A DNA stretch of 64,000 nt from assembly GCA_005400705.1 (NCBI GenBank), contig GCA_005400705.1_4079.1; one strand, 5' to 3'. Below are positions 1 to 64,000 of the stretch, one piece after another (within the stretch, counting starts at the first letter, position 1; each line of letters opens with the position of its first letter). Under the pieces are notes generated by a model. That model had not been told where the DNA came from. It made no database searches and saw nothing but the letters and a program-made list of their open reading frames with translations. The stretch is from Escherichia coli (GTDB lineage: Bacteria > Pseudomonadota > Gammaproteobacteria > Enterobacterales > Enterobacteriaceae). The position numbers and the translations under genes are program-made.

Positions 1-154
1 AATGTTTACTGATGGTGAACCGTGGCAGTCATGGGGTGATCCAAACTACTGTAAAACACTGTTCGTGATTCACAGTAACCCAAATAAAGTTGCACCATTT
101 GGTGAGACTGTACACTACGAATATGAAGCTGATAAAAAGCGTCAACGTAGTTAA
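1..154 (+). CDS. 3' end of an upstream gene (partial, product not recognised)
   Basis: Frame-2 open reading frame enters the window and stops at TAA 152-154, immediately followed by a stem-loop terminator; the competing 81-aa minus ORF 6..251 overlaps the terminator and promoter and is rejected. Confidence 0.35.
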   Translation, partial: MFTDGEPWQSWGDPNYCKTLFVIHSNPNKVAPFGETVHYEYEADKKRQRS

Positions 155-165
155 GTACTAAATAA

Positions 166-197
166 AGAGAACGGAATTTTCCGTTCTCTTCTTTTAT
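166..197 (+). terminator. intrinsic terminator (stem AGAGAACGG / CCGTTCTCT, T-tract)
   Basis: Perfect 9-bp inverted repeat with 6-nt loop followed by TCTTTTAT, 12 nt after the stop codon at 152-154. Confidence 0.7.
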
Positions 198-202
198 AAG
201 TG

Positions 203-230
203 GGGACAACTTATAAAAATATGATATAAT
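203..230 (+). promoter_or_regulatory. sigma70-type early promoter (GGGACA-N16-TGaTATAAT)
   Basis: -35-like GGGACA 203-208, 16-nt spacer, extended -10 TGaTATAAT 222-230; same architecture recurs at 21207, 44179 and 49898. Confidence 0.55.
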
Positions 231-264
231 AGTTAATGTACCAATATACATGGAGAGTATTAAA

Positions 265-510
265 ATGGAACAAGAAAATAATCAAATTCAACTAACCCTT
301 CTAGACCTAATCAATGCTGCAAAAATCATGGAAGCTGCTGTTGCACGAAACACCTTTAAAGTTGAAGAACTTGTTGAGGTTGCTCCAGTTGTATCTAAAT
401 TTGTTTCTTTTGCAAATGTAGCTCTTGAAGATATTAAAGCACAAGAAGATGCAGCTAAAGAAGAAGCTGAATCACAAGATAGTGAAACTCAAGAAGATAA
501 AGGAGAATAA
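265..510 (+). CDS. small highly acidic early protein (hypothetical)
   Basis: ORF-track frame 250..510; start moved to ATG 265 because GGAGAG at 252-257 gives a 7-nt spacing; C-terminal third is Glu/Asp-rich. Confidence 0.6.
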   Translation: MEQENNQIQLTLLDLINAAKIMEAAVARNTFKVEELVEVAPVVSKFVSFANVALEDIKAQEDAAKEEAESQDSETQEDKGE

Positions 511-512
511 TT

Positions 513-1169
513 ATGGCAGCTATTCGTCATGTTGGTGTAATGCGTAATACAGGTTCTCGTGTTTTTGTTGTTTGGCGTTCACTACCAGATGATCCTGAAC
601 ACTGCCTTATCGTTTATCGTGATTCACTACCAGAAGCATATGTTCACGCAGTAACTGATATTGTTATGGGTCATGGTCAATCTAATATTGATTTGTGGGA
701 AGTAATGCATAAAATTGGTTATCTCGATGGACGCAAAATGCTAGATGTTCTACACAACATGCAGCATCTACGTCGCGTTCGTACTTGTGACATTGATATG
801 CACACTGGTGGTAATAATAAAATTTCTCTTGATGTTCTAAACAAAGCATTAGATGAAAATCAAGCGAAAGTACAAGAAGATGGTAAAGTAAAAGACTTTA
901 ACCCATTCAATCCACAAGAAGCAGACACTAAAGTAGAAGAAGCTACTATTGTAGAAAAACTTCTCTCTGATGCACAAAAATATGAACAACTGGCTAAAGA
1001 ACATTATGAACGTGCATACAATTTAGAGCCAAGCTTGCGTCCGCAAACACAAGTTGTTGAACAACCGAAAGATAGTAAAACAATTTATCTAGAAATTCCA
1101 GAAGGTATTTCACAGACTAAAGCTATTGAGAAAGTAAAACAACTATTTGCAGAACGTAAAGCAAAATAA
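513..1169 (+). CDS. hypothetical protein
   Basis: 218-aa ORF with AAGGAGA RBS upstream of ATG 513; tightly packed in the same operon; no family recognised. Confidence 0.6.
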   Translation: MAAIRHVGVMRNTGSRVFVVWRSLPDDPEHCLIVYRDSLPEAYVHAVTDIVMGHGQSNIDLWEVMHKIGYLDGRKMLDVLHNMQHLRRVRTCDIDMHTGGNNKISLDVLNKALDENQAKVQEDGKVKDFNPFNPQEADTKVEEATIVEKLLSDAQKYEQLAKEHYERAYNLEPSLRPQTQVVEQPKDSKTIYLEIPEGISQTKAIEKVKQLFAERKAK

Positions 1170-1172
1170 AAT

Positions 1173-1766
1173 ATGAAAAAGAATGAATTAGATGAAGCAA
1201 TTAAAGGTTTATCTAATGTATGTTTTAGTGGCGGGGCAGCAGGTGCTGACCGCCTTTTTTCTATCTATGCAAAAAATAATGGATTTGAAGTTATTAATTT
1301 TTCATTCAAAGGTCATGAGCATAGTGTAGATGAAAGTACTATATTAGAAATACCATCCAATATTCTATCTGATATTTCTATATTAAATCAACTAAACATT
1401 GCATGTTACTCGTTGCAGCGAAAAGTACCAAAGCCTGGTTCTTATGTTTACAACTTACTTGCAAGGAATAGTTATCAGATACTTAATACAGAAAGAATAT
1501 ATTGTATTGCAAATATCACATCACCAACTAAGGTAAGTGGTGGTACTGCATGGGCAGTACAGATGTATATGGATTCAGTTGAAAATCCTGAAATTTATTG
1601 TTATGATATGAATTCACGTTCAGTATTTTATTTCGATACAGTACTGAAAGAGTTCACACAAACATTCGTCGTTCCAGCACCACATGGTAACTGGACTGGT
1701 ATTGGTTCACGCAATGCCACCGAAAAACATATGGAACATTTTATTACATTTTTCAAGGAAGAATAA
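1173..1766 (+). CDS. Rossmann-like SLOG/DprA-like protein (putative nucleotide-binding or nucleotide-processing)
   Basis: 197-aa ORF with N-terminal glycine-rich loop FSGGAAGADRLF and later VSGGTAWAV, reminiscent of DprA/LOG/YpsA (SLOG) signatures; stop overlaps the td start (TAATG). Confidence 0.4.
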   Translation: MKKNELDEAIKGLSNVCFSGGAAGADRLFSIYAKNNGFEVINFSFKGHEHSVDESTILEIPSNILSDISILNQLNIACYSLQRKVPKPGSYVYNLLARNSYQILNTERIYCIANITSPTKVSGGTAWAVQMYMDSVENPEIYCYDMNSRSVFYFDTVLKEFTQTFVVPAPHGNWTGIGSRNATEKHMEHFITFFKEE

Positions 1767-2695
1767 TGAAACAACTACAAGAACTATATCAAAAAATTCT
1801 AGATGAAGGCGTAGAAAGCGTTGACCGTACTGGTGTTGGAACAATCAAACTTATCGGTCAACAAATGCGTTTTGACCTTAAAGATGGTTTCCCAGCAGTG
1901 ACGACAAAACGTCTAGCTTGGAAAGCAATGACTTCAGAATTACTATGGTTTATTGAAGGTTCCCATGATGAGCGTCGCCTTTGTGAAATTTTGCATGGAA
2001 CTCGTGATACAGAAAAGAAAACTATTTGGACAGATAATTACCTAAATCAAGGCGTTGCTCTTGGTTATACTGATGGTGAGTTAGGTCCAGTGTATGGTAA
2101 GCAATGGCGTGAATGGGAAGATTATAAATTTAGTTCCAGTACTGAAGAAATTCAAGAATTAAAAGATAAAGGATACAAAGTTATCGATTATACTGGATCG
2201 CATGGTGTTGTTATGAAACGTACAACTGACCAATTACAGGAACTAATCAAAGGTATAAAGTCCGATCCATATGGTCGTCGCCATATTCTAAGTGCATGGA
2301 ACGTTGGTGAGCTTGATGATATGACGTTACCACCTTGTCATAGCTTTGTACAATTTTGTGTAGTACAAGGGAAACTAAGCTGCATTCTACATCAAAGATC
2401 CGCTGATCTATTTTTGGGAGTTCCATTTAATATCAGTAGTTATTCACTACTAACTCATATGATTGCACAAATTACTGGTTTAGATGTTGGTGAATTTATT
2501 TGGAATGGTGGTGATTGTCACATTTATAAAAACCACGTTGAACAAGTAAAAGAACAACTACAGCGAAAACCTCGTGAATTACCTGAATTGTGGCTTGATC
2601 CTACAATTACTAATATTGAAGATTTCACTATGGATTCTTTTAAATTAGTGAATTACAACCCAATGCCAACAATTAAAGCACCTATGGCTGTATAA
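1766..2695 (+). CDS. td: thymidylate synthase
   Basis: 309-aa product with canonical ThyA motifs including catalytic LPPCH (TLPPCHSFVQF) and a T4 Td-like N-terminus; uninterrupted reading frame. Confidence 0.95.
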   Translation: MKQLQELYQKILDEGVESVDRTGVGTIKLIGQQMRFDLKDGFPAVTTKRLAWKAMTSELLWFIEGSHDERRLCEILHGTRDTEKKTIWTDNYLNQGVALGYTDGELGPVYGKQWREWEDYKFSSSTEEIQELKDKGYKVIDYTGSHGVVMKRTTDQLQELIKGIKSDPYGRRHILSAWNVGELDDMTLPPCHSFVQFCVVQGKLSCILHQRSADLFLGVPFNISSYSLLTHMIAQITGLDVGEFIWNGGDCHIYKNHVEQVKEQLQRKPRELPELWLDPTITNIEDFTMDSFKLVNYNPMPTIKAPMAV

Positions 2696-2698
2696 ACG

Positions 2699-2730
2699 AA
2701 AAGGGAGAACTGATGTTCTCCCTTTTTTAT
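2699..2730. terminator. bidirectional intrinsic terminator between convergent td and fibre gene
   Basis: AAGGGAGAAC / GTTCTCCCTT inverted repeat with 4-nt loop, A-tract before and T-tract after. Confidence 0.75.
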
Positions 2731-4694
2731 TATCTAATTGTTACCAATGTTCTTCCGTCGAAACGTACATCAGGAGTTGAAGGTATACTAAACACTACGT
2801 TAGTGCCGTTAAACGTAACGCTATCGACCTCAACACGAGTATAGACACCAGGACTAACCTGTTCCTGTATCTCTGCTGTGACGATGTTTGAGGCTGTTAC
2901 AGTAAGGGTGTAGTAGTTACCACTTAATACCCAAGATGAAATTGTAAAAGCATCGGTTCTCACTGAACCTGAACCAATTGGAACCCATTGACCTTGAACT
3001 TTTTGCATTGAAGTACGCTCGGTATTGGAGTATGCAATCATACCATCAACGCCAACAGAGTTATCAATAGTAGCTAGTACTGGTAATTGGATACCATATC
3101 TATTAAAACGTGTTCTTATAGTTCCATTATCATAGATACTTACATCAGCATAATTACCCATTGATAGTTTTAAATCAGAACTAACTAATTGGATTGTACT
3201 TTGATTAGTAGTACTTTCTAATGTAATTATACCATTAGCTAATAGATTTATATTTTTAAATTTATTAGTTGTTCCATTGAAATTAGTGTTTGCTGTAAAC
3301 GTACTAACTCCATTAACTGTAATTGTATCAGATGCAGCATCGCCTAATGTAGTATTACCTTGAATGTTCAAATTACCACTAGCAGTGATATTACTAGCTG
3401 ATGTATCACCAGTCAATGTACTTGTACCATCAACCACAATATTACCATGAAACGCACTTTCACCATTTTTAAATTCAACTTGTACTTTATTCATTGAACT
3501 AAATGAAATAATATTACTACTAGCACTTAGTCCAACATTAGTATTGGTTGCATTATCAAATCTTAGTACTGGGGTTGATGCTGGGGTTGAAGTTGTTTGG
3601 TATAATGTTAATGTTGAATTATTAATTCTAATACGTTCAGTTCCAGCAGTACTGAAACCAATTGCATCATCTGCTGGATGAAACATACCAGTATTAGCGT
3701 CTGACCATTTTGCAGGATCATTACCTGGGTTATTGGTTGGATCAAATGGATTGTTATTAAATGTCAATGCTGGTGCTGCTGCACTACCATAGACCACACC
3801 AAAACGCCCTGAGCCGCTTGTTCCATCATTATACATGGAATCACCAGTTCTACGTAAACATTCAATCACAACGTTATCTATGGATGTTTGTACGGTTCCT
3901 GCGTTTGTTCTAAATTGACGATGGTTTGCAATCATTACTGTATTGTCATATAATACAGAAGCAGCAGAAATGCTTGTTCTTGACTGGCGTAGACGTATGT
4001 TTTTATCTTCAGTTATAATGATCCAATCACCATCTGATAGTGCGGTTTGGTTCATTGGAACGCCTGAAGCAAATGGTTTGGTTAAGTCAGCATCTGTTGC
4101 TAAATTTTTAAGACCATCATGACCAGTACTAGGAATAGATGCAGTAATAATTCTTGCAAAAGCGTATGTTACAAGTTTAGCACCAGATATATTTGGATTG
4201 GAGTCAACATAATATAAAATTTCAATCCAATTACCTTGACCAGTTGGGTTCGTAGGTGTAAATGTAACCGGACTTGTTTGTGGGTTATTTGCTTCAAAGT
4301 GTGCTTGTGCTGCATCCATAATACCACGAACAACATAATAATCACCATTTAGTGATGCTGCTGGTGCTGGTAGTGGTGTTTGTGCTAAAGGTGGATCAAT
4401 ATCATCTGGGATAGGATTGTATGTACCAACAAACTGTAAACCACTAGTTACTGAATCTGGTAATTGGGAAGTAAGAAGTTTACCATTTGCATCTAAGTTT
4501 GCAAAGCGGCGATATGCCATAGTACCATCTTCAAAATCCAGAACACCTTCAAATGATTTCCATTCCTTATTGTATCTAATCATCCCTGATCTTATTACAT
4601 CAGCGGTTTCTTTTGATGGTGCTTTCGGTAACTCTAAAAAAGATTTACTATCAATAATTACACCACCATCACCTCTAATTCGATTTATACTCAT
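2730..4694 (-). CDS. tail fibre / tailspike-like protein
   Basis: 654-aa ORF; C-terminal half is Ser/Thr/Asn/Gly-rich beta-strand repeat sequence typical of phage fibres; GAGG RBS; part of a multi-fibre cluster. Confidence 0.6.
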   Translation of the reverse strand: MSINRIRGDGGVIIDSKSFLELPKAPSKETADVIRSGMIRYNKEWKSFEGVLDFEDGTMAYRRFANLDANGKLLTSQLPDSVTSGLQFVGTYNPIPDDIDPPLAQTPLPAPAASLNGDYYVVRGIMDAAQAHFEANNPQTSPVTFTPTNPTGQGNWIEILYYVDSNPNISGAKLVTYAFARIITASIPSTGHDGLKNLATDADLTKPFASGVPMNQTALSDGDWIIITEDKNIRLRQSRTSISAASVLYDNTVMIANHRQFRTNAGTVQTSIDNVVIECLRRTGDSMYNDGTSGSGRFGVVYGSAAAPALTFNNNPFDPTNNPGNDPAKWSDANTGMFHPADDAIGFSTAGTERIRINNSTLTLYQTTSTPASTPVLRFDNATNTNVGLSASSNIISFSSMNKVQVEFKNGESAFHGNIVVDGTSTLTGDTSASNITASGNLNIQGNTTLGDAASDTITVNGVSTFTANTNFNGTTNKFKNINLLANGIITLESTTNQSTIQLVSSDLKLSMGNYADVSIYDNGTIRTRFNRYGIQLPVLATIDNSVGVDGMIAYSNTERTSMQKVQGQWVPIGSGSVRTDAFTISSWVLSGNYYTLTVTASNIVTAEIQEQVSPGVYTRVEVDSVTFNGTNVVFSIPSTPDVRFDGRTLVTIR

Positions 4695-4714
4695 TTAAAT
4701 ATTTCCTCAGAATA

Positions 4715-4722
4715 GATTTATA
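4715..4722 (-). promoter_or_regulatory. T4-type late promoter-like element (TATAAATC)
   Basis: Reverse complement of 4715-4722 is TATAAATC, followed by CTATTC, 20 nt upstream of the fibre gene ATG. Confidence 0.4.
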
Positions 4723-4741
4723 TGATGTATTTATTTTAGTT

Positions 4742-4772
4742 AAAAGAAAAGGCCAAGCATAGGCTTGACCTT
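4742..4772 (-). terminator. intrinsic terminator after the 259-aa gene
   Basis: On the minus strand a 10-bp stem AAGGUCAAGC / GCUUGGCCUU (one G-U pair) is followed by UUUCUUUU, directly 3' of the stop at 4779. Confidence 0.6.
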
Positions 4773-4778
4773 AAAAAA

Positions 4779-5558
4779 TTAACGTATACGTTCAGGAATA
4801 TCAACACCTTCATATACCCAAGTTGCAGCTTGTTGTGCCTTATAAATTGCATCAGGATCTAAATCATCAACTGCATCAATTGCTGCACACTGATTGTCAC
4901 ATTCTGTAAACAATTGCTCAATCATAGCAAAGGCTCCAGTGTATAGTTGTGTCATTTCAGTAGCAGATAATTTTACAATTGCGTCATCAAGAAAAATAGA
5001 AACACTTTCAGAACCTGAAGTGACTTGTGTATAGTAATTAAGAAGCATTTGACGACCAGACATATCAGTACTGTAACGATGACCATTGAACATATAACCA
5101 GAATTCATACGATTTGTACGTTCTGATATAGTTCTTGCTTTTAAATCAGCTTTAACATCTGCTATTGGCATATCAATATAATGATATGTTTTAAGAACAG
5201 TTAGTGCTTTATATTCTTCGGTAGCGTCTTCTAAAAATTCAACAATAGGTTGATTTTCATCTTTTAATTTAATAAACTCCAACGGTTGTTCAATAGCATT
5301 AACATTTCCAACATTTTTATACACTAACCACCAAAAACCTTCTTCTTTTCTAACAGCATCATTAGGTTCTACTGGGGAACCATCTTTACTTGAAATACCA
5401 TAAAGAGTTCTAATATCACTATAAAGATAACGATAGGTTTGTGGATCTTCTGGTGTTGCACCAGGACGTTCTTTAAGTCCTTTTACACCAATTGGATTGG
5501 AAATAATGTTTCCCAATTCATAATTTTCTTTTGAATTTCCTTTCACATATGTGAACAT
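4779..5558 (-). CDS. hypothetical protein between two fibre genes
   Basis: 259-aa ORF with GAGGTAG RBS; no family recognised. Confidence 0.55.
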   Translation of the reverse strand: MFTYVKGNSKENYELGNIISNPIGVKGLKERPGATPEDPQTYRYLYSDIRTLYGISSKDGSPVEPNDAVRKEEGFWWLVYKNVGNVNAIEQPLEFIKLKDENQPIVEFLEDATEEYKALTVLKTYHYIDMPIADVKADLKARTISERTNRMNSGYMFNGHRYSTDMSGRQMLLNYYTQVTSGSESVSIFLDDAIVKLSATEMTQLYTGAFAMIEQLFTECDNQCAAIDAVDDLDPDAIYKAQQAATWVYEGVDIPERIR

Positions 5559-5581
5559 ATAACTACCTCACTTGTTATGAT

Positions 5582-5606
5582 GGTGTCACCCAAAATGAGT
5601 GACACC
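5582..5606 (-). promoter_or_regulatory. perfect 8-bp inverted repeat (GGTGTCAC N9 GTGACACC) in an intergenic leader
   Basis: Lies between the stop of the giant fibre gene (5623) and the RBS/start of the 259-aa gene (5558); no adjacent U-tract, so not a canonical terminator. Confidence 0.4.
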
Positions 5607-5622
5607 TTTATTATTATAATTA

Positions 5623-8600
5623 TTAAGCAGTACGTTGTGCAATAAACATATCTGTTACTGGACTCACACCGTCATAAATGACTTGGTAGATAGTTACAGA
5701 GTTTGCAGTTTTGTTCAGTGTGCCATCAACAACCGCATAAGTACCATCAGTAGTAAAGTTTCTATTACCTGTTGCATCTTGTTTCACATAAATGTATACT
5801 GAAGATGCTTTACCACCACCGATTAGACCAGTGATTGGTGCTAGAGTGGTATCTTGATCTAGAGTGATAAAGTATACGTTGCTAGTACCGTCTGGGGTCC
5901 AAGTACCAGTTGGTGCGATAACAGAAGAAGTTACTTGATTAGGAATAACATCATATTTTTTAGTAGTTACTGTTGTTGTAGTTAGGTCAGCATTAGTAGT
6001 TGTCAATTGACCAGTTACAGTTACATCTTTATCAAATACTGCATTTTCTTTGAAAGAAGATGTTGCATTGACAGTTAATGTATCAGCAGCAGCGTCACCT
6101 AAAACAACACTACCATTTGCAGTCATTAAACCAGTAACAGTTAAAGTACCACCGATTGTTGCTGCTCCAGTAACAGATGCACTAGCAAGTGTTGCTGCAC
6201 CAGAAGTAGTAATGGTAGTTACTGAAGTTGCTGCTAGGGTTGCAGTACCTGTTGCAGAAATATCACCACCAACAGTTAGGTTACCAGAAGTAATTCCAAC
6301 GGTTCCAGTAATGTTAGCACCACTTGACATCGTTACTGCACCACCAAATGAACCAGTAGTAGTTACTTCAAGGGTGTTCCCTTTTAGTAGACCAGTTGCA
6401 GTAATACTTGTACCTGCGGTAATACTAGTACCAGCAGCAACACTGTTGGTTGCAGTTAATGATTTAACAGCCACGTCAGAGTTTGCTTGGTTTAGTGTTG
6501 CGTTTAGTAGACCAGTTACTGTAAAGTTACCGTTGTTAACTACGTTACCATTGATTGTTAAGTTGTTGTTTTGTGAACCAACATCACCAATAGTTGCTGA
6601 TTTGGAAATCAACTCTGCACCAGAAGTAATGTTACCCGCTGCACTAATAGTGTCAGCCGCAACAACTGCATAAGGTTCAATTGTTTGACCACTAACGTCA
6701 ATATCAGCGTTGATACCACCATCTACACGCAAGGAGCCTGCAATGTAAGTATTAGGGAAAATCTGAACTGTCTCTGGTTGATCACCAATTTTAGTACCGA
6801 TAATAACATCAGAACCAGTTTTAACTGCACCAGAGGTTGTTAGTGAACCTAAAGTTGTAGCACCAGTTACACCTAATGTTCCACCAATTGTTGCGTTATT
6901 GGTAACTGCTAATGCAGCACCTTCACCATTAAGAGCGATTGATGGAGCAGATACTGCACCAGTTACGCCTAATGTGCCACCAATTGTTGCGTTGCCATCT
7001 GAATGTAGAGTTGTAGCTACAGAAAGACTGTTAGCAACTACATCAGTACTAGCTAAATCCAATGCACCTGGGGTTAATGTACCAGTAATGTTAACATTAT
7101 TACCAAAGGTTGCTGCACCAGTCACATCTAGTGTAGTACTAAATGTACCAGAGGTTGCAGAGATTGCACCTGAATCTAGTGATCCAACAGTTGCTTTCCC
7201 AGTTACACCTAAAGTTCCACCAACAGTTCCATTTGTGGTTACATCCAATGTACCAGTACTTAGTTCTTGTGCGGTTACCTTACCGGATGCAGTAACAGTT
7301 GAAGTGGAAACGCCACCAGTTAGAGTACTAGCACCAGTAACACTTAATGTGGTTGCAGCAGTTACGCTATTTACGCTAAGATCAGCACCGGATAAGTCCA
7401 AACCACCTTCAGGAACAAATACACCCTTAACAGTTAGTTTTTGTACTGTACTATCACCTGTTACATCCAAGGTAGAAGCAGTTAAACCACCATTCATACT
7501 TGCTGCACCAGTAACACCTAGTGTAGTGGTTACAGTAGCACTATTAAGTGTTGAACTACCAGAAATATTAGCACTAGGAGCAGTAATAGTTCCAGAATCA
7601 ACTTGTATACCACCTGCAACAACCTGAATTCCACCAGCATTAACTGTTAGTTTACCAGCAGTATTCAATGTATTTGAAACTGTTGTTGCACCAGTTAAAG
7701 TTGTAGTACCAGTTACACCTAAGTTACCAGAAATAGATGGACTACCTGTAATATTACCAGTAGTTAGTATCAAATCAGTACCTACGGTAGTGGAGCCAGT
7801 ACTTTCTAGTGTCACACCAACGATGTTTGCAGAACTTAGGTTAATAGTACCATCAACAGTTAAGTTACCTTGAACGGTTGCATCACCTAGAGAAGTTAAT
7901 GTCTTCACAGACACATCAGTTGTGCTAAGATCAATAACACCCGCAGTTAGTGTTCCAGATACTGCTAAATTACCAGTAATCGCGGTATTTTTAGTAATGG
8001 ATACATTTTCTGCCGCTGAAGTAATAGAACCAACAGTAAGTACACCACCAACAGTTGCGTTATTAGTTACATTTAGAGCAGTTCCAACACCAGATAGTGT
8101 TGCTGACCCACCAGTAATTGCACCTGAGATTGAAGCTGTTGCTGCTGAAACATCACCAGAAACTACTGCATTTGTTGCATTTAGAGCAGACACTGTAACT
8201 TCAGTACTTTGAACTTTAGGTAGAACGTTGATACCTTCTGCACTACTAACTGTAATAATACCAGTACTTGTTAGAGATTTAACAGATACATCAGCACCAC
8301 TTAAATCAACTGTACCAGAAACAACAAGATCTCCACCAATATTTGCTCCAGCGGTAGTAGTAATGGATTTTGCACTTACATCAGTTGTGCTCAAATCAAT
8401 TGCACCTGGTGTTACTGTACCAGAAACTGTTAGGTCACCAGTAATAGATGTATTATTGGAAATAGATACACCATCAACGTTACTAATTGTTGGGGTTTCT
8501 ACAGAAACTGCTTTAACTTTACCTGAAGAAGTTACGTCAGCTACGGTAGATGCACCAGTAACATTCAAATTAGTAATATTTGCAGTTGTTGAACCAAGGG

Positions 8601-11148
8601 TTGCAATAGTTGCATCAGTACTTTGAAGTTTAGGTAGAACACTACTAATTGTGGATTCATTACTAACAATTGCACCAGTACTAGTTAAAGATTTGACAGT
8701 AACATCAGCCGTAGTAAGATCTACTGTACCATTAACAGTTAGGTTACCACCAATAGTTGCACCAGCAGTAGTAGTAATGGATTTAGCATTAACATCAGTT
8801 GTTGCTAGATCGATAGAGCCTGGAATAACTGCACCAGTAACAGTTAGGTCACCAGTTACATTTGTATTATTGGAAATAGTGACACCACTTGCATTTGAAA
8901 TGGTTGGGGTAACCAACGATGCAGTTGTAGTTTCACCAGTTACAGTTAAAGTTGACCCAACTAGAACAGATGAGCTTGAGTAAATTGTACCCAAATTAGC
9001 AGATCCGGTAACAGTTATATCATCAGCATTAACAGTAGTTGCCGTTATGGTAGTACTATTAAGTACTGGAAGTACGTTAGCATTAACAAGATCATTACTT
9101 TTAACAATACCAGAAGTAGTTAATGATTTAACATTAAGGTCGGCTGCTGATAAATCAAAAGAGCCTTGAACTACTAAATCACCACCAATAGTTGCACCAG
9201 CAGTAGTAGTGATTGATTTAGCATTAATATCGGTAGTGCTCAAGTCTAGAGAACCAACAGTTAAGCTACCAGTAATATCAACATTTTCTGTAAAGTTAGT
9301 ATTACCACTAATAGTTGGTGCAGTCAGAGTTGTTGCACTAATATTAGTACCGTTAATTGTTTGCCCACTTACAGTTCCACTCGCAGTGATAGTAGGGGCC
9401 GTTACTTCAGTAGATGCACTAATTGTTGGTGCAGATACAGAAGTTGTACCAGTAATAGAACCAGAACTTACTGAACCAGCGGATAATGCACCAGAAAGAG
9501 TTGCAGTTGTACCAGCAATATCACCAGTAACAGTTAGTTTAGCACCCACGGTAGTGTTACCAGTACTTTCAAGTGTTGCACCTTTAATATTTGCTGCCGC
9601 GACAACAGAATTAGGTGTTAGATCCTGCCCACTAACATCAACAGTTAGTCCAGTTACTGTTCCAGTAAATTCAACATCATTAAGAATTGCTTTACCACCA
9701 ACTTGTAGGAATGGTGTACCTGGAGCTTGTGTTTCGTTACCAGTAATAGTTAGGTAATCTAGTTTGTTTAGACCGTTACCAGTAATACCATAAGTGGAAA
9801 GAGAAGCGTTACCGAAAGTTGCTGTTTTAAGAACGTTCAATGTAGAAGGAGAAACGACTTCTGATTGAACTTCGTTAGGTAGAATAACTGTTGGGCGTTG
9901 ACCAGGTGCAGTATATCCAAAACCTAGTTTCACTGCCGCATCTTGACTATTTTGGCCTAAGCTGATAGATTTAAAGGATGCAGTACTGTTATAACCAGTA
10001 ATATTAGAACCAAGAGTAACACCACCAACTAATGAAGTTGCACCAGTAACGTTCAATGATACTGCATTAATATCGTCTAGTTGGAATGATCCACCAAGAA
10101 GACCAGAAACATTAATGTTATTAAAATTAGCAGTTCCAGTACTTTCAATATTTGGAATAGTTGCAGTTCCGGTTACTTCAAAGTCAGCAACTTTGGTTTT
10201 GCCTTTTTGAACTTCTAATAGTGGTGTGTCTGGAGATTGTGTGTTGTTACCAGAAACTGTTAGATAATCCAATTTGTTTAGACCATTACCAGTAATACCA
10301 TAAGAAGATAATGACGCATTACCAAAAGAAGCAGAGGTCAATACTGTCAAGTTTGCAGGTGACATTAGCTCGGACTGAATTTCGTTTTGTAGAATAACAG
10401 TTGGGCGTTTACCAGGAGCAGTGTAAGGGAAGCTTAATCTGAAGGTTTGTGATTCAGAGTTAGAACCAATACGAATGTCTTTAAAAGTAGCAGTACTGTT
10501 AATACCAGTTACGTTAGCACCGAAAGTCACTGCACCTTGTTGGTTAGATGCACCAGAAACGTTCAATGTTACTGCATTTAAGTCAGAAAGATTAAACTGA
10601 CCACCTAATGTACCACTAATGGTTACATCTTTAAAAGTAGCAGTTCCAGTACTACTAATATCGGTTGTACTTACATTAGTAATTTCTGCGGAATTAGCAG
10701 TAATTTTATCAAATGCAGAAGTAGTACCAACATCAGCAGTAATATTACCTTTAAATGCTGTTGTTTCAGCAACTTCTAAGTTTTTAACTTTAGTTGCTTG
10801 TAGAGTGGTTGTACCAGCAGTTTGTGTGAAATCAGAACCAACTGATACAGTACCGTTAAAGGTAGCGTTTGAATTAATTGTTGCTGTATCAGACCCGACA
10901 ACTGCACTACCGATTGTAGTATTACCCTCAACACCAAGACCACCAGAAAGTGTTGCTTTGCCACCAACATCTAAAGTAGATGTAATGTTGGCAGTTGATG
11001 ATTCAATGGCAGTAAAAGTTGCATTTGCAAAAGTTACAGTACCATTTACAGTTAGGTTATTATTGAAAACAGCATTTCCTTTGACTAAAAGATCCTTACC
11101 AACCGTACCAGCACCAGTAATATCTAAGTCAGTTTTTATTGAGTACAT
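5623..11148 (-). CDS. giant fibrous tail protein (long tail fibre / adhesin-like, 1841 aa)
   Basis: Very long ORF rich in Thr/Ser/Gly/Val/Asn with internal tandem protein repeats; GGAGGG RBS upstream of ATG 11148. Confidence 0.7.
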   Translation of the reverse strand: MYSIKTDLDITGAGTVGKDLLVKGNAVFNNNLTVNGTVTFANATFTAIESSTANITSTLDVGGKATLSGGLGVEGNTTIGSAVVGSDTATINSNATFNGTVSVGSDFTQTAGTTTLQATKVKNLEVAETTAFKGNITADVGTTSAFDKITANSAEITNVSTTDISSTGTATFKDVTISGTLGGQFNLSDLNAVTLNVSGASNQQGAVTFGANVTGINSTATFKDIRIGSNSESQTFRLSFPYTAPGKRPTVILQNEIQSELMSPANLTVLTSASFGNASLSSYGITGNGLNKLDYLTVSGNNTQSPDTPLLEVQKGKTKVADFEVTGTATIPNIESTGTANFNNINVSGLLGGSFQLDDINAVSLNVTGATSLVGGVTLGSNITGYNSTASFKSISLGQNSQDAAVKLGFGYTAPGQRPTVILPNEVQSEVVSPSTLNVLKTATFGNASLSTYGITGNGLNKLDYLTITGNETQAPGTPFLQVGGKAILNDVEFTGTVTGLTVDVSGQDLTPNSVVAAANIKGATLESTGNTTVGAKLTVTGDIAGTTATLSGALSAGSVSSGSITGTTSVSAPTISASTEVTAPTITASGTVSGQTINGTNISATTLTAPTISGNTNFTENVDITGSLTVGSLDLSTTDINAKSITTTAGATIGGDLVVQGSFDLSAADLNVKSLTTSGIVKSNDLVNANVLPVLNSTTITATTVNADDITVTGSANLGTIYSSSSVLVGSTLTVTGETTTASLVTPTISNASGVTISNNTNVTGDLTVTGAVIPGSIDLATTDVNAKSITTTAGATIGGNLTVNGTVDLTTADVTVKSLTSTGAIVSNESTISSVLPKLQSTDATIATLGSTTANITNLNVTGASTVADVTSSGKVKAVSVETPTISNVDGVSISNNTSITGDLTVSGTVTPGAIDLSTTDVSAKSITTTAGANIGGDLVVSGTVDLSGADVSVKSLTSTGIITVSSAEGINVLPKVQSTEVTVSALNATNAVVSGDVSAATASISGAITGGSATLSGVGTALNVTNNATVGGVLTVGSITSAAENVSITKNTAITGNLAVSGTLTAGVIDLSTTDVSVKTLTSLGDATVQGNLTVDGTINLSSANIVGVTLESTGSTTVGTDLILTTGNITGSPSISGNLGVTGTTTLTGATTVSNTLNTAGKLTVNAGGIQVVAGGIQVDSGTITAPSANISGSSTLNSATVTTTLGVTGAASMNGGLTASTLDVTGDSTVQKLTVKGVFVPEGGLDLSGADLSVNSVTAATTLSVTGASTLTGGVSTSTVTASGKVTAQELSTGTLDVTTNGTVGGTLGVTGKATVGSLDSGAISATSGTFSTTLDVTGAATFGNNVNITGTLTPGALDLASTDVVANSLSVATTLHSDGNATIGGTLGVTGAVSAPSIALNGEGAALAVTNNATIGGTLGVTGATTLGSLTTSGAVKTGSDVIIGTKIGDQPETVQIFPNTYIAGSLRVDGGINADIDVSGQTIEPYAVVAADTISAAGNITSGAELISKSATIGDVGSQNNNLTINGNVVNNGNFTVTGLLNATLNQANSDVAVKSLTATNSVAAGTSITAGTSITATGLLKGNTLEVTTTGSFGGAVTMSSGANITGTVGITSGNLTVGGDISATGTATLAATSVTTITTSGAATLASASVTGAATIGGTLTVTGLMTANGSVVLGDAAADTLTVNATSSFKENAVFDKDVTVTGQLTTTNADLTTTTVTTKKYDVIPNQVTSSVIAPTGTWTPDGTSNVYFITLDQDTTLAPITGLIGGGKASSVYIYVKQDATGNRNFTTDGTYAVVDGTLNKTANSVTIYQVIYDGVSPVTDMFIAQRTA
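7900..9300. repeat. intragenic tandem repeats (about 4 copies, ~420 bp / ~140 aa each)
   Basis: Near-identical DNA blocks around 8340-8410, 8760-8825 and 9190-9260 (GCACCAGC(G/A)GTAGTAGT(A/G)AT(G/T)GATTT...), with a more diverged copy near 7930; encode the repeated unit IDLSTTDVSAKSITTTAGA-IGGDLVV..VDLS.ADV.VKSLTSTG; boundaries approximate. Confidence 0.65.
9636..10656. repeat. intragenic tandem duplication (2 copies, ~510 bp / ~170 aa each)
   Basis: DNA near 10250-10310 repeats near 9730-9790; protein segments from about residue 165 to 335 and 335 to 505 are near-identical; boundaries approximate. Confidence 0.6.
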
Positions 11149-11244
11149 TTATACCCTCCATTATAACCTTGTTAATATGTATATATTTAGTTTTATTATG
11201 CTGTTATCCAACAATTAATACATTATTTGACAAAAGCAAATATA

Positions 11245-11285
11245 ATAAAAAACCAGACTTATTTAGAACAAGTCTGGTTCTTTTT
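11245..11285 (-). terminator. intrinsic terminator after the 298-aa fibre gene
   Basis: 9-bp stem ACCAGACTT / AAGTCTGGT flanked by an A-tract and a T-tract, immediately 3' of the stop at 11288. Confidence 0.65.
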
Positions 11286-11287
11286 TA

Positions 11288-12184
11288 TTACTTACCAGAG
11301 ATGACAATCTTACCACTGAAAGAAATATCAGAAGTGAAGATTACATCACCAGTACTACTAATTTGTGTATCAGTCACTACCAATTCAAATGGAGATGACG
11401 CAACACTCCCAGGTGTTTTATTTGCATAAATTGAAATATACAAATTATCTGGTGTTTGATTGTGTTCAGATGCAGGAATAGTGATTGTAAAATCACCAGC
11501 ACTAGAAACCCAATCTGCTTGGTTTACCAATTTACTATAAGGTACTGTCATTGTTGTTGCTCCTATAATGTTTACTTTAACACTTGCATAATCTGTGATT
11601 TGACCAATCACATCAATTGTTATATCCCCAATACCACTAACTGTTACTGTGGTTTGGAATACTGATTCCAATGCAACATTACCTGGGTCACCTTGTAGTT
11701 GGATCATAATATCAGAACCTCTACCATGAACTGATTCTGGTAGTGTGTAAGTATAATGATCAGTAGTATCTGGTACTAATGTAAATGCAGAAACAGGAAC
11801 TATTTCAGTAGTTACATATGAGCTATCAGTTCCAGGTGAGCTACCTTTAAATGGTTTCCAAATACCAAGATCTTTAATATAAATTTGAAGAACATTAGTA
11901 CTATCAACCAAAAAGTAAACGTCACCATCTAGACCAATAGAATCGGATGGTGCTGTTGTTCCACGTAAGATACCAGAACTACCACCACCACTGTGTGCGT
12001 TTAAATATCCCAATGTAACCAAGTGTGTGTTTGCAGTTGGTTCACCTGCTGAAATTGGAAGAAGTTGTGTTCCTGAGTAGTTTTGAATTTGCACAACACT
12101 ACCATTTGTGGTAATCTGTGCACCATTCTTCCCAAGAATGAAGGACTTCTTCATGGTTCCTTCTAAATTAGAAAAAACTGCCAT
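11288..12184 (-). CDS. tail fibre / receptor-binding protein with shared N-terminal anchor
   Basis: 298 aa; N-terminus MAVFSNLEGTMKKSFILGKNG is near-identical to the N-terminus of the adjacent 713-aa tailspike. Confidence 0.6.
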   Translation of the reverse strand: MAVFSNLEGTMKKSFILGKNGAQITTNGSVVQIQNYSGTQLLPISAGEPTANTHLVTLGYLNAHSGGGSSGILRGTTAPSDSIGLDGDVYFLVDSTNVLQIYIKDLGIWKPFKGSSPGTDSSYVTTEIVPVSAFTLVPDTTDHYTYTLPESVHGRGSDIMIQLQGDPGNVALESVFQTTVTVSGIGDITIDVIGQITDYASVKVNIIGATTMTVPYSKLVNQADWVSSAGDFTITIPASEHNQTPDNLYISIYANKTPGSVASSPFELVVTDTQISSTGDVIFTSDISFSGKIVISGK

Positions 12185-12200
12185 TTTAATATAATCTCCT

Positions 12201-14342
12201 TTATGGTAGGGTTATGTAAGTTACGGGTTGGGCGGCTTTTAATGCTGCACCAGCGGCAGTTGCTGTTATGATAGGATCTGCAATATCAATTCTATATACG
12301 TTGTTTACAACATACACTGCACGAGTTATATACGTTCTCAAATCACCACCATTTTCACCAGCACCAGATATAATAATCTCAGTACCAGCAGCTTTTGCAT
12401 ATTGGTTTTCACCCCATGACACACCCAATGCTTCTATATATGTTTGTCCTACTACGGTTTGTCTAATAGTGTCGTATTTTCCGAAAAAAGAACCACCAAC
12501 GGTCACAATATATTTTCCACCAGATTGCTTATGTATAATAGTACCTTCTGGGAAATAACGACCACCCGGAAAAGTGTCGTAGGGAATATAATATTGTTCA
12601 ACTACTGGTATCAGTACTGGGCCACGGTGACCTGTACCATCGATTGCAGTTGTAACTTTAAAGTTATTAGATGATTGGTCTATTCTGTCTACATACATTT
12701 TAGAAAAACTATATTTTGAAACATTACAATCATCTTGAACAACACAGTTAGTCCAATTAGTATAAGTATATTTAGAGCGAGTATAGATACCACCACCTTC
12801 GCCTTCTGTAGAGAGATGTTGACCAATTACGTCTAATTCTTTAGTTCTAATATCACTAAATTTAGATGATGATGGTAAACCACGCCAAAGAATTTTAGAA
12901 CAGGTGATATTGCTCAATTCTGTATTATTTAACCAATTGTCAGAACCGGAAGTATAAACAAGTATAGAAGACTCTGGAATATAGAGATTAGAAATTTTAA
13001 AGTTTCTAGGTGGTCCAGCAAAACGACCAGAAGTTACACCCCAGTTTATTGAAACCATTCTATTTGTGATAGAAGGATCATTAAGCAAATGACCAGTCAA
13101 CCCATCAATAATGAATTCTTTAGAACCATAAGTTATAACACCAGCAGTGGTTAATCCAGTACCGACAGAAACTAAAGATGATGGATAAACTTCATTATTA
13201 AGTATTTTAAAGTCCATGCCTAATTCAACGTGGATACATTGTCTAACATTATATAGTCTGTTATTTTTAATAACAAAGTTTCTGACATATTGTGTATCTG
13301 GTGCATCTAAACCATAAGGACCAGAACCAGCAACACCAATACCAATACCCCAGTTTGAAAGTGGGATTGGAGCGTTAGAACCATCAACGTTTTCAATTAC
13401 GTTTCCTTCAATCACAAAACCATCAGGATAATGTGAGTTAATTACGTTTAGTTCAATTGCATCACCATAGATATCATGTATGTGGTTATATGAATATCTA
13501 CCAACCTTCATTTTCTCACCAGTACCTTGTTGAAGAACACCATACTTACATTGGGTCATTTCATTAAAGCAAAAATCTATTGTTCCTGGTTGTGTCATAC
13601 CTTGCATTAAAAATGCAGCAGTACTTGTGATGTTTATAAATTTATTAAAATAAAACTTACCATCTCCACCGAAGAATTTTAAATAACATCCAGTAAGTGT
13701 TGCAAATTGTATTTGGGAATTAATAACGGATACCATAGTACCACCGTTACCAGTAATAGTTCCCCCAAACCAAGTTACATCTTCCAGGTATATTGCAGTT
13801 TTGATACGGTAATTACCACCAGCCTGAATTTGGATTTTATTTTCTTTAGCATAAGCAGCACATAAATTTACAGCAGCAGTGTCATCAGTTTCGCCATCAC
13901 CTTTAGCACCAAATTCTTCTGGTGTTATATAAAACTGGGCCTGTTGAACTGTACCTCCAGTAATAAGTCCGATGAAATCGCCACCATTTTTACTGGATAG
14001 AACTTTTTTATTAATGTATAATGATTTTACCCATGTACCATTGCTTTTTGCAAAAATATCAACAATACCATCTTCATCAATTTGAAAATACGTATTATTG
14101 TTCTTTCCTATATCATCGGTAGGTGGTACAACACCAAATAATGCATTAGGGTTATCTTCAAGATATTTTACGTTAACTGCTGAATTAGGATCAGATGAAG
14201 TTCCTACCTTCAGTGGTAGGAACTGTTCTCCTAGATAATCTTTTATAGAAACTGAATCATTGATAAAATTTATTGAAGCACCTTTTTTCCCCAATATGAA
14301 TTTGGGCTGCATAGTTCCTTCAAAATTAGAAAATACTGCCAT
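12201..14342 (-). CDS. tailspike with right-handed beta-helix (pectate-lyase-like putative depolymerase)
   Basis: 713 aa; shared N-terminal anchor MAVFSNFEGTMQPKFILGKKG; GDGETDDTAAVNLCAAYAKENKIQIQAGGNYRI resembles the Pectate_lyase_3 N-cap; followed by parallel beta-helix-like repeats. Confidence 0.65.
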   Translation of the reverse strand: MAVFSNFEGTMQPKFILGKKGASINFINDSVSIKDYLGEQFLPLKVGTSSDPNSAVNVKYLEDNPNALFGVVPPTDDIGKNNNTYFQIDEDGIVDIFAKSNGTWVKSLYINKKVLSSKNGGDFIGLITGGTVQQAQFYITPEEFGAKGDGETDDTAAVNLCAAYAKENKIQIQAGGNYRIKTAIYLEDVTWFGGTITGNGGTMVSVINSQIQFATLTGCYLKFFGGDGKFYFNKFINITSTAAFLMQGMTQPGTIDFCFNEMTQCKYGVLQQGTGEKMKVGRYSYNHIHDIYGDAIELNVINSHYPDGFVIEGNVIENVDGSNAPIPLSNWGIGIGVAGSGPYGLDAPDTQYVRNFVIKNNRLYNVRQCIHVELGMDFKILNNEVYPSSLVSVGTGLTTAGVITYGSKEFIIDGLTGHLLNDPSITNRMVSINWGVTSGRFAGPPRNFKISNLYIPESSILVYTSGSDNWLNNTELSNITCSKILWRGLPSSSKFSDIRTKELDVIGQHLSTEGEGGGIYTRSKYTYTNWTNCVVQDDCNVSKYSFSKMYVDRIDQSSNNFKVTTAIDGTGHRGPVLIPVVEQYYIPYDTFPGGRYFPEGTIIHKQSGGKYIVTVGGSFFGKYDTIRQTVVGQTYIEALGVSWGENQYAKAAGTEIIISGAGENGGDLRTYITRAVYVVNNVYRIDIADPIITATAAGAALKAAQPVTYITLP

Positions 14343-14356
14343 TATGACATCCTCCC

Positions 14357-15520
14357 TTAAATATTATCTTGAATCGGTTGGATAGGAGCTTGCCATGAAA
14401 GAGTACAAATAATTTCCATTTTTCCATAAGGACTGTTGTTAACAGAATCGTTGAATACACATGAAATAATTTCATCAACATCGGATGCTGCATGATTAGT
14501 TTCATTAACAATAAAACGCATCTGACGATTGATATCAAAGTATGAAGTTGGTGCAATTACAGTTCCACCAATATCTTCTTGTGCTTCACCACCAAAACGT
14601 ACAAACATATCAGTTACAGGAAGAGAATAAGGTTGTATAACGTTTACATCAATATTAGAAACTACATATCCAGCAGGACACGTACCAATAACTAATAGTG
14701 CGTTAGTCCATGAGCTATCTATTGTATTTCTAATAGAAATTGTATCTTTACCTGGTGCACCTGGTTCGCCTTGTATACCTTGAATACCTTGCTGACCTTC
14801 TTTACCACGGAATAGAATACCATCACTCCACTCTTTTGAAGGAGGGGTTGTTGTAGTTACTTCATCAACATAATATAGTTTTCCATCAGTGTTGTTATAA
14901 AAACAATAATCAACTGGAAGATTTTCAATACTTGGAAATTGATCACCACTGCTATCAATATGGAAACGACCACGCGGACCTTGTTCACCACGGAAAGGGA
15001 TACCATCACTCCAAGTGGCAGTTACACTTTGATAGAAATAAAGCTTACCATCTTGTGTATTATAAAATGTATAGTTATTAAAAAGACCAGTTGTTGGGAA
15101 AGAAGTCCCAGCACTATCAATGTGGAACGGCTTACCCGCTTCACCAGTATCACCTTTACCAAACTCAACACTAATCCATGTACTTGTCGGATCTTGTGCA
15201 TCGTTTGATTTAAAGTATAGAGTACTGGTATTGTTAGCCAAGCTTAAGTAGCACCACCCAAGTGGTTCACCAACTTTAAATTGTTCGGAAGGAATTTCAA
15301 AACCAATCTCATTAGGATAAAAGTTTTTACCATTCTCGCCATTCTGTCCTACAACAAGACCTAAATCTTGAATTGTGTTATCTGCATAGGTTACAATTAA
15401 ATGCCCAGCACCATTAATAACTAGACTTTTGATGCCGGAGTTATTACATGAACCACTGGACCCATTGTTAAATGAAATTGTCATAATATTTCCCTTGTAT
15501 GAGTTAATGTCATATACCAA
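14357..15520 (-). CDS. tail fibre protein with collagen-like Gly-X-Y tract and internal repeats
   Basis: 387 aa; GKEGQQGIQGIQGEPGAPGKD is an uninterrupted Gly-X-Y run; repeated units GE.G.PFHIDS.G..FP ... DGKLY. Confidence 0.6.
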   Translation of the reverse strand: MVYDINSYKGNIMTISFNNGSSGSCNNSGIKSLVINGAGHLIVTYADNTIQDLGLVVGQNGENGKNFYPNEIGFEIPSEQFKVGEPLGWCYLSLANNTSTLYFKSNDAQDPTSTWISVEFGKGDTGEAGKPFHIDSAGTSFPTTGLFNNYTFYNTQDGKLYFYQSVTATWSDGIPFRGEQGPRGRFHIDSSGDQFPSIENLPVDYCFYNNTDGKLYYVDEVTTTTPPSKEWSDGILFRGKEGQQGIQGIQGEPGAPGKDTISIRNTIDSSWTNALLVIGTCPAGYVVSNIDVNVIQPYSLPVTDMFVRFGGEAQEDIGGTVIAPTSYFDINRQMRFIVNETNHAASDVDEIISCVFNDSVNNSPYGKMEIICTLSWQAPIQPIQDNI

Positions 15521-15594
15521 TATTTATCAGTACAAAATACATTTCGTTATCATTAATAAATAAATGAAAGTTCACTACTAAAAGGGCTTAAACA

Positions 15595-16092
15595 ATGGCA
15601 TTAAGATCAAAAGACTTTCTCTTCAGAAGAAAAACAAAAGATGGTTCATGGCAAGATTTTCCTGAATCTGATAGCTGGTATCCAGCTAACTTGGATTATC
15701 ACTGGAATGAACAAACGTTACCACTAGCAAGTGGTGGCTACTATGGCTGTACTACAGGTTTACATACGATTTCATTTACACTACGTAATTTTATTGGTAG
15801 AATTTATGTGTTAGCTACATTAGCTAGTAATCCTACTGATGATGATTGGTTTCCAATTAAATTCACTGAAAGTTGTAATTATTATCTTGAATTTACTGAT
15901 ATGGTTATTTTAAATCCAAATGGTGGAGATTTAATTAGACAACAAGGAACTACCGGAACATTTGCTGAAACAGTAACTGGTAATTTTACTTACCTTAAAG
16001 TTGGTATAGACCGTGATTATATTAGTAAGTATCCATCAGATGTCCAAAAAAGTTTAGCTGGGAAGTTAGAACAAATTTTAATTAACTACTAA
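15595..16092 (+). CDS. hypothetical protein (probable virion component)
   Basis: 165-aa ORF diverging from the fibre cluster; no family recognised. Confidence 0.5.
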   Translation: MALRSKDFLFRRKTKDGSWQDFPESDSWYPANLDYHWNEQTLPLASGGYYGCTTGLHTISFTLRNFIGRIYVLATLASNPTDDDWFPIKFTESCNYYLEFTDMVILNPNGGDLIRQQGTTGTFAETVTGNFTYLKVGIDRDYISKYPSDVQKSLAGKLEQILINY

Positions 16093-16101
16093 GGATTAGA
16101 A

Positions 16102-16710
16102 ATGAAATTAGAAACAGAACAACCAAAACTATTTGTTAAAGGTCATGTCCTAATTACTGACGTTACTGATCCATCAAATCAAAAAATCGTTTTAGATAAA
16201 TCTAACGCTATTCACCCTGAAAATATGAGTACTGCCATTGCTAATGCGTTAGCATATAATCAAGACAGTACTGGTATTCCTATTGGTTCTATTAGCGAGA
16301 TGCGTTTTGGTAATGGTGGTACAGTAGTTTTAAGTACTGGGCGTGTTACTTATAAAAAACCACGTGTTACATCATTTGGTGGTTTGTATTCACAAACATA
16401 TTTGAAAAAAATCAACCCACGAATTACGGCAGGTATTGATTCACAATACAATAATATTACAACTGTACATATACCAGGTCAGTCCTATACTGATATTGTA
16501 TGTATTTGTACTCTAGGGTTAGGTGAACCATCCGACCAAGGTGTAAGCTCAGGGACAAGCATGGATGGAACTTATGTATTTGATGAATTGGGATTGTACA
16601 CGGATGGCGATAGTGGTATTCCTTTAACCCATATCATTTTTCACCCAGTTGAGAAAAGTGCAAACCGTGTCTTACAAATTAAATACACAGTTCGTGTACA
16701 ATTACAATAA
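16102..16710 (+). CDS. hypothetical protein (probable virion component)
   Basis: 202-aa ORF, close-packed in the same operon. Confidence 0.5.
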   Translation: MKLETEQPKLFVKGHVLITDVTDPSNQKIVLDKSNAIHPENMSTAIANALAYNQDSTGIPIGSISEMRFGNGGTVVLSTGRVTYKKPRVTSFGGLYSQTYLKKINPRITAGIDSQYNNITTVHIPGQSYTDIVCICTLGLGEPSDQGVSSGTSMDGTYVFDELGLYTDGDSGIPLTHIIFHPVEKSANRVLQIKYTVRVQLQ

Positions 16711-16722
16711 TGGGGACATATA

Positions 16723-17823
16723 ATGAGTGTTAATTATACAATTTATAGAAGTAATGGTAGTGTTTATGCTACCATTCCAAATAATGTTATTTTAGGACCA
16801 AACCAGCCAGGAAGTAACCCAGTTCCGTTAAATTTAGTTGGTAGAAACAAAGTAAGTTATGGTCAAGCATGGAACGAAAACTTTTTACATTTAGTTGAAA
16901 ATTTCAGTTCAGCATCTGCACCACGTGGCAACGTCAATGGTCAACTTTGGTATAGAAACACTGGTAGTACTGGTGAGTTATTGATATCATTAGTTGATAA
17001 TGCTAGACAACCTGCTGATATGGTAAGTGAAGCTGAATGGGCGGCTATCCCTATGATTACTGTTTTTAACACAGTACCTGATGGTGAAAATAGTGTTATG
17101 GGTCGTATGGTATTAACTAGTAACGGTGATTCTCTTCGTGTGTTAATGAAAAACAAAGAATGGCGTGAAATTCAAACATCTAGACCAGAAAACAAAGAGT
17201 ATTCATCATTATTAGATATTAACTATGATAATGGTAAAAAATATATAGAGTTCACACAAAGTAACAGTACTAAACCAATTGCGTATTTTAACTTAGGCGG
17301 TACTTCACAAGTAGATACAAATAACTGGACAACATTAACTAATGGTACTGGTGTATTTGAATTTGGTAGCAACTATTTCTATGAATTAAAAATTATGATT
17401 AGAGAAGTAAATGATTCTTCTGGTGAGATAGTTTCTCTTCCATATAATTCAAAAACCTTTTTTATAAAAGGGCAATTCTATGTAGATAATCAAGGAACTT
17501 TTGTTCCTGGTTCGGTTGGGGCAAGTCAAATGCCAGACCCACGTAGGATTACACAATTAGAATCCATAAAAGATGTTATTACCAGTAGTCGCCCAAACTG
17601 GGACGTAAATATTGTTATTAATGGTGTAGATCCATCTATCCCAAATCCTAATGGAACATCTAAAGCTGATTATGAAAATTGGGTTATCAATTCTCTAAAC
17701 TCAAATAAAAATTTAGGTTTTCGAGTTGATGGTAGCATTAGTAATCTAACTGCTGGTGAATCCGTTAAACTACAAGCATCCGTGTTGTTAAATATTACAG
17801 GTATTCCTATTATTGGAGTATAA
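16723..17823 (+). CDS. hypothetical structural protein (fibre/baseplate-associated?)
   Basis: 366-aa ORF with fibre-like Asn/Ser/Gly-rich composition; ends at a strong terminator. Confidence 0.5.
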   Translation: MSVNYTIYRSNGSVYATIPNNVILGPNQPGSNPVPLNLVGRNKVSYGQAWNENFLHLVENFSSASAPRGNVNGQLWYRNTGSTGELLISLVDNARQPADMVSEAEWAAIPMITVFNTVPDGENSVMGRMVLTSNGDSLRVLMKNKEWREIQTSRPENKEYSSLLDINYDNGKKYIEFTQSNSTKPIAYFNLGGTSQVDTNNWTTLTNGTGVFEFGSNYFYELKIMIREVNDSSGEIVSLPYNSKTFFIKGQFYVDNQGTFVPGSVGASQMPDPRRITQLESIKDVITSSRPNWDVNIVINGVDPSIPNPNGTSKADYENWVINSLNSNKNLGFRVDGSISNLTAGESVKLQASVLLNITGIPIIGV

Positions 17824-17852
17824 AAAAAGGAGCCACATGGCTCCTTTTTGTT
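17824..17852. terminator. bidirectional intrinsic terminator
   Basis: AGGAGCCA / TGGCTCCT inverted repeat flanked by A-tract and TTTTTGTTTT between convergent genes. Confidence 0.75.
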
Positions 17853-18317
17853 TTAATATCTATATGGTAAACTGTTGACAAACTGTGTACCTTCACGTAT
17901 ACTTTCCCATAGTGAGTAAAAATCTTTCATTAAGTTTGTGTTAAGTAAAGTATTTTTAGCACCAGGGTGTAATGGTTTAGGCCAAGAACCAATTCTAACC
18001 CAAGCATAACCAGAGCTTTCATGATTTAAAGTCGGTACAAATTCATTCTCAACTACAATAACAAATGAATAATATTTAAATTTACCATTTTTTGTACAAA
18101 ATACGTCAAACGGTATAATATCAATAATGTTAGGTATTGAGTCGCCCAACTCTTCTTTAATTTCTCTCATCAGACCTTGTAATGGTGTTTCGTTATGTTC
18201 AAGCTTTCCACCAACAAATGCCCAGTTGTTAGAATAGGTACTTCTTTCAGAACGCAAGTTTAACATCATATGTCCAGTACTTTTTGATAAAAATATAGCA
18301 CCAACCGCTTCATTCAT
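17853..18317 (-). CDS. Nudix hydrolase
   Basis: 154 aa with Nudix box GGKLEHNETPLQGLMREIKEELG (GX5EX7REUXEEXGU). Confidence 0.85.
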   Translation of the reverse strand: MNEAVGAIFLSKSTGHMMLNLRSERSTYSNNWAFVGGKLEHNETPLQGLMREIKEELGDSIPNIIDIIPFDVFCTKNGKFKYYSFVIVVENEFVPTLNHESSGYAWVRIGSWPKPLHPGAKNTLLNTNLMKDFYSLWESIREGTQFVNSLPYRY

Positions 18318-18330
18318 AACAACACCTCCT

Positions 18331-19674
18331 TTATTTGTCAGTGAAAGTTATTTTCCAATACCCCTGACGATACACAGGCATGATACTTTTATGCCATTTA
18401 AATTTGTCATTATATCTATAATAACCATTGTCTTCTTTATTATAAATGTAATTTCGTACAGTAGATGGATCAATTAATTGTGCACCATCATTTGTAATTT
18501 TAAACAAATAATTTGATGGGATTTCGGTTTCTTTATAAATGATGTTATGTATACTGTTATTTACATAATATTGTTCAGGTAATGCATTTGAAAGTACTGA
18601 ATCTTTCTGCACAAACCCATGTATAGTGTAATCAACAGTATAATTTGTATTATCAAGCTGTACTATAATTTTGTTGGCATCTTCATTTTCACCATAGGAC
18701 GCTATATGACCTTTTAGTGGGTTGTCTTCTTCAATAGATTGTTGAAATTTAATCCCTACTTTTTTATCATCAAAATTTGGTTCTAGATATTTAAGATATT
18801 TTTCCCATGAATATATTCCACCGTTGGGAGAAACCGCTGATAGCGATTGGCTAACCAAGGTAAGTTGGTATGTATCAGGTAAATTATACTTGGAATTAGT
18901 AATTTCTTCAACTTTAATGCATAAGTTCTTTGGTGTAAAAACATCTGTTATTATATCTGAATAATTTCCCATTTCAAAATCAAATTCGTCACGAGCACCT
19001 TTAATATTTGTAGTAATCTGTTGAATTAATTTTGGTTTTTCAACAATAGCTGGCAAAGAAAACCATATTGTCGTTTCAAATGTTAAAACCATTATATCCA
19101 AATCTGGGTCAGTTCCTTGTGGAAAACCACGAGTAGAAAACTGACAATCTATTAGTTCTACATCACTAAGCGATGTCCAATCTAACGGGTTATCAGATAA
19201 TTGAAGTTGTATACTAGGTGCAAACAAAGTTGAGATTTGTTCGAATAATTCCATTTTAGTTTGAGTTTGAGTTACCCAAATATTCAAATCAAACGTAAAA
19301 GTCCAAGGTACTGGGTTATGTCTTACAATTTTGTATTGTGTGTCAAGTTCTTTTGTGTACTCATTAATAGCAGGGGTCTTGTTAGACCCCATTACTATAG
19401 TTTCGTTGGCATTAGAACGAATATTTTTACGATCCAACTTTAGTTGATTAACACTTATGGTCATTATAGGTGCTGATGGGAGAACATTTTCACTATTCCC
19501 ATTTATAATTGCTGCTGCCATTCTTGAAATATCGGCATAGCGACATGGAACCTTTTTGTATTTTGGGTTTCCATTAGCATCAACACCATTTTGTACTTGA
19601 AATTCACCAAAAACTCTGATAAGATGTTTCAGTACTCTGCGAAATTGACCGTCATAATAATAATCTATTTTCAT
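18331..19674 (-). CDS. virion structural protein (baseplate/tail-associated, unassigned)
   Basis: 447-aa ORF translationally coupled (4-bp overlap) to the upstream structural ORF; no motif recognised. Confidence 0.45.
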   Translation of the reverse strand: MKIDYYYDGQFRRVLKHLIRVFGEFQVQNGVDANGNPKYKKVPCRYADISRMAAAIINGNSENVLPSAPIMTISVNQLKLDRKNIRSNANETIVMGSNKTPAINEYTKELDTQYKIVRHNPVPWTFTFDLNIWVTQTQTKMELFEQISTLFAPSIQLQLSDNPLDWTSLSDVELIDCQFSTRGFPQGTDPDLDIMVLTFETTIWFSLPAIVEKPKLIQQITTNIKGARDEFDFEMGNYSDIITDVFTPKNLCIKVEEITNSKYNLPDTYQLTLVSQSLSAVSPNGGIYSWEKYLKYLEPNFDDKKVGIKFQQSIEEDNPLKGHIASYGENEDANKIIVQLDNTNYTVDYTIHGFVQKDSVLSNALPEQYYVNNSIHNIIYKETEIPSNYLFKITNDGAQLIDPSTVRNYIYNKEDNGYYRYNDKFKWHKSIMPVYRQGYWKITFTDK

Positions 19675-21164
19675 TCTGTGTCCTTATGTATGCGATAAAC
19701 AGTATTAGGTTTAACTGCGTCATGTAATGGAACTTTGTTATCACTATTTACAAACTGTGTAAGTGCTAGGTCTGCACCTTCCCACGGTTTTCTTCCACCA
19801 TAATCAAAAATAACCCATGAATTCTTAGTTGCATTGAATTCCCATAACGTAACTGGGGTATAATCGGTACGATAGAAATAGTCACCATCTACTGCATCAG
19901 TCGGGAACATATTTCCTTCAGGGACAGTACCTCGTGCTGGTGGAATTTTAGGACGATAATCTTGTTGGGAATCAATATTACCATATACACAATTGGACGT
20001 GAATGGTTCATTGACATAAGTTACCTTTGGTTCCCCCCACTTGTCATCATTATACTGATAAATGTGTGGTTCTTTATAAAAAATACAAAAATCTTCCACA
20101 TCTTCTGGTGGAACATCACTGGTAGTATATTCTACATCACAATTTAACCATTTTTTAGCACTTTTATCATATTGATACAACGTATAACCTGTTACATCTG
20201 CGTCATTTTCTTTAAAGAAGAAGTCACCATCCATTGGTTTTCTGGGAAAGATAGTTCCACGCTTGACTTCCACAGAAATCCATGTATCATTAACAAACTC
20301 TTTGAGTACTGGGTATGTTTTTTTCAAAAAATACATTCCATCGGCAGGTTCTTCTGGGAAATCATAACCATTAAGCATATATTTTGATAAATCTACAGTA
20401 TCAGGTCGATCATCATACAAATGTTCATTTGTAAAATGAATGTAGGGTACTTCATCATCAGCTTGCATGATGATACGGTTCATGATATCCATTTCATTGC
20501 CATAGTTACTGTTTTCCGACGAACCATCATCGGTATTTCCATTACCATTATTAGGGTCATCTGGATTATCAGGATAATTATTGTTACCGAGTAAATCGGA
20601 GTACTCAGGTGAGTCGGTTAGCGGTTTAACTCTAAGTTTATAAATGTGATGTTGCCACGTAACCGAGTATCCCTCAGATGTACGAAATGCATCTTGGACG
20701 ACATAGAAGCGGTTTAGACCTGTATCTTTACCCAATACATCAAAATCACGTAAATTTGGTAGTTCTATCACATCCCCTGGCATGATTTTTCTACCTAAAC
20801 GCTGCATCATTGTATTATAATGGATTGTGATGTCCATAGTGTTGAAATTAAAGAACAATCCTGGGATTTTCAAGTCTGGAGTTGCTTCTTGAACTTGATA
20901 GACACAACTAAGTGTGATAGCTTCAAGGTTGTAGTTTCTGTTTGGTGTGTCACCAAAAATTAAATCGCCAATACTTGACACAACTGATCCTGAAGATGTA
21001 TAATCACCTCCATAGGATAAGTCAGTGTTGTCAGCAACTTGTTTTGGACCGACATATGCATAAAGCCACATGTCAACTCCACCAATGTTGTATTGTTCAG
21101 CAATGGCAGAATCAATGAACTTGTAATCATTGGTTCTACCTTTTTTCCACATTCTATATGTCAT
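19671..21164 (-). CDS. virion structural protein with three DG-x-(Y/F)F repeats
   Basis: ORF-track 19671..21176 begins with TTG; start moved to ATG 21164 which has a GGAGA RBS; repeated EPADGMYF / KPMDGDFFF / DAVDGDYFY units. Confidence 0.45.
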   Translation of the reverse strand: MTYRMWKKGRTNDYKFIDSAIAEQYNIGGVDMWLYAYVGPKQVADNTDLSYGGDYTSSGSVVSSIGDLIFGDTPNRNYNLEAITLSCVYQVQEATPDLKIPGLFFNFNTMDITIHYNTMMQRLGRKIMPGDVIELPNLRDFDVLGKDTGLNRFYVVQDAFRTSEGYSVTWQHHIYKLRVKPLTDSPEYSDLLGNNNYPDNPDDPNNGNGNTDDGSSENSNYGNEMDIMNRIIMQADDEVPYIHFTNEHLYDDRPDTVDLSKYMLNGYDFPEEPADGMYFLKKTYPVLKEFVNDTWISVEVKRGTIFPRKPMDGDFFFKENDADVTGYTLYQYDKSAKKWLNCDVEYTTSDVPPEDVEDFCIFYKEPHIYQYNDDKWGEPKVTYVNEPFTSNCVYGNIDSQQDYRPKIPPARGTVPEGNMFPTDAVDGDYFYRTDYTPVTLWEFNATKNSWVIFDYGGRKPWEGADLALTQFVNSDNKVPLHDAVKPNTVYRIHKDTE

Positions 21165-21206
21165 GATTGTCTCCAAAATAAATCGGGTATATCTTTATTT
21201 ACCTTG

Positions 21207-21234
21207 TAGACAAACCGTAAGAATGTGATATAAT
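21207..21234 (+). promoter_or_regulatory. sigma70-type early promoter (TAGACA-N16-TGaTATAAT)
   Basis: -35-like TAGACA 21207-21212, 16-nt spacer, extended -10 TGaTATAAT 21226-21234, about 40 nt upstream of the clpA-like start. Confidence 0.6.
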
Positions 21235-21274
21235 GTTTATTAATTAGAGTGACGTGAATCACATAGGAGAATAC

Positions 21275-23563
21275 ATGAATCTTACTCAATTGTTCAAAAA
21301 AAGCGACGAACTGGCAACATCTCTAGGTCATACATTCTTGACTATTGACCACGTAAGTGCCACAGTACTGACTATTGATAGCATCAAGAACGTATTTGAA
21401 GATATGAACATTGATGCAGACAAACTGCACAACCGCCTAATGAACTATCTTAAAAATACAACAGTTCCACATGCACCAAAAAGTGTTAAAGATGAAGACG
21501 CGAATCGCACTTCACTTCTAGTGAATCGCGTTGTACATGAGCTTTCAAAAAAATCAGTTATTGAACAACTAAAAAGTGATGATTTTTCGATTGATGCATA
21601 TTTTGTTCTATTCGAATGTCTGTCTTTCCCTAACACAGCACTAGAAGCTGCGTTAAAAGAAGAAGGTGTTAGCTGTACTGAAGCTGCACGTGCATTACAG
21701 AAACACGTTGAGTCACTTGATAAGGGTATCAACTTACAAAGTATTAATGACGAACCGATTGGAGATAAAAAAGTGGCCCAACAGCAGCAATCATCTAAAC
21801 AAAAAGGTTTGGAAGACTATACAACGAATCTAACTGCTCTTGCAAAAGAAGGCAAACTAGATCCTATGATTGGTCGCCAGAAAGAATTGTCTGCATTGAT
21901 TGAGACTCTTGCTCGCAAAACCAAAAAGAATGCTATTCTCACTGGTGAAGCTGGTGTAGGTAAAACACAAATCATCGACGGGCTTGCACAAGCTATTGCT
22001 GATGGTAACGTACCTGAACACTTGAAAGACGTTGAAATTCTTTCACTAAATGTTGGTGCATTGACTGCTGGTACTAAGTATCGTGGTGAGTTTGAAGAAC
22101 GCATCGACAATTTGCTAAAAGAACTAAAGAAACGTGAAAATACTATTGTTTTCATTGATGAAATTCATATTATGGTTGGGGCTGGTTCCGCAAGTAATGG
22201 TTCTATGGACATGAGCAATATGCTTAAGCCAGCACTTTCACGTGGTGAGATTCGTGTAATTGGTGCAACAACATATGATGAATATCGTAAAAATATCGAG
22301 AAAGATAGTGCATTAACTCGTCGTTTTATGAAAATTGACGTAGTTGAGCCGACAATTGATGAAACTCGTGCAATTGTTAATGGTTTGAAACCAACGTATG
22401 AAAAATTCCATAATGTTGAGTTCACATCTGATGCAATGGATGCTGTAATTTCTCTCAGTGATAAATTCCTGAAGAATAAGCACTTCCCAGATAAAGCAAT
22501 TGATCTAATGGACGCTGCTGCTGCAAAAGTTCGTTCACGTGACAACAATAGTAAGCTTATTACTGCCAATTTGATTCAAGAAGTTGTTGCTGGTATTGCC
22601 AATTTGGATATCAACGTGGTTGCATGTACTGAAAGTGATCGTATGCGTAATCTACCAGATGCACTACGCTCACGTGTATACGGTCAAGAGGAAGCTATTC
22701 AAAAATTAGTTGATAACGTGATGGTAGCTCGTGCAGGACTGCGTGACAAATCTAGTGTTCAGGGTGCATTTATGTTTGTTGGACCATCTGGCACTGGTAA
22801 AACAGAAATTACCAAAGCATTAGCAGATGCAACTGGTGCGGAACTGATTCGCTTTGATATGTCAGAATTTTCTCAAGAACATACTGTTTCTAAACTAATT
22901 GGTTCACCTCCAGGTTATGTTGGTCATGATTCTGGTAACGGTTTACTGTTGGATAAAATTGAGCAGTTCCCTAATGCAGTACTGTTACTTGATGAAATTG
23001 AAAAAGCAGATCGTAAAGTCCTACTAACCTTCCTACAGGTTTTGGATGAAGGTCGCCTGACTGGTTCACAAGGTAAAACTGTATATTTTAATAACGTAAC
23101 TGTTATTATGACTACAAACCTTGGTGCAGCAGATTCAACGAAGCGTAGTATTGGTATGAGCGGTAGTGATACTGCACAAGACAAGGCAATTAAAGCATTC
23201 TTGCCACCAGAGTTCATTAACCGTATTGATAGTATCGTTACGTTTAAAGACCTAAGCAGTGAAGCTATTGACAGCATCATTGATAAGTTCATGGGCAGTT
23301 TGAATGAACAAGTCAAAGACCGCAATGTTAAAGTTACATTGACAAAAGCTGCACGTGAATGGCTTGCGAAAAATGGGGTAAAAGTTGGCATGGGTGCACG
23401 TCCAATGAAACGTACCATTGAACAAAACATTCGTGTACCACTAGCTAAAGAAATGTTGTGTGGTTCACTTGTTAATGGTGGAAACATTACATTTGATGTT
23501 ATTGATGGTAAAATCGGTATTAAACCGAAACGTTCCAAAGCTGTAGATAAAGCACTGGCATAA
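21275..23563 (+). CDS. clpA: ClpA-type two-ring AAA+ unfoldase (Clp ATPase)
   Basis: Clp N-domain; D1 Walker [10 protein letters not shown]1 pore loop [10 protein letters not shown]1 Walker B IVFIDEIH; D2 Walker [10 protein letters not shown]2 pore loop GYVGHD, D2 Walker [10 protein letters not shown]; long colinear similarity to E. coli ClpA as recalled from memory; start set at ATG 21275 (AGGAGA RBS) rather than the GTG at 21254. Confidence 0.9.
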
Positions 23564-23565
23564 AA

Positions 23566-23598
23566 AAGAAAAGGAGAGCAATATGCTCTCCTTTTTTA
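23566..23598. terminator. bidirectional intrinsic terminator
   Basis: AAGGAGAGC / GCTCTCCTT inverted repeat followed by TTTTTATT between convergent clpA-like and giant baseplate genes. Confidence 0.75.
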
Positions 23599-26500
23599 TT
23601 ACTTAACTAATAATATATTTTTAATATCATTACCACTAACTTGTAGACTATCAGTGTATACTGAAAGATCTATAGTGTAACTATTTTGTGTGTAACGTTT
23701 TAACATATCATAATTACCTAAATTAATTCCATTGAAAGAATATGTAGTATTAAGTTTAAAATCATGTTCTGCACTATACATTACACCACGGAGTAAATTA
23801 TTTGCATTTCTAACTTCAACTTTTTCATATCCAATCGATATAATATCATTCATGTTCGCGGCTGAACCGGATAAAACATTATTTCTAATACTATAAGGAC
23901 TTATTGATTTAGGTTGAGAAACATAGGTTGTATTTTCTTCACTAATGGTTGTGATGTTAGTAACAGTACCACCAACAACACCGATATACATACCGTCAAC
24001 CATTGGGAATCCATAAACCCATATCCCTTCATTATTTCTAAACGGTTGAATAACACTTGAATCATATTCAATAACGTTGATTTCTAAACTATCAGTCATT
24101 TTAGTTCTTGCTAATTCACTAAGAACTCCCGCACCAGTAATTGGTAGGTTATAACCGTTGTCGATAGTAATTCCATCAACATCAAATATTTCGTTAGAGA
24201 TTATCCAAACGTCAACGTCATCTGGTGTTATTCCGTCATTGTACTTACCACCATTTAAAGTAGTATCGTAGAAAACATCATAATTAATTACATCAATTGT
24301 GTAATTTCTATTTTGTTCGTACAATTTGATACCATTCTTCACAAATTCTGGGTCAGCAAATGTTCTAACACGAACAATGTTCAATGCAAGAGGCTGTACT
24401 GGCTCATTTTGTTGTGCAAGAGTGATATTATCATAACGGAGAACTGTACCAGTACTCTCATCAATCAATTCAATCGTTTCTTTACCTGTATTTCTTACAG
24501 TGAATAGGATCGGAGTTGTATTGTTTTTGATGTTAGATACACGCAAGATTGTTTCCCATGTGTGATTTTGATATCTCACAAAATCTTCACCATCAGGAGT
24601 GAAAATCATCACCTTATCACCATCAGATAGGTCATTGTCAACTATTTCTGCTTCAGTTAAGCTATTAATAGATCTCACACGATAGAAATATTTTTCATCA
24701 AACTTCGATGTTGTTTTATTAATATCATTTTCAATCTTAGCATATGAAGGAATACTTACAATTGCTTCTGTATGTTTATATGGATTGATAATTGCCATAC
24801 CTTCAGTTTGATATCTGCTGTTATCACGTAATTGTACAAGAGATACATTGTCAAACCCATATCCATCAACTGTAAATCTAATTTGACCTACATCACGCCC
24901 AGAAGGGTTTATGTCAGATATATCCACAATATAAGGATCAACTTCATCATCTTTAACTTCCCATTTTATTGAAGAAGTTTGAGATTCCAATGCTAGGTTA
25001 TCAAATGCATTCATATCATTGAAGTACTTAGCTTCAGTAATACTATCAAGTATATATTGATAATCAGAATACATTGGATTATTTTGATCTAGTGGTAAAT
25101 CATCAAGATTTATTTCAGCTAGTTCAACCATTTCACCATTTGTGATAAAATAATCTTCCATGAAATCATCAATACTTTGTTCATCAGGTATACTTTGATA
25201 TACACCGTTAACATTTAAGTAAACATATTTTCGTGGAATCATTGTAATTGCATAGATATCAATTGGGGTCTTACTAAGAATCTCTTCAGCTTTTTCGTAC
25301 TTATCAGTAGCGTCTTTGTCGAATAACCCTCTCATACCTGCTAATACGTGAATAGCATCAGTATAGAAACGGGTATCACCACCTACTTCATCATAACGAT
25401 AAACATATACACCATACTCAACTTCAAGTTTAACTTTTACTTCATAGTCTGATGCGTCAGGATTTTTATCTTTAATTAATGAAATGTATTTTTGATACAA
25501 TTCACTGCTTATTTCAAAATATCCATAGTTATAATCATTACTAGAAGAAAAGCCTAATGGAAGTCTAGTACTAGGATTGTCATTATAAGTAAGTCCACTA
25601 AATCCACATCCAACTTCATCGTGAATTTTCTCATCACTTATATCTTTATAAAGTTTCAAACGGTTTGCCAATGTGTTATACTGAACATATTGTCTAAGGT
25701 CAGTAAACATATCGTTATGCGTTGATTCTTTATAAACACGTTCCAATGTAGCAGTGAATTCATCAGTTGCTTCTAAATCTTCCGCATGGTCTTTATACCA
25801 CTGGTTAACGCCATATGCTGTTCCTAGTGTTACATCCAATTCTGGATAGTAGATTTGCATTTGATAAGCAATAAGAAGATCGAAAGTTTCTTCACTATAT
25901 TCTGGGAAAGAATATATATAACGTTGTAATTCATAGTTACTAACAGCATCCTTTTCATTGGATTGATATTTGTTATTAACACTTACTAATTCATTTATGC
26001 TTGCCAAATCTTCATTTGGTTTACACTGAATATTATCATAATGCATAATAATATCAATTTCTTGGAATCTTCTATTTGGTGTAACGAAATCACTTGGTAG
26101 TGAACCTACCTGTTCCCATTTTTGGGTAATTTCATTAAATTGAGCGTACTCATAATCCCAAATATCTTTTTCAGTTTTGATCCAAGAACCATCAACGAAA
26201 ATATATCCATTAGGATCTAAATCATTACATAGACCTTTTATTAAATCATCATCAGATGTCTTTTGCTCTATTTGTGAACGAATTTTAGTTCTATAAGGTT
26301 TAACTTCTTCAAAATATTCAACAATTTGATTAATCAAATTATCGTTTGAATAGTTTTGAACTAATGATTGTTCCAAACCAACAATATAGATATATGATGT
26401 TTTAAATACCCAATCCACAACACTTTGTTCAACATGTACATATTTGACCATATCAAAAACAATTTCGCTTTGATGTAAATCGAAAGAATTTTTGAGTAAA

Positions 26501-29500
26501 GCTAGTGCTTTACGAACGTTGATTTCACGATTGCTTAGTGAACCATTATCATTATGAACACTATAATCTGCGTAAAGCATATCATTGAGTTCAACTGTAC
26601 TGTTTTCACGACCAATCGCTTTCCAATAAATTGAATCGCGTGATTGTGATTTAATATACAATGTCCAAATGTTTTCACTATCGGTAACTCTGATAATATC
26701 GCCAACTTGGTAGTTTTTAGTATTAGCATCTTCTAAGCTTGACTCTTGAGTATAAGTCGTGTTACTATCATACCCAACATCATACCAATCAGCATATGAC
26801 CAGTACTGAGTCATGTCCAATGAAGTTCCTAGTGATTCAACATAATCAGATTGTTTAATCATTTTATGTTGTCCCTCACCTTTGTTCTCTAACGTTATAG
26901 TAACAACACTACCCGCGTTTGCTGGACTATTCATTAACTGAATATATCCATTTTCGTCGAAGTGAATAAAATAAACAGCACTAGAAGTTAATGGATTTGG
27001 TAGATATCCACTAGTACTTAAAATAACAGCGTCATTTTCTTTAAATTTATCACTTTCAACTGCAATAACTAATTCATTATTGTAAGACAATACACGGAAA
27101 GAAACTTCATTCGGATTAACTTCAGTGGTTTTAACATTAAACACATCTTCCATAACAACACTATTAGTGGTTATGTTTTGTGACCTATAATAATTATTAG
27201 CACTTTCTACAAAGTTTCTACGAGCTTCTATAACATTTTGGAACCAAGTTTTGTTTGATCCTAAACCGTTATCAACATCTGGATATAATAAATTAATCAC
27301 AGAACCTGATTCAGTTGTTTCTTGACCAATTAGTGAGTTCCACATTGAATCCCAAATTAGTGGGTTAAAGTTATAGCTGTCACCTTCTTTACATAGTTGA
27401 TACTGGTCATGTTTAACAACTTCAGTACTATCCATGTAATAAGAAACAGTTAAAATACTAGTATCATCATTCACTTTAAATTGCATATTACTAAGAATAA
27501 ACGAGTTTTCATTGATTGGAGCGAACCAAGGAATGTTTAGCTGTGTTGGATCTTTAATAATACGAGCAATGTCAGTACATGATTTTGTTCTGGTATGTAG
27601 TGGTGGTACATAAATTGTATCACGTACCCAGAAATAGTATTTTGTCACATAACTATCAGTTGAACTATCATATTCCAAAAATGTACTATAATTATCTTCA
27701 AGTGCAGTTCCACTTGGTAGATACATAGTATTATTTTTGTTTTTCTTAGCAACATCTTTACAGTATTTGTCCCAGTTATATGGCTCAACTGGTGAACAAA
27801 CCCACTCTAACACATCAATTGTACTATGTGGTAATAAACGACCCCAGTTGTAACGTTTGTATTCATTTGTTGCATCAATGTCAACATTACCGTCTGCGTC
27901 ATAAATTGCACGAGTATAATCCAAATAAAATGCAGTGCTAGTGTTCCACCATACTTGACCAACTTTATCAGCACCCCAAGCTTGGATTAACTCTCCATTA
28001 CTATTATACTGTGCAGGATCAACTGGTGAAGTATATGTTACGTTTTGCATAGCCGCACCTGGAATAACACCATTAATTGGGTCATAAACGTTTAGATATA
28101 ACTCAGTAATGTTAGTACGTTCGTCATATGTCGTTGGACGATCAAATAAAGTACTTTGTGGTGCTTTAAAACTATATTTCTTGTCAATGTAAGCTTGACG
28201 TTCATCAGTACTGACAAAACGTGATACATAACGATACAAACGTGGGCGTGTATCTGGATCAGTAAATTCAATATCAATAGAAGTGTCAAATGGAACTACC
28301 ATAACTTTAGGATCAGAACCAGCAGTATAATATTGACTTTCTACTGTTAAAGTATCTGGCATAAAGTTAGTTTCATCAACAAAATAATAATAATCACCAT
28401 CTTCAAGTGGTACATTATCAGTTAATGTTACTTTACAAAATTGTTCAGCATACACATCGGTATTTTCAATAGGTGTTATAGAAACCATTTGTACATTAGT
28501 ATCAACCAATTCAAAAATGTTCCACAAACCATTACCGTCTTTAAACATCCACACAGATTCAGGATTTTCACCTTTACCATTAGTATAAGTTATGCGGTCA
28601 TTATATGCAGTACTGAAATCTTTTGTTGTGTACGATACTTCATCCAATGTTACTGGACCAATATCTGGAAGTTGGATATTTTCACTTCTTCCACTACGCA
28701 TTGGGAATGAGAACTTACCATTTGGACGTGTAATCCAACGAGGATCTTTACCCTGCTCACCGAAGTATACAATATGATTACCATTACCATTTGAAGTTGC
28801 ATTTACATCAAAAGAAACCATTTGAGGTTGTTGTTTAAATTGGTCATTAATCAATTTAAATTGAAGATTTTTCTTACCATCAATATTACCATATGTACCA
28901 ATTTTAAATGCCCATTCTTGTAATGCTTTATATTCATCTGTGTCATATGATTTAGAAACACGAAGTACACGTTCTAAAACTTGGTTAGTACCTTTATCAT
29001 GAATGAATCCTTTATAGAAATCAACACGACTAACATCACTACTAATCATACGCTGTAGATAATCACGAGATTGATAACCAATCAAATGGTTTGACAACTC
29101 TTGTAATTGTACATCACTTACTGGAGTTTCACTATCATAATAATGTTGGAAATCCGACACTAATTTTTCAAATGATGGTAGTGTTCCAGCTTCCAAGATA
29201 ATAAATCCAGGAGCTTGTAGACGACCAGTCCATGAACCAGTAATGTAGCCATACATTTTAATTAATTCTTGAATAGAACCATAAGTTGGCTGATAGATAT
29301 AATCACCAAAAATAGTCTTATCATCAAAAATAACAGCATGTTCATATGAACACAAACTTAAACGAATTAATGCTATACGTTTATTGGATTCTAAAGTTCT
29401 AACAGTAAAGATATTACCAATACGAGAAGTTTCAATTTCATATTGACGTATACCTTGGTTGTTATCATCAAGTAATGACCACACACCACCGTTATTTTGT

Positions 29501-32500
29501 GTAATAGATTGAACTGAACCAAAGTCTGCACCAAATTTAGCATTTGCTGCACTTGGTGTACAAGAAATAAATTCACCCGTTACCAGAGAATTCTGACTCC
29601 AGATCACAAAATCTTTAGCAATAGTGTTCCAATCTTGTTGAGCACCACTATCATTTACATCTTCAAAAATCCAGCCATGTTCTTTAAGATATTCACCATA
29701 ACCACAAATAAAAGTATAAACTTCTTGGTAACTATTAAAAACTTTACCATATTCAATGGAAGCTTCAGATTTCCATTCGTTATAATGAACAACATTGCGG
29801 TTTTCTAATTTAAGAGTTACTTTTCTACCATTTTTCACTGGCAGTTTATATTTGAATTTAGCACCAACTAAATCATATCCATCAATCTGATATGCACTAC
29901 CATTCCAAGTAATTTTGATAGCACTCATTTGTTCATCACGAATATTATTCGAGCGAACAAGACCAATAGTTTGGTTTTCTTGTGAAATAAGACCAAATGA
30001 TTTAGCATTGAATGTTAGCTGATCTGCTTTAGTAAAACCACCAATTTTATGACCAACATTTATATAAGAAGAACGAACTACATCCCCATATTTGGTTGTA
30101 ATGTTTTTATTTTGATACATCAAATAATCACTAACAAACATTTGATAACCAATTGTTCTTGTGTTATTTTCACCATGAACTACAGTGTTTTTATCAAAAT
30201 TAATACGCTTACGTGTATCACCATAAAGGAATTGTGAACCATCAGTGAATACTTCTTTTAAATTGTCATTTCGGGTATCCCAAAAATAGTTAGCAAATTG
30301 TGCAGGTTTAGCTTTATACAAAAGTAGCATTTGGTCATATGCAAACAATGTAGTGTTCATGTATGTAAATTCCATGTCACCCATGTCACCATATGCCCAA
30401 GGTTCTGCTCTATGATTTAAAGAACCAGACACTAAACCTAAAATTTCAGGTGCAATATATTCAACAACACAAATATCAATACCGGAAGATGTTTTATTAC
30501 CAGTTTTTGTGATTTTAAATGGCTGTACACCAAATCTTTTATATTTGTCATACTGTCCACGGCGATCACCAGACAAAATAGTACCAGTACTACTATCTCC
30601 GATAGTGCCGTCGATATCCCATAGACCACTAGGAACTAAATCTCCTTGTTCATTCATAACAAGTGCTTCATATACATATACCACATCACTATCACGCTCA
30701 CCAACTTGAACAGCAGTTGGTTCATATTCTTGGTTCCACCAAGTTGGACGCTGTGAAAAGCCAAACATTTCCCACGGATGTGTTGCAGGGCGATATGTAC
30801 CATATTGGTCAGTATAAATTGCACGCCATGAACCACGAGCAGGAATTTCAGTACTTTGACCATTAACTACATAATAAGTGCCAGTATAGTTCCAAGTTCT
30901 CCAATTGTTAGGATCATAATCATGTGTACTATTACTGATACCATTAGTTGCGGTGAAGTTAATGTATCCACGTAGTAATAATGTTTGTTTCTCTTCAGCA
31001 CTATATTCAGTTTTAGTGAAATATGGTGTAGGGAAAAGGTCATCACTATTCAATACTGGTACGTAATCAACATCTTTGAATTTATTATCAATACTATTAA
31101 AAATTCTATTTTCTAATTCATATACAACATCATCCATTTTATCAACACCATTGATAACACGGTATGCTTTGGAAATAATACCAGTATGACTGATGTTATA
31201 ACAGCTTGGTTTACTACCAGCAGTGAGGAATGTCGCTTTTTCTGGTACATATGCTTGAAGAATACCTAAGAACTGTGGTGTTGGTGGTATAAATGCACGA
31301 ATGAATCCAGAAGTACTTCCAACATTATCATAATAGAATGGGAATGAACTATCACGTCCCATATTAATAGTAGTTAAAATTGCATCAACAATGTTTGCAG
31401 CACTATTTTGTAAAAAGTCTGATGGATTTTCATCATACATACGAAGCATTTGTGTATTAAATTTATTAATGAATCTAAAATATTCAGATTGCATAAACAT
31501 AGTTGCTTCAAACAAATCAATATCTTCATTTGCAGTATGTGCCATCAATGGAAGCATAGATGCTTCATTTTGGATAATTTTAGTACCTACGCCATTATTA
31601 ACCAATCCTTTAGCCAAACGTTCTTCATAGTCATTGAAATCATCAGAAGAACCACGTGTAATGTTCTTTTGAATAATATCCTGAAAATGTAAAGTGTAGT
31701 CACCTTGGTTAATGTATATAATATTAGAATTATATGGGTTATTTTGTAGGTTGATTGGAACTTCATATGCACCTAATTCTTTATTAGGAGTTACAGTACT
31801 GCTATAAGTTCTGATTTGAATAACAGAATCTTCATCCAAATCTACAGTACTATCTAGAGTGATGCTTTGTACTTGACCTTTTGAAACATTTTTGGTATAT
31901 TTGGACACATCAACACCATCAACCACAACTTCAATAATATCAGAATCATTATCTAAAACTTTTTGTGCCAATTCGAATGTATGGTCATATTTTACAATCT
32001 GAACACCATCACCAGTAATTGGATGCCAATCTAGATAAGTTTCACGGTCAGCTTTATAGTACTGATATGTTCTATCAACTTCAATAACATATGCATACAT
32101 ACCATCAACTGGTTCTTTAAAAACTTCCATATCATAAACAGTACTGAATACACGATACATATCAGTACGTTGGACTTGTGGAGTTTGTTTTACAAATTGT
32201 TTAGAGTACTCTTCTGAACGAACCCAATCGGTTTGAAGATTCATTTCATTATTTTCATCAATAATGTTATAATAGTATAAACCATCAATTTCAACTTCTT
32301 TCCCAAGATGGTCATAGGTATAACGTTGGGATTGTAAAAAGTTTTCATAAATGTAATAATTATAATCACCAAGTTCAATGTTATATCCATATACACTATC
32401 AGTTGCATAGTTGTAATTTATTTTAAAACCAAACAACTCTGAACCTTTAAAGTTACTTGATGGATATGTAGTACTGTTGTCAAGTTTGATACCATTACGA

Positions 32501-33570
32501 TCATAAAGTTGGAATTTAGGGAATATGTTAACACTAGTTTTTGATTGTGCACGAACCCACAAAGATCCATTCCAGTACATAGAACTATTACCATACTCAT
32601 TACCTTTAGTGATTAGAACAACATCACCATCTTGAGGTTCACCACTTGGGCGTGATTCGGTTTCTTCTTCTGGATCTAGTGCTAAACCATAAACACGCGT
32701 ACCATCTTGCATTTTTTTCACATATACATTATAAATTCTATTGTTTTCACCATTGTTACCAATACTGGTGAATAGAATACGCATTCCATCTTGCGGAATA
32801 ATACCATCAATACGTATACCACTATTAATATCTTTTTGAACGATATCTTCAGGTTTAATAATATCAGAGAACAGATCAACAGTTCCACGGAATTTTGTAC
32901 CGTAGTTCATTAGCTCAATATTTTTATTATATTCAATAATTGGTGCACGTGCACGAATAAAACGTGAATCTTGCATTAATTCTTCAGTTAATATTGAGCC
33001 ATCTTCTAATGTTTCACCTAAAGTATACCAAAAGTTTTGTAGTGACCATGTATTACCATTAAGTGCTCCACGTTCCATTACAATGTAATCAGGTGAAGTA
33101 ATATTATAAGAGTTTTTAGTATCCCAAAGATATGAGCTAAAATTGTTCATTTTATTTGGGTTAATAGCTGGAGTCCATGCATAAAACTTACCGTTGAACA
33201 AACGGCTTTCATTATCGGTTAGTGCTCCATAATGATTCATGTATCCAACTAGATCATCATAAAATTGAATTGAACGAATTGTCGAATCATCATTTTTTGA
33301 GACGTAAGCAGTGGACAACTGATAAAGTTGACGTGCTACAGTACTTTCATGTAAGAAGATATTACCAGCAGCGGCAGGAGAACCCATATCACCAATATAG
33401 CCGTCAACTAATTCGTTTTCAGCCGGATTAAACCATTGTTGAATAACATCATCACTGACTTTTTGAATATCTTCTAAGCCTTGCATCCACTCAGGCAATC
33501 TTTTAATAAAAAGCTTCTTCTGTACTGCTTCAGCCATCTGTGTAGGTTGAAACTTAAAATTATTAGTCAT
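23599..33570 (-). CDS. giant baseplate wedge / tail structural protein (about 3320 aa, gp7-like position)
   Basis: Single uninterrupted ORF of about 10 kb directly downstream of the gp6-like gene; ORF track gives 33600 as start but ATG 33570 has a GGAG RBS at 6-nt spacing and the first ATG has none. Confidence 0.55.
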   Translation of the reverse strand: MTNNFKFQPTQMAEAVQKKLFIKRLPEWMQGLEDIQKVSDDVIQQWFNPAENELVDGYIGDMGSPAAAGNIFLHESTVARQLYQLSTAYVSKNDDSTIRSIQFYDDLVGYMNHYGALTDNESRLFNGKFYAWTPAINPNKMNNFSSYLWDTKNSYNITSPDYIVMERGALNGNTWSLQNFWYTLGETLEDGSILTEELMQDSRFIRARAPIIEYNKNIELMNYGTKFRGTVDLFSDIIKPEDIVQKDINSGIRIDGIIPQDGMRILFTSIGNNGENNRIYNVYVKKMQDGTRVYGLALDPEEETESRPSGEPQDGDVVLITKGNEYGNSSMYWNGSLWVRAQSKTSVNIFPKFQLYDRNGIKLDNSTTYPSSNFKGSELFGFKINYNYATDSVYGYNIELGDYNYYIYENFLQSQRYTYDHLGKEVEIDGLYYYNIIDENNEMNLQTDWVRSEEYSKQFVKQTPQVQRTDMYRVFSTVYDMEVFKEPVDGMYAYVIEVDRTYQYYKADRETYLDWHPITGDGVQIVKYDHTFELAQKVLDNDSDIIEVVVDGVDVSKYTKNVSKGQVQSITLDSTVDLDEDSVIQIRTYSSTVTPNKELGAYEVPINLQNNPYNSNIIYINQGDYTLHFQDIIQKNITRGSSDDFNDYEERLAKGLVNNGVGTKIIQNEASMLPLMAHTANEDIDLFEATMFMQSEYFRFINKFNTQMLRMYDENPSDFLQNSAANIVDAILTTINMGRDSSFPFYYDNVGSTSGFIRAFIPPTPQFLGILQAYVPEKATFLTAGSKPSCYNISHTGIISKAYRVINGVDKMDDVVYELENRIFNSIDNKFKDVDYVPVLNSDDLFPTPYFTKTEYSAEEKQTLLLRGYINFTATNGISNSTHDYDPNNWRTWNYTGTYYVVNGQSTEIPARGSWRAIYTDQYGTYRPATHPWEMFGFSQRPTWWNQEYEPTAVQVGERDSDVVYVYEALVMNEQGDLVPSGLWDIDGTIGDSSTGTILSGDRRGQYDKYKRFGVQPFKITKTGNKTSSGIDICVVEYIAPEILGLVSGSLNHRAEPWAYGDMGDMEFTYMNTTLFAYDQMLLLYKAKPAQFANYFWDTRNDNLKEVFTDGSQFLYGDTRKRINFDKNTVVHGENNTRTIGYQMFVSDYLMYQNKNITTKYGDVVRSSYINVGHKIGGFTKADQLTFNAKSFGLISQENQTIGLVRSNNIRDEQMSAIKITWNGSAYQIDGYDLVGAKFKYKLPVKNGRKVTLKLENRNVVHYNEWKSEASIEYGKVFNSYQEVYTFICGYGEYLKEHGWIFEDVNDSGAQQDWNTIAKDFVIWSQNSLVTGEFISCTPSAANAKFGADFGSVQSITQNNGGVWSLLDDNNQGIRQYEIETSRIGNIFTVRTLESNKRIALIRLSLCSYEHAVIFDDKTIFGDYIYQPTYGSIQELIKMYGYITGSWTGRLQAPGFIILEAGTLPSFEKLVSDFQHYYDSETPVSDVQLQELSNHLIGYQSRDYLQRMISSDVSRVDFYKGFIHDKGTNQVLERVLRVSKSYDTDEYKALQEWAFKIGTYGNIDGKKNLQFKLINDQFKQQPQMVSFDVNATSNGNGNHIVYFGEQGKDPRWITRPNGKFSFPMRSGRSENIQLPDIGPVTLDEVSYTTKDFSTAYNDRITYTNGKGENPESVWMFKDGNGLWNIFELVDTNVQMVSITPIENTDVYAEQFCKVTLTDNVPLEDGDYYYFVDETNFMPDTLTVESQYYTAGSDPKVMVVPFDTSIDIEFTDPDTRPRLYRYVSRFVSTDERQAYIDKKYSFKAPQSTLFDRPTTYDERTNITELYLNVYDPINGVIPGAAMQNVTYTSPVDPAQYNSNGELIQAWGADKVGQVWWNTSTAFYLDYTRAIYDADGNVDIDATNEYKRYNWGRLLPHSTIDVLEWVCSPVEPYNWDKYCKDVAKKNKNNTMYLPSGTALEDNYSTFLEYDSSTDSYVTKYYFWVRDTIYVPPLHTRTKSCTDIARIIKDPTQLNIPWFAPINENSFILSNMQFKVNDDTSILTVSYYMDSTEVVKHDQYQLCKEGDSYNFNPLIWDSMWNSLIGQETTESGSVINLLYPDVDNGLGSNKTWFQNVIEARRNFVESANNYYRSQNITTNSVVMEDVFNVKTTEVNPNEVSFRVLSYNNELVIAVESDKFKENDAVILSTSGYLPNPLTSSAVYFIHFDENGYIQLMNSPANAGSVVTITLENKGEGQHKMIKQSDYVESLGTSLDMTQYWSYADWYDVGYDSNTTYTQESSLEDANTKNYQVGDIIRVTDSENIWTLYIKSQSRDSIYWKAIGRENSTVELNDMLYADYSVHNDNGSLSNREINVRKALALLKNSFDLHQSEIVFDMVKYVHVEQSVVDWVFKTSYIYIVGLEQSLVQNYSNDNLINQIVEYFEEVKPYRTKIRSQIEQKTSDDDLIKGLCNDLDPNGYIFVDGSWIKTEKDIWDYEYAQFNEITQKWEQVGSLPSDFVTPNRRFQEIDIIMHYDNIQCKPNEDLASINELVSVNNKYQSNEKDAVSNYELQRYIYSFPEYSEETFDLLIAYQMQIYYPELDVTLGTAYGVNQWYKDHAEDLEATDEFTATLERVYKESTHNDMFTDLRQYVQYNTLANRLKLYKDISDEKIHDEVGCGFSGLTYNDNPSTRLPLGFSSSNDYNYGYFEISSELYQKYISLIKDKNPDASDYEVKVKLEVEYGVYVYRYDEVGGDTRFYTDAIHVLAGMRGLFDKDATDKYEKAEEILSKTPIDIYAITMIPRKYVYLNVNGVYQSIPDEQSIDDFMEDYFITNGEMVELAEINLDDLPLDQNNPMYSDYQYILDSITEAKYFNDMNAFDNLALESQTSSIKWEVKDDEVDPYIVDISDINPSGRDVGQIRFTVDGYGFDNVSLVQLRDNSRYQTEGMAIINPYKHTEAIVSIPSYAKIENDINKTTSKFDEKYFYRVRSINSLTEAEIVDNDLSDGDKVMIFTPDGEDFVRYQNHTWETILRVSNIKNNTTPILFTVRNTGKETIELIDESTGTVLRYDNITLAQQNEPVQPLALNIVRVRTFADPEFVKNGIKLYEQNRNYTIDVINYDVFYDTTLNGGKYNDGITPDDVDVWIISNEIFDVDGITIDNGYNLPITGAGVLSELARTKMTDSLEINVIEYDSSVIQPFRNNEGIWVYGFPMVDGMYIGVVGGTVTNITTISEENTTYVSQPKSISPYSIRNNVLSGSAANMNDIISIGYEKVEVRNANNLLRGVMYSAEHDFKLNTTYSFNGINLGNYDMLKRYTQNSYTIDLSVYTDSLQVSGNDIKNILLVK

Positions 33571-33611
33571 TTTTGGACTCCATATAATTCGTTCATTCAT
33601 TTGATTTATTT

Positions 33612-33643
33612 ATGATATAAAAAAGGCGTTCCGAAGAACGCCC
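33612..33643 (-). terminator. intrinsic terminator after the gp6-like gene
   Basis: On the minus strand GGGCGTTC-TTCG-GAACGCC hairpin (UUCG tetraloop) followed by TTTTTTATAT. Confidence 0.65.
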
Positions 33644-33649
33644 GTTATA

Positions 33650-36600
33650 TTAAGAACCGATATTAATATTACTTTTAGCTAGTGAGTTAACAATTTGAAC
33701 ATTTTCAACAGATGCAGTACTCAAAAATATTTGGTCTGAACGTGAAGGGATTTCAAATAGAGAGCCAAATTTTGAATTTGGATTTTGTGCAACTATAACA
33801 ATGGTACTAATATGTCTACCTAACTGTGAGTGTATGTAAGTACACAAATCAGTATAATAGAAACTTTCACCGAAATCCCAGTTATCAACATTGAAGTATT
33901 CATTAGTTAATGCTATAACATTTTGACGAATTTCATCGTCACTCATTGTGCTGTTTGGTAATTTCACTACTTTAAAATCAGCTTTGTAATCTTCAGCAGC
34001 ACTGTTGCCAAATAAAGGTAAGTACTCAGCACTATGCCAAATAATACTATCACTAATGACTATTTTTTGTTCAACATCTTTGAACATATCTTTCAATTCA
34101 ACCGATGTAGGTGGTTTAGGAATACTACCAACAGCATTATTTTTCAACCAAACGTCAACTTCAGTTTTATATGAATTGGTTAATACATACATATCAATTA
34201 AGTTTGTTCTACTAGGATCAATGCGATTGTCGTCAGGTGCATAGTGTTTCCAATGGAAGTCTATACTAGTACGTGCATTAGTTTTAACAGTGTACTGTGA
34301 AGTAACATCTTTGTATCCATAATAATCTAGCTTCTGATTCTCGTCAGCATTAGTTCCCATGTTATTAATTGCACGATAAAAAGCCAATTCAGGACTAACA
34401 GTGCCAGTATCATCGGAATAAGTTAAATTACTAATTAGCTGTCCTAAACGATCATTGTTATTACCAACTGTTTGTTCAATAAAATAATATTTACCATCAT
34501 AGTTAAAACCAACTAAAAATCCAGAACCTTTACTATATAATCCACTCAATGTGGTTGAACGAATTGCGTTATTTCTAACAAATTCAGTTCTTTTATATGC
34601 ATTCGGCTCTGCCAAGGCTTGTTCCATTGTATAAGACCACGATGAATCAAGAAGTGTGAAGGTATCATTTGGTAACGACAGTACTGATATAGTGAAATCA
34701 CTATTTTCCTGAAATACCAAAATACCACCATATTTTAATGCATCGGTTCCAGTCCAAGTAGGAACAATTTCTTTAAATTGGTTTGGTTCCAATGGTATAC
34801 CATTACTATCTACTTTCCTAGATGTAACAATAACACGAGAACCATCTAGATAGCCATTCTCTTGTTGAATTGTGTCATAAATTTGAAAATCTATATTACT
34901 TGTCAATCCTGAATTACTACTACTAGTAGTGTTAGATGATAAAATTTCAATCTTATCACTTTGAACTGTACCAGTACTAATATCAGTAATTTTTTTAGAT
35001 GATACAAAGTAAAATCTTACTTTTTCTCCACCCACAAAAATATATTCAATACCGTTAGCATCAAATTCCCAAGTTTCTGCTGTATATTTTACATTAATTA
35101 TAATTAAAACTTCATTTCCATTATATACAATAGTATCATCATTGGTACTTACTTCAATAGGAACCCATGATGTCGTTTCTTTGTCATGTACAATAACAAA
35201 ATCAGTTTTTTTATCTAGCATAGCAGAAATTGCTTGAACTTCAACCGAGTTAAATCTAGTTCTATATGGTAAAATGTACTCTATGGCTTGCATTCCACTT
35301 GGAACCGATGTACTCAGTACATAAAATCCATTATCCAATACACTAACTACACTAGCCCATATAGTAGTTCCAGAATTAGAAAATTTAATTAGAGTACCAA
35401 CCTGATATGAACCATAAACTGTACCAGATGAACCCAAAATTCTACCATATGTGTTAGTTGTATAATTTGAATTGTATACCGGAGTCCATGCTTGTTGTAT
35501 TTCAATACCAATTGTATTTGATGGAAACGCTTGGTAACGTTGTATTACCGCATTTTCACCAATCAATGGTTGAATATTGTCAATAACAATACTAGCATTT
35601 GTTTTTGTAGTTGGTAGCAATAATGATCTATTAAATTGTGTGTTTTCTTGATATAATGCACCATCATCACTAAAAACATCGGTATTTTGATACTTACCAG
35701 TAGGATCATTAATATCAATAAATCTTGATTGTCCACTATAAATTCTATTAATAGCTTTAGATTTAAGTACAGTATTGCCTAAACTAAGTGGTGCAATATT
35801 ATAATCTTCACCATTGACAAAACGGTTTTGTGTATAGTACATTTGTGGTGCACGTGCTTTAATCTGCTCAATAGTCTCTGCACTTTGTGCACGGTCGGAC
35901 TCATATTGTAATGAAAAACGTATATCCAATGTACTAGATTCATAACTTGACTGTGTTTTTGTACGATATGTATATTTTACGCTTTTATTTTGAATTTCAG
36001 AAGTTTTAATGTTATATGTTTTACCATTACTAACACGATACCATACACGGAACGTCCCACGGGGAACAACACCACTTCTTGAGTCTGGGTACTTAATTGT
36101 TATTTGGTCTTTATCACGAGTAGTAACAGCAAAAATTGTTTTTAATTGACGATTAACAGTGTTATATGCAATACTTTCCATTGATGGAACTTTTGTCCAT
36201 TTGGTACGAACAATACCATCTTCATTTATTTCTTGAACCCATACATCAGTTTCGTTGATATTATCAACGTTAATATCTTGTATACGGTTCTCTTCACGGA
36301 TAGCATATTGATAATCTTGATATGTCAATGTACCTTGTACGAAATATACAAAAAACCCAGTATTTGGTGAGCTAAATCCATTACCATCATTTTGATAAAC
36401 AATATATTTTTGCTCTTGTGGTTCTGGATGTCGTTCTTCAACACCAACAGACGTAATATCAGGATTCACTACTTCAAATGTCATAGATTCACCATTGACA
36501 GTTGCAACAAATGGAATACTGGGTGCTGTCATTGGGATGGTGTTCATTCGATATAGTTGGCGGGAGACACCATTAACATCAATACGCTTGACTGGATTAC

Positions 36601-37111
36601 CAAATTGGTTAGTACTGACAAATGAACTGTTCATTACTAGAATAAAGTTTTCATACCAGTTAGCATCCATCGGGTCATTCCAACGAATGATTTTATCTTT
36701 TAATGATTCATTAAAACTATTACGAACATCTTGGTTTGTTTTAATTTCGGTTAATTTAGCAACTGCACGACCTGGATATGAGCGGCGTGGTGAGTAAGAA
36801 ATCATTTTAGCTAGTTTTAGTACTGATGCACGACGAGTTGCAGTATCTAAAAAGTTTTCACGTGTGTTCAAATCCATACGAAATGCCAAGTTCTGACCTA
36901 GCATAGAAATCGTATCTAAAATAAAAATAAACTGGTCGTTTTCGATCCAGTCGTTGAATGAGTCTGGGTAAGTTGCACGTAGATAATCAATCATACTCTG
37001 ACGGATAGTATCGAAATCATAAGCTGTTAGATTGATTTTATAAAAACTTTCATATACTTGAGTCCAATCCTCACCACTATATAAATTAGACTGTCTTTTT
37101 TGTTGTGACAT
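33650..37111 (-). CDS. baseplate wedge protein, gp6 / Baseplate_J-like
   Basis: 1153 aa; N-terminal region (YDFDTIRQSMIDYLRATYPDSFNDW...LDTISMLGQNLAFRMDLNTRENFLDTA) follows the Baseplate_J/gp6 N-terminal pattern; sits between gp25-like and giant wedge genes. Confidence 0.6.
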   Translation of the reverse strand: MSQQKRQSNLYSGEDWTQVYESFYKINLTAYDFDTIRQSMIDYLRATYPDSFNDWIENDQFIFILDTISMLGQNLAFRMDLNTRENFLDTATRRASVLKLAKMISYSPRRSYPGRAVAKLTEIKTNQDVRNSFNESLKDKIIRWNDPMDANWYENFILVMNSSFVSTNQFGNPVKRIDVNGVSRQLYRMNTIPMTAPSIPFVATVNGESMTFEVVNPDITSVGVEERHPEPQEQKYIVYQNDGNGFSSPNTGFFVYFVQGTLTYQDYQYAIREENRIQDINVDNINETDVWVQEINEDGIVRTKWTKVPSMESIAYNTVNRQLKTIFAVTTRDKDQITIKYPDSRSGVVPRGTFRVWYRVSNGKTYNIKTSEIQNKSVKYTYRTKTQSSYESSTLDIRFSLQYESDRAQSAETIEQIKARAPQMYYTQNRFVNGEDYNIAPLSLGNTVLKSKAINRIYSGQSRFIDINDPTGKYQNTDVFSDDGALYQENTQFNRSLLLPTTKTNASIVIDNIQPLIGENAVIQRYQAFPSNTIGIEIQQAWTPVYNSNYTTNTYGRILGSSGTVYGSYQVGTLIKFSNSGTTIWASVVSVLDNGFYVLSTSVPSGMQAIEYILPYRTRFNSVEVQAISAMLDKKTDFVIVHDKETTSWVPIEVSTNDDTIVYNGNEVLIIINVKYTAETWEFDANGIEYIFVGGEKVRFYFVSSKKITDISTGTVQSDKIEILSSNTTSSSNSGLTSNIDFQIYDTIQQENGYLDGSRVIVTSRKVDSNGIPLEPNQFKEIVPTWTGTDALKYGGILVFQENSDFTISVLSLPNDTFTLLDSSWSYTMEQALAEPNAYKRTEFVRNNAIRSTTLSGLYSKGSGFLVGFNYDGKYYFIEQTVGNNNDRLGQLISNLTYSDDTGTVSPELAFYRAINNMGTNADENQKLDYYGYKDVTSQYTVKTNARTSIDFHWKHYAPDDNRIDPSRTNLIDMYVLTNSYKTEVDVWLKNNAVGSIPKPPTSVELKDMFKDVEQKIVISDSIIWHSAEYLPLFGNSAAEDYKADFKVVKLPNSTMSDDEIRQNVIALTNEYFNVDNWDFGESFYYTDLCTYIHSQLGRHISTIVIVAQNPNSKFGSLFEIPSRSDQIFLSTASVENVQIVNSLAKSNINIGS

Positions 37112-37172
37112 AATTTATTCCTTTAAATCAGTAAAGTACTAGATCAGTACTGGGAATTATATATAGAAATAT

Positions 37173-37200
37173 TTATTCAAAAAGAAAAGCACTCCGAAGA
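37173..37200 (-). terminator. intrinsic terminator after the gp25-like gene
   Basis: AAGCACTC-TTCG-GAGTGCTT hairpin on the minus strand followed by TTCTTTTTG. Confidence 0.6.
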
Positions 37201-37212
37201 GTGCTTTTATAA

Positions 37213-37608
37213 TTATAAAGACGAAACTGAATATGTTGCCATTCGATTATTACTTCTTGCATCAAATACTATAGTAAGTTCTTCTAATGCGTCCAATACT
37301 ACGTACTGTAATACAATATTCATTTGGTATCCATATTCTATTCTTGAAATTTGTAATTTTTTAAGATTTAAACGTGGGTCTAAGCTAATTATTCTACGGG
37401 CATCTGCTTCTAAAAGGTTGATAGTATTATAACCTTCCAATTCAAATAGCAAATCCCATGCAATAAACCCATAGTCAGCATCAAATGCTCGTTCACCTTT
37501 TTTTGTATTGAAATGATTCATTAAATCTTGGCGAACCAATTCACTATCATACAATGTTTCAGTTCTACCAACTACAGGGGTAGAAAACCCTTTAAAAACA
37601 ACTGCCAT
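37213..37608 (-). CDS. baseplate wedge subunit, gp25 / GpW-like
   Basis: 131 aa; size, position (after spike and lysozyme, before gp6-like) and sequence pattern (RAFDADYGFIAWDLLFE) consistent with the gp25 family. Confidence 0.55.
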   Translation of the reverse strand: MAVVFKGFSTPVVGRTETLYDSELVRQDLMNHFNTKKGERAFDADYGFIAWDLLFELEGYNTINLLEADARRIISLDPRLNLKKLQISRIEYGYQMNIVLQYVVLDALEELTIVFDARSNNRMATYSVSSL

Positions 37609-37623
37609 TGTCTATTTCCTTTA

Positions 37624-38112
37624 TTATACGGATTCAACGATACGTGCCATCTTTTCCGCTCGTGAAGTGGTTTGTTTATACCATGTACTATCACGCAATT
37701 CTTTACCAGCAGTTTTGTAATCAGCTTTACCTAATGCGGTCATTGCTTTTTTAAATTTCAAAACTTTGGTTTTTCCCATTTGGAATACCATTAACCATAA
37801 TACACGTTGTACCTGTACTGGTGCAGTCATACCGAATTGTTCATAAATTGATTTTGCATCATTGTACGCAGTTTGAGCATCTTTGAGAAGAAGTTGGTCA
37901 GCTTGAGCTTCGGTCAAACCATTCTTGAAATTTTCACCAGGAAGAACTAGATGACCATAACCAATAGTATCAAGACCTAAACTGTCTTTATATACCCAAA
38001 ACTTATCATTTTTAAAATAACCAAGTTTTTTCTGATAAGCAATAGTTCCTTCAAATTCTTTAATTTCCTTAAAAAATTGCTCATCTGTATTTTTAATTTC
38101 CCATTTACTCAT
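37624..38112 (-). CDS. T4-type lysozyme (GH24 muramidase), free-standing
   Basis: 162 aa with EFEG...YKDSLGLDTIGYGHL, MVFQMGKTKVLKF and STWYKQTTSRAEKMARIV matching T4 lysozyme motifs; catalytic Glu and Asp equivalents present. Confidence 0.85.
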   Translation of the reverse strand: MSKWEIKNTDEQFFKEIKEFEGTIAYQKKLGYFKNDKFWVYKDSLGLDTIGYGHLVLPGENFKNGLTEAQADQLLLKDAQTAYNDAKSIYEQFGMTAPVQVQRVLWLMVFQMGKTKVLKFKKAMTALGKADYKTAGKELRDSTWYKQTTSRAEKMARIVESV

Positions 38113-38128
38113 AAAGATATCCTCGTTT

Positions 38129-38136
38129 TATTTATA
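38129..38136 (-). promoter_or_regulatory. T4-type late promoter (TATAAATA)
   Basis: Exact TATAAATA on the minus strand 16 nt upstream of the lysozyme ATG, followed by a GAGGA RBS. Confidence 0.5.
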
Positions 38137-38148
38137 GTGCTAAAATAT

Positions 38149-40812
38149 TTATTGACATGCCTCCAAACGACGAGCCATTAACTCCGCACGGCGTGTGGTT
38201 TGGCGATACCAAGCAGAATTACGGATTTGTGCCGCTGCTTGTTTGTAATTACCTTTTGCCATTTCTGATAACATAGTTTTAAATTTCAATACACCACCTT
38301 TACCCATCTGAAATACCATTTGGCATAGTACTTGTTGAGCAAGATAAGGAGTTTTCATGTTATATGATGCATAAATTGATTTGGCATCATAAATTGCTTT
38401 ACTACTATCACGAACTAACATATCGTTGGCTTGCTGTTCAGTTATTCCATCTGAAAAGTTTTCACCACTAATAATCAAGTGACCATAACCAATAGTTGGA
38501 TACCCACGACTATCCAAATAACGCCAGAATTTACCATTACGATAATATCCTTTTGCTTGTTGGTATTGTAATGTACCTTCATATTCTTTTAATTCAGAAA
38601 TAAACTGTGCATCACCTGGAACAACTTTCCAATCGATTGCAGTTTTATCAACATTTCCAATATTATAGGTAGGTTGCTCCACCGGAGTTGTTGAAGCTCC
38701 ACTTCTCTGTGTTCTTCTCCTACGAGGCACATGACGAGAACCACGTTGAGAATATCCAGTACCTATCGTTTTGATTTTTGTTGTAACTACCAATTCATCA
38801 CTATCAACTGAAGGTTGTACAACTGCTTTTGGAGCAGATTGATTAGTTGCTTGACCACCAATTAATGTTTTATTCGCCGCATCAGACCCTGTTCCTGTTT
38901 GTGAAGCATAAAATAATCCTGGGTCAACAGAACCACTGAATCCAAGAACATTTGCTGATGTAACACGAATTTCAAACTGTATGACACCATTTGCTTTTCC
39001 AACAACTTGACCTTTTTGAACAACATCTTTGTTTAATAAATCAGATTGAATATTATAAAAAATAGATTTATATCCAGACTTATGTTGTATTAAAAGAGCA
39101 CCATTAGTAATTACTACCACACCACCATCTGGTGCAACTACATCACCTTTACATTGTATTTCCCAACCTGAACGGTCTGCCTTTCCTCCACTTTGTGTTG
39201 GAACACCTTTCCCCCAGTAACCATATTGTCGAATAGTACCGCTACATGGCATTAACATATGTAAACCTTCATATGTAATACTATATCCAGTCATCCCAGG
39301 ATCAGATGTCATCAAATCTTGTGATTGAACTTGTTCAGTTTCTGATGTATAGTTAACAAACTGAACAGCTTCAGTGTCTTGTGCTACGGGTAATTCTGGT
39401 GATACATCATTTGCTGGTTGTGGTTGTACTGGTGATTCACTAGAACCACTTCCACCACCTTGTCTTGGTGGTTCAACATAACTACCATGATTTTCAGCGT
39501 TAACCCATGCAGCAATATCATGAATGTGTTCATTAAGACCAGCAGATGGTGTTCTAAAGTTTGGTGCAGTAAATTCAGCAGTACCGCTATTACCACCACT
39601 ATTAACTGTTAATGTTTGACCACCACCACTAATAATTGCTGATGATGATCCAATTAGGTTTGCAGATGTTGCGGCAGAAATAGAAGCATTTGAACCAGCC
39701 GTAATATCAGTACTGCTACCACTTTGCATACGTAATGATGCAGCAGTAACTAAACGAAGGTCTGCCCCAGAATTAACAACAACTTGACCACCAACTTTTG
39801 CATCAAGAGCACCAATTAGATCTAATTTAGTATTTGCACCAACTCGTGCATTGAAATCTTGTCCGGTTTCAATATTATATGAACGTCCAGCAGTAATATT
39901 AATATCTTGACCAGCACGAATATTAATATTCTTATCACAGTGCATGTCAATATCACCTTCACCAGTGAATTTTATACGTGCAGTGCCATCACGGTTAATT
40001 AAAAGAACATCACCAGTAGCTTCTGATAAAAGAAGTTGTGCACCACTACGTGTTTTTATTACGACACCTTCATTTTTACGAGAACCAACACGTGTATCGT
40101 TTACTGGGTTATTAAATTGTGTATCTTGATATCCATCTGGGTCTTGATCCCACGTTGGTGCTGTTAATTCCTCTTCAGTATATCCATCATCAATAATAAA
40201 ACTATTACCACGTGGCGAAGACATACCATATACAGTACTGGTGGTTTGACGAGTACTACTACGATTCGCCAACCCAGCTTCTTCGTCATATAAAAGGTTT
40301 TGCTTTTTAAGACCTGCGATAATTGGAACGTTAGCATATTTGTCTTGCATATCGGTAGTGATAGTGTTACGATCATAGTCAGTAACAGGAAGTGGCATAT
40401 CAGTTCCACCATAATTACTTACTTCAGTTGCCATACCAGGAACCATAGTATTCATACGCTGGTCATATACACAACCAATCCAATATGCTTGGAATGTACG
40501 GGCTTGTGCAAAAATTACAACAACTGTACACCCTACATCTGGTGGTACTGCCCAAAAACCATATCCTTTTGGATATTGACCATATGCATCAGCACTTGGA
40601 ATACCTGGTGTTTTGCCAGCAAAAGGAGACATGTAAGATGCTTCTATCCATGATTCTTTTGAGTTTTTATCACTTTGAGAACCTTGTATCCAAACTTTCA
40701 GTTTTCCTGATTTAGTTGGATCTCTGTTATCCATAACAGTTGCTAACTGCGGATAAGATGGGTCAAAACGACCCAACTGCTGTTGTGCATACTTTTTACT
40801 TGTATCTGCCAT
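38149..40812 (-). CDS. baseplate central spike (gp5/VgrG-like) fused to an M23-like domain and a C-terminal GH24 lysozyme domain
   Basis: 887 aa: N-terminal OB-fold-like region; beta-helical repeat region (NINIRAGQDINITAGRSYNIETGQDFNARVG...); M23-like barrel lacking obvious HxH; Arg-rich linker; C-terminal 150 aa paralogous to the free lysozyme (YEGTLQYQQ...PTIGYGHLI...MVFQMGKGGVLKF...). Confidence 0.7.
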   Translation of the reverse strand: MADTSKKYAQQQLGRFDPSYPQLATVMDNRDPTKSGKLKVWIQGSQSDKNSKESWIEASYMSPFAGKTPGIPSADAYGQYPKGYGFWAVPPDVGCTVVVIFAQARTFQAYWIGCVYDQRMNTMVPGMATEVSNYGGTDMPLPVTDYDRNTITTDMQDKYANVPIIAGLKKQNLLYDEEAGLANRSSTRQTTSTVYGMSSPRGNSFIIDDGYTEEELTAPTWDQDPDGYQDTQFNNPVNDTRVGSRKNEGVVIKTRSGAQLLLSEATGDVLLINRDGTARIKFTGEGDIDMHCDKNINIRAGQDINITAGRSYNIETGQDFNARVGANTKLDLIGALDAKVGGQVVVNSGADLRLVTAASLRMQSGSSTDITAGSNASISAATSANLIGSSSAIISGGGQTLTVNSGGNSGTAEFTAPNFRTPSAGLNEHIHDIAAWVNAENHGSYVEPPRQGGGSGSSESPVQPQPANDVSPELPVAQDTEAVQFVNYTSETEQVQSQDLMTSDPGMTGYSITYEGLHMLMPCSGTIRQYGYWGKGVPTQSGGKADRSGWEIQCKGDVVAPDGGVVVITNGALLIQHKSGYKSIFYNIQSDLLNKDVVQKGQVVGKANGVIQFEIRVTSANVLGFSGSVDPGLFYASQTGTGSDAANKTLIGGQATNQSAPKAVVQPSVDSDELVVTTKIKTIGTGYSQRGSRHVPRRRRTQRSGASTTPVEQPTYNIGNVDKTAIDWKVVPGDAQFISELKEYEGTLQYQQAKGYYRNGKFWRYLDSRGYPTIGYGHLIISGENFSDGITEQQANDMLVRDSSKAIYDAKSIYASYNMKTPYLAQQVLCQMVFQMGKGGVLKFKTMLSEMAKGNYKQAAAQIRNSAWYRQTTRRAELMARRLEACQ

Positions 40813-40825
40813 AATATTTTATTCC

Positions 40826-43075
40826 TTAATCAACTATACTATCGTGACGTTTGAGTGCACGAATTACAATTGCAGCTTGAATTTGTTGTGTAAAAGAACC
40901 ACCTGCACCAAAATCATGAACAATTTTATTAACACGATAAATTGTTTGGTTAAATGTGGTTGGTGTATTAATATCCAAAACACCAGTGTTATCATTTATT
41001 GATATTACTGGTTGTAATTTCAGTAATAGATACGCTTCAGATGTTATATAATTTGCTACATGATAATCATCTGGGTTAATTTCCATATCTTCACCATTAA
41101 TTACTTGTTCTAGATATTGTAAGTAAGAGTAATCACTCCACCCTAACCAGTACGGGTCGCCTACTACACGCATATCGAGTTTACACAAAAAAGGTCTATT
41201 GTAATAGTTGTCACGTATTTTACGTCTATCCATTTCATATGTGCTGCTGTTATCGTTTAACGAAGCGGATAAAGTTGTTTCATTGTTAGTTGCTTCGGTT
41301 GGCATTGTGAACACTTCACCATAACGGTGACCAACACCATCAGTACCGCCATCGTTTTCTTCATAAGTGGTTACATAATCCTCAATATATTGAGGTAAAA
41401 CATTGACTTGATAGTTATTATAACGGTCTTGTTCTTCTGCGTTACCAACCTGCATTTGATTTTTTGCTAAAGTTTCAACTTCAGTTAACAATTGTTGTTG
41501 GGCTTGTGTTAACATCCCTCCTAAATCACGAGTTACACGTAAATCACTTGTTTTTGCCCATGCGTCTGGTATACTATTGTATTGTACACCTTGAATATTG
41601 AGTTCTTGGGATGTATGTGTACCTGCATGGTTCGCTACATCTTGTATCGGACCAGGGTTACGTGTAGTGGCTACGAAAAATTGCTGATCGAATTTCAAAT
41701 CCAAATCAAGTATCTCACTATTAAGCCCACTAAATTGATAATTATAAGTTTTCATGTTTATTTTTGGTTTTTGATCATTAGGATCTACGTATTTTTCTGC
41801 GTTCTCGAAAAAGTACTCAAATGTGAAATTTTCAGGTTGTAAATCCGATTCATGAACAATATCACCTATTTTAAATCTAACAATATAAAAAATTACTTTA
41901 TAAACAGAAGTATTACGATAATTATCAAAACCAACGTATTGTTTAACTGGTATAATGTTTACAAATTGACGCACACTAGTACTATCATCGGCTTGTACAG
42001 TACATGTATCAATAACGTCATCAATAATTCGAGATATAGGAGTACTTGGGTTCCATGAAAAGTTTTTAGAACCTTGTGCACCACTTTTAGTTGTTCCGGC
42101 CTCTGCCATTTGTTTAGAATCATAGTTTATAAACAAATCTTGCAAATCAGGTGCTACTTTAAATTCGAAAAATTTACCTTCGGATAATTCACCAAATTTA
42201 TATCTAAGATAACCATATTGTTGGTCAGCCATCTGATTTAATTTATCTTCTAAATCAAAGCAGAAGTCACCAAAGTTTTCAGCAGTACAATTGAATGGTT
42301 CTTTTAAGGTCCATTCAATGTTATCAACTAAAGCTGCTCTATTATGAACTAAGTTCATAGTATACATCATAGTACTACCACTTTGTGAAGCACTTGCAGT
42401 AACACTATTAATTTTAACTGACCAGCGTCTTGTTGTTTCTGGGATAATTTCAGGTATTCCATTTTTATTAAAGCCAATAAACTTTAATTCCAAGATCAAT
42501 GGCAAGTCCATAAATTTATGATATCTAAGTTTGTTACTTAACGAAATTAATTCATCATAAAGACTCATACTATTATTTTCAGACATATTAAGTACTGCTG
42601 TATTAAAACAATAGTTTGTTGTCATTCCTGGTGTTGAAGGTCCAGCTTGTGTCATTTGTACACTAGTGATATTATATTTGCCAGTAACACCACTTTCTGA
42701 TATCACATGTCGTTGCACTTCTGCATCTGGGTAAAGCCAAAAGTTTTTAAAATCATCTTTATCTAAGGCAAATAAACAAAAGTGCCATGTTGGATTATCA
42801 TATTTCAATAATTTATTGTCATACGGTATTACAAACTGACTTAAATCTAGATCTTCATAAACTTGATCAACACTAGCACTTTGTTTTGGTAATGATACTA
42901 CATTACTTACATTTGCTTTGTAATTATTTTTTGTAATAGTTTTTACATCATTTTGTAATGTATTTGCTGTAGCTTTCAAACTATCAAGTGCATTAGATGT
43001 GGTGGTTTTAGCCTTACCAGTAATACTTGTAATATCATTTTGAAAATTATCAACTGTACTTCGTAAATCTGCCAT
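40826..43075 (-). CDS. baseplate hub protein (gp27 / GpD-like), tentative
   Basis: 749-aa ORF immediately upstream of the spike gene and downstream of a LysM-like protein, the conserved hub position; GGAG RBS; assignment is by synteny, not motif. Confidence 0.4.
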   Translation of the reverse strand: MADLRSTVDNFQNDITSITGKAKTTTSNALDSLKATANTLQNDVKTITKNNYKANVSNVVSLPKQSASVDQVYEDLDLSQFVIPYDNKLLKYDNPTWHFCLFALDKDDFKNFWLYPDAEVQRHVISESGVTGKYNITSVQMTQAGPSTPGMTTNYCFNTAVLNMSENNSMSLYDELISLSNKLRYHKFMDLPLILELKFIGFNKNGIPEIIPETTRRWSVKINSVTASASQSGSTMMYTMNLVHNRAALVDNIEWTLKEPFNCTAENFGDFCFDLEDKLNQMADQQYGYLRYKFGELSEGKFFEFKVAPDLQDLFINYDSKQMAEAGTTKSGAQGSKNFSWNPSTPISRIIDDVIDTCTVQADDSTSVRQFVNIIPVKQYVGFDNYRNTSVYKVIFYIVRFKIGDIVHESDLQPENFTFEYFFENAEKYVDPNDQKPKINMKTYNYQFSGLNSEILDLDLKFDQQFFVATTRNPGPIQDVANHAGTHTSQELNIQGVQYNSIPDAWAKTSDLRVTRDLGGMLTQAQQQLLTEVETLAKNQMQVGNAEEQDRYNNYQVNVLPQYIEDYVTTYEENDGGTDGVGHRYGEVFTMPTEATNNETTLSASLNDNSSTYEMDRRKIRDNYYNRPFLCKLDMRVVGDPYWLGWSDYSYLQYLEQVINGEDMEINPDDYHVANYITSEAYLLLKLQPVISINDNTGVLDINTPTTFNQTIYRVNKIVHDFGAGGSFTQQIQAAIVIRALKRHDSIVD

Positions 43076-43086
43076 ACGTTACTCCA

Positions 43087-43401
43087 TTAGCCTATGTTTC
43101 GAGTACCATTAAGATAATTTTGTACTCTTTGATTTGCTGGTATTCTAATTGTTACTCCACTTTTAAAATTATATATAGGATCTTCTCCTAGTATGTCTGG
43201 ATTTAACAATGCGAAAATATAATATAAGCGTTCATTACCATACATTTCGTATGCTAAACGCCAAGGTTGATATTCATATTTCAATGGGATCTCATAAAAA
43301 TCATCAGTATCAGCCGGAACAATATCACGTGGTAAATTATACCCAAGATACCATGTTTGTTTCACCTTAGCGTAAGGTGAGTATTGACTATAGTTGGACA
43401 T
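43087..43401 (-). CDS. LysM-like tail protein (GpX-like), tentative
   Basis: 104 aa; C-terminal segment YEIPLKYEYQPWRLAYEMYGNERLYYIFALLNPDI...SGVTIRIP fits the LysM pattern; position before the hub as in pyocin/Mu-like modules. Confidence 0.4.
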   Translation of the reverse strand: MSNYSQYSPYAKVKQTWYLGYNLPRDIVPADTDDFYEIPLKYEYQPWRLAYEMYGNERLYYIFALLNPDILGEDPIYNFKSGVTIRIPANQRVQNYLNGTRNIG

Positions 43402-44132
43402 TAAATGAATCCTCCTTTACGTAATAGTTCACCACGTTTGAATGCATTGAGGTTGAACGTTTTAGTCATATAATCCGATGTTGGTTGTTCTTCAAGTTGT
43501 AACATAACTGAGATTTTTTGTGGAACCCAAACTTCATCTTGTGGGTTCATATATCCAGTACTTCTAAGTTGTTCGAAGAATTTTCTACTATCCATGTCGG
43601 ATAAATTAAAAGTACTATCGCTACTATTCAACGGAACTTGAATATAAGAAACATCATTTGGGTAAGTAAAATTATAAGATTTTAAAATAACAGGAATATC
43701 ATTATATGTATAACGACCATATCCACTTAGAAGTAAGATTGGTGGTGGTGCACCTGCAATTGCGAGTTCGGGGTTATTAGCCGAAGCAGCTTGTCTACCA
43801 AAATCCATCAACGAAACAGAACGTATAAAATGAACACATGCCAACGCATACATAGCTTCTGCTGCTGTATTCGCATAAAATTCACCCTGAATCGTGAAAA
43901 CTGTATTAGTAGTGTTCTTATAGTTGTTATAGTTACTGTTAGTATGTATAGGGGACTGTGTTTCATACTGAATTGACCTTTGTTCAGTAATTGTTGGTGT
44001 TACAGTCCAAACCAACCCATTAGTTGGACGCAGAAACGAAAGTAGAGTTGGTTCGGAGCTATCTCCAAAATCACCATATACATAGTTAGCACCTGCGGCT
44101 TTAGGTCGTAATCGAATTCTACGATCAATCAT
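43401..44132 (-). CDS. baseplate/tail tube-associated protein (tube initiator-like?), tentative
   Basis: ORF-track 43401..44222; start moved to ATG 44132 (MIDRRIRL...) which has a GGAGAA RBS at 8-nt spacing; first gene of the baseplate operon. Confidence 0.4.
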   Translation of the reverse strand: MIDRRIRLRPKAAGANYVYGDFGDSSEPTLLSFLRPTNGLVWTVTPTITEQRSIQYETQSPIHTNSNYNNYKNTTNTVFTIQGEFYANTAAEAMYALACVHFIRSVSLMDFGRQAASANNPELAIAGAPPPILLLSGYGRYTYNDIPVILKSYNFTYPNDVSYIQVPLNSSDSTFNLSDMDSRKFFEQLRSTGYMNPQDEVWVPQKISVMLQLEEQPTSDYMTKTFNLNAFKRGELLRKGGFI

Positions 44133-44178
44133 CTTTTTGATTCTCCATAATAAGGGAACATTTGATGTATTTATACGT

Positions 44179-44206
44179 GGGACAAACTGCTTTTTGGTGC
44201 TATAAT
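44179..44206 (+). promoter_or_regulatory. sigma70-type early promoter (GGGACA-N16-TGcTATAAT)
   Basis: GTGGGACA 44177-44184, 16-nt spacer, extended -10 TGcTATAAT 44198-44206; shares the core TGGTGCTATAAT with the promoter at 49898. Confidence 0.6.
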
Positions 44207-44263
44207 AACATTGATGGTACAAGGATTGTACCTATTGGATTTAAACATGGAGAGTAAAATACA

Positions 44264-45103
44264 ATGACAAATAGACCAAAGCGTAAAAAGTATCTCAATA
44301 ATGCTGATTTACTGCGTGAAATACAAAAAAGTAAAATTTCATATTGCTGGTTATTAGACAAATCATATAGTATGTATGATTATATTGTTTTTCATGAGTC
44401 AGAAATTACTGCTGAGTTACTAGAAAAAGCTAAGGCAGCCCGAATTAAACGACTGAACAATGAAATGCTTGATAGTATTCGTGAAAAGGAAAATATGAGT
44501 GCTAAAAAAGCTAAAGAATATGCAGATGAACACAATTTAGTTATCACTGACGTTCCAATTGATGAAGTTGTTATTCGTGTTATTACAGATGAACATATTC
44601 CACCAGATACTAGAGTTAACTTTGAACCATTCAAGCATTATATTGTAGATAATGAAGGTATTCTCTATGAAGTTTGTCGTTCTCACTGGAAAGGCGACCT
44701 TGAAACTGGTGAATTCAGTACTGTTCATGGTAAAATTACAAATGAACTTGGGAAGATGTTCATTAAACTTGCAGAGGAAATCTCACACAAATCTAATTAC
44801 AGAAACTATACATACTTAGATGAAATGATGGGTGATGCAAGAATACAATTAGTTAAAAACGCACTTCTCTTTAAAGAGAGCATTCTTTATAAAAAAGATA
44901 AACCAGCAGTTCAGCTAAATCCTTTCTCTTACTATACATCATTCGTAAACAATAGTTTTCGTTCTATATTGAATAGTGAGAAAAATGTTCGAAATATACG
45001 TGATGATTTACTTGAAATGCATGGCTTTACGCCATCACATACACGTCAAATTGAAATTGAATTGAACATGATTGAAAGGAAAAATGAAGATGGCTCTGTT
45101 TGA
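44264..45103 (+). CDS. late-transcription sigma factor, gp55-like
   Basis: 279 aa; N-terminal KKYLNNADLLREIQKSK resembles the gp55 family N-terminus as recalled from memory; conserved T4 synteny gp55-gp47-gp46. Confidence 0.55.
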   Translation: MTNRPKRKKYLNNADLLREIQKSKISYCWLLDKSYSMYDYIVFHESEITAELLEKAKAARIKRLNNEMLDSIREKENMSAKKAKEYADEHNLVITDVPIDEVVIRVITDEHIPPDTRVNFEPFKHYIVDNEGILYEVCRSHWKGDLETGEFSTVHGKITNELGKMFIKLAEEISHKSNYRNYTYLDEMMGDARIQLVKNALLFKESILYKKDKPAVQLNPFSYYTSFVNNSFRSILNSEKNVRNIRDDLLEMHGFTPSHTRQIEIELNMIERKNEDGSV

Positions 45104-46121
45104 TAAAGCAATTACATTCACTGATATTCACTTAGGTTTAAAGAATAACAGCAAGCAACACAATGAAGATTGTTTAAACTTCATTAAATTCATGATTGAT
45201 GTAGCTAAAAAAAATAATATCAAAGTTTGTGTTTTTATGGGAGATTATTTTCATAATAGAAGTAATATCAATATCCAAACACTAAACTATGGTTTACAAA
45301 TTCTTCAATTATTAAATGATAATTTTGAAAAAGTATATTTTTTAGTAGGCAACCATGATATGTATCATAAAAACAAACGTGATATAACAAGTATCAATAT
45401 GGCTCAAGTTTATGAAAATATAGAATTCATTAATGAAATTACAACATTTGATGATTGTACTTTCATTCCATTTATGATTGAAGATGAATATAAGTTGTTA
45501 CCTCAACTAAAAAGTAAGTATGTTTTTGGTCACTTAGAGTTACCAGGTTACTTGCTTAACAAGATGGTAGAAATGCCTGATCATGGAAAAGAAACAGAAG
45601 GTTCTTTTGGTGGTTGTGAGTATGTTTTTAGTGGGCATTTTCATAAAAGGCAGTCAAAAACAACTTCAAAAGGAACTCGTGTAGTTTATACTGGTAATTG
45701 TTTTCCACATAATTTTTCCGATACATGGGATGATGCAAGAGGTGTGATGATTCTTGAACATGGTAAAGAACCTATTTTCAAGTCATGGGATAATGCACCA
45801 AAATATAGAACATTCACACTTTCTGAATTGTTGACTGATCCAAGCTATTATCTACAAGATAACACAATATCAAAAGTTCAAGTTGATATATCAATAACAA
45901 CTGATGAGATTAGTTTTATTCGTGATACATTTACTAAACTTTATAACATTAGGGAGTTTAATGTTGTAACTAGCAAGCAAAGTATTTCAGAATTAATCGA
46001 AGATGGTGTTAGTTTTGAAAGTACTGAATCAGTTGATGAGATAGTTTTACAGCAAATTATGGAAATTGATTCACCAATGTTTGATAAAAATCTTCTAATC
46101 CAAATTTACAGATCGTTATAA
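45090..46121 (+). CDS. recombination endonuclease subunit gp47 (Mre11-like)
   Basis: Calcineurin-like phosphoesterase motifs (FTDIHLG, GDYFHN, LVGNHDM); ORF-track 45072 start is TTG; ATG 45090 has an AAGGA RBS at 9 nt. Confidence 0.8.
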   Translation: MALFDKAITFTDIHLGLKNNSKQHNEDCLNFIKFMIDVAKKNNIKVCVFMGDYFHNRSNINIQTLNYGLQILQLLNDNFEKVYFLVGNHDMYHKNKRDITSINMAQVYENIEFINEITTFDDCTFIPFMIEDEYKLLPQLKSKYVFGHLELPGYLLNKMVEMPDHGKETEGSFGGCEYVFSGHFHKRQSKTTSKGTRVVYTGNCFPHNFSDTWDDARGVMILEHGKEPIFKSWDNAPKYRTFTLSELLTDPSYYLQDNTISKVQVDISITTDEISFIRDTFTKLYNIREFNVVTSKQSISELIEDGVSFESTESVDEIVLQQIMEIDSPMFDKNLLIQIYRSL

Positions 46122-46129
46122 GGGACTAT

Positions 46130-48277
46130 ATGCTAAACATTACACGTATATCTATGAGGAACTTCTTTTCATTTGGTAATGCACCACAATCAATTGATTT
46201 GAATGGTTCCGACATTTCATTAGTACTGGGTCAAAATAATGATGCAGTTATTGAAGGTGGTGACAGTACCGGACGTCGAAATGGTGTAGGGAAAAGTGCT
46301 ATTATTCAAGGATTAGTTTTTGGATTATTTGGTAAAAGTATTGGTAATGATATTAAAATTCCGAACCTAGTCAATAAAACTAATGGCAAAAATTGTGAAG
46401 TAGTTGTAGAGTTTGAAAAAGATGGTGTACAATATCTGGTTGAACGTGGGAGAAGTCCCACGTATTTCAATTTTGTTACTTTAGGGAAAGATAATAAAAT
46501 TGAAGATGAATCAAGGGGAGAAAAGAAAGACACACAAGAAGATTTGAATGAAATTCTTGGTATATCTCAATTATTATTTGAACATATTGTAGTACTGAAT
46601 GCTAACGTTGAACCTTTCTTAGCTTTATCCACACAAAAACAACGTGATATGATAGAAGAACTTCTTGGAATAACACAGTTGACGGAAAAAGCTGAAATGC
46701 TAAAGGAGATGTATAAGGATACTAAACGTTTAGCCGAACAAGAAAAGTTCAAAAATGAAACTGTAGCTGCAAGTAATGAACGTATTCAAAAAAGTATTGA
46801 GACACTACAAGAACAGGCAAACCAGTTTGAAATTGATAAAAATAATAGAGTATCTAAGTTAAATGAAGAGTTGAATATATATAAAACTTTAGACTTTAAT
46901 GACCTCTATGAAGCTGCTGATATAAAAGAGAAAGCTCTTATTCATAACGCAAAGCGTGGGGAAATCGAACGCCGTGTACAAGAGTTGGCTTTAAAATTTG
47001 ATGCATATGACCGTGAACTTGAAAGATCTAAAAGAGAATTAAATCTAAGCATTGATAAGCTAAAAACTATTGATATTAGTGCAGAATTGGAAAATCATAA
47101 TGAGTTGGAGATATGGAAACAGTTAGAGGGTATTCTAAAAGAGAATAATAACCAAAAACGTTTCAAAGAACAAAAACTAAACTCACTAAAAATAGCTTTA
47201 AAAGGATATGAATGTTCAATTAATGCTGAAATTGACAAATTATCAACAGTTGAAAACAGCAAATGTCCACTTTGTATGTCTGAATTAGAACATAACGAAC
47301 ATACTTCTTCAATTAAAGACAAAATCCAAAGTACTATTAATGATCTTCAAGCTAAAATTGATAGTTCTTCTTCTGAAATTGAAACATTACTTCAAGAAAT
47401 TGATAGTATTGAGATTTTTGATATGCCACCTAAGCCTGTGACATATTATAATACACTTTCAGAAGCACAAATGCATGAACATAAGCTTCAAGAATTGGTC
47501 AGAAAGAGTGAAGAAGAACAAATAAACATCTATGCAAATGAACTTATGTCATCATATGATGAACTTAACTCATATGAACTAATGGAAGTTCCAGATACAT
47601 TAAACAAATATGAAGTTAAAGAGTTAGAAATGACTGTAAATTCATTATCACAGCAATTAGATCGTGAATTGAAGACTACTAACACATTTATTAGCCAAAT
47701 TAATACCCTGAAGACTGATTCTTTAGTACCAATCGATTATAGCGACTATAATAATCTTGATAAAATGTCAAATCACCAAGATTTCTTGGTTAAATTACTT
47801 TTAAACAAGGATTCTTATGTCCGTAAACGTATTATTGAGCAAAATATCTCATATTTGAATACACGACTTCAGTACTATATCGATATGTGCGGTTCTGAGC
47901 ATAATGTTGTGTTTTTGAATGATTTGAGTGTTGAAATTGAGAAGAGTGGACAGTACTTTGACTATAAACAGCTTAGTAGAGGTGAGCGTACAAGGGTAAA
48001 CATCGCATTATCTTGTGCTTTCCGTGATACATATGAGTCATTATACCAAAGTATTAATATTCTTATCATTGATGAGATGATTGACCAAGGTCTTGACTCA
48101 AGTGGTGTTCTACGTGTGTGGTCTATCTTCCAAGATATGGCTGCTGTACGTGGTAAGAACGTTTATGCTATTTCCCACAGAGAAGAGTTACTATCTAAGA
48201 CTGAAAAAATCCTCAAAGTTGTTAAAGAGGACGGTTTCAGTACTGTTGAATATGCAACCCTTGACGATGTTTTCTAA
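46130..48277 (+). CDS. recombination endonuclease subunit gp46 (Rad50/SbcC-like ATPase)
   Basis: N-terminal Walker A GRRNGVGKS, long central coiled-coil-like region, C-terminal Walker B ILIIDEMIDQGLD. Confidence 0.85.
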   Translation: MLNITRISMRNFFSFGNAPQSIDLNGSDISLVLGQNNDAVIEGGDSTGRRNGVGKSAIIQGLVFGLFGKSIGNDIKIPNLVNKTNGKNCEVVVEFEKDGVQYLVERGRSPTYFNFVTLGKDNKIEDESRGEKKDTQEDLNEILGISQLLFEHIVVLNANVEPFLALSTQKQRDMIEELLGITQLTEKAEMLKEMYKDTKRLAEQEKFKNETVAASNERIQKSIETLQEQANQFEIDKNNRVSKLNEELNIYKTLDFNDLYEAADIKEKALIHNAKRGEIERRVQELALKFDAYDRELERSKRELNLSIDKLKTIDISAELENHNELEIWKQLEGILKENNNQKRFKEQKLNSLKIALKGYECSINAEIDKLSTVENSKCPLCMSELEHNEHTSSIKDKIQSTINDLQAKIDSSSSEIETLLQEIDSIEIFDMPPKPVTYYNTLSEAQMHEHKLQELVRKSEEEQINIYANELMSSYDELNSYELMEVPDTLNKYEVKELEMTVNSLSQQLDRELKTTNTFISQINTLKTDSLVPIDYSDYNNLDKMSNHQDFLVKLLLNKDSYVRKRIIEQNISYLNTRLQYYIDMCGSEHNVVFLNDLSVEIEKSGQYFDYKQLSRGERTRVNIALSCAFRDTYESLYQSINILIIDEMIDQGLDSSGVLRVWSIFQDMAAVRGKNVYAISHREELLSKTEKILKVVKEDGFSTVEYATLDDVF

Positions 48278-48284
48278 TTAAAGA

Positions 48285-48312
48285 TAAAGGGAGCCTTAGC
48301 TCCCTTTTTTTA
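48285..48312. terminator. bidirectional intrinsic terminator after gp46
   Basis: AAGGGAGC-CTTA-GCTCCCTT hairpin followed by TTTTTTAT; the stop codon of the convergent minus-strand nuclease gene lies in its loop. Confidence 0.75.
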
Positions 48313-48787
48313 TATCAACCATATTTAATTTACCGTCCTTAATCAGCTTTCTAGCTTGCTTTACACGAGCAGTAGTGTTACTACCAGGGACAACTCCTAA
48401 CCCTTCCAGAATCGCGTTTTGCTGTGTTGCTGGAAGCCTTTTAAACTTATTAACATCCACAGTTAGTGCTGTGTGATGTATGACTTGCTCTTCAGGTGGA
48501 ATGTTATTGTTCTTTTCAAGATAATCTGCCAGATTTCTTAGTACTTCATGAAGAGGTTTATCAGTTAAATGGCCCAGACAGCGTTTAAATGAATTTGCGA
48601 CCCTTCCTTCCCATCCATTCACCTCATTTTGAAGAACCTGTCTACAATGTTGATTTCCACCATGATAGTGGTCAAGTACTGGTTTAGTTATTTTTATTCC
48701 TATAATGGGGTCAATACCATTTTGTTTTTTTAGTAGTTCTTTTCTGTAAGCTGCTGCTTCATTGGGATTTTTCAATCTCTTTTTCAT
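48296..48787 (-). CDS. HNH / endonuclease VII-like (beta-beta-alpha-Me) nuclease
   Basis: 163 aa with LDHYHGGNQHCRQVLQNEVNGWEG resembling the His-Me finger core of T4 endonuclease VII / HNH proteins, as recalled from memory. Confidence 0.4.
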   Translation of the reverse strand: MKKRLKNPNEAAAYRKELLKKQNGIDPIIGIKITKPVLDHYHGGNQHCRQVLQNEVNGWEGRVANSFKRCLGHLTDKPLHEVLRNLADYLEKNNNIPPEEQVIHHTALTVDVNKFKRLPATQQNAILEGLGVVPGSNTTARVKQARKLIKDGKLNMVDIKKGS

Positions 48788-48793
48788 AGCGTT

Positions 48794-48822
48794 TTGTCCT
48801 GTTTCTGTAAATAATGTATATT
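48794..48822 (+). promoter_or_regulatory. putative sigma70 promoter of the homing endonuclease gene (TTGTCC-N17-TATATT)
   Basis: -35-like TTGTCC 48794-48799 and -10-like TATATT 48817-48822 upstream of ATG 48848; weaker match than the other promoters. Confidence 0.3.
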
Positions 48823-48847
48823 AAAAAGTTTTGTGAGGTACACAAGA

Positions 48848-49804
48848 ATGGCTAAAATTACACAACAACAATTCATAGATAAATCAATGAATATTCATGG
48901 TAGTATTTACACATACAATAAAACAATATATGTCAATGCACACCATCCAATAACTGTTACGTGTAACATTCACGGTGACTTCACAGTAGTTCCTAATAAA
49001 CACATTTCTGCAAAACAAGGTTGTCCAGTTTGTTCTGATATTGCAAAGAAAGAACGAAAGTCTAAAAAATCTCTGGGGTCATTCTTCACTGAAGCTACCG
49101 AAGTTCATGGTGATAAGTATGATTACTCAAAAGTGTTTTTTAACATTCGTTCAGAAAAGATTACTATTATATGCAAAGAAAAAGGTCATGGTGAATTTAA
49201 TCAAGTAGTTAGTAATCATCTATCTGGACAAGGTTGCCCTGAATGTGCCAAAATTCAAAATGGATTAAAGAAGAGAACTCCAGAAGATGTGTTCTTTGAA
49301 GATTGTAAGTTCATACACATGGATAATTATGATTACTCTAATACAAAATATAATGGCATGTATGAAACCATTACACCATTATGTAAGAGACATGGGGAAT
49401 TCACCGTACTAGCTACTAAGCATTATCATAGAAAACAAGGGTGTCCAGTTTGTTCAGACCAAGAACTAAAATCAAAACCTGTTATTGAAATTCAGAATTT
49501 TTTAAAAACGTGTGATATAATGTTTGAAATGGAAAAGAAATTTGATAGTTGTAAAAACATCAATCATTTACCATTTGATTTTTATATTCCTGAACTTAAT
49601 CTACTAATAGAATATGATGGTATCCAACACTTCAAACCAATAGAATACTTCGGTGGAGAAGAAGGTTTAGCTGAACAACAACGAAATGATGAAATTAAGA
49701 ATAAGTATTGTTATGATAATAATATTACTTTACTTAGAATAAAGTATTCAGATGACCACATTAAAATTATAAAAGACTTCATATCAAAAAATATAAATTA
49801 TTGA
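48848..49804 (+). CDS. free-standing homing endonuclease-like protein: zinc-ribbon repeat array plus Vsr/PD-(D/E)xK-type nuclease domain
   Basis: Three ~45-aa repeats ending in GCPxC (YDYS...HG.F...GCPVCSD) followed by LLIEYDGIQHF...RND.IKN...LLRI resembling the very-short-patch-repair-like endonuclease fold; ORF-track start is GTG at 48833; ATG 48848 has a GAGG RBS. Confidence 0.6.
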   Translation: MAKITQQQFIDKSMNIHGSIYTYNKTIYVNAHHPITVTCNIHGDFTVVPNKHISAKQGCPVCSDIAKKERKSKKSLGSFFTEATEVHGDKYDYSKVFFNIRSEKITIICKEKGHGEFNQVVSNHLSGQGCPECAKIQNGLKKRTPEDVFFEDCKFIHMDNYDYSNTKYNGMYETITPLCKRHGEFTVLATKHYHRKQGCPVCSDQELKSKPVIEIQNFLKTCDIMFEMEKKFDSCKNINHLPFDFYIPELNLLIEYDGIQHFKPIEYFGGEEGLAEQQRNDEIKNKYCYDNNITLLRIKYSDDHIKIIKDFISKNINY

Positions 49805-49816
49805 ATAGTTTTTATG

Positions 49817-49850
49817 AACCAAGTAATGTTTTGTTACTTGGTTTTTTTAT
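49817..49850 (+). terminator. intrinsic terminator
   Basis: AACCAAGTAA / TTACTTGGTT 10-bp stem with 7-nt loop followed by TTTTTTTAT. Confidence 0.75.
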
Positions 49851-49897
49851 ACTTCAAAAATGTACTAAGTACTTTTTTATTTTTTTATGATATTAGT

Positions 49898-49925
49898 GGG
49901 AAGATTTTAAAAATGGTGCTATAAT
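49898..49925 (+). promoter_or_regulatory. sigma70-type early promoter (GGGAAG-N16-TGcTATAAT) with no ORF downstream
   Basis: GTGGGAAG 49896-49903, 16-nt spacer, extended -10 TGcTATAAT 49917-49925; near-identical core to the gp55 promoter. Confidence 0.55.
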
Positions 49926-49973
49926 GTTTGTTGTAGTAATGACAATCCTGTTGAATGCAGAAATGCATATAAA

Positions 49974-50060
49974 TTAGAACCTGATCCTATCGAAAATGTA
50001 GATGGCAGATGAGCAGTTCAACAGTGCGATGAGCAAAAGAAACCCGTTAGATGTGGGCAT
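49974..50060 (-). CDS. candidate 28-aa hydrophobic peptide (MPTSNGFLLLIALLNCSSAIYIFDRIRF), antisense to the putative ncRNA
   Basis: ATG 50058-50060 on the minus strand preceded by GAGGGG at 8-nt spacing; predicted single hydrophobic helix; no convincing minus-strand promoter found. Confidence 0.2.
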   Translation of the reverse strand: MPTSNGFLLLIALLNCSSAIYIFDRIRF

Positions 50061-50362
50061 AGTTTGAACCCCTCACGGCAATGCGGCTCAATAAAGAACT
50101 CCGATAAGCATACAGAGAGTTCCTAGATAGACATATAAGGATCGCACCTTACCAGATTTGCTAAGGGAGTTTATTAAGTGATTTTAATAAACAGCCTGAA
50201 GTTTGATTGTATAGACTTTCAGGTGAGTGTCAGGATGATTAAGACTGACGACCGTTGCACATGACTGCGATAGAGAGAAACAGAGCAACCCGCTTTCGTT
50301 CTTAATATATTTTTAAGAAATTCGCAATACAATAAATGCTGAAACCATCAGCGTCAAGAAAT

Positions 50363-50388
50363 AGAGACTTCATTGTCTCTTTTTTATT
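50363..50388 (+). terminator. intrinsic terminator (AGAGAC-TTCATT-GTCTCT, TTTTTTATT)
   Basis: 6-bp stem with 6-nt loop followed by a T-tract; a second GC-rich 9-bp hairpin (50393-50414, UGCG loop, one U-G pair) follows with no T-tract. Confidence 0.6.
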
Positions 50389-50600
50389 GTCTTCATTCCC
50401 CTGCGGGGGGATGAAAATGTCCTCAACAAATCCCGTCAAGTATTAAATCTTTTAAAGTTCTTTATAATTAATTTAATTAAATGAATATGAGTTACGTAGT
50501 AACGAATATTCTTCAGCTAACGAATGAAATGAGTTAGATGAATCTAATAATATTAAAATTAATCCTTTCATAATTCAATTCAAATAATTCTGTAGTTTAA

Positions 50601-50630
50601 AACCAAAAAAACCAGCAACAATGTGCTGGC
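50601..50630 (-). terminator. intrinsic terminator after the 69-aa/278-aa operon
   Basis: CCAGCA-CATTGT-TGCTGG hairpin on the minus strand followed by TTTTTTTGG. Confidence 0.6.
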
Positions 50631-50640
50631 TATATGAAAA

Positions 50641-50850
50641 TTAGTGCTTCTCGTTTTGTTTTTTAATTTTTTTATTAAAAGACTTAACTAATAAGTCTCT
50701 ATCTATTAATGGCATATTAAGGAGTGTTCCATAGTCAATGTTATCCATATATACAGAACATTCCATTAGTGCATTTTTGATTTCTGACTTATTCAGTTCT
50801 ATCTCCTTCAGTACTTCTTGTATTTCTTCAGGAGATGACTGGAGAAGCAT
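50641..50850 (-). CDS. small hypothetical protein
   Basis: 69-aa ORF whose start overlaps the stop of the upstream 278-aa gene by one base. Confidence 0.45.
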   Translation of the reverse strand: MLLQSSPEEIQEVLKEIELNKSEIKNALMECSVYMDNIDYGTLLNMPLIDRDLLVKSFNKKIKKQNEKH

Positions 50851-51686
50851 TACTCGAAAAAATGACTAGGATCATATTTTAGTCCATCAATTTCCCATTG
50901 ATGATTACATCCATCACATTCTACTTCCATACTATGAGATACACCAATTTCAAGTACTTCATCCATTTTTTCACGAATTAGTTTAAGTACTCCCTTCGAT
51001 TGTTGTCCAAGCCATTCATTAATAAATTCTTTTTCAACTACTTCATCACCATCTGGTGTTATAATTTTTGCAATAACTCCACCAATCATATCGAAGTTAA
51101 GTTGAGCCATGTTTTCAAATACTTCAGAAAATATTTTTACTTTTTCATCTTTATCAATATCAGCAGTTTCAAGAAACTTAGTCTTCTGCTGCTCACTGAA
51201 CATGCGTTCAGCAAACGATGAATATTCTTTCCATGTCAGTGGTCTAAATTCTAAACGTAGTCCATTATCTAAATCAATTGATGGGATTTCTTCAAATGCT
51301 TGTGCAGTTTCAAGAAGATATGATAGATTACGTTCAAATCGACCTTCTTTTTCACATTCAGGACATACAACGTTAATATCATATGTTTCTTCTTTAGAAG
51401 CAACTTTAATAGCAATAAGAAGCATTTCAACGTCATTTACATACAACTCATCAGCGTCAATTACATTAGGAACACAGTTTTCAATAACACGGGATACTGC
51501 ATCTCCGTTTAGTAACATATCGGGGGTATTAAGTGTCATTTCATCACGTGCACTACGTGCACAAACTCCACATTTGACACCTTTTGGACCTAGAACTCCT
51601 TCTTTATAAGGAATAACGCCGTTTGTAACTAACTTAGTACTGATCTCTTCAATTTTAGTGTACTTAGCAAGTGGATTCATAGCCAT
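50850..51686 (-). CDS. late protein with three CxxC motifs (function unassigned)
   Basis: 278 aa; CGVC, CPEC and CDGC spaced through the protein; GGAGA RBS; late promoter upstream. Confidence 0.55.
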   Translation of the reverse strand: MAMNPLAKYTKIEEISTKLVTNGVIPYKEGVLGPKGVKCGVCARSARDEMTLNTPDMLLNGDAVSRVIENCVPNVIDADELYVNDVEMLLIAIKVASKEETYDINVVCPECEKEGRFERNLSYLLETAQAFEEIPSIDLDNGLRLEFRPLTWKEYSSFAERMFSEQQKTKFLETADIDKDEKVKIFSEVFENMAQLNFDMIGGVIAKIITPDGDEVVEKEFINEWLGQQSKGVLKLIREKMDEVLEIGVSHSMEVECDGCNHQWEIDGLKYDPSHFFE

Positions 51687-51720
51687 TTTATTAAATCTCC
51701 ATGTAATAAATGTGTTTTAG

Positions 51721-51728
51721 TATTTATA
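51721..51728 (-). promoter_or_regulatory. T4-type late promoter (TATAAATA)
   Basis: Exact TATAAATA on the minus strand 34 nt upstream of the 278-aa gene ATG. Confidence 0.5.
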
Positions 51729-51776
51729 AGACTAAAAAAGATTAAATTAAACTAATTTTTATATTCTCTATAGTTT

Positions 51777-51784
51777 CATAAATA
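51777..51784 (+). promoter_or_regulatory. late promoter-like element (CATAAATA)
   Basis: One-mismatch TATAAATA variant 32 nt upstream of the 734-aa gene ATG, divergent from the promoter at 51721. Confidence 0.3.
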
Positions 51785-51816
51785 TTTCTATAATACATCT
51801 ATTAAAAGGGAATGTT

Positions 51817-54021
51817 ATGGCTGGAAATACAAGTGATTACCTACTCCAGCAGTTGGTTAATCAAACTAAAGATAACAACGATAGTTTGAGTGCTATTCGT
51901 GAGTTATTGGCTGAAAATATAAAAAATGATAGAAAGAAATCCGGTTCTAAAAGTGGAAAACGTAATGGAAGTAATTCATCAAGTACTGGAAACCGTGGCT
52001 CTCGAACAAATAACAAAGCTGATGATGGTAAAGAATTTGGAAAAATATTCAAATCATTATCATCTGAAGTATCGAATGTCGGCAAAACTATGATGAGTAC
52101 GTCTGCAAACGTTAGCAATGTTGTAAACTCACTAGGAATGAGTGCATCTTCATTTGCTGGTTCATTAGCAATGATCCCAGGTCCAGTTGGTGCAGCAGCA
52201 TCTGCATTCAAATTGGTTGCTGACGCTGGTTTAGCAGTTTATAATGTGTTAAATGCACAGCTTGAAGTTTATAATAGAATAAACAGTGCTGGTGTCGCTC
52301 TATCTGAAGGTTACGGCTCCATATTAAAAGGTGCTGGTGCATCAATGATGAGTATTGATGCATTTGGTGAAGCATTACAAACTCATAGTGCCGTTGTTGC
52401 ACAATTAGATGGTGCATATGGTGATGGTGTTTCTACATTTGGTAAATTATTGGGTACTGTGCAACAAGCACAAAATCAATTAGGTTTATATGGTGTTTCT
52501 CAAAAAACATTAACTGATTTAACTGCACGTAATATTAAATTCCAAAAGCAATTTGGTGGAAGAGAAATGTTACGTAGTATGGATCAAGCAAAAAGTACTG
52601 AACAGTTTATCATGAGTATGACTAAGTTTAGTAAAAGTATGGGTGAGTCAGTTGATGCACTATTAAATAAAACACAAAACTTAGATAAATCATTAGACAC
52701 ACGTTCAATGCAAATCGCATTACAAAACTATTCTGGATTATCTAGTAAAGCAGCAGTTGCAACATCAAAAGCATTTAACGAAGCTGCTGCCAGTATGGGT
52801 GATGCTGGTGCAGATTTTCTACGTTTAATTTCACATCGTTTAACTATTGGTGGAGTACCAGATGATTTATTGACTCCAGTACTGAACCAATTTGCTGATT
52901 TAGGTGAGAACTTGGTACGTAGTGGTGTTACTGATTCACAAGAAATTCGCCGTCAACAATTGGAATTTGTTAAAAAGAACAAAGAACTAATAAAGCAAGA
53001 TTTATTAAATCAGATACAATTAGGAAACACTACGGCAGCAACCTTCAACCAACAACTACTTGATATGGAAGCTGCGATTAATGATCCTAAGAGTCAACCA
53101 GCAGATAAACTAACACAATTCACTGATAGATTCAATAGATGGATTAGTAAAGAATTTACTGAACCATTTAATAAAATGTATGCAGATACACAAAATTCTA
53201 TTGCGGATTACCTTACTGATATTGCAGACCGTACTGATGGTGCATGGGAATTCATCGGAGAGTTAGCACTTGATGGTTTTGGTTTGGTTCCTATTGCGAA
53301 AGATGCAGTTGCGTATTTGGATAGGATTGGTGGTGAGTTTGAGCAGTGGTTAGAAGGGTTAGGTACTGAAATTTTTGGTAGTGGATATAATAAAGTTTCA
53401 GAAGCATTTGATAGCTTTATGAATAACCTAATGGATCTTCCTGGTAAACTTTGGGATTCTGTTAAAGGTTGGTTTGGTGGTTCAGACGACAAAGTAAAAG
53501 TAGAAAACAATTCTGTTACCGATGGTGCAGAAAAAGTTAATAATTATTTTGAAGAAAAAATGAATTCATTTGGTGATTATATTTCTAGTTCATTTGATGG
53601 TTTTTTAAAATGGAATTCAAGTAGAAACTTTAAACAACCAAAACCCCTTGATGAATCAGTTGCTGAAAAACTTATTAGTAGTGGTCTTGAAAATAAGCCA
53701 AGAGCAACTGCGAGAATCGAAAAATCTGAACATGTTGCACCATATGTTACCATAACTCCAAAAACTTTTGATAAATCAGCATGGGGTCCAAATGAACCAC
53801 CAATTCAAGCTGAACCGGACGATTATGAGGCCATGAAAGCGATGATAAATAGTGGTAGTAGTATGGCAAATGCTAATAATAATGCCACAATATCAGAAGA
53901 CATGAAAGAGTTACTTAAAAAACTTGCTGATGTTAATGAGCAATCTCTATCTGCTGTGCAACAGACAAATAACTATCTAAGAACTATCTCTGAAAACACT
54001 CAAGGTGAGAGAAACAGTTAA
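51817..54021 (+). CDS. virion protein upstream of portal (possible tape-measure-like or internal head protein)
   Basis: 734 aa, predicted largely alpha-helical with Ala/Gly/Ser-rich tracts and an N-terminal Ser/Asn/Lys-rich region; function not assigned. Confidence 0.5.
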   Translation: MAGNTSDYLLQQLVNQTKDNNDSLSAIRELLAENIKNDRKKSGSKSGKRNGSNSSSTGNRGSRTNNKADDGKEFGKIFKSLSSEVSNVGKTMMSTSANVSNVVNSLGMSASSFAGSLAMIPGPVGAAASAFKLVADAGLAVYNVLNAQLEVYNRINSAGVALSEGYGSILKGAGASMMSIDAFGEALQTHSAVVAQLDGAYGDGVSTFGKLLGTVQQAQNQLGLYGVSQKTLTDLTARNIKFQKQFGGREMLRSMDQAKSTEQFIMSMTKFSKSMGESVDALLNKTQNLDKSLDTRSMQIALQNYSGLSSKAAVATSKAFNEAAASMGDAGADFLRLISHRLTIGGVPDDLLTPVLNQFADLGENLVRSGVTDSQEIRRQQLEFVKKNKELIKQDLLNQIQLGNTTAATFNQQLLDMEAAINDPKSQPADKLTQFTDRFNRWISKEFTEPFNKMYADTQNSIADYLTDIADRTDGAWEFIGELALDGFGLVPIAKDAVAYLDRIGGEFEQWLEGLGTEIFGSGYNKVSEAFDSFMNNLMDLPGKLWDSVKGWFGGSDDKVKVENNSVTDGAEKVNNYFEEKMNSFGDYISSSFDGFLKWNSSRNFKQPKPLDESVAEKLISSGLENKPRATARIEKSEHVAPYVTITPKTFDKSAWGPNEPPIQAEPDDYEAMKAMINSGSSMANANNNATISEDMKELLKKLADVNEQSLSAVQQTNNYLRTISENTQGERNS

Positions 54022-54032
54022 GGACGAAAATA

Positions 54033-55772
54033 ATGAGTTGGAAACGACATATGACAGTGGGAAGGTCTAAACTATCGACCATCCCAAATCAGTCCAGTAA
54101 TAGCAATAAATCAACAGGAACGAAAACAAATTTCGCTTCCTATCTTCCTGTTGTATATAATGGATTGGCAAACCGTACTGAGCGTTATAGTCAGTATGAG
54201 CAAATGGACCAAGATCCTGAAATTAGAACTGCATTGAATATAATTGCTGACTTTTGTACCCAAAGTACTGAAGATTTTGGTTTACCATATAAAATCAAAT
54301 ATAAAGATGATATTGGTGATACTGAAGTAACGACTATTGAAGATCGTTTAGATGCATGGACTGAACAAAATGATTTTAAAACACGAATGTATGAAATTGT
54401 GCGTGGTCTTCTGAAATATGGTGATCAATTTTTCATTCGAGATCCAGAAACATTCGATTGGTATTGGGTAAGTCCCAAAAATGTTGAGCAAGTATTTGTT
54501 AACGAAGCCACTGGTAAAACACCAGTAATTTATTATATACGTGACGTATCATTAAATTTGAAAGATAAAGTTTTTAGTAACCTTCAAGTAGGATTTGATA
54601 AAACCGCTTATCCAGGAGCTATTCCGACAACAATGGGTGGTGGTGGTTCAGTAGCTGCGGGTGGTGCATCTGGTTTTACAAGTCAAGGAAATACTGCTGA
54701 TCCATTCAGTACTAACGGTCAATTAGACGTTATTCCTGTTGGTGCAGAACACGTAATTCATCTAACGCTAAATACAGGACAAGATGGGGTATGGCCTTTT
54801 GGTACTAGTATACTTGAGGACGTATTTAAAGTCTATAAGCAAAAAGAACTTCTGGAAGATAGTATCATAATTTATCGTGTACAACGTGCACCTGAGCGTC
54901 GTGTATTTAAAATTGATGTTGGTGATATGCAAGCACACCAAGCAATGGCTTATGTTGAAAGATTTAAAAATGAAATCCACCAGCGTAGAATACCTTCAAA
55001 CAAAGGTGGAAGTACTTCATTAATGGATGCAGCATATAATCCATTAAGCATTTTAGAAGACTACTTTTTCCCACAAACTTCTGAAGGTCGTGGTTCAGAT
55101 GTTCAAACATTACCAGGCGGTGATAACTTAGGACAAATTGATGACTTACGTTATTTCAATAATAAATTGATTCGTGGTCTTCAAATACCAGCTTCTTATC
55201 TACCACAAGGTCCAGATGATGGTGGTGTTTCATTATTTGGTGATGGTGCTACACAAGCTATGGCAAGTGAATTGCGATTCAATAATCAATGTATGCGTTA
55301 TCAACGTTTAGTTGCAAAACATTTTGATGCTGAATTCAAAAGATTTATGGTTAAAAATGGATATAACATTAGTACTTCATCTTTTGAAGTTATTATGAAT
55401 CCACCTATTAACTTAGCTTCTTATCGTAAAGCTGAACTAGATGCTAAACTAATTAATACATATCTTCCTCTTAATGACTTGCCTTATATGGCGAAACAAA
55501 CAATTCTTGAAAAAATGGGCTTTTCTAAAGCTGATATTGTTAAGAATGAACAAATGTGGTTACAAGAGAATCCACAAGATGGTTCCCAACCTTCTGGTGG
55601 TGAAGAAGATTCCGCAGGATTACAGTCTGTTGGTATTGATGCTCCAAATGATCCTGGAATGGATCTTGGTATTGATGGAGAAGGTAATTTGGAAAGTGCT
55701 GATGCCGAATACCAAGAGCAACAGAGTGGAAGTGGTGGTTTCAACCCTAATAATTTAGGCAATTCTTTTTAA
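54033..55772 (+). CDS. portal protein (gp20-like)
   Basis: 579 aa; IYRVQRAPERRVFKIDVGDM...QTLPGGDNLGQIDDLRYFNNKLIRGLQIP parallels the T4 gp20 core ([20 protein letters not shown]...DTLPGADNTGNMEDIRWF...) as recalled from memory. Confidence 0.85.
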   Translation: MSWKRHMTVGRSKLSTIPNQSSNSNKSTGTKTNFASYLPVVYNGLANRTERYSQYEQMDQDPEIRTALNIIADFCTQSTEDFGLPYKIKYKDDIGDTEVTTIEDRLDAWTEQNDFKTRMYEIVRGLLKYGDQFFIRDPETFDWYWVSPKNVEQVFVNEATGKTPVIYYIRDVSLNLKDKVFSNLQVGFDKTAYPGAIPTTMGGGGSVAAGGASGFTSQGNTADPFSTNGQLDVIPVGAEHVIHLTLNTGQDGVWPFGTSILEDVFKVYKQKELLEDSIIIYRVQRAPERRVFKIDVGDMQAHQAMAYVERFKNEIHQRRIPSNKGGSTSLMDAAYNPLSILEDYFFPQTSEGRGSDVQTLPGGDNLGQIDDLRYFNNKLIRGLQIPASYLPQGPDDGGVSLFGDGATQAMASELRFNNQCMRYQRLVAKHFDAEFKRFMVKNGYNISTSSFEVIMNPPINLASYRKAELDAKLINTYLPLNDLPYMAKQTILEKMGFSKADIVKNEQMWLQENPQDGSQPSGGEEDSAGLQSVGIDAPNDPGMDLGIDGEGNLESADAEYQEQQSGSGGFNPNNLGNSF

Positions 55773-55793
55773 ACATAAATAACAGTGTATAAG

Positions 55794-55819
55794 AATGAGG
55801 GTTTATTTTTACCCTCATT
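55794..55819 (+). terminator. stem-loop after portal (possible attenuator or partial terminator)
   Basis: Perfect 9-bp stem AATGAGGGT / ACCCTCATT with U-rich 8-nt loop, followed by TATAATGCATATTT rather than a clean T-tract. Confidence 0.3.
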
Positions 55820-55845
55820 TATAATGCATATTTCAAGGAGATCAA

Positions 55846-56073
55846 ATGTTAAAGGACATCTTTGAATCTAGCAGTGATTCAATGTACGACCCTGAAGATG
55901 ATCAGAACGTATATAAAATTACTGATTCCAGAAAACCGAAACTAACATTACAAGTATTAAACAACTTAAGAAAGTACCGTGAATTTAAAGCACATGAAGA
56001 ACAACGCCGCAAAAATGTGGTTGCAGTTGTTTATGCCGCTGCACCAACAGGTGACGGTTCTGGGTTAATGTAA
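55846..56073 (+). CDS. small prohead core-like protein (gp67-like position)
   Basis: 75-aa ORF with AAGGAGA RBS between portal and the acidic protein; assignment by position only. Confidence 0.4.
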   Translation: MLKDIFESSSDSMYDPEDDQNVYKITDSRKPKLTLQVLNNLRKYREFKAHEEQRRKNVVAVVYAAAPTGDGSGLM

Positions 56074-56162
56074 ATCAAAAATCGCACTTTTTAAAGCTTT
56101 TAAAAAAGGCGATTTTATTCAGTACTAAATAATATCATACTTTATACGAATGTAATATATCT

Positions 56163-57011
56163 ATGGAGGATATAATGGCGAATTTAAAACTACTACAAGA
56201 AGCAATTGCGGCGTTTGCAAATGGCGAACAAGATATTGCTGATAAAAAAATGCGTAAGTATTTCGTTGAGCAAGCTCAAGAAATTAACAAACAACTAGAA
56301 GAAAGCATGGAAGATGAAGATTGTGAAGTCGAAGTTAAAGTCAAAGATGAAGAAAAGCTTGACGAAGATTTTGATGTACAACCAGACGAAGGTCTAAATG
56401 CTGAAATCGAATACACCCTTGGTGAAGAAGATGAAAGTGCAGAAGAAGAAGTTGAATTCTCTGCTGATGAAGATGGTGACGGTGAAGACGATGTTGACGT
56501 TGAAGTGAAAGCTGATGCTGATGTTCCTTCCGAAGACCAATGGGAATCAATCCAAGATGCTTTCCGTGGCCTACAACAAATGTTTGATGAAATCGGTGAC
56601 GGTGAAGTTGATCTAGATTCTGAAGAAGAAGTAGAAGATAGCGAAGAAGAAGTTGGCGTTGACGGTGACGACGAATTTGCTGATGTTGAATTCGGTGATG
56701 AAAAATTCGGTGAATCCTTCAAACTAGAAAAAGTTGCTCCAGTTGATAAGAAAGAAAAAGCTGGCACTCATTCCAAATCTCCAGTAGCACCAGAAGCTAA
56801 ATCTCCAGTAGCAGGAGCAGAGCCAGTTAAATTCGCTAAGAAAACTGACCAAGCACCACTACTAGACCTAGATGATAAATCTGTTCTACCAAAAGATAGT
56901 CTAGATCTTGGTAAAAATGCTCGCGGTGAAATGAAAGATGTTAAAGCACCAAAAACTACTGCATCTAATTCTAAATCACCACTAAGCAAAGCACAACCTA
57001 AACTAAAATAA
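56163..57011 (+). CDS. highly acidic prohead core / scaffold-associated protein (gp68-like position)
   Basis: 282 aa with long Glu/Asp-rich tracts; the true start may be ATG 56175. Confidence 0.5.
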   Translation: MEDIMANLKLLQEAIAAFANGEQDIADKKMRKYFVEQAQEINKQLEESMEDEDCEVEVKVKDEEKLDEDFDVQPDEGLNAEIEYTLGEEDESAEEEVEFSADEDGDGEDDVDVEVKADADVPSEDQWESIQDAFRGLQQMFDEIGDGEVDLDSEEEVEDSEEEVGVDGDDEFADVEFGDEKFGESFKLEKVAPVDKKEKAGTHSKSPVAPEAKSPVAGAEPVKFAKKTDQAPLLDLDDKSVLPKDSLDLGKNARGEMKDVKAPKTTASNSKSPLSKAQPKLK

Positions 57012-57031
57012 ATATCTGAAAGGAGATCATT

Positions 57032-57655
57032 ATGAGTAGTATGATTCGTGAATGGTCTTCATTCAATGATTCTAAAGTTGTTTTGGAACATCGTGATAAT
57101 GGATTTGGTGGGCGTGACTGCTATCTTCGTGGTATTGCTATTCAAGCCGACCAACGAAATTTGAACGAGAGAATTTACCCTTTATCTGAAATTACAAGGG
57201 CAGTAAATAACATGAACCAGCGTTTAGCTAAAGGTGAAAGCATTCTTGTTGAATGTGACCATCCAGAAACACTAACTATTAACCTAGACCGAGTAGCAGC
57301 AATGATTACTAAGGTTTGGATGGAAGGTGCTAATGGTATGGCAGAAATCAAACTACTTGATACTGCACATGGTCAAAATATCCGTAAAATGCTAGAGGCT
57401 GGTGTAAAACTTGGTGTAAGTTCTCGCGGTTCCGGTAACGTTGATTATAATGGAATAGTTTCTGATTTTGAAATTATCACTATTGATATTGTTGCTCAAC
57501 CTAGTGCTCCAGAAGCATACCCAACAGCGGTATTTGAATCTCTGATGAGTAAGTACGGATCACCTTGTAATAGTTCTAAAAAAATCACTGAATCTAAAAA
57601 AGTAAATAATTTAGATTCTGAAATATACGATTTTTTCAAGAAATTAAAAGGTTAA
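57032..57655 (+). CDS. prohead core protease (gp21-like)
   Basis: 207 aa; NERIYPLSEI..., GVSSRGSGNVD and AQPSAPEAYPT parallel T4 gp21 (NKRLYPKRIL, GVSSRGLGSLT, GPSAPDAWVT) as recalled from memory. Confidence 0.8.
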   Translation: MSSMIREWSSFNDSKVVLEHRDNGFGGRDCYLRGIAIQADQRNLNERIYPLSEITRAVNNMNQRLAKGESILVECDHPETLTINLDRVAAMITKVWMEGANGMAEIKLLDTAHGQNIRKMLEAGVKLGVSSRGSGNVDYNGIVSDFEIITIDIVAQPSAPEAYPTAVFESLMSKYGSPCNSSKKITESKKVNNLDSEIYDFFKKLKG

Positions 57656-57666
57656 CATTTTAAAAA

Positions 57667-57674
57667 TATAAATA
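57667..57674 (+). promoter_or_regulatory. T4-type late promoter (TATAAATA) overlapping a 9-bp inverted repeat
   Basis: Exact TATAAATA 48 nt upstream of the scaffold ATG; overlaps the inverted repeat ATATCTGTA N8 TACAGATAT at 57672-57697. Confidence 0.5.
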
Positions 57675-57721
57675 TCTGTATGTTGAAGTACAGATATTTC
57701 AGTACTTAAAGGAGAGAACGA

Positions 57722-58837
57722 ATGTCTAAATTAGAAAAGCTTCTAAAAGAATCATCTCTTTCTGATGAGGCAAAACAGCTAATTCAGGAAGCATGGAATG
57801 AAGAAAAGAATACACTAGCCGCAGAGATGCGTGAAGAAATGAAAGGCCGTTATCAGCAAGATTTGGCTGAACTAACCGAAGGTTTGAACACTATGGTTAC
57901 TCAAGTCATTGCTGAAGAAATGGGTGCTGTATATGAAGAGAAAAAACGTCTCGTTGAAGATCGTGTAACTCTACGTAAAACACTAAGCAATTTCTCTGCG
58001 TTTTCAAACTCTGTTTTGGCTGAAGAAGTTAAACAAATGCGTAAAGAACGTAAGCATCTTCATGAATGCATGGGTAAATTCGTTAATTTTTCTAACGGTA
58101 TCCTAGCAGAAGAGCTAAAAGAATTCCACACTGAAAAACGTCAACTAGTTGAAACTCGCGTTAAACTACTTGCTGAAGGTTCACGTCAAATTGCTGAAGC
58201 TCGTAATAACTTCATCAAACGTACATCTGAAAGTGCTGCTAAATATATTGCAGAAACCACTCAGAAGAATCTATATGCGTTGAAACAAGATCTAGTGGAA
58301 GCAAAACAAAATATGTTTGGTCGTAAAATCTTTGAAGCATTTGCTCAAGAGTTTAATGTCAAACAATTTAATGAAAACTCATTGCTACGTTCCCTAACTG
58401 AATCAATTAAATCTAAAGAAGATGAAATTGCTCAAGTTAAGCAAGAACTACATGAAACTGCTAATGCGGTTAAAGCTGCTAAAACCAAACTACGTATTAT
58501 GGAAGATGCACAAGCACGTAATGCGATTATGTCTGAACTAGTAAAACCACTAACTGCACAGCAAAAACAAATTATGGAATCTCTTCTAGCTACTTCACCT
58601 ACTGAAAAGCTTAAAGAAGATTTCAGCAAGTACCATAAGTCAGTACTTAACGGTACTAAAGTAAATGAATCTGCTACCACTCGTCAAGCAGTTCAGTCTT
58701 CCGCTAAGAAAACTCTTGCAGAAGGTAAAGTAATCACTGGCAACCGTCAGGCTATTGTTGAAAGCGAAGAAATGACCGCTGACGATATGGCATTCCTAAA
58801 AGAACTCGATGTTCTTTCAGGTATCAATAAAAAATAA
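57722..58837 (+). CDS. prohead scaffold protein (gp22-like)
   Basis: 371 aa, charged and coiled-coil-like (Glu/Lys/Ala/Leu-rich), between protease and major capsid genes. Confidence 0.6.
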   Translation: MSKLEKLLKESSLSDEAKQLIQEAWNEEKNTLAAEMREEMKGRYQQDLAELTEGLNTMVTQVIAEEMGAVYEEKKRLVEDRVTLRKTLSNFSAFSNSVLAEEVKQMRKERKHLHECMGKFVNFSNGILAEELKEFHTEKRQLVETRVKLLAEGSRQIAEARNNFIKRTSESAAKYIAETTQKNLYALKQDLVEAKQNMFGRKIFEAFAQEFNVKQFNENSLLRSLTESIKSKEDEIAQVKQELHETANAVKAAKTKLRIMEDAQARNAIMSELVKPLTAQQKQIMESLLATSPTEKLKEDFSKYHKSVLNGTKVNESATTRQAVQSSAKKTLAEGKVITGNRQAIVESEEMTADDMAFLKELDVLSGINKK

Positions 58838-58875
58838 ACATTTTAAAGCATTTTAATAATCAAATTTTTCAGTTC

Positions 58876-58883
58876 TATAAATA
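58876..58883 (+). promoter_or_regulatory. T4-type late promoter (TATAAATA) of the major capsid gene
   Basis: Exact TATAAATA 45 nt upstream of the capsid ATG, followed by an AAGGAGA RBS. Confidence 0.55.
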
Positions 58884-58928
58884 ATATCATACTGAAAAAC
58901 GAATATAACATCTTTAAGGAGATATATA

Positions 58929-60104
58929 ATGTCACAACTACTAAATGAATCCAAATGGGTAGCAGTAAAAGAGAAACTAGTTGAAGGTCTACAGGGTACT
59001 CGTAAGTCTGTAATGGAAACTGTTCTTGATAACCATCGTAAAGTTATGCTAACTGAATCCGCAACTTCTGGTGCAACTACCGCTGGTAACATCGCTACTC
59101 TAAACAAAGTGATTCTACCAATTATGCGTCGTGTAATGCCAACCGTTATTGCTAACGAAATCATCGGTGTTCAACCTATGACTGGTCCAGTTGGTCAGAT
59201 CCACACCCTACGTGTACAATATGCTGATAACGCACCTGGTGTAATCGCTGGTGAAGAAATGCTTTCTCCATACAAAATCGCTAAATCTTACTCTGGTGAT
59301 CTAAATGCGGATAATAGCAACCCACAAGCTGCTCCTACTAGCCAACTAGAAGGTACTATGGGTCGTCGCGTTAACATCCGTATTCTACGTGAAACTGTTG
59401 AAGCGAAATCTCGTCGTCTATCTGCACGTTGGACTGTTGAATCTGCACAAGATGCTCAATCCCAACATGGTGTTGACGTTGAAGCAGAACTAATGGCTGC
59501 AATCGCTCAAGAAGTTACTGTAGAAATCGACCAAGAGCTACTAAGCCGTCTACGTGCACTACCTGGTGCTGCTGCTGTAACTTATGACCAATCTAAAGTT
59601 ACTGGTGTTGCAACCTTCGTTGGTGATGAGCACGCTGCTCTAGCTACTCTAATTAACCGTCAAGCAAACGAAGTTGCTCGTCGTACTAAGCGTGGTGCTG
59701 CAAACTGGGCTGTTGTTTCCCCAACTGCACTAACCATTCTACAATCTGCTACTACTTCTAGCTTTGCACGTACCACTGAAGGTACTTTTGAAGCACCAAC
59801 TAACGTTAAGTTTGTAGGTACTCTAAACAGCACTATGCGTATTTTCGTTGATACCTATGCTAGTGATGCAGAAGATATTCTAATTGGTTATAAAGGTAAT
59901 GCGGAAACTGATGCTGGTGTATTCTATTGCCCATACATCCCACTAATGGCTTCTGGTACTGTAATGGACCCTAACACTGGTGAACTCGTGACCACATTTT
60001 TAACACGCTATGGCTACGTTCAGCTAACCGACAGTACTTCATCTCTTGGTAACGCTGCTGACTACTACAGCAAAATCGCTATCAAAAACGTTACTTTCAT
60101 GTAA
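58929..60104 (+). CDS. major capsid protein (gp23-like)
   Basis: 391 aa; PTVIANEIIGVQPMTGPVGQIHTLRVQY, EAKSRRLSARWTVESAQD and GYKGNAETDAGVFYCPYIPL parallel T4 gp23 (PNLIAFDICGVQPMNSPTGQVFALRAVY, EAKSRQLKAAYSIELAQD, GYKGPNEMDAGIYYAPYVAL) as recalled from memory. Confidence 0.85.
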   Translation: MSQLLNESKWVAVKEKLVEGLQGTRKSVMETVLDNHRKVMLTESATSGATTAGNIATLNKVILPIMRRVMPTVIANEIIGVQPMTGPVGQIHTLRVQYADNAPGVIAGEEMLSPYKIAKSYSGDLNADNSNPQAAPTSQLEGTMGRRVNIRILRETVEAKSRRLSARWTVESAQDAQSQHGVDVEAELMAAIAQEVTVEIDQELLSRLRALPGAAAVTYDQSKVTGVATFVGDEHAALATLINRQANEVARRTKRGAANWAVVSPTALTILQSATTSSFARTTEGTFEAPTNVKFVGTLNSTMRIFVDTYASDAEDILIGYKGNAETDAGVFYCPYIPLMASGTVMDPNTGELVTTFLTRYGYVQLTDSTSSLGNAADYYSKIAIKNVTFM

Positions 60105-60146
60105 TTATAAACGATTTAAAAGATTTAATCAAGAATATAAAAACAA

Positions 60147-60177
60147 TAGGGACTCTTCGGAGTCCCTTTTCTTTTGT
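60147..60177 (+). terminator. intrinsic terminator after the major capsid gene
   Basis: AGGGACTC-TTCG-GAGTCCCT hairpin (UUCG tetraloop) followed by TTTCTTTTGTGTT. Confidence 0.8.
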
Positions 60178-60190
60178 GTTAAAAAAATGC

Positions 60191-60219
60191 TTGACAGAAT
60201 ATTTTTAATTATATATAAT
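60191..60219 (+). promoter_or_regulatory. consensus sigma70 promoter (TTGACA-N17-TATAAT)
   Basis: Perfect -35 TTGACA 60191-60196 and perfect -10 TATAAT 60214-60219 with a 17-nt spacer, between the capsid terminator and the homing endonuclease ORF. Confidence 0.65.
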
Positions 60220-60252
60220 TATCAAATCGAAACCAAGTTGAGTAAATTGAAA

Positions 60253-61341
60253 ATGTTAATTGAAAATTTCAAAAAGAAAATGAATGAAAAATATGGAATG
60301 TATGGTGAGTTTGATTTTAATTCGATGATTTTTAAATCTAGCAAAACTACCTTGAAATGTAACAAATGTGGTATTGAAAATACAAAGTCTGCAATTCGTC
60401 ATATCTCATGTACTTGCTCTAACTGTTATAGTAACATGTCCCAGCGTTCCAATAATGATGATTTCATTTTAAAAGTTGAAAAGAAATTCGGGACTGAAAA
60501 ATTTAAATTTGATAAATTGGTTTATGTTAATGCAAAAACTCCAGTTACAATATTCTGCACTAAACATAATGGTTATTTTCACATAACACCAAATAAGTTA
60601 TTAACTGGTGCTGGATGTAACGTTTGTAATATTAATGTAGTGCATACGAATAATGAATTTATAAAAATTGTTAAACGTAATTATGGTGATAAATTTAGTT
60701 TCCAAAAAACCAACTATATTAACAGAACAACAAAAGTCACAGTGCATTGCAATGAAGGAAATCATGATTGGGAAGTTGATCCAAAAACATTGATACTTGG
60801 GAAGTCAGGATGTGGTATATGTTCAGGTAAAGGTGGGAGAACAACCGAGCAATTTATTGCAGAAGCTGTAAAAGTTCATAACAATAATTATGATTACTCA
60901 TCTGTTATGTATGAGCATAGTGAAAAAATGGTCGAGATAAAATGCAACAATTGTAAAAATATTTTTCATCAGCAACCTAAAGCACATTTGACAGGTCGTG
61001 GTTGTCCAAAATGCGGTAAGTATGGTTATCAGACTTCCAAGCCTGGATATTTTTATGTACAGAAACTAACTAATAAAGATAAAACCGTTTACAAATATGG
61101 AATCACTGGTGATATGAAACGTAGAGTGAACGAACAGAGTCGTGATTCTGAATTCGTCCATGAAGTACTAGTAGAACGTTTCTTCGAAGATGGTAATAAA
61201 CCCCTCTTACTGGAAAAGTTTATCAAGCAGTACATTGAAAGTGGAGTAGTAAGTACTGAAGAGTTGCCGTCAGGATTTACTGAAACGTTTGATGAAAAGT
61301 ATCTAAAATCTGTACTGGAAATTGTAAATACCTTTAAGTAA
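60253..61341 (+). CDS. free-standing homing endonuclease-like protein: zinc-ribbon repeat array plus T5orf172 (GIY-YIG-like) nuclease domain
   Basis: Four ~45-aa repeats ending in GC..C (F.F...Y.N.....V...C...H..F...P..L.G.GC.VC); C-terminal GYFYVQKL...YKYGITGDMKRRVNEQ resembles T5orf172; ORF-track start 60046 would overlap the capsid gene and terminator, so ATG 60253 downstream of the promoter is preferred. Confidence 0.6.
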   Translation: MLIENFKKKMNEKYGMYGEFDFNSMIFKSSKTTLKCNKCGIENTKSAIRHISCTCSNCYSNMSQRSNNDDFILKVEKKFGTEKFKFDKLVYVNAKTPVTIFCTKHNGYFHITPNKLLTGAGCNVCNINVVHTNNEFIKIVKRNYGDKFSFQKTNYINRTTKVTVHCNEGNHDWEVDPKTLILGKSGCGICSGKGGRTTEQFIAEAVKVHNNNYDYSSVMYEHSEKMVEIKCNNCKNIFHQQPKAHLTGRGCPKCGKYGYQTSKPGYFYVQKLTNKDKTVYKYGITGDMKRRVNEQSRDSEFVHEVLVERFFEDGNKPLLLEKFIKQYIESGVVSTEELPSGFTETFDEKYLKSVLEIVNTFK

Positions 61342-61364
61342 ACAATCTAAAGGAGTTGACACGG

Positions 61365-61715
61365 ATGTTAACTGTATACAAATTTAAAAGAGAAGAGTAC
61401 TTAAAGAGCCAGTACTCAAATATAGAAATAAATGTTCCTTATGGTACGTTAGTTGGATACGATGAAGCCACTGAAACATTGTATTATAATGATGATAGAT
61501 TAGATTATAGTTTAGATTCTTTCATAGAAGATATACTTAATACACATACTGAAGATATGTTGTATGAAGAATACATCGATCATTATAGAGAACGTATGTC
61601 GCTGCTGCATTCTGATGCTCCTGTGCTAAACATTGCACAAGAACCCTCGGAATTTCAGCCACATAATCCTTTTCAACGTTTAATTGATATTGGTTTAAAA
61701 TTCACTATTAATTGA
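61365..61715 (+). CDS. hypothetical protein
   Basis: ORF-track 61356 start is TTG; ATG 61365 has an AGGAG RBS at 9 nt; no family recognised. Confidence 0.45.
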   Translation: MLTVYKFKREEYLKSQYSNIEINVPYGTLVGYDEATETLYYNDDRLDYSLDSFIEDILNTHTEDMLYEEYIDHYRERMSLLHSDAPVLNIAQEPSEFQPHNPFQRLIDIGLKFTIN

Positions 61716-61754
61716 TAGATAAATATCTCCATATTAATGATGGAGATTGAATCT

Positions 61755-62063
61755 ATGTCACAGATATGTTATGTTATAATAAACTCTGCATGGCCTGACT
61801 ATGTTAAGATTGGTTTCACTTCTAAATCTGAAATGACAGAGCGTTTGAGAACGTATCAGACAGCTACCCCGTTTCGTGATTTTGAAGTTTATCATGAAGT
61901 TCACTTTGAAGACGCACGTTTAGCTGAAAAAGAGATACATAAAAGGCTTAAACAAATGAATGCAACTAGACAACCAAACACGGAGTGGTTTAAAATGTCT
62001 AAAAAGATAGCAGCAAACATCATTGATTCTGTGTGGGATGATATGGATAACGACTTGCTATAG
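61755..62063 (+). CDS. stand-alone T5orf172 (GIY-YIG-like) domain protein
   Basis: ICYVIINSAWPDYVKIGFTSKSEMTERLRTYQT fits the T5orf172 core; start set at ATG 61755 (GGAGA RBS at 8 nt) rather than 61737. Confidence 0.55.
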   Translation: MSQICYVIINSAWPDYVKIGFTSKSEMTERLRTYQTATPFRDFEVYHEVHFEDARLAEKEIHKRLKQMNATRQPNTEWFKMSKKIAANIIDSVWDDMDNDLL

Positions 62064-62103
62064 GAATAAATATAGTATATATTAATCATAAAGGGATTTA
62101 TAC

Positions 62104-63729
62104 ATGAGCATAAGTTTTAATAACCCATTGGATACAATGACCAGTACTGGTGCTAATGGATCTTTAGAACTAATAGTGCTTGGTGGTACACCAACTAACC
62201 CAAGACCTATTCGTTTTAATTCGTCATCAGTTATTATACCAGTACAAACTTTACCTACTGGTGAACAAGGTGCAATGGTTTTTGATCGAAGCGAATTAGT
62301 TTTGAAGTATCATAACGGTACAAGTTGGGTTGCAGTATATGATACTGATACTATTTTGGAACCAATTAGAATTTCATTAGATGAAGTAAACCGAAAATTA
62401 AATTTAAAAGTAGAAAGTGTAACATACAGTAGTAGTACTGTTCCTAGTGCAAGTATTAGTGGAACAACCTTAAACATTGTATTCCCTACTGCTTCTAGTG
62501 GTGGTTCTGGTCCAACTGGTCTTTACACTTCACTTAAACCTGGTGCTATTACACAATATTCATTGACTTCTGGACAAACTGTTGCTAGTATTCGTGAACA
62601 GATGTCTGGAGTAACTAATGGTCAAAGTGGTCGTAATGGTTCACAAGGTTCTCCGTGGAAAACTTCTGATGGTTGGTGTTTTGCTGATGGTATGTGGTGG
62701 CAATGGGAGGGGGAAAATGGTACAATCACTAAACAAGTTCCAAATCTTAACCAAGAAGCATACTTGAAAGGCATTACCACATCAGGCGTAACTAAAACTG
62801 ATAGTGTGATTGCAAGTAGTGCATCAATTAGTGGTACTGCGATATCAATTGCTCAACTTCCACCGCACTCATTTAGTTTCAGTGGAACTACTGGTGCTGC
62901 TGGTCGTCATGGTCATAGCCAAGCACTAAGAGGTATGGACAGAAGTGGTCTTAATGCGTTAACATCCAGTAACGACAACGGAATCCCAACTGTAATTAAT
63001 AACATTAACGAAGCACCTGATCACGTGCATAGTTTCAGTGGTTCAACCAATACCGTTGGTAGTGGACAAGCACATACCCACGGAATTAGCAATATTGACG
63101 TACCACACTTTAATGTGGCATACTTATATAACATTGCTGAGTCTAACGTTGCATTGAGTGAAAAAGTTGCAAACACCCGTTATGTACTTAAAACTGGTGA
63201 TGTAATGACTGGTTCATTGACTATTGCTAACAGTGCTTCTATACGTTCAAATGACACTTCATTAGTACTTTACTTCCGTAACGCTACTAATGGTGAACGT
63301 GCAGCAATTTATCATAATTCATCTAACAATACATTACGTTTGAGAAGTAATGGTGGTTCGGAAGTTACAATTAACTCTTCTGGTGTACTTTATGCCCCAT
63401 CAGTTACTGGTGCATCATTGTCTATTTCTGGAAACACTGCAACTGTTGCCAGTAAAAACATCGTAAGATCTATTAACGGTAACAACGCTGATGTAAACGG
63501 TAACGTAACTTTAACACTAGGTGCTGTACAAGATGTTCGTTTAAGTAAAAGAACAACTACGCGACATGTTCCTGATTCTTCTTGGAACTATGTACCTGAA
63601 GGTGCTACACTTGATGGGTTGTTTATTTCAGTAAATGGTAGTTCAGGTACACACGTTGAAGGTTTGAGTTGGAGATATACACAAAAACTTGTAAATGGTG
63701 TATGGACTAACGTAGTAGTGGAGTCTTAA
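62104..63729 (+). CDS. tail fibre protein with phage tail-collar domain
   Basis: 541 aa; WCFADGMWWQWEGENG...AQLPPHSFSFSGTTGAAGRHGHSQ...APDHVHSFSGS...AHTHGI resembles the tail-collar fold of T4 gp12-type fibres; VLKTGDVMTGSLTI fibre motif. Confidence 0.7.
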   Translation: MSISFNNPLDTMTSTGANGSLELIVLGGTPTNPRPIRFNSSSVIIPVQTLPTGEQGAMVFDRSELVLKYHNGTSWVAVYDTDTILEPIRISLDEVNRKLNLKVESVTYSSSTVPSASISGTTLNIVFPTASSGGSGPTGLYTSLKPGAITQYSLTSGQTVASIREQMSGVTNGQSGRNGSQGSPWKTSDGWCFADGMWWQWEGENGTITKQVPNLNQEAYLKGITTSGVTKTDSVIASSASISGTAISIAQLPPHSFSFSGTTGAAGRHGHSQALRGMDRSGLNALTSSNDNGIPTVINNINEAPDHVHSFSGSTNTVGSGQAHTHGISNIDVPHFNVAYLYNIAESNVALSEKVANTRYVLKTGDVMTGSLTIANSASIRSNDTSLVLYFRNATNGERAAIYHNSSNNTLRLRSNGGSEVTINSSGVLYAPSVTGASLSISGNTATVASKNIVRSINGNNADVNGNVTLTLGAVQDVRLSKRTTTRHVPDSSWNYVPEGATLDGLFISVNGSSGTHVEGLSWRYTQKLVNGVWTNVVVES

Positions 63730-63730
63730 T

Positions 63731-64000
63731 ATGAAAACGTATACAAATTTCAAAAAATATATACCAGTAGAAAAAAAACATGGAGATAATGTTCTTTATC
63801 TATTGTCAGATGAGGGTATTGACTGGTATGATTGTCAAACCGAATTCAGACAAGATACTTTAAAAGTTCAGTACTCTGACGATGGTTATATTGCACAAGC
63901 ATCATATGATGTAACATTGTTAGTACCGTATGGATACAGTGTTTCTGAGTTGGAGCATGATGGAGATGAAGATGAAGTAGTTGGTAAAATCTATGATGGA
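63731..64000 (+). CDS. tail fibre assembly chaperone (Tfa-like), 5' partial
   Basis: Open frame from ATG 63731 to the window edge (not in the ORF track, no stop); MKTYTNFKKYIPVEKKHGDNVLYLLSDEGIDWYDCQTEFRQDTLKVQY matches the N-terminal pattern of lambda/T4-type Tfa chaperones. Confidence 0.6.
   Translation, partial: MKTYTNFKKYIPVEKKHGDNVLYLLSDEGIDWYDCQTEFRQDTLKVQYSDDGYIAQASYDVTLLVPYGYSVSELEHDGDEDEVVGKIYDG

Follow-up and report, generated by a model that had tools for sequence, protein, structure and literature searches.

Between a gp46-like recombination gene and the structural genes of a large phage genome lie two putative nuclease genes on opposite strands, and the question is whether they arrived together as one mobile island. 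We addressed this in a window of 64,000 nucleotides, the whole stretch of DNA analysed here, which comes from a 121Q/PBECO4-like jumbo coliphage (Asteriusvirus). In a search with a 3-kb query, the window was 99.9% identical to two Asteriusvirus records, both of which carry the plus-strand gene. The initial annotation had regarded both genes as wedged in between the gp46 gene and a head module. Our analysis indicates that the locus most probably consists of one core gene, encoding endonuclease VII (endoVII) on the minus strand, and one selfish, free-standing homing endonuclease gene (HEG) on the plus strand, which would spread by cleavage and repair. Features of the locus are listed in Table 1.

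Table 1. Features of the locus and of the second cassette, with positions in the window
Feature	Position	Strand	Evidence
gp46-like (SbcC/Rad50-type) recombination nuclease subunit, conserved left neighbour	46130..48277	+	Pfam AAA_23/SMC_N on orthologues
Bidirectional intrinsic-terminator hairpin, common to gp46 (+) and endoVII (-)	48286..48307	.	Terminator scan
Putative endonuclease VII, T4 gp49 homologue, 163 aa	48296..48787	-	PHROG 423, PDB 1E7D profile match, synteny
Left divergent, co-conversion-like tract (5' 318 nt of endoVII)	48470..48787	.	Comparison with G17
Inserted HEG cassette, 1077 bp, with its own Shine-Dalgarno sequence, CDS and terminator	48789..49865	+	Comparison with G17
Putative free-standing homing endonuclease CDS, 318 aa	48848..49804	+	ORF, domain scans, homologue alignment, predicted structure
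Predicted zinc module 1, residues 5-63, ligands C39/H42/C59/C62	48860..49036	+	Alignment; Pfam DUF723 29.6 bits (cut-off 20.9), spread over three stretches of the ORF
Predicted zinc module 2, residues 76-134, ligands C109/H114/C130/C133	49073..49249	+	Alignment; Pfam DUF4379 25.7 bits (cut-off 24.5)
Predicted zinc module 3, residues 146-203, ligands C179/H182/C199/C202	49283..49456	+	Alignment
Predicted Vsr/EDxHD-type PD-(D/E)xK nuclease domain, residues 207-318	49466..49801	+	
Intrinsic terminator of the HEG cassette, 13-bp stem and T run, within inserted DNA	49816..49851	+	Terminator scan
Right divergent tract	49851..49915	.	24 differences from G17 in 65 bp
Multi-copy, structured, conserved ~470-nt RNA gene, not part of the HEG	49978..50448	+	Covariation
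Putative second HEG cassette, zinc-module array and T5orf172/GIY-YIG-like nuclease	about 60253..61341	+	PHROG, Pfam, alignment

Both open reading frames reported initially, minus 48296-48787 and plus 48833/48848-49804, are present. The gp46-like gene on the left is about 99.4% identical to that of phage G17, which lacks the HEG. On the right are genes for the portal and for the baseplate hub, so the neighbourhood is not made up of head genes only. The gp46 gene ends at a hairpin in which GGGAGC (48289-48294) pairs with GCTCCC (48299-48304) around the loop CTTA (48295-48298). As had been noticed, the TAA stop codon of the minus-strand ORF, the reverse complement of 48296-48298, lies inside this loop. 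The hairpin was scored as terminator-like on both strands in our scan, and it is an annotated terminator in G17 and UE-S1.

The minus-strand gene had been described as HNH-like and as part of the mobile island. Instead, we identify it, from sequence and synteny, as the T4 gp49-type branched-DNA resolvase of this phage, a core junction-resolving and packaging nuclease. It matched PHROG 423 (E 3.5e-32), and its family profile matched T4 endonuclease VII (PDB 1E7D/1EN7) at E 8e-7, and hhalign gave 95.4%. The two proteins are similar in length (163 aa against 157 aa in T4) and align from end to end, including the C-terminal part. The residues D39, H40, H42, N57 and E60, equivalent to D40, H41, H43, N62 and E65 of the T4 enzyme, are invariant in 43 sequences. 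The T4 zinc ligands C23, C26, C58 and C61, on the other hand, are replaced by D26, I29, Q53 and V56, as they are throughout the Rak2-like clade, and no conserved cysteine of the Cys4 structural site was found at the ligand columns among the 43 homologues. Pfam Endonuclease_7 scored 13.7 bits (E 0.059) on this ORF, below its gathering cut-off of 23.6, although a few homologues have a precomputed PF02945 match. The gene occupies the same syntenic position in every Rak2-like phage compared, namely phages of E. coli, Erwinia, Cronobacter and Pectobacterium and metagenomic phages, and no empty site was seen among these relatives. It was therefore assigned as a core gene. In phage CBB, endoVII has likewise been counted among the T4-like recombination genes (PMC5259590). 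Thus, the neighbour of the HEG is a core EndoVII, yet one without the canonical zinc site.

The plus-strand ORF is open from 48833 or 48848 to 49804. The ATG at 48848 is the likely start, with a GAGG 9 nt upstream, and gives a protein of 318 aa. The initial annotation had proposed three tandem zinc-ribbon repeats of about 45 aa followed by a PD-(D/E)xK Vsr-like nuclease domain, and this architecture was borne out by aligned ligands and a predicted structure, except that the CHCC modules are longer, about 58 aa each with a period of 70 aa. The 12 predicted zinc-ligand positions are invariant or near-invariant among 115 homologues. As to the C-terminal domain, we assign it a Vsr-type fold mainly on the basis of predicted structure, because PDB searches by sequence gave noise or weak matches. 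A single HEG sequence and a 7-sequence profile returned only noise, and a profile of the C-terminal domain gave weak matches to the Vsr-like domain of AbaSI (E 0.014) and to 3HRL (E 0.48). Some homologues have a precomputed PF04480 match. Across 29 diverse homologues, D244, E255, G258, H261 and D281 do not vary, and we regard D244, E255, H261 and D281 as candidate catalytic residues. In terms of the EDxHD pattern, E255 sits in the 'x' region, and the N-terminal E, in the first helix (consensus 'SKGE'), varies among close orthologues.

In the HMM search that had been suggested as a check, the zinc families DUF723 and DUF4379 exceeded their cut-offs, and the nuclease families did not. On the Vsr-type domain, DUF559 reached 12.3 bits (E 0.16; cut-off 20.6) and DUF2726 17.7 bits (cut-off 24.7); Endonuclease_7 likewise stayed below threshold on the minus-strand ORF. 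The Pfam scan alone would thus have left both nuclease domains, endoVII and Vsr-type, unassigned. The best PHROG match of the plus-strand ORF is PHROG 559, labelled HNH. We consider this label an annotation artefact, since no HNH family was found in the Pfam scan and the predicted fold is PD-(D/E)xK/Vsr. Homologues of the plus-strand protein are numerous: a database search gave 7613 scored matches, and tblastn located relatives in 1030 phage records, scattered over many loci; among them are the intron-encoded I-MsaI and proteins that bear the annotation 'Hef-like'.

Comparison with phages lacking the insert defined its boundaries, as had been hoped: a cassette of 1077 bp stands in for 58 bp in G17 and other HEG-less relatives. 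This part of the supposed two-gene insertion, seen against close relatives, stood; endoVII lies outside it. The empty site is found in about 28-30 Asteriusvirus records, compared with two HEG-plus records, with four SD records besides. About 28 relatives align to just 61-64% of the 3-kb query, as two flanking pieces, and the 58-bp intergenic sequence of HEG-less relatives is clean, with no gene remnants. Accordingly, the pattern that would have spoken against mobility, constant presence in relatives with no empty sites, is that of endoVII and not that of the plus-strand gene. Orthologues 51-60% identical lie at the same site, divergently oriented to endoVII, in four metagenomic jumbo phages (L004, L005, L006/L007 and L008), and Salmonella phage Munch has a same-site orthologue that is 54% identical in the last 114 residues. 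The endoVII proteins of phages sharing these orthologues are only 59-81% identical. No donor of the cassette was found; outside the identical cluster, protein identities go no higher than 60%.

The cassette is bordered on both sides by divergent DNA. On the left, 102 positions between 46130 and 48788 differ from G17, and 88 of them lie within 48470-48787; beyond the right tract, there are just 11 differences over 2085 bp. Identity to HEG-less genomes is about 99.5% along the backbone, against a divergence of about 25% in the flanks of the cassette. The SD phages are nearly identical to the window, and their differences are confined to this patch. Such sharply bounded tracts are as expected from co-conversion, with which they are consistent without proving it. 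The left tract is a mosaic in which a part reaches 93-100% identity with UE-S1, a phage without the HEG; no phage compared matches the tract along its whole length. Because UE-S1 shares this donor-type segment, we rejected the idea that the divergent endoVII allele always accompanies the HEG, and ordinary recombination could account for the mosaic. Taken together, presence/absence polymorphism at a fixed site, same-site orthologues and co-conversion-like flanks support, at the level of genome comparison, the reading that the plus-strand ORF behaves as a homing endonuclease gene.

On this reading, we infer the cleavage activity of the enzyme, the position of its cut and the direction of transfer. 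The three CHCC modules, of the CapR/DUF723/DUF4379 type, would be strung like beads and read a long DNA target, and the C-terminal Vsr/EDxHD-type domain would cut it. During co-infection, the enzyme would cut the HEG-less allele near the 5' end of endoVII or at the intergenic site. After resection of the break, repair with the HEG-carrying genome as template would transfer the 1077-bp cassette and some donor DNA with it, about 320 bp of endoVII to its left and about 50-65 bp to its right. Co-conversion and distant cleavage are both described for free-standing HEGs (reviewed in PMC2988022). In the phage that carries the HEG, the differences in both tracts presumably shield the resident allele from cleavage. 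The HEG was probably copied into this jumbo coliphage recently.

The same evidence must be weighed against other histories. One is that the zinc-array/Vsr protein no longer serves homing, or not primarily, and has been co-opted for another task, such as attack on rival phages or satellites, or regulation through DNA binding. Its modules are of the CapR/DUF723/DUF4379 type, and such domains act in phage-satellite conflict and in the repressor CapR (PMC10448857); in the ICP1/PLE system, roles of this sort fall to CapR-type domains and to T5orf172 proteins; moreover, retention at the same site across phages with endoVII as diverged as noted above could indicate selection. However, most close relatives lack the gene with no visible consequence, all candidate catalytic residues are intact, and the sharp flanks are as expected of transfer by double-strand-break repair. 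Competition by marker exclusion would in any case use the same biochemical mechanism as homing. We therefore consider co-option unlikely. Still less probable is repeated deletion of an ancestral gene combined with unrelated recombination in endoVII, in place of nuclease-driven gain. Ancestral presence would fit the same-site orthologues in distant lineages, and UE-S1 has part of the divergent endoVII tract without the gene. But the intergenic sequence of the HEG-less relatives holds no trace of a lost gene, and the contrast between backbone and flanks points to a patch from a diverged donor and not to loss in about 30 genomes.

A true two-HEG island would require the minus-strand ORF to be a HEG of the F-CphI type. 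HEGs with an EndoVII motif do exist (PMC6083498), and this ORF, below the Endonuclease_7 threshold, also lacks the zinc cysteines. Against this, it aligns to T4 gp49 over its full length and has no added DNA-binding domain; we rejected the idea because the gene is universally present and syntenic, with no empty site, and we give it hardly any credence. The reading as one core gene and one free-standing HEG is preferred, and to find such a HEG next to an essential gene is to be expected in large lytic phages.

Directly downstream of the HEG cassette, we also observed an unannotated RNA gene of about 470 nt with strong covariation support, preceded by an extended -10 box (TGcTATAAT, 49917-49925). 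No tRNA was found in this region, no Rfam family matched the region at E <= 1 or the element itself at E <= 10, and a literature search found no description of it.

For HEGs of the zinc-array/Vsr type, the locus is a clean natural case, with defined boundaries and visible conversion tracts. Cultured phages with the HEG (ECO103 4-12-1, EC22.5-2 and Munch) and without it (121Q, PBECO4, G17 and others) are available; together with the boundaries and tracts, they make cleavage-site mapping and crosses straightforward to design. Our analysis also corrects the annotation of a gene that is unannotated or 'hypothetical' in GenBank and whose PHROG family is labelled 'HNH'. A more speculative idea, to which we assign a low probability, is that the ~58-aa CHCC modules each read a few base pairs of DNA independently and can be combined. 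In that case, this HEG lineage would be a natural data set for the recognition code of a new class of modular, possibly re-targetable nucleases: its orthologues, 51-60% identical, occupy a single site in several phage genera, and empty alleles are available for each.

The architecture of the plus-strand protein is known from other settings. [quoted passage not shown] The protein described here has the same architecture, but those enzymes are intron-encoded, whereas ours is free-standing and intergenic in a jumbo coliphage, with natural empty sites and conversion tracts visible. The EDxHD prototype, I-Bth0305I (PDB 3R3P; PMC3239194), has a D196-H213 spacing of 17, equal to that of D244-H261, although identity is about 18% and PDB profile searches gave no sequence-level match between them. 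The gene for I-Bth0305I lies within a group I intron of recA, and the enzyme binds DNA via NUMOD/HTH-like motifs; the free-standing protein would do so via its predicted zinc modules. Hef of the T4-related phage U5 is a free-standing HEG of the Vsr-like family (PMC3239194; reviewed in PMC2988022), which cuts a neighbouring conserved gene; its target is nrdB, unlike the setting beside endoVII seen here. A phage protein annotated as 'Hef-like' matches residues 28-259 in tblastn, and kinship with Hef is a lead. T5orf172 (GIY-YIG-like) HEGs carry repeated CapR/DUF723/DUF4379 zinc-finger domains and adjoin essential genes at boundaries of genetic exchange (PMC10448857). The second cassette of the window, absent from PBECO4 and starting at either 60187 or 60253, is a putative member of this class: it matches PHROG 681 'endonuclease' (E 1.6e-73) and DUF4379 above cut-off (30.4 bits), with T5orf172 (15.4 bits) and MUG113 (14.1 bits) below theirs. 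It had been said to carry the same repeat array with a different nuclease domain. The nuclease does differ and the array type is shared, but the arrays are homologous, not the same, the second having three clear modules and one degenerate module at 28-35% identity to the first. The plus-strand HEG, with a Vsr-type nuclease in place of T5orf172, thus appears to represent a swap of nuclease domains on a shared type of zinc array.

By nucleotide comparison, positions 47500-50500 of the window are 99.9% identical to Escherichia phages ECO103 4-12-1 and EC22.5-2 (unannotated Asteriusvirus records) and, across only 61-64% of the length, 85-95% identical to some 28 further jumbo coliphages of the 121Q/PBECO4 type. 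The capsid region with the second cassette (58900-63000) matched the same two records (OR844650.1 and OR845138.1) over only 81% of its length, at 94.3% identity; therefore, the window is part of a different mosaic genome that has the first cassette in common with ECO103 4-12-1 and EC22.5-2. The initial annotation had described an island of two nuclease genes after gp46. This observation was largely correct, but its interpretation was half correct: the locus is one core resolvase gene (endoVII) and one recently acquired, intact, free-standing cassette with a zinc-array/Vsr-type homing endonuclease gene (HEG).

Features of the window and differences from the HEG-less phage G17
Feature	Coordinates	Strand	Remarks
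gp47-like	45072-46121
gp46-like	46130-48277
endoVII	48296-48787	minus	163-aa ORF
HEG ORF	48833/48848-49804	plus
Stretch without long ORF			~840 bp, 3' of HEG ORF; then small minus-strand ORF
Candidate structured RNA	49978-50448	plus	~470 nt, unannotated; directly 3' of HEG cassette
Baseplate hub	50850-51686	minus
734-aa protein			after baseplate hub; portal gene comes next in related loci
Second HEG, zinc-module array and T5orf172-like nuclease	60187/60253-61341	plus	3' of major capsid gene
Differences from G17	46130-48469		2340 bp, 14 differences
Differences from G17	48470-48787		318 bp (5' 318 nt of endoVII), 88 differences
Differences from G17	49851-49915		65 bp, 24 differences
Differences from G17	49916-52000		2085 bp, 11 differences

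The hairpin 3' of gp46 (GGGAGC / CTTA / GCTCCC, 48289-48304) has a terminator-like score on both strands and is annotated as a terminator in G17 and UE-S1. The stop codon of the minus-strand ORF is indeed inside its loop, as first noticed, the TAA being the reverse complement of 48296-48298. This ORF matched PHROG 423 'endonuclease VII' (E 3.5e-32), its 43-sequence family profile matched the T4 endonuclease VII structures 1E7D/1EN7 (E 8e-7), and hhalign against T4 gp49 gave 95.4% probability. In the alignment, the catalytic residues D40/H41/H43/N62/E65 of T4 correspond to invariant D39/H40/H42/N57/E60. The gene is located directly after gp46, with the terminator in common, in every relative examined (G17, UE-S1, four metagenomic jumbo phages, Hallingskeid, GAP32 and CBB), and the CBB paper grouped endoVII with gp46/gp47 as T4-like recombination genes (PMC5259590). 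Because its position is the same in all these relatives, which is the refuting outcome named in the initial annotation, endoVII is not a mobile element. Judged by sequence comparison, the minus-strand ORF is core and homologous to T4 endonuclease VII, so that its reading as HNH/EndoVII-like stands with respect to EndoVII but not as a gene of a mobile island. The T4 EndoVII zinc-ligand cysteines C23/C26/C58/C61 are replaced by D26/I29/Q53/V56 throughout the Rak2-like clade (43 homologues, alignment A6), with D26 invariant and the catalytic D/H/H/N/E set kept. It is because of these four replacements that the ORF scored 13.7 bits for the Pfam endonuclease VII family, below the cut-off of 23.6. 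The loss of the four cysteines implies that Rak2-like EndoVII would be a zinc-free variant of the fold. In Salmonella phage SD-15_S21 (OR699188.1, L002 2297-3353), the endoVII region is broken into several tiny 'hypothetical' ORFs; the apparent deletion in SD records corresponds to window 48492-48634 and is either a genuine endoVII disruption or an assembly/annotation fault.

Comparison with relatives lacking the insert, proposed in the initial annotation, revealed an empty site for the plus-strand ORF. Homology to G17 stops at 48788 and restarts at 49866, and 1077 bp of the window, comprising the HEG CDS plus a strong terminator of the cassette itself (49816-49851), are in place of 58 bp. Differences from G17 around the cassette are far from evenly spread. 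The left divergent tract is mosaic: UE-S1 matches part of it at 93-100% identity, and no fetched sequence comes closer than ~77% to the first 90 nt of endoVII. Between the EndoVII proteins of the window and G17, 22 of the first 99 residues are changed and none beyond. Salmonella SD phages, whose flanks are 99.3-99.8% identical to the window, have no cassette and an endoVII 5' end of the 121Q type.

It is established that the cut made by free-standing phage HEGs in the HEG-less allele may lie tens to hundreds of bp off the insertion point, and that the HEG is then copied, and markers beside it co-converted, through resection and recombinational repair, seen as marker exclusion (PMC2988022). Here, the zinc-module array would direct the Vsr-type domain to the HEG-less allele, with a target within or near the 5' third of endoVII or in the 58-bp intergenic segment. 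The HEG-plus genome would be the repair template for the break, repair would move 48470-49915 as a single patch, and the sequence differences of the patch may shield the carrier from its own enzyme. The tracts are unequal (~320 bp left versus ~65 bp right), which suggests a predicted cut on the endoVII side of the cassette. We regard this specific homing mechanism as reasonably likely. The HEG is useful since cultured HEG-plus and HEG-minus phages exist for direct tests.

The candidate RNA downstream of the cassette contains no ORF longer than 45 aa, and an extended -10 box lies 5' of it (TGcTATAAT, 49917-49925). Across Rak2-like phages it is conserved more than neighbouring genes: GAP32, CBB, Serratia BF, Yersinia fHe-Yen9-04 and Xanthomonas XbC2 each match it at four to five places, at 70-77% identity. 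A profile search found full-length ~470-nt copies in every fetched locus, including three paralogues in 121Q; copies outside the window are in loci L001, L003 and L008-L059, and each Rak2-like jumbo phage genome has 3-5 full-length paralogues. The RNAalifold consensus of a 24-sequence alignment has 112 pairs in 19 helices, with 94.7% of cells paired versus ~40% when partners were slid, and compensatory changes at 56 of the 112 pairs (320 cells). The covariation score was 0.361 versus 0.05-0.06 in slid controls and was reached by none of 500 shuffles. The G-U pairs assign the RNA to the plus strand. A terminator-like hairpin lies inside its closing helix (GAUGA/UCGUC). It matched no Rfam 15 family even at E <= 10, and no description of it was found in the literature. 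A full-length copy, with two TGGTATAAT boxes ahead of it, is also present in a temperate prophage of Citrobacter amalonaticus P55 (L037 3558-4124, NZ_JBALIF010000001.1), directly 3' of a large serine integrase and 5' of a CI/S24 repressor, and metagenomic loci L053 2522-3087 (-) and L054 5180-5737 (-) have the same arrangement. At these prophage loci, a 165-aa ORF and the divergent CI/S24 repressor follow the RNA, and host pilus genes lie past the integrase. Thus, the RNA family is common to lytic jumbo phages and temperate phages.

The probable start codon of the HEG is ATG 48848, which has GAGG 9 nt 5' of it, and the product is 318 aa long. Three tandem zinc modules are present as initially annotated, with invariant C-x2-H ... 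C-x2-C ligands (C39/H42/C59/C62, C109/H114/C130/C133, C179/H182/C199/C202), but their size is not ~45 aa; the core is ~58 aa and the period 70 aa. Two Pfam families scored above their gathering cut-offs: DUF723, with 29.6 bits over three stretches, and DUF4379, with 25.7 bits. The AlphaFold2 model (115 homologues as input, mean pLDDT 95.4) has three helix/beta-hairpin/zinc-knuckle modules with helical linkers, followed by an alpha/beta domain (residues ~207-318). Foldseek matched the model to 1VSR at probability 0.99, but with weak E-values, and structural likenesses of the domain include the more distant PD-(D/E)xK enzymes Hjc, TnsA and VRR-NUC. D244, E255, G258, H261 and D281 are invariant across 29 diverse C-terminal domains. 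The claimed Vsr-like nuclease is supported mainly by the predicted structure; sequence-only support was weak (DUF559, E 0.16; AbaSI Vsr-like domain, E 0.014). The PHROG 559 label 'HNH endonuclease' is wrong for this protein. Identification of the plus-strand element as a free-standing zinc-array/Vsr-type HEG is highly probable.

In four metagenomic jumbo phages, orthologues of the HEG protein (P0003, P0023, P0026 and P0074; 51-60% identical) are encoded directly upstream of and divergent from endoVII, whose product shares 59-80% identity with EndoVII of the window. In cultured Salmonella phage Munch, this site is occupied by a 957-nt gene for a 'hypothetical protein' (54% identity over the C-terminal 114 residues), and no HEG was found at this site in EJP2, Hallingskeid, GAP32 and CBB. 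At metagenomic locus L004, a second HEG of 343 aa (2418-3449, minus strand; DUF4379 and T5orf172/MUG113) lies between gp46 and endoVII, occupying the shared-terminator position, and endoVII there has a HEG on either side; so HEGs have landed repeatedly at the endoVII locus.

The second cassette of the window had been said to carry the same array with a different nuclease. Its array is related rather than the same, with 28-35% identity between its modules and the first cassette's; it matched PHROG 681 (E 1.6e-73), and the score of its T5orf172-type nuclease was under the Pfam threshold. It is polymorphic: 121Q has it at 88% identity and PBECO4 lacks it. After it, 61737-62063 (+) encodes a protein of 108 aa in which a T5orf172/MUG113 domain (E 3.7e-13) stands alone, without a DNA-binding array. 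The HEG family gave 7613 scored hits, and tblastn found relatives in 1030 phage records at many different loci; among these are I-MsaI, encoded in an intron of Staphylococcus phage MSA6, and proteins with the annotation 'Hef-like'. Because the family is very large and similar architectures are already described, the HEG is a new free-standing member of an already known kind. I-Bth0305I has an EDxHD motif (E170, D196, H213, D222), in which the D196-H213 spacing equals that of D244-H261 in the HEG protein, both being 17 (PMC3239194). T5orf172 HEGs with repeated zinc arrays show evidence of domain swapping (PMC10448857), and the second cassette is of the same type.

Follow-up and report, generated by a model that had tools for sequence, protein, structure and literature searches.

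RNAs that are both large and intricately folded are uncommon, and most of those that are understood, among them the ribosome, RNase P, self-splicing introns and tmRNA, are catalytic or mechanistically central. The known cis-acting antiterminator RNAs measure 65–120 nt and are simple stem-loops, with put at ~65 nt and EAR at ~120 nt. HK022 putL and putR, the Bacillus subtilis EAR element and lambda nut lie promoter-proximally in a nascent transcript with terminators downstream, and a genome has several of them, each at the head of another co-oriented operon. The ColE1 RNA II and T4 origin transcripts are structured RNAs of ~500 nt that are made from a dedicated promoter and carry a G-rich element near their 3' part, followed by A/T-rich DNA; T4 has several such loci in its genome. 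The phage-carried RNAs GOLLD and ROOL (500–800 nt) combine many helices and pseudoknots with variable peripheral arms and occur chiefly in Firmicutes and the prophages of these bacteria, as a rule in single copy near tRNA genes (PMC7567579, citing Harris & Breaker 2018). Finally, the jumbo phage PA5oct, a distant relative of the Rak2-like group, contains four ORF-less transcribed regions of 235–618 nt (ncRNA001–004) that were defined by RNA-seq and of which some are very abundant (PMC7318152).

Here we analysed a 64-kb stretch of DNA (the window) from an Asteriusvirus (PBECO4/121Q-like) genome and found that its plus strand from ~49932 to ~50545 is a gene for a large, compact folded RNA without a protein product. 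The RNA is roughly 450–610 nt long and its folded shape is conserved. The layout listed above for put, EAR and nut is seen in many of its homologues, although the copy in the window has no co-oriented gene nearby; the layout of the ColE1 and T4 transcripts and the architectural features of GOLLD and ROOL recur in the family. However, the RNA has a doubly pseudoknotted core of ~400 nt without sequence or structure similarity to put or EAR, and an action on polymerase is here only proposed. It has no homology to the ColE1 or T4 RNAs, and no covariance-model similarity to GOLLD or ROOL at any threshold. Unlike the latter two, it belongs to virulent enterobacterial jumbo phages that carry four to five copies, each behind a promoter and mostly directly before a gene. 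PA5oct ncRNA001, 002 and 004 showed no similarity to the family by nhmmer --max or by R1, a covariance model of the core domain, and neither homology nor synteny links the neighbouring gene in PA5oct to the hub gene that adjoins the window copy.

A conserved RNA fold with two pseudoknots

A preliminary description had proposed that 49851–50640 is an ORF-free locus between two terminators that encodes a novel structured RNA, and our analysis strongly supports this reading: covariation is positive, Rfam and ARAGORN searches are negative and no ORF is conserved. On neither strand does the interval contain an ORF that reaches 60 aa; the longest one wholly inside has 45 aa, and the flanking terminators are present (49816–49844 plus a T-run on the plus strand, 50631–50610 plus a T-run on the minus strand). 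The segment is also GC-richer than its surroundings, as had been noted, with 0.40 at 49950–50249 versus 0.24–0.33 in the flanks. Both hairpins singled out earlier were recovered, the GAAA-capped UGCA-GAAA-UGCA (49956–49967) and the GC-rich one at 50392–50415. The proposed transcript of ~450 nt stood in part: its promoter and its intrinsic terminator (50363–50380 plus a T-run) exist, but the conserved element runs ~160 nt beyond that terminator. Because conservation and covariation persist to ~50545, the element is longer than the terminator-bounded unit.

The early-class promoter was likewise confirmed (GTGGGAAG at 49896–49903, TGCTATAAT at 49917–49925), and transcription is predicted from its sequence to start at ~49932. 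As its -35 region is non-canonical, a simple TTGACA/TATAAT scan misses it. Its claimed likeness to the promoter of gp55 is borne out by GTGGGACA-N-TGCTATAAT at 44198, which is of the same class and lies upstream of a gp55-like sigma gene. A further member is found at window position 222, and there are ~21 in the genome, all on the plus strand. Of the 82 homologous copies, 76 have the TGnTATAAT extended -10, which is near-invariant in the alignment. Terminators comparable to the upstream one precede other copies too, as judged from the alignment, and five terminator-like sites fall within 1 kb where shuffled sequences lead one to expect 0.1. The positions of all features are collected in Table 1.

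Table 1. Features of the RNA locus, 5' to 3', in window coordinates; paired strands are separated by a colon.
Feature	Position	Strand	Description
Upstream intrinsic terminator	49816–49850	+	13-bp stem and T-run; shields the RNA unit from the HEG-like ORF upstream
Promoter	49896–49925	+	GTGGGAAG, 13-nt spacer, extended -10 TGCTATAAT
5' subdomain	49948–50024	+	P1 (49948–55 : 50017–24) encloses P1a and P2
P1a GAAA hairpin	49956–67	+	Inside P1
P2	49981–91 : 50001–08	+	Conserved loop GAAAAUGUA
P3 domain	50030–50090	+	P3 (50030–34 : 50086–90), inner P3a (50044–47 : 50075–78); invariant ACCCG and CGGCAAUGCGGC
P4 hairpin	50096–50122	+	Strands 50096–101 : 50117–22
GAUAGA, P5 and UAAGGGAG	50126–50169	+	GAUAGA invariant; P5 50136–40 : 50147–51; UAAGGGAG invariant, 50162–69
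P6 variable-length arm	50169–50192	+	Simple hairpin in the window copy; read from sequence and alignment
P7 hairpin	50195–50223	+	Loop UUGUAU (50207–12) pairs with AUACAA (50327–32), forming PK1
Core pseudoknot domain	50229–50332	+	P8–P12 and 3' strand of PK1; invariant GACCGU, AGA-A-AC and ACCCGC blocks
P8	50229–33 : 50245–49	+	Core domain
P9	50254–58 : 50285–89	+	Core domain; crosses P10 and P11
P10	50266–70 : 50322–26	+	Core domain
P11	50273–77 : 50293–97	+	Core domain
P12	50299–305 : 50313–19	+	Core domain
First CCAUCAGCGUCA motif	50345–50356	+	Family consensus CUAUCAUCGUCA; CGTCA invariant; near-repeat at 50427–38
Core intrinsic terminator	50363–50388	+	AGAGAC-UUCAUU-GUCUCU and U-run; would end a ~456-nt RNA
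P15 GC hairpin	50392–50415	+	UUCAUUCCCC-UGCG-GGGGGAUGAA, nearly invariant; no U-run behind
Second motif CAAAUCCCGUCA	50427–50438	+	Invariant columns A504–A514; followed by A/U-rich tract 50440–50482
3' module	50483–50541	+	GAAUAU/AUAUUC (50483–88 : 50506–11), inner GUUAC/GUAAC (50491–95 : 50499–503), P16
P16 hairpin	50517–21 : 50533–37	+	Flanked by UCA/UGA
Terminator of convergent baseplate-hub operon	50601–50631	-	Marks the locus end; annotated terminator in phage G17

To assess structural conservation we used 82 distinct full-length copies, which form 27 clusters at 80% identity; 65 representatives were aligned with MAFFT, and the core domain was counted in 64 distinct sequences. In the alignment, 84.4% of cells are paired, compared to 40–46% when the partners are slid, and compensatory changes occur in 71 of the 98 proposed base pairs, the two pseudoknots included. 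Cells with double changes number 975 versus 346 ± 16 in shuffles, and none of 500 shuffles reached the observed values. The core domain is 93.5% paired (40–52% when slid), and R1 scores the window copy at 92 bits (E = 3e-19). The single-sequence fold gives z = -3.5 for the plus strand and -2.4 for the minus strand. Thus, we state with high confidence that the locus encodes a conserved structured RNA; covariation supports at least 12 helices, there are two pseudoknots, and invariant single-stranded blocks are interspersed. Variable-length arms and swapped-in modules occupy the stretches between the invariant blocks.

The individual helices show the same pattern. P9, P10 and P11 are each 100% paired, with three, four and four compensatory pairs, respectively, as is the P3 domain (helices 4 and 5) in the 65 sequences, where P3 itself has compensatory changes in four of five pairs. 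PK1 is 95% paired with five of six pairs covarying, and at least seven distinct variants were aligned, including UCGAAU/AUUCGA, UCAUGU/ACAUGA and CUGAAUU/AAUUCAG. P4 is 93% paired, and all six of its pairs are compensatory with up to six pair types per position; the corresponding values are 88% and seven of eight pairs for P2, 85% and five of five for P16, and 83% and three covarying pairs for P5. In one alignment, 7/7 pairs of P7 and 8/8 of P1 covary; in the 65-sequence alignment, P1 is partly out of register and 69% paired. P15 (83% paired) varies through G-U wobble only, and its sequence itself therefore appears to be constrained. In many paralogues P6 is replaced by a ~45-nt module, UUUUGCGAU...UACAAUAUAGAUCCGUCCAAAUUU, and since the alignment is unreliable in this region (columns 335–425) the P6 pairs were left out of the counts. 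A long-range helix between GAUAG (50126–30) and CUAUC (50345–49), proposed by RNAalifold, was rejected: it has mismatches in many copies, that of the window included, and GAUAG never varies.

These data bear directly on whether the locus holds a functional RNA at all. Small protein-coding genes or a DNA-level repeat, made of protein-binding sites or of a recombination hotspot near homing endonucleases, might be suggested by database records that annotate two to five small "hypothetical proteins" or a "repeat_region" over the stretch, and by the homing-endonuclease-like ORFs that adjoin several copies. We regard this as extremely improbable, given that the alignment contains hundreds of strand-specific compensatory changes, including G-U pairs valid on one strand only, that indels are not multiples of three and that whole arms are swapped between invariant blocks. 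No ORF is conserved by position or frame, the median longest ORF across the 82 copies being 50 aa. The peptide MKMSSTNPVKY, which starts in the GC hairpin, was discarded because its frame is not kept in copies that differ by 1-nt indels. As for a protein-binding DNA palindrome at P16, the differences between paralogues of a single genome are compensated, which speaks for RNA instead. More than 70 deposited genomes have a stretch that is left "empty" or is mis-annotated, as several tiny hypothetical proteins or as a repeat_region, and that the RNA explains.

Identity and distribution of the RNA family

The Rfam check called for in the preliminary description returned no match to Rfam 15 at the gathering threshold across the whole window, GOLLD, ROOL, HEARO, OLE, tmRNA, RNase P, group I and II introns, riboswitches and the T-box being among the unmatched classes. 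In permissive E-value mode the window copy gave only terminator-like fragments far below threshold, and 15 other loci with diverse copies gave only weak chance matches, none inside the element. ARAGORN found no tRNA or tmRNA gene in the window. By-eye likenesses of CAGAUGAG...GAAAC to a hammerhead core and of ACAGAGCAACCCGCUU to RNase P CR-V were both dismissed, as conservation does not extend to the key U, the helices around these motifs are different and Rfam has no matching model. We also considered a HEARO/omega-RNA-like RNA tied to an IscB/TnpB-type nuclease. An endonuclease-like ORF adjoins the copy in the window and that of phage Munch (47% identity), but is absent in G17 and GAP32, and the endonuclease-like ORF of the islands described below has no significant relation to the phage one. 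As the ORF adjoins only some copies, is optional and is unrelated in islands, both a nuclease-linked RNA and a functional pairing with the adjacent ORF were set aside. We found no description of the RNA family in the literature, although it may be present, unnamed, among ~10,000 automatic candidates (PMC10690425). That the family is previously undescribed is strongly supported, with no Rfam 15 family matching it.

The family is confined to Rak2-like jumbo phages and a few enterobacterial integrative islands. Rak2-like giant phages of enterobacteria carry four to five diverged copies each in every genus, with ~65% mean identity and with all copies of any given genome on one strand. A scan pattern based on the second conserved motif (50427–50438) retrieved these copies. 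The window locus is one of four paralogues, which lie at 89.9, 143.4, 223.2 and 333.2 kb of the 352-kb phage genome in a single orientation, and the related genera represented by GAP32, CBB, Serratia BF and Yersinia Yen9-04 have five copies per genome. The remaining three paralogues are located outside the window, inside which neither blastn nor R1 with filters off detected a further copy. Outside jumbo phages, full-length copies were found in islands that bear an integrase and are rare in E. coli (LR-29-1 being a strain with one) and Silvania; a plasmid collection contained no match. The paralogues sit in culturable jumbo phages of E. coli, Klebsiella, Salmonella and Erwinia that are under development for therapy; the family, with its unusually clean covariation and two pseudoknots, is therefore directly testable through four to five conserved paralogues per genome.

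Gene context and proposed functions

Most copies lie directly upstream of co-oriented genes, and this position makes a free-standing ncRNA no more likely than a cis-acting leader. Our main reading, to which we assign a probability of roughly 40%, is that the RNA works in cis, as a promoter-proximal leader governing the read-through of transcription into the operon that follows. While being transcribed, the RNA would fold and, either unaided or together with a factor made by the phage, act on the very elongation complex that synthesises it, and its action would decide whether the polymerase stops at the terminator behind the core (50363–50388; ~456-nt RNA) or reads through, passing the conserved 3' module into whatever lies downstream. 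The logic would be like that of put, nut or EAR antitermination, executed by a far larger RNA, and the outcome would be delayed expression of four to five specific operons. A leader would explain the retention of a separate diverged copy at each locus, and also how islands could employ the cassette to turn genes on upon phage arrival.

Consistent with a leader, the element begins right at the promoter in 76/82 copies, and a hairpin with a U-run forms an intrinsic terminator directly behind the core in 43/82. In 56 of the 76 scorable copies the ORF that comes next downstream has the same orientation, and most of these ORFs start within ~60 nt of the 3' end, close spacing being the default in a compact phage genome, which counts against a leader. 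Only 2 of 80 tails downstream of the element contain another extended -10 promoter, so that expression of most genes behind the element seems to require either read-through or a promoter of a different class. Paralogue groups (of 19, 11, 9 and 5 members) keep their own downstream gene family across genera. The islands of both lineages have, further downstream and in the same orientation as the RNA, a homologous membrane-protein operon. Four to five diverged copies, always on one strand, are moreover typical of cis elements and not of single trans-acting phage ncRNAs. On the other side, no co-oriented gene follows the window copy or its syntenic orthologues in Munch, GAP32 and G17, all of which face the convergent hub operon. 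The core terminator is absent from about half of the copies, among them paralogues P1 and P3 of the same phage genome, and a conserved terminator/antiterminator alternative pairing was not found, as there is no positionally consistent complement to the 5' arm of the terminator. Finally, RNAs of such size and complexity known to us so far are trans-acting or catalytic.

The syntenic copies of the window type, each fully insulated in the order terminator, promoter, RNA, terminator, and the terminator found in 43/82 copies would suit a free-standing trans-acting RNA that is released by its own terminator or by processing and whose position before genes is incidental. Such an RNA may scaffold an RNP, act as a ribozyme, serve as a decoy for a factor of the host or of a defence system, or self-assemble as a large RNA like GOLLD or ROOL. 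Its size, two pseudoknots, GNRA loops and invariant junctions recall ribozymes and large ornate RNAs, and abundant ORF-less transcripts occur in the lytic phages PA5oct (PMC7318152) and ICP1 (PMC7567579). We nevertheless consider this possible but doubtful, because trans-acting phage ncRNAs are normally single-copy, whereas here four to five diverged paralogues occupy fixed loci in every genus. In addition, the copies that have no terminator would be co-transcribed with the next gene, and a conserved 3' module lies beyond the terminator.

The order of promoter, structured core, terminator and gene in many copies would also fit a ligand- or tRNA-sensing, riboswitch-like attenuator with an aptamer core and a terminator as expression platform, and multi-copy leaders ahead of different genes recall T-box and riboswitch regulons. 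This is very unlikely in our view. Approximately 48% of copies are without the terminator, no antiterminator pairing is conserved (the palindrome AGUACU is the only recurrent complement), the downstream genes have no common functional theme, with 9/10 outside any Pfam family, and Rfam yields no riboswitch or T-box match. The core is, to our knowledge, two to three times larger than any known aptamer.

A replication-origin or primer RNA needs no gene behind it, which fits the window copy; it would work by analogy to ColE1 RNA II, the T4 oriF and oriG transcripts and mitochondrial LSP/CSBII. In this model, which we judge improbable, the ~500-nt transcript would fold and engage the G6/C4 element in a persistent R-loop, and DNA synthesis would be primed in the A/T-rich tract that follows CAAAUCYCGUCA; the 350-kb genome would be served by several origins, and the islands, which have no replication genes of their own, would borrow one for replication by the phage. 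The four to five copies spread round the genome in one orientation agree with this, as does the succession of a nearly invariant CCCC...GGGGGG element, an invariant motif and the A/T-rich stretch 50440–50482, and the promoter class is common to recombination and sigma-factor genes. However, in half of the copies a terminator separates the core from the proposed R-loop and primer site, P16, although 3' of the supposed start, still covaries as RNA, Rfam searches show no similarity to RNA II, and the cumulative GC skew has no inflection at the four loci, a skew dominated by transcription direction.

A wider version of the leader reading holds that large RNAs of a new class, unaided or with a phage factor, reprogram the very host RNA polymerase by which they are transcribed, as antiterminators several times the size of put or EAR, and that integrative or defence islands have captured the promoter-RNA cassette as a sensor of jumbo-phage infection; we regard this combination as unlikely. 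In a variant to which we give equal weight, the conserved pseudoknot core may be a new ribozyme. With the cassette as a sensor, an abortive-infection-like membrane-protein operon would fire only upon infection by a Rak2-like jumbo phage. The island copies, beside candidate defence genes, point to a link between giant phages and host islands at the RNA level, as a sensor, a decoy or a hijacked element.

The locus and its fold

No ORF inside the stretch at 49851-50640 reaches 60 aa; the stretch is flanked by the endonuclease VII gene (- strand) and a convergent baseplate-hub operon (- strand), with the portal gene soon after. Terminator-like sites occur at 5 per 1 kb at the locus compared to an expected 0.1, and GC content is 0.40 in the element versus 0.24-0.33 in the flanks. 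The promoter nearly copies one at 44198 ahead of a gp55-like sigma-factor gene. The preliminary description, which had proposed a GC-richer, ORF-free segment with flanking and internal terminators and an early-class promoter resembling that of gp55, was correct on each of these features. In addition, the + strand folds more stably than shuffled sequences (z = -3.5).

Features of the locus and of the chromosomal island copies (L-numbers are loci in other genomes or contigs)
Feature	Position	Strand	Basis or remark
Inserted 323-aa ORF	48833-49804	+	between endonuclease VII and the ORF-free stretch in the window phage
Terminator-like site	49816-49850	+	terminator scan
Promoter GTGGGAAG-N13-TGCTATAAT	49896-49925	+	sequence
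PK1 (pseudoknot)	P7 loop 50207-12 : 50327-32	+	covariation
P9 (helix)	50254-58 : 50285-89	+	covariation; crosses P10 and P11
Terminator-like site	50363-50388	+	terminator scan
GC hairpin	50392-50415	+	alignment; nearly invariant, G-U wobble variation only
Invariant motif CAAAUCYCGUCA	50427-38	+	near-repeat of CNAUCANCGUCA at 50345-56
A/U-rich tract and variable long hairpin	beyond the 50427-38 motif	+	alignment
Hairpin P16	50517-37	+	5/5 pairs covary, also between paralogues of one genome
Terminator-like site	50631-50601	-	terminator scan
E. coli LR-29-1 island copy	L148:14883-15601, chromosome NZ_AP027515.1		beside ffs; also in NZ_CM130020.1
Second island lineage, Silvania hatchlandensis contig	L145:7672-8282	-	
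Second island lineage, metagenome contig	L102:2447-3058	-	chromosomal cysQ and cpdB flanking

The helices (P1-P16) were inferred from column-pair statistics and RNAalifold and then set on the window sequence. In a MAFFT alignment of 65 representatives (A1), 98 pairs were scored; standard pairing was found in 84.4% of cells, compared to 40-46% when partners were slid by 1-3 columns, and both sides had changed in 71 of the 98 pairs. Double-change cells numbered 975 versus 346 +/- 16 in shuffles, and none of 500 shuffles matched the observed value. The covariation test on homologues was thus positive and, together with the absence of an Rfam match, bears out the novel structured RNA that had been claimed. 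P3, P4, PK1, P9, P10, P11 and P16 are the strongest helices, while P1 and P7, with 8/8 and 7/7 covarying pairs in an earlier alignment, score lower in A1 solely because MAFFT shifts their register. In a cleaner sub-alignment restricted to the core (A2), 93.5% of cells are paired; pairing reaches 100% for each of P9, P10 and P11 across 64 distinct sequences, and each of these helices shows 3-4 compensatory pairs. Because PK1 pairs the P7 loop with a distal segment and P9 crosses P10 and P11, the RNA is doubly pseudoknotted. The window copy scores 92 bits (E = 3e-19) against a covariance model built on the core (R1), which detects nothing else in the window. We put the probability that the stretch encodes a structured RNA at about 0.95; protein-coding and DNA-repeat readings are effectively excluded because the compensatory changes are strand-specific and the indels non-triplet.

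Two arms, P6 and P12, can carry an optional insert of ~35-45 nt with a conserved GUACAA...AGAUCCGUC within a UUUUG/CAAAA stem (A1 columns ~345-400 and ~545-578; for example paralogue P2, L008:45342-46025). The window copy is without it, and a possibly related insert occurs in the P3a arm. The insert looks like a structural module that can transpose within the RNA family. In GAP32/BF-type copies (e.g. L003:2946-3629) the palindrome AGUACU, whose recurrence was not seen in the window copy, is repeated in P1a, P7, the terminator and the 3' hairpin of one RNA; arms bearing it could in principle pair with one another or between molecules.

Novelty and distribution of the family

Rfam 15 at the gathering threshold gave no match anywhere in the window. 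Permissive searches returned only terminator-like fragments for the window copy and no match inside the element at 15 loci with diverse copies, and ARAGORN found neither tRNA nor tmRNA in the window. The earlier reading of an RNA of unknown class therefore stands. We found no description of the family in the literature and regard it as a new class of large structured RNA. A large automated screen for viral structured RNAs (PMC10690425), in which we found no mention of jumbo phages, may include it as an unnamed entry. In database records the stretch is either unannotated or covered by very small hypothetical ORFs or a repeat_region; in PP886230, PQ390715, OR699282 and ON568341, for example, 2-5 such 'hypothetical proteins' or a 'repeat_region' span the RNA gene, and these are probably mis-annotations. 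The distant relative PA5oct has ncRNAs supported by RNA-seq (PMC7318152); of these, ncRNA001, 002 and 004 have no homology to the family detectable by nhmmer or covariance model. By eye, PA5oct ncRNA001 (L146:764-999) and ncRNA004 (L147:1117-1735) share a motif (AAGGATGATGCT), and these ncRNAs may be paralogous to one another.

Sequence comparison showed ~99% identity of the window to Escherichia phage EC22.5-2 / ECO103 4-12-1; PBECO4, 121Q and G17, Asteriusvirus "Rak2-like" jumbo myoviruses of ~350 kb, are also close. By blastn the stretch is present in 72 records of phages whose hosts are Escherichia, Klebsiella, Salmonella, Erwinia, Yersinia, Serratia, Pectobacterium, Cronobacter and Xanthomonas, with identity dropping to 70-77% across window ~49962-50447 and 4-5 separate matches per genome. 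The EC22.5-2 genome, put together from seven pieces, has four + strand copies with 70-85% mutual identity, located at ~89.9, 143.4, 223.2 (the window copy) and 333.2 kb; their alignment shows invariant blocks between arms that differ in length and sequence. The best matches in Serratia BF and Yersinia Yen9-04 are to a paralogue within another gene context. Two exact-pattern scans of IMG/VR gave 19 loci and 60 loci, respectively; BF, CBB, GAP32, Yen9-04 and two ~371-kb metagenomic contigs each have five copies, and within one genome the copies are on the same strand throughout. Three further pattern matches, in coding sequence, were dismissed as chance. A core pattern matched 70 metagenome loci and, in 100,044 bacterial and archaeal genomes, one contig only. 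Finally, nhmmer returned 142 matches (107 full-length, 82 distinct); the distinct copies form 56, 27 and 18 clusters at 90%, 80% and 70% identity.

TGnTATAAT lies upstream of 76/82 copies, and the alignment shows upstream terminators ahead of several. The promoter class has ~21 sites in the whole phage genome, all on the + strand, and the RNA family stands behind only four. Its form, GTGGG(A/G)AC/AAG-N13-15-TGnTATAAT (window 222, 44198 and 49917, + strand only), is similar to a promoter class of phages CBB and GAP32 described as 'divergent RpoD-like', whose -35 is TGAAACG (PMC5259590).

The 323-aa ORF contains repeated treble-clef zinc fingers (DUF723/DUF4379) and a C-terminal nuclease-like 'EYDG' region, and looks like a free-standing homing endonuclease put in between endonuclease VII and the RNA promoter. 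Salmonella phage Munch has a 47% identical ORF at the same position, G17 and GAP32 have no counterpart, and other RNA copies are flanked by HNH-type or other homing-endonuclease-like ORFs (e.g. L086, L021).

Boundaries, island copies and a possible leader role

The internal terminator hairpin is an insertion present in 43 of the 82 copies and missing from two of the window phage's own paralogues. Conserved features continue past it, and therefore the unit extends from ~49932 to ~50545. The predicted RNA, with both start and 3' ends predictions, is ~456 nt with termination and ~610 nt with read-through. The ~450-nt transcript proposed earlier thus agrees with the terminated form, but its closing terminator is not the end of the conserved unit.

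Full-length copies are also found in 2/5,426 complete E. coli genomes (439 bits). In the E. coli island copy the promoter, terminator, GC hairpin and motif are all present, and its nearest phage relative is only 80.6% identical. The ~10-kb island, adjoining ffs, carries a split integrase, IS3, an endonuclease-like ORF, a membrane-protein operon, a resolvase and the candidate defence system PDC-M45 (DuOB, DUF488, mSLOG-DUF4326). In the second island lineage an integrase or large serine recombinase is followed just downstream by the RNA; next come a cI-like HTH gene in the opposite orientation and a co-oriented membrane protein, a homologue of that in the E. coli island.

From this anatomy we infer that the RNA may act in cis as a leader that would control transcriptional read-through. 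Its promoter-proximal position, the terminator behind the core, the gene right behind the 3' module without a sigma-70 promoter of its own, the locus-specific paralogues kept long-term on one strand and the co-orientation of RNA and operon in both island lineages argue for such a role. Against it, there is no co-oriented gene near the window copy, the terminator is missing in half of the copies, a conserved antiterminator pairing was sought in the family and none was found, and the RNA is far bigger than known antiterminator RNAs. The main rival is an RNA acting in trans; a primer RNA, by analogy with ColE1 RNA II or a T4 origin, would be a minor one, and GC skew speaks neither for nor against it.

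In 56/76 scorable copies the ORF that follows has the same orientation as the RNA, mostly starting no more than ~60 nt past the 3' end of the model; the other 20, including the syntenic group of the window copy, have a convergent gene. The downstream genes belong to unrelated families, each bound to one paralogue group (19, 11, 9 and 5 members), and Pfam assigned one of ten, an ADP-ribosylglycohydrolase. A second extended -10 promoter is present in only 2/80 tails. TATAA(A/T) follows CGUCA in 32/80 tails, an arrangement that recalls the late motif of T4 type reported in CBB (PMC5259590).

Follow-up and report, generated by a model that had tools for sequence, protein, structure and literature searches.

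A probable free-standing T5orf172-type homing endonuclease gene behind the major capsid gene of an Asteriusvirus jumbo coliphage

The 64,000-nt stretch of DNA analyzed here (the window) belongs to a jumbo coliphage of ~350 kb, an Asteriusvirus of the 121Q/PBECO4 type, and raises the question of what kind of gene has come to stand directly behind the major capsid gene of such a phage. A preliminary description had proposed a homing-endonuclease cassette at 60147-62063. A gene of homing-endonuclease type was indeed found behind the capsid gene; it is intergenic, has its own consensus promoter and is variably present in close relatives. We conclude that a unit at about 60178-61364, made up of this gene (ORF1), its sigma70 promoter and a short 3´ tail, is likely a free-standing T5orf172-type (GIY-YIG superfamily) homing endonuclease gene, situated between the capsid terminator and the next gene, ORF2. 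The kind is already known, as T5orf172 homing endonucleases with such repeats beside capsid genes have been described (Barth et al., 2023; PMC10448857). What is new for T5orf172/zinc-finger-repeat homing endonucleases is an Asteriusvirus member, not a new kind of system.

Limits, occupancy and alleles of the cassette

The major capsid protein gene (gp23-like, 391 aa, 58929-60104, + strand; Pfam Gp23 E 1.3e-89) is preceded by a T4-type late promoter, TATAAATA, at 58876-58883 (+) and followed by an intrinsic terminator at 60148-60177 (+). The terminator, a hairpin (60148-60167) with an 8-bp GC-rich stem and a TTCG loop and then a T-run, is conserved whether or not the site is occupied and bounds the insertion on the left; alignment to ECO103 4-12-1, at 99% identity, stops at 60179. 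From the capsid stop codon to the ORF2 ATG, the window has 1260 bp, compared with 118 bp in PBECO4 and 110 bp in fEgEco12, both of which carry an unrelated 5´ UTR of roughly 35-40 bp in place of the cassette. Comparison with these empty-site genomes placed the mobile cassette, consisting of the promoter, ORF1 and a 23-nt tail that provides the ribosome-binding site for ORF2, at 60178-61364 (+), and the span first proposed was too wide. We considered whether the break relative to ECO103 4-12-1 (99% identity up to 60179, then 87%) was a backbone recombination breakpoint, and rejected this; identity to that lineage returns to 97-100% in ORF2 and ORF3, and the divergent island is thus the cassette itself. 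SP27 likewise matches the flanks at 97-100% identity, but the cassette at only 66-87%.

PBECO4, fEgEco12, CMSTMSU and SD-1/2/6/15 have an empty site, whereas about 24 phages have an occupied one, among them SP27 and UB, members of the PBECO4 species; intact genes were found in about 24 of the 31 phages sampled. The gene is thus present or absent at one precise site among close relatives, as expected of homing. At least four allele classes occupy the site. Two have four repeats, the 121Q type and the window type, which share about 70% aa identity; a third has three repeats and 306 aa, and a fourth, of 332 aa, is at about 25% identity. Homologues of ORF1 with 82% and 43% identity lie at the same site on other jumbo-phage contigs. 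A degenerate copy, as expected of an invasion-decay cycle, was also detected, since GAP32_251 at this site is a 77-aa remnant of the nuclease domain (matching ORF1 residues 310-361, E 5e-11). For SD-1_S14, where the terminator T-run abuts a TTG start of ORF2, an origin by precise deletion of a window-type cassette is ambiguous, since the flanks are PBECO4-like.

Several other features of the junctions were evaluated. A SNP at the ORF2 start was dismissed as a marker of occupied versus empty sites, as it tracks the backbone instead. The 5´ end of the 121Q-type ORF1 resembles the 5´ end of ORF2 at the PBECO4 empty site (score 34 compared with 16.6 +/- 2.7; 0/2000 shuffles), but the corresponding resemblance for the window ORF1, as a diverged duplicate of the ORF2 5´ end, was not significant (152/2000 shuffles). 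The TCTAAATA motif in the empty-site 5´ UTRs was rejected as a late promoter, given that it is not enriched and that late genes of the phage use perfect TATAAATA. The window has only five copies of this motif; the structural genes for scaffold, major capsid protein and baseplate hub each have one immediately upstream, and none stands ahead of ORF2, ORF3 or the tail fibre gene.

ORF1 has no intron or intein housing, lying between a terminator and the ATG of the next gene with its neighbor genes intact, and a search of the whole window with Rfam (gathering threshold) and ARAGORN gave no intron, ncRNA or tRNA. The intergenic site, together with the absence of a group I intron or any other Rfam family, indicates that ORF1 is free-standing rather than intron-borne. 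The same conclusion had been drawn earlier from an intact thymidylate synthase gene; the gene (1766-2695) is uninterrupted and the conclusion is right, but the argument is a non sequitur.

The two genes that follow are resident rather than mobile. ORF2 (116 aa, 61365-61715, +; phrog_15724) is conserved in genomes with and without the cassette, and its counterparts in GAP32, Munch and fHe-Yen9-04 are 28-33% identical. ORF3 (102 aa, 61755-62063, +), which consists of a T5orf172 domain only, had been counted as a second nuclease of the cassette. It is a bona fide T5orf172 protein (Pfam 50.3 bits, cutoff 20, E 3.7e-13) but not a cassette member, being fixed in all relatives, including the empty-site genomes and the GAP32, fHe-Yen9-04 and Munch groups. 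Its 32 database clusters, many on contigs of about 350 kb, are all 100-108 aa and 63-93% identical, and its dN/dS is about 0.03. Judged by this distribution, ORF3 belongs to the fixed core of Rak2-like jumbo phages and lies outside the mobile cassette, which corrects its annotation as a mobile “homing endonuclease”.

Repeat array and nuclease domain

ORF1 encodes 362 aa (60253-61341, +, stop codon included). The ATG at 60253 is most likely the start codon given the agreement with a 99%-identical 362-aa database protein (P0001), and a 431-aa version with a TTG start was discarded as an ORF-calling artefact. The protein matches PHROG 681, “endonuclease”, at 2.6e-73, and an NCBIfam search of ORF1, ORF2 and ORF3 returned no match.

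The N-terminal part (60253-61023, +) was covered by Pfam DUF4379 and a repeat HMM and consists of four zinc-finger repeats of ~60 aa (residues ~1-60, 65-127, 130-192 and 195-257) with conserved Cys/His ligands. DUF4379 scored 30.4 bits (cutoff 24.5) and CapR a sub-threshold 17.3 bits, while the repeat HMM gave four matches with E values from 5e-19 to 1e-27. With DUF4379 above its cutoff and four metal ligands in each repeat, the array belongs with those of the DUF723/DUF4379/CapR type. Nine Cys residues in repeats 2-4 are invariant across 45 homologues, and AF2 gave a mean pLDDT of 89. The four repeats of the preliminary description were therefore all found, but its GC..C motif is present in only three (GCNVC, GCGIC and GCPKC), the first repeat being degenerate (C36xxC39 ... 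C53xC55xxC58). The array is presumably the DNA-binding part of the protein.

The C-terminal part (residues 258-362 and the stop codon, 61024-61341, +) is a GIY-YIG/T5orf172-like nuclease domain. By itself it did not reach the gathering score of Pfam PF10544 (T5orf172; 16.4 bits, cutoff 20, E 0.013), with a match that spans profile positions 1-39 only. PF10544 is matched, however, by 14 of 45 full-length homologues at E values up to 0.01 (best 3.4e-5), and the YIG-R-E core of ORF1 aligned with the ORF3 family by hhalign. The C-terminus has the GIY-YIG fold, a three-stranded sheet flanked by helices. The motif residues, a strand 1 Tyr, an x-K/Y-x-G “YIG” motif, a helix 1 Arg and a Glu, are all present, and conservation among the homologues is high: Y268 in 44/45, K281 in 43/45, G283 in 45/45, R291 in 40/45, and E321 and E344 each in 45/45. 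Either E321 or E344 may be the catalytic Glu. Fold, conserved residues, transitive Pfam matches and the hhalign result collectively uphold the assignment of a T5orf172 (GIY-YIG-like) domain to ORF1. The dN/dS of 0.04-0.2 in both domains indicates that the gene is intact, and conservation is highest in the nuclease domain, where alleles are 89-92% identical in aa sequence and dN/dS is about 0.05.

A second free-standing nuclease cassette with its own terminator is found at 48789-49865 (+). Its ORF (48848-49804) combines three repeats of the same zinc-finger family with a Vsr-like (I-Bth0305I-type) nuclease domain for which a Vsr-like PD-(D/E)xK fold was found. Residues D244, E255, H261 and D281 are invariant and are candidate catalytic residues. 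I-Bth0305I itself (“EDxHD”, Vsr-like) is a mobile intron protein according to its PDB entry, whereas the ORF at 48848-49804 is free-standing and fused to three DUF723/DUF4379 repeats. The repeat arrays of the two window ORFs are alignable, as had been anticipated (tblastn E 8.7e-16, common repeat HMM), and one array thus occurs with two nuclease chemistries, Vsr-like at 48848 and T5orf172 in ORF1. The shared array and the different nuclease folds support domain shuffling. Only two arrays are present, not three as previously stated; a search of all six frames of the window with an HMM of seven repeats gave nothing better than E 0.27 outside the two ORFs.

Promoter and capsid 3´ patch

Upstream of ORF1, as the preliminary description had noted, lies a textbook sigma70-type promoter after the capsid terminator, TTGACA-N17-TATAAT at 60191-60219 (+), a 12/12 consensus match preceded by an A-tract. 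In a sequence scan, both hexamers and the 17-nt spacing were found to be conserved among homologous loci. Every occupied allele sampled retains the promoter, with a score of 12/12 in SP27, BF17 and EcMJ, 11/12 in 121Q, E9.1 and Munch, and 9/12 in SHEFM2K. The score is 8/12 or lower at two empty Asteriusvirus sites, and 9/12 in fHe-Yen9-04 (empty) and GAP32 (remnant). Such a site might have arisen by chance in AT-rich intergenic DNA, with another source of ORF1 expression, such as read-through from the late promoter of the capsid gene. The surrounding region is AT-rich, and the weak promoter-like sites returned by a generic scan are as numerous as in shuffled sequence (17 compared with 17.7). 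However, perfect TTGACA-N17-TATAAT sites are expected only 0.15 times per window and occur twice in the 64 kb, a number reached in 0 shuffles. An 11-12/12 promoter with its -10 element 29-35 nt from the ATG is found in 7/8 occupied alleles from diverged phages, and neither empty Asteriusvirus genome has one. A strong terminator also stands between the promoter and the capsid gene. We therefore regard a chance origin as very improbable.

Within the capsid gene, variation is concentrated in a synonymous hypervariable patch at the 3´ end (59981-60047, +), a putative co-conversion tract and candidate target region. The capsid protein is identical in the window, SP27, 121Q, E9.1, SHEFM2K, PBECO4 and ECO103, yet across these seven phages 28/67 sites vary in the patch compared with 26/1109 in the rest of the gene (hypergeometric p 2e-23). 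In one patch haplotype, a Ser codon is changed from TCA to AGT, which is impossible by synonymous single steps and points to import from a diverged donor. In 20 genomes, the patch haplotype tracks the homing endonuclease gene class and not the backbone (5.6 compared with 14.8 differences; permutation 0/20000). The capsid gene outside the patch, as a control region, shows the opposite behavior and tracks the backbone, of which there are two, differing at about 53 sites. This co-inheritance of patch and nuclease allele across two backbones is the signature of flanking-marker co-conversion that homing would leave. The linkage shows joint movement by recombination and does not by itself prove initiation by the ORF1 nuclease. 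It is also imperfect, as the empty fEgEco12 has a patch of the 3-repeat-class haplotype and part of the 4-repeat haplotype is missing in SP27.

Proposed homing and alternative explanations

These observations suggest a course of events in which host RNA polymerase would transcribe ORF1 early from the consensus promoter and the four-repeat array would, by homology to CapR, DUF723 and DUF4379 domains, bind a specific DNA sequence. The GIY-YIG-like domain would then cleave the homologous locus of a co-infecting phage without this allele, with the cut probably falling within or close to the capsid gene 3´ end, and recombinational repair would copy the cassette, along with about 125-200 bp of the capsid gene 3´ end, into the recipient. 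The population footprint of this last step is directly seen in presence and absence at one site, several alleles, a decayed remnant and patch haplotypes linked to the nuclease allele. In T4, SegA-G are free-standing GIY-YIG homing endonucleases responsible for intronless homing and localized marker exclusion; their genes are intergenic, adjoin essential ones and spread through the repair of double-strand breaks, during which flanking markers are co-converted. Such an enzyme can cut as far as a few hundred bp away from where its gene is inserted, and a similar cut distance would fit a capsid patch about 130-200 bp upstream of the cassette.

It is possible, if rather unlikely, that ORF1 is instead a domesticated or beneficial site-specific nuclease, for example one that cuts competing phages or satellites like ICP1 Odn, with its patchiness reflecting accessory-gene turnover. 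Purifying selection on both domains, intact genes in most sampled genomes, several old allele lineages and a strong, conserved, early-type promoter all favor such a function, which could be useful to the phage, and T5orf172 proteins have been recruited for anti-satellite defence elsewhere (PMC8263062). A beneficial function accounts less readily for three features that together typify site-specific spread of the homing type: the placement of all alleles, even those at 25-43% identity, at exactly one point after the capsid terminator and before the ORF2 ATG; the decayed remnant in GAP32; and the co-inheritance of neighboring capsid sequence across backbones. The two readings are compatible, since a carrier gains from marker exclusion.

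We give a still lower probability, and consider it improbable, that ORF1 is mainly a DNA-binding regulator like CapR, with an inactive or vestigial nuclease, that tunes capsid or tail genes nearby. I-TevI doubles as a repressor of its own gene, and ORF1 adjoins the capsid gene, lies upstream of late genes without their own late promoter, and has repeats of the CapR zinc-finger family (Pfam CapR is also matched by 11/45 homologues). CapR represses a capsid operon and derives from a homing endonuclease (PMC8096241). Yet the nuclease domain is the part of ORF1 under the strongest conservation, with Y268, G283, R291, E321 and E344 invariant or nearly so, and pure regulation would leave the empty sites, the remnant and the co-conversion unexplained.

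Homing by ORF1, the preferred reading, also agrees with what is known of related proteins. T5orf172 homing endonucleases with CapR/DUF723/DUF4379 repeats are often found beside capsid genes, which are present in 31% of their neighborhoods, and show domain shuffling, with repeat-number variation and domain swaps between alleles (PMC10448857). Like ORF1, “tcgB” and ICP1 Gp121, the latter next to capsid gene gp122, are free-standing, with N-terminal zinc-finger repeats and a C-terminal T5orf172 domain (PMC10448857). In contrast to the ICP1 genes, ORF1 is in a ~350-kb Asteriusvirus coliphage, and sequence similarity is only distant (ORF1 residues 203-361 compared with tcgB, 32% identity, tblastn E 3e-10). 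Asteriusvirus is unmentioned in the main text of PMC10448857. Two other ICP1-related proteins provide precedents for the individual domains. The T5orf172 protein Odn (Gp88) of ICP1 has nuclease activity in vitro that is abolished by mutating a conserved Glu (PMC8263062), and the zinc-finger module of PLE CapR binds DNA sequence-specifically and requires four Cys (PMC8096241). Odn differs from ORF1 in having a RepA_N DNA-binding domain and a satellite origin as its target, CapR differs in having lost the nuclease, and neither spreads by homing at a site beside a capsid gene.

Positional orthologues of ORF1 are 121Q gp604 (YP_009102191.1, “endonuclease”) and its counterparts in SP27, BF17, vB_Ec-M-J, E9.1 and further phages. 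The gp604-type genes share the site, the architecture, the cassette 3´ tail and a nuclease domain of about 90% aa identity with ORF1, but overall the window allele is only 65-71% identical to this type, with 51-63% identity and saturated dS in the zinc-finger array. The fourth repeat of the window allele resembles the E9.1 class and not 121Q, and the 5´ end also differs. Public annotation of the gp604-type genes ends at “endonuclease” or “hypothetical protein”.

With homing as the likely explanation, the locus provides a clean natural case of intronless homing in ~350-kb jumbo coliphages. A single site with sharp boundaries exists in at least four allelic forms as well as empty and decayed ones, the promoter accompanies the gene, and the essential capsid gene bears a co-conversion footprint with clear statistical support. 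Cassette boundaries, promoter, one-site allele classes and capsid patch could all be worked out for the Asteriusvirus lineage from sequence, and the T5orf172/zinc-finger-repeat picture, so far drawn from ICP1 and marine phages, now extends to this group. A cut site near 59981-60047 and catalytic roles for E321/E344 are predictions for testing.

We also tentatively put forward a broader joint reading, which we consider possible but doubtful as a whole. The capsid-flanking site may be an arena of competing old nuclease alleles, each with a different zinc-finger array and each tied to a synonymous “immune” version of the 67-nt capsid stretch, which may be the recognition or cleavage site, recoded separately for each allele with the capsid protein unchanged. 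Carriage of the cassette could retime virion gene expression, given that it places an early promoter without a terminator ahead of ORF2, ORF3 and the tail fibre gene, which have no late promoter of their own. ORF3, in turn, may descend from a nuclease module domesticated long ago and now serve a core function in the phage.

Homing at this locus would account for local mosaicism beside capsid and tail fibre genes in phages that are considered for therapy. The 3´ end of the tail fibre gene to the right (62104-63729, +; phrog_13229 E 5e-251) is a separate mosaic, with 63301-64000 being 94-98% identical to BF17/EcMJ/fEgEco12 and about 65% identical to PBECO4-type phages.

The predicted nuclease gene behind the capsid gene and its promoter

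When the 4.8 kb around ORF1 (60253-61341), a homing-endonuclease-type gene, were searched, 63 phage records matched at 85-93% identity, the majority from jumbo phages of Escherichia and Salmonella that belong to Asteriusvirus, such as 121Q, PBECO4 and SP27. The local gene order runs from a prohead protease through a scaffold (57722-58837) and a gp23-like major capsid protein (58929-60104; Pfam Gp23, 1.3e-89) to ORF1, ORF2 (61365-61715) and ORF3 (61755-62063), which are followed by a tail fibre gene (62104-63729; phrog_13229). The tail fibre 3´ end and the sequence beyond (63301-64000) share 94-98% identity with the BF17/EcMJ/fEgEco12 lineage, against only ~65% with the PBECO4 lineage, which the remainder of the region resembles; this is a host-range module swap unconnected with the nuclease cassette.

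The most likely start of ORF1 is the ATG at 60253, giving a protein of 362 aa with a stop codon ending at 61341; a database protein (P0001) has the same length and is 99% identical. A longer, TTG-start reading overlaps the capsid gene and was rejected as an ORF-calling artefact. The protein contains four repeats of ~60 aa (residues about 1-60, 65-127, 130-192 and 195-257), each with four Cys/His ligands. The preliminary description had assigned a GC..C motif to all four; the number of repeats holds, but G-C-x-x-C is found in only three, the first repeat being degenerate. Nine Cys residues in repeats 2-4 are invariant in an alignment of 45 homologues, and in Pfam DUF4379 ("treble clef zinc finger") passed the threshold, of which the CapR homology domain fell short. 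A Foldseek search with the model of residues about 1-257 matched chain E2 of a Trypanosoma brucei mitoribosomal assembly intermediate (6yxx_E2; E 6e-5, 279 aligned columns, low TM-score), possibly owing to a comparable arrangement of repeated zinc ribbons.

The C-terminus (residues 258-362) falls below the Pfam T5orf172 cutoff (16.4 bits, cutoff 20). Nonetheless, its assignment as a T5orf172 (GIY-YIG-like) domain is borne out by homologue and profile matches: T5orf172 is matched by 14 of the 45 homologues and MUG113 by 13, a profile of the domain aligns with the ORF3 family (76% probability, E 2.4e-5), and PHROG 681 "endonuclease" spans the full ORF1 (2.6e-73), with ORF3 matching the C-terminus of the same profile. 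Residues Y268, K281, G283, R291, E321 and E344 show little or no variation among the homologues. Purifying selection acts on both ORF1 domains (dN/dS 0.04-0.2). Synonymous sites have reached saturation in the zinc array and have not done so in the nuclease domain, a contrast that indicates recombination within the gene. Public records label ORF1-like genes "endonuclease", "DUF4379 domain-containing protein" or "hypothetical".

A hairpin with an 8-bp GC-rich stem and a T-run (60148-60177) forms the capsid-gene terminator, and directly after it lies, as originally noted, a predicted sigma70 promoter matching TTGACA-N17-TATAAT at 12/12 positions (60191-60219). Two perfect promoter sites were found in the window against 0.15 expected, and no shuffled sequence gave two. 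The only other one (TTGACA-N18-TATAAT, 20975-21004) is within a minus-strand ORF (19671-21176), ~250 nt upstream of a plus-strand ORF (21254-23563). The match is 12/12 in the window, SP27, BF17 and EcMJ, 11/12 in 121Q, E9.1 and Munch, and 9/12 in SHEFM2K, compared with at most 8/12 at the empty sites of PBECO4 and fEgEco12, which lack an ORF1-like gene, and at most 9/12 in fHe-Yen9-04 (empty) and GAP32 (remnant). The promoter is part of the cassette, and its -10 element is placed 29-35 nt from the start codon in alleles with 11-12/12 matches.

Perfect T4-type late promoters (TATAAATA) are present upstream of the scaffold, capsid (58876-58883) and baseplate-hub genes, and none was seen ahead of ORF2, ORF3 or the tail fibre gene (61342-61364 and 62064-62103 inspected). 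Given this, and given that no terminator was found downstream of ORF1, the predicted cassette promoter may read through into these late genes.

Occupied and empty sites

Comparison of the capsid 3´ region across relatives, with site states taken from alignment spans and fetched loci, revealed that ORF1 is variably present at one site (roughly 24 occupied and 7 empty phages). A 4-repeat gene (362-368 aa) is found in 121Q, SP27, UB, CRJP21, BF17, EcMJ, Turkey3, WPEC3 and others, a 3-repeat gene (about 306 aa) in E9.1, ECO103 4-12-1, slurp01, G17, Ecwhy_1, WPEC5 and others, and a 332-aa gene, about 25% identical to the other classes, in SHEFM2K and TH47; PBECO4, fEgEco12, CMSTMSU and four SD phages are empty. 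The species Asteriusvirus PBECO4 itself includes both an empty-site phage (PBECO4) and occupied ones (SP27, UB and slurp01). Further afield, the site is empty in Yersinia phage fHe-Yen9-04 and carries a 3-repeat gene with 55% identity to ORF1 in Salmonella phage Munch. In Cronobacter phage GAP32, the capsid gene is immediately followed by a 77-aa ORF (GAP32_251, L010:3995-4228) that matches ORF1 residues 310-361 (37% identity, E 5e-11); it is what remains, from the second half of the nuclease domain, of a decayed ORF1-like gene. Metagenomic homologues with 82% and 43% identity also lie directly behind a gp23 gene.

The window ORF1 shares 65-71% identity with the alleles of the phage collection and represents a separate lineage, with repeat 4 resembling the E9.1 class and repeats 1-3 the 121Q class. 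Relative to SP27, the flanks are 97-100% identical, compared with 66-75% for the zinc array and 82-87% for the nuclease domain.

PBECO4 and fEgEco12 lack ORF1 but share with the window the capsid gene and its terminator, as well as ORF2, ORF3 and the tail fibre gene; the capsid stop is 118 bp and 110 bp, respectively, from the ORF2 ATG, versus 1260 bp in the window. Alignments with empty-site genomes place the left edge at ~60178, just past the terminator T-run, and the right edge at the ORF2 ATG (61365). The 99% identity to ECO103 4-12-1 that begins at 33265 ends at 60179. The mobile unit is thus only ~60178-61364, not the 60147-62063 proposed initially. Its final 27 nt, from the G of the stop codon on (GTAAACAATCTAAAGGAGTTGACACGG), contain the ribosome-binding site that ORF2 now uses and are found in every occupied allele and at no empty site. 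The element appears to have first inserted within the ORF2 start, bringing a replacement start for that gene. In 121Q-type alleles, the nuclease 5´ UTR and first ~11 codons are homologous to the ORF2 5´ UTR and first codons of empty-site genomes (121Q L002:2785-2860 against PBECO4 L001:2757-2835; local alignment score 34 versus 16.6 ± 2.7, 0/2000 shuffles); the same test was not significant for the window allele. At the empty site of Salmonella phage SD-1_S14 (L024:1277-1350), the terminator T-run abuts the TTG start codon of ORF2, which, unlike at the PBECO4 and fEgEco12 empty sites, has no 5´ UTR or ribosome-binding site. This junction may be a secondary deletion; the SD phage genomes are 25-40 kb shorter.

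ORF2 and ORF3 are found in every relative, occupied or empty, as well as in three other groups (GAP32, fHe-Yen9-04, Munch). ORF3 is the genuine T5orf172 protein it was taken to be (102 aa from an ATG with a good Shine-Dalgarno sequence; Pfam E 3.7e-13), but its presence in empty-site genomes removes it from the mobile cassette. Every sampled Rak2-like jumbo phage, empty-site genomes included, has it beside the tail fibre gene, and the cross-genus identity of ORF3 is 68-78%, versus 28-33% for ORF2. The 32 database clusters, many on contigs of about 350 kb, are all 100-108 aa and at least 63% identical. ORF3 is strongly constrained (dN/dS about 0.03) and its motif residues are conserved. Sometimes labelled "homing endonuclease" in public records, it is a fixed, now immobile mini-nuclease-like gene of these phages, and may descend from an old homing endonuclease.

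A probable homing footprint in the capsid gene

The capsid protein is identical in seven phages, among which 28 of 67 nucleotides vary at 59981-60047 versus 26 of 1109 elsewhere in the gene (p 2e-23), with all changes in this patch synonymous. We compared 20 genomes with two capsid backbones, ~53 differences apart over capsid nt 1-880. In the patch, genomes of the same nuclease class but different backbone differed at 5.6 positions and those of the same backbone but different class at 14.8; the corresponding values for the nt 1-880 control were 53 and 3.3. Shuffling class labels within backbones reached the observed patch contrast in 0 of 20000 trials. The 4-repeat patch haplotype includes a Ser codon switch, TCA to AGT, that cannot be reached by synonymous single steps and is also found in GAP32. 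To the right of the cassette, ORF2 tracks the backbone. The exchange unit therefore spans everything between about 59981 and the ORF2 ATG, cassette included. The linkage is imperfect: fEgEco12 has the 3-repeat patch haplotype at an empty site, and half of the 4-repeat haplotype is missing from SP27.

Repair of a double-strand break made in the patch or upstream of it would leave such a footprint; T4 SegF and SegG likewise cut away from their own genes. The linkage would be the expected result of homing, though it does not prove breakage by the ORF1 nuclease itself. We regard as doubtful the broader reading of allele-specific recoding of the capsid-gene target together with promoter-driven retiming of the downstream late genes. 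The co-conversion patch and the competition of alleles at one site yield useful, directly testable predictions.

Described systems and the second cassette

T5orf172 homing endonuclease genes with at least one CapR/DUF723/DUF4379 zinc-finger domain have been described by Barth, Dunham and Seed (PMC10448857), who found a capsid gene in 31% of their neighbourhoods, alleles that had lost repeats or swapped domains, and nuclease genes located at genetic-exchange boundaries. ORF1 resembles the genes of that study in its zinc-finger domains, its capsid neighbour and its repeat-number variation. ICP1 gp121, a T5orf172 gene with a CapR-like domain, is numbered beside the capsid gene gp122, and the T5orf172 protein Odn cuts DNA in vitro, dependent on a conserved Glu. 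Asteriusvirus, 121Q and jumbo phages go unmentioned in the main text of PMC10448857, and our literature search found no published paper on this locus. The preliminary description was right at its core in reading the locus as a free-standing homing-endonuclease cassette that has its own consensus promoter and belongs to a shuffling family. The kind is already described and would not surprise a specialist; this is a well-resolved example.

A second nuclease ORF (48848-49804) has three repeats of the same zinc family and a Vsr/I-Bth0305I-like domain. The similarity between its repeats and those of ORF1 equals that among the ORF1 repeats themselves; these two arrays can be aligned as anticipated, but the third array that had been mentioned is absent from the window. 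In the homologue lists, the same arrays are fused to T5orf172/MUG113, DUF559/Vsr-like and other domains, so the idea of domain shuffling within one mobile family is sound. The second free-standing cassette (48789-49865) has its own terminator, replaces 58 bp of PBECO4 sequence and, among about 35 related genomes, is found only in ECO103 4-12-1, EC22.5-2 and possibly TH47. Identity to PBECO4 is 85% in the left flank (endonuclease VII gene) and 98% in the right flank, so this cassette too lies at a genetic-exchange boundary.

We also noted an 836-bp stretch at 49805-50640 (core about 49930-50390) without any ORF of at least 45 aa and without an Rfam match. An extended -10-like sequence (TGCTATAAT, about 49917-49925) is followed by ~430 nt of GC-richer sequence and then by a hairpin with a T-run (50357-50385); the RNA folding z-score is -2.68. 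Positions 49960-50447 show ~77% nucleotide conservation in Munch, 7t3, SE_PL, PHA46 and fENko-Kae01, with partial matches in Erwinia phages, and usually no gene is annotated at the matching places. Each of these records has two matching places. The stretch is a candidate phage non-coding RNA, possibly present in more than one copy per genome.
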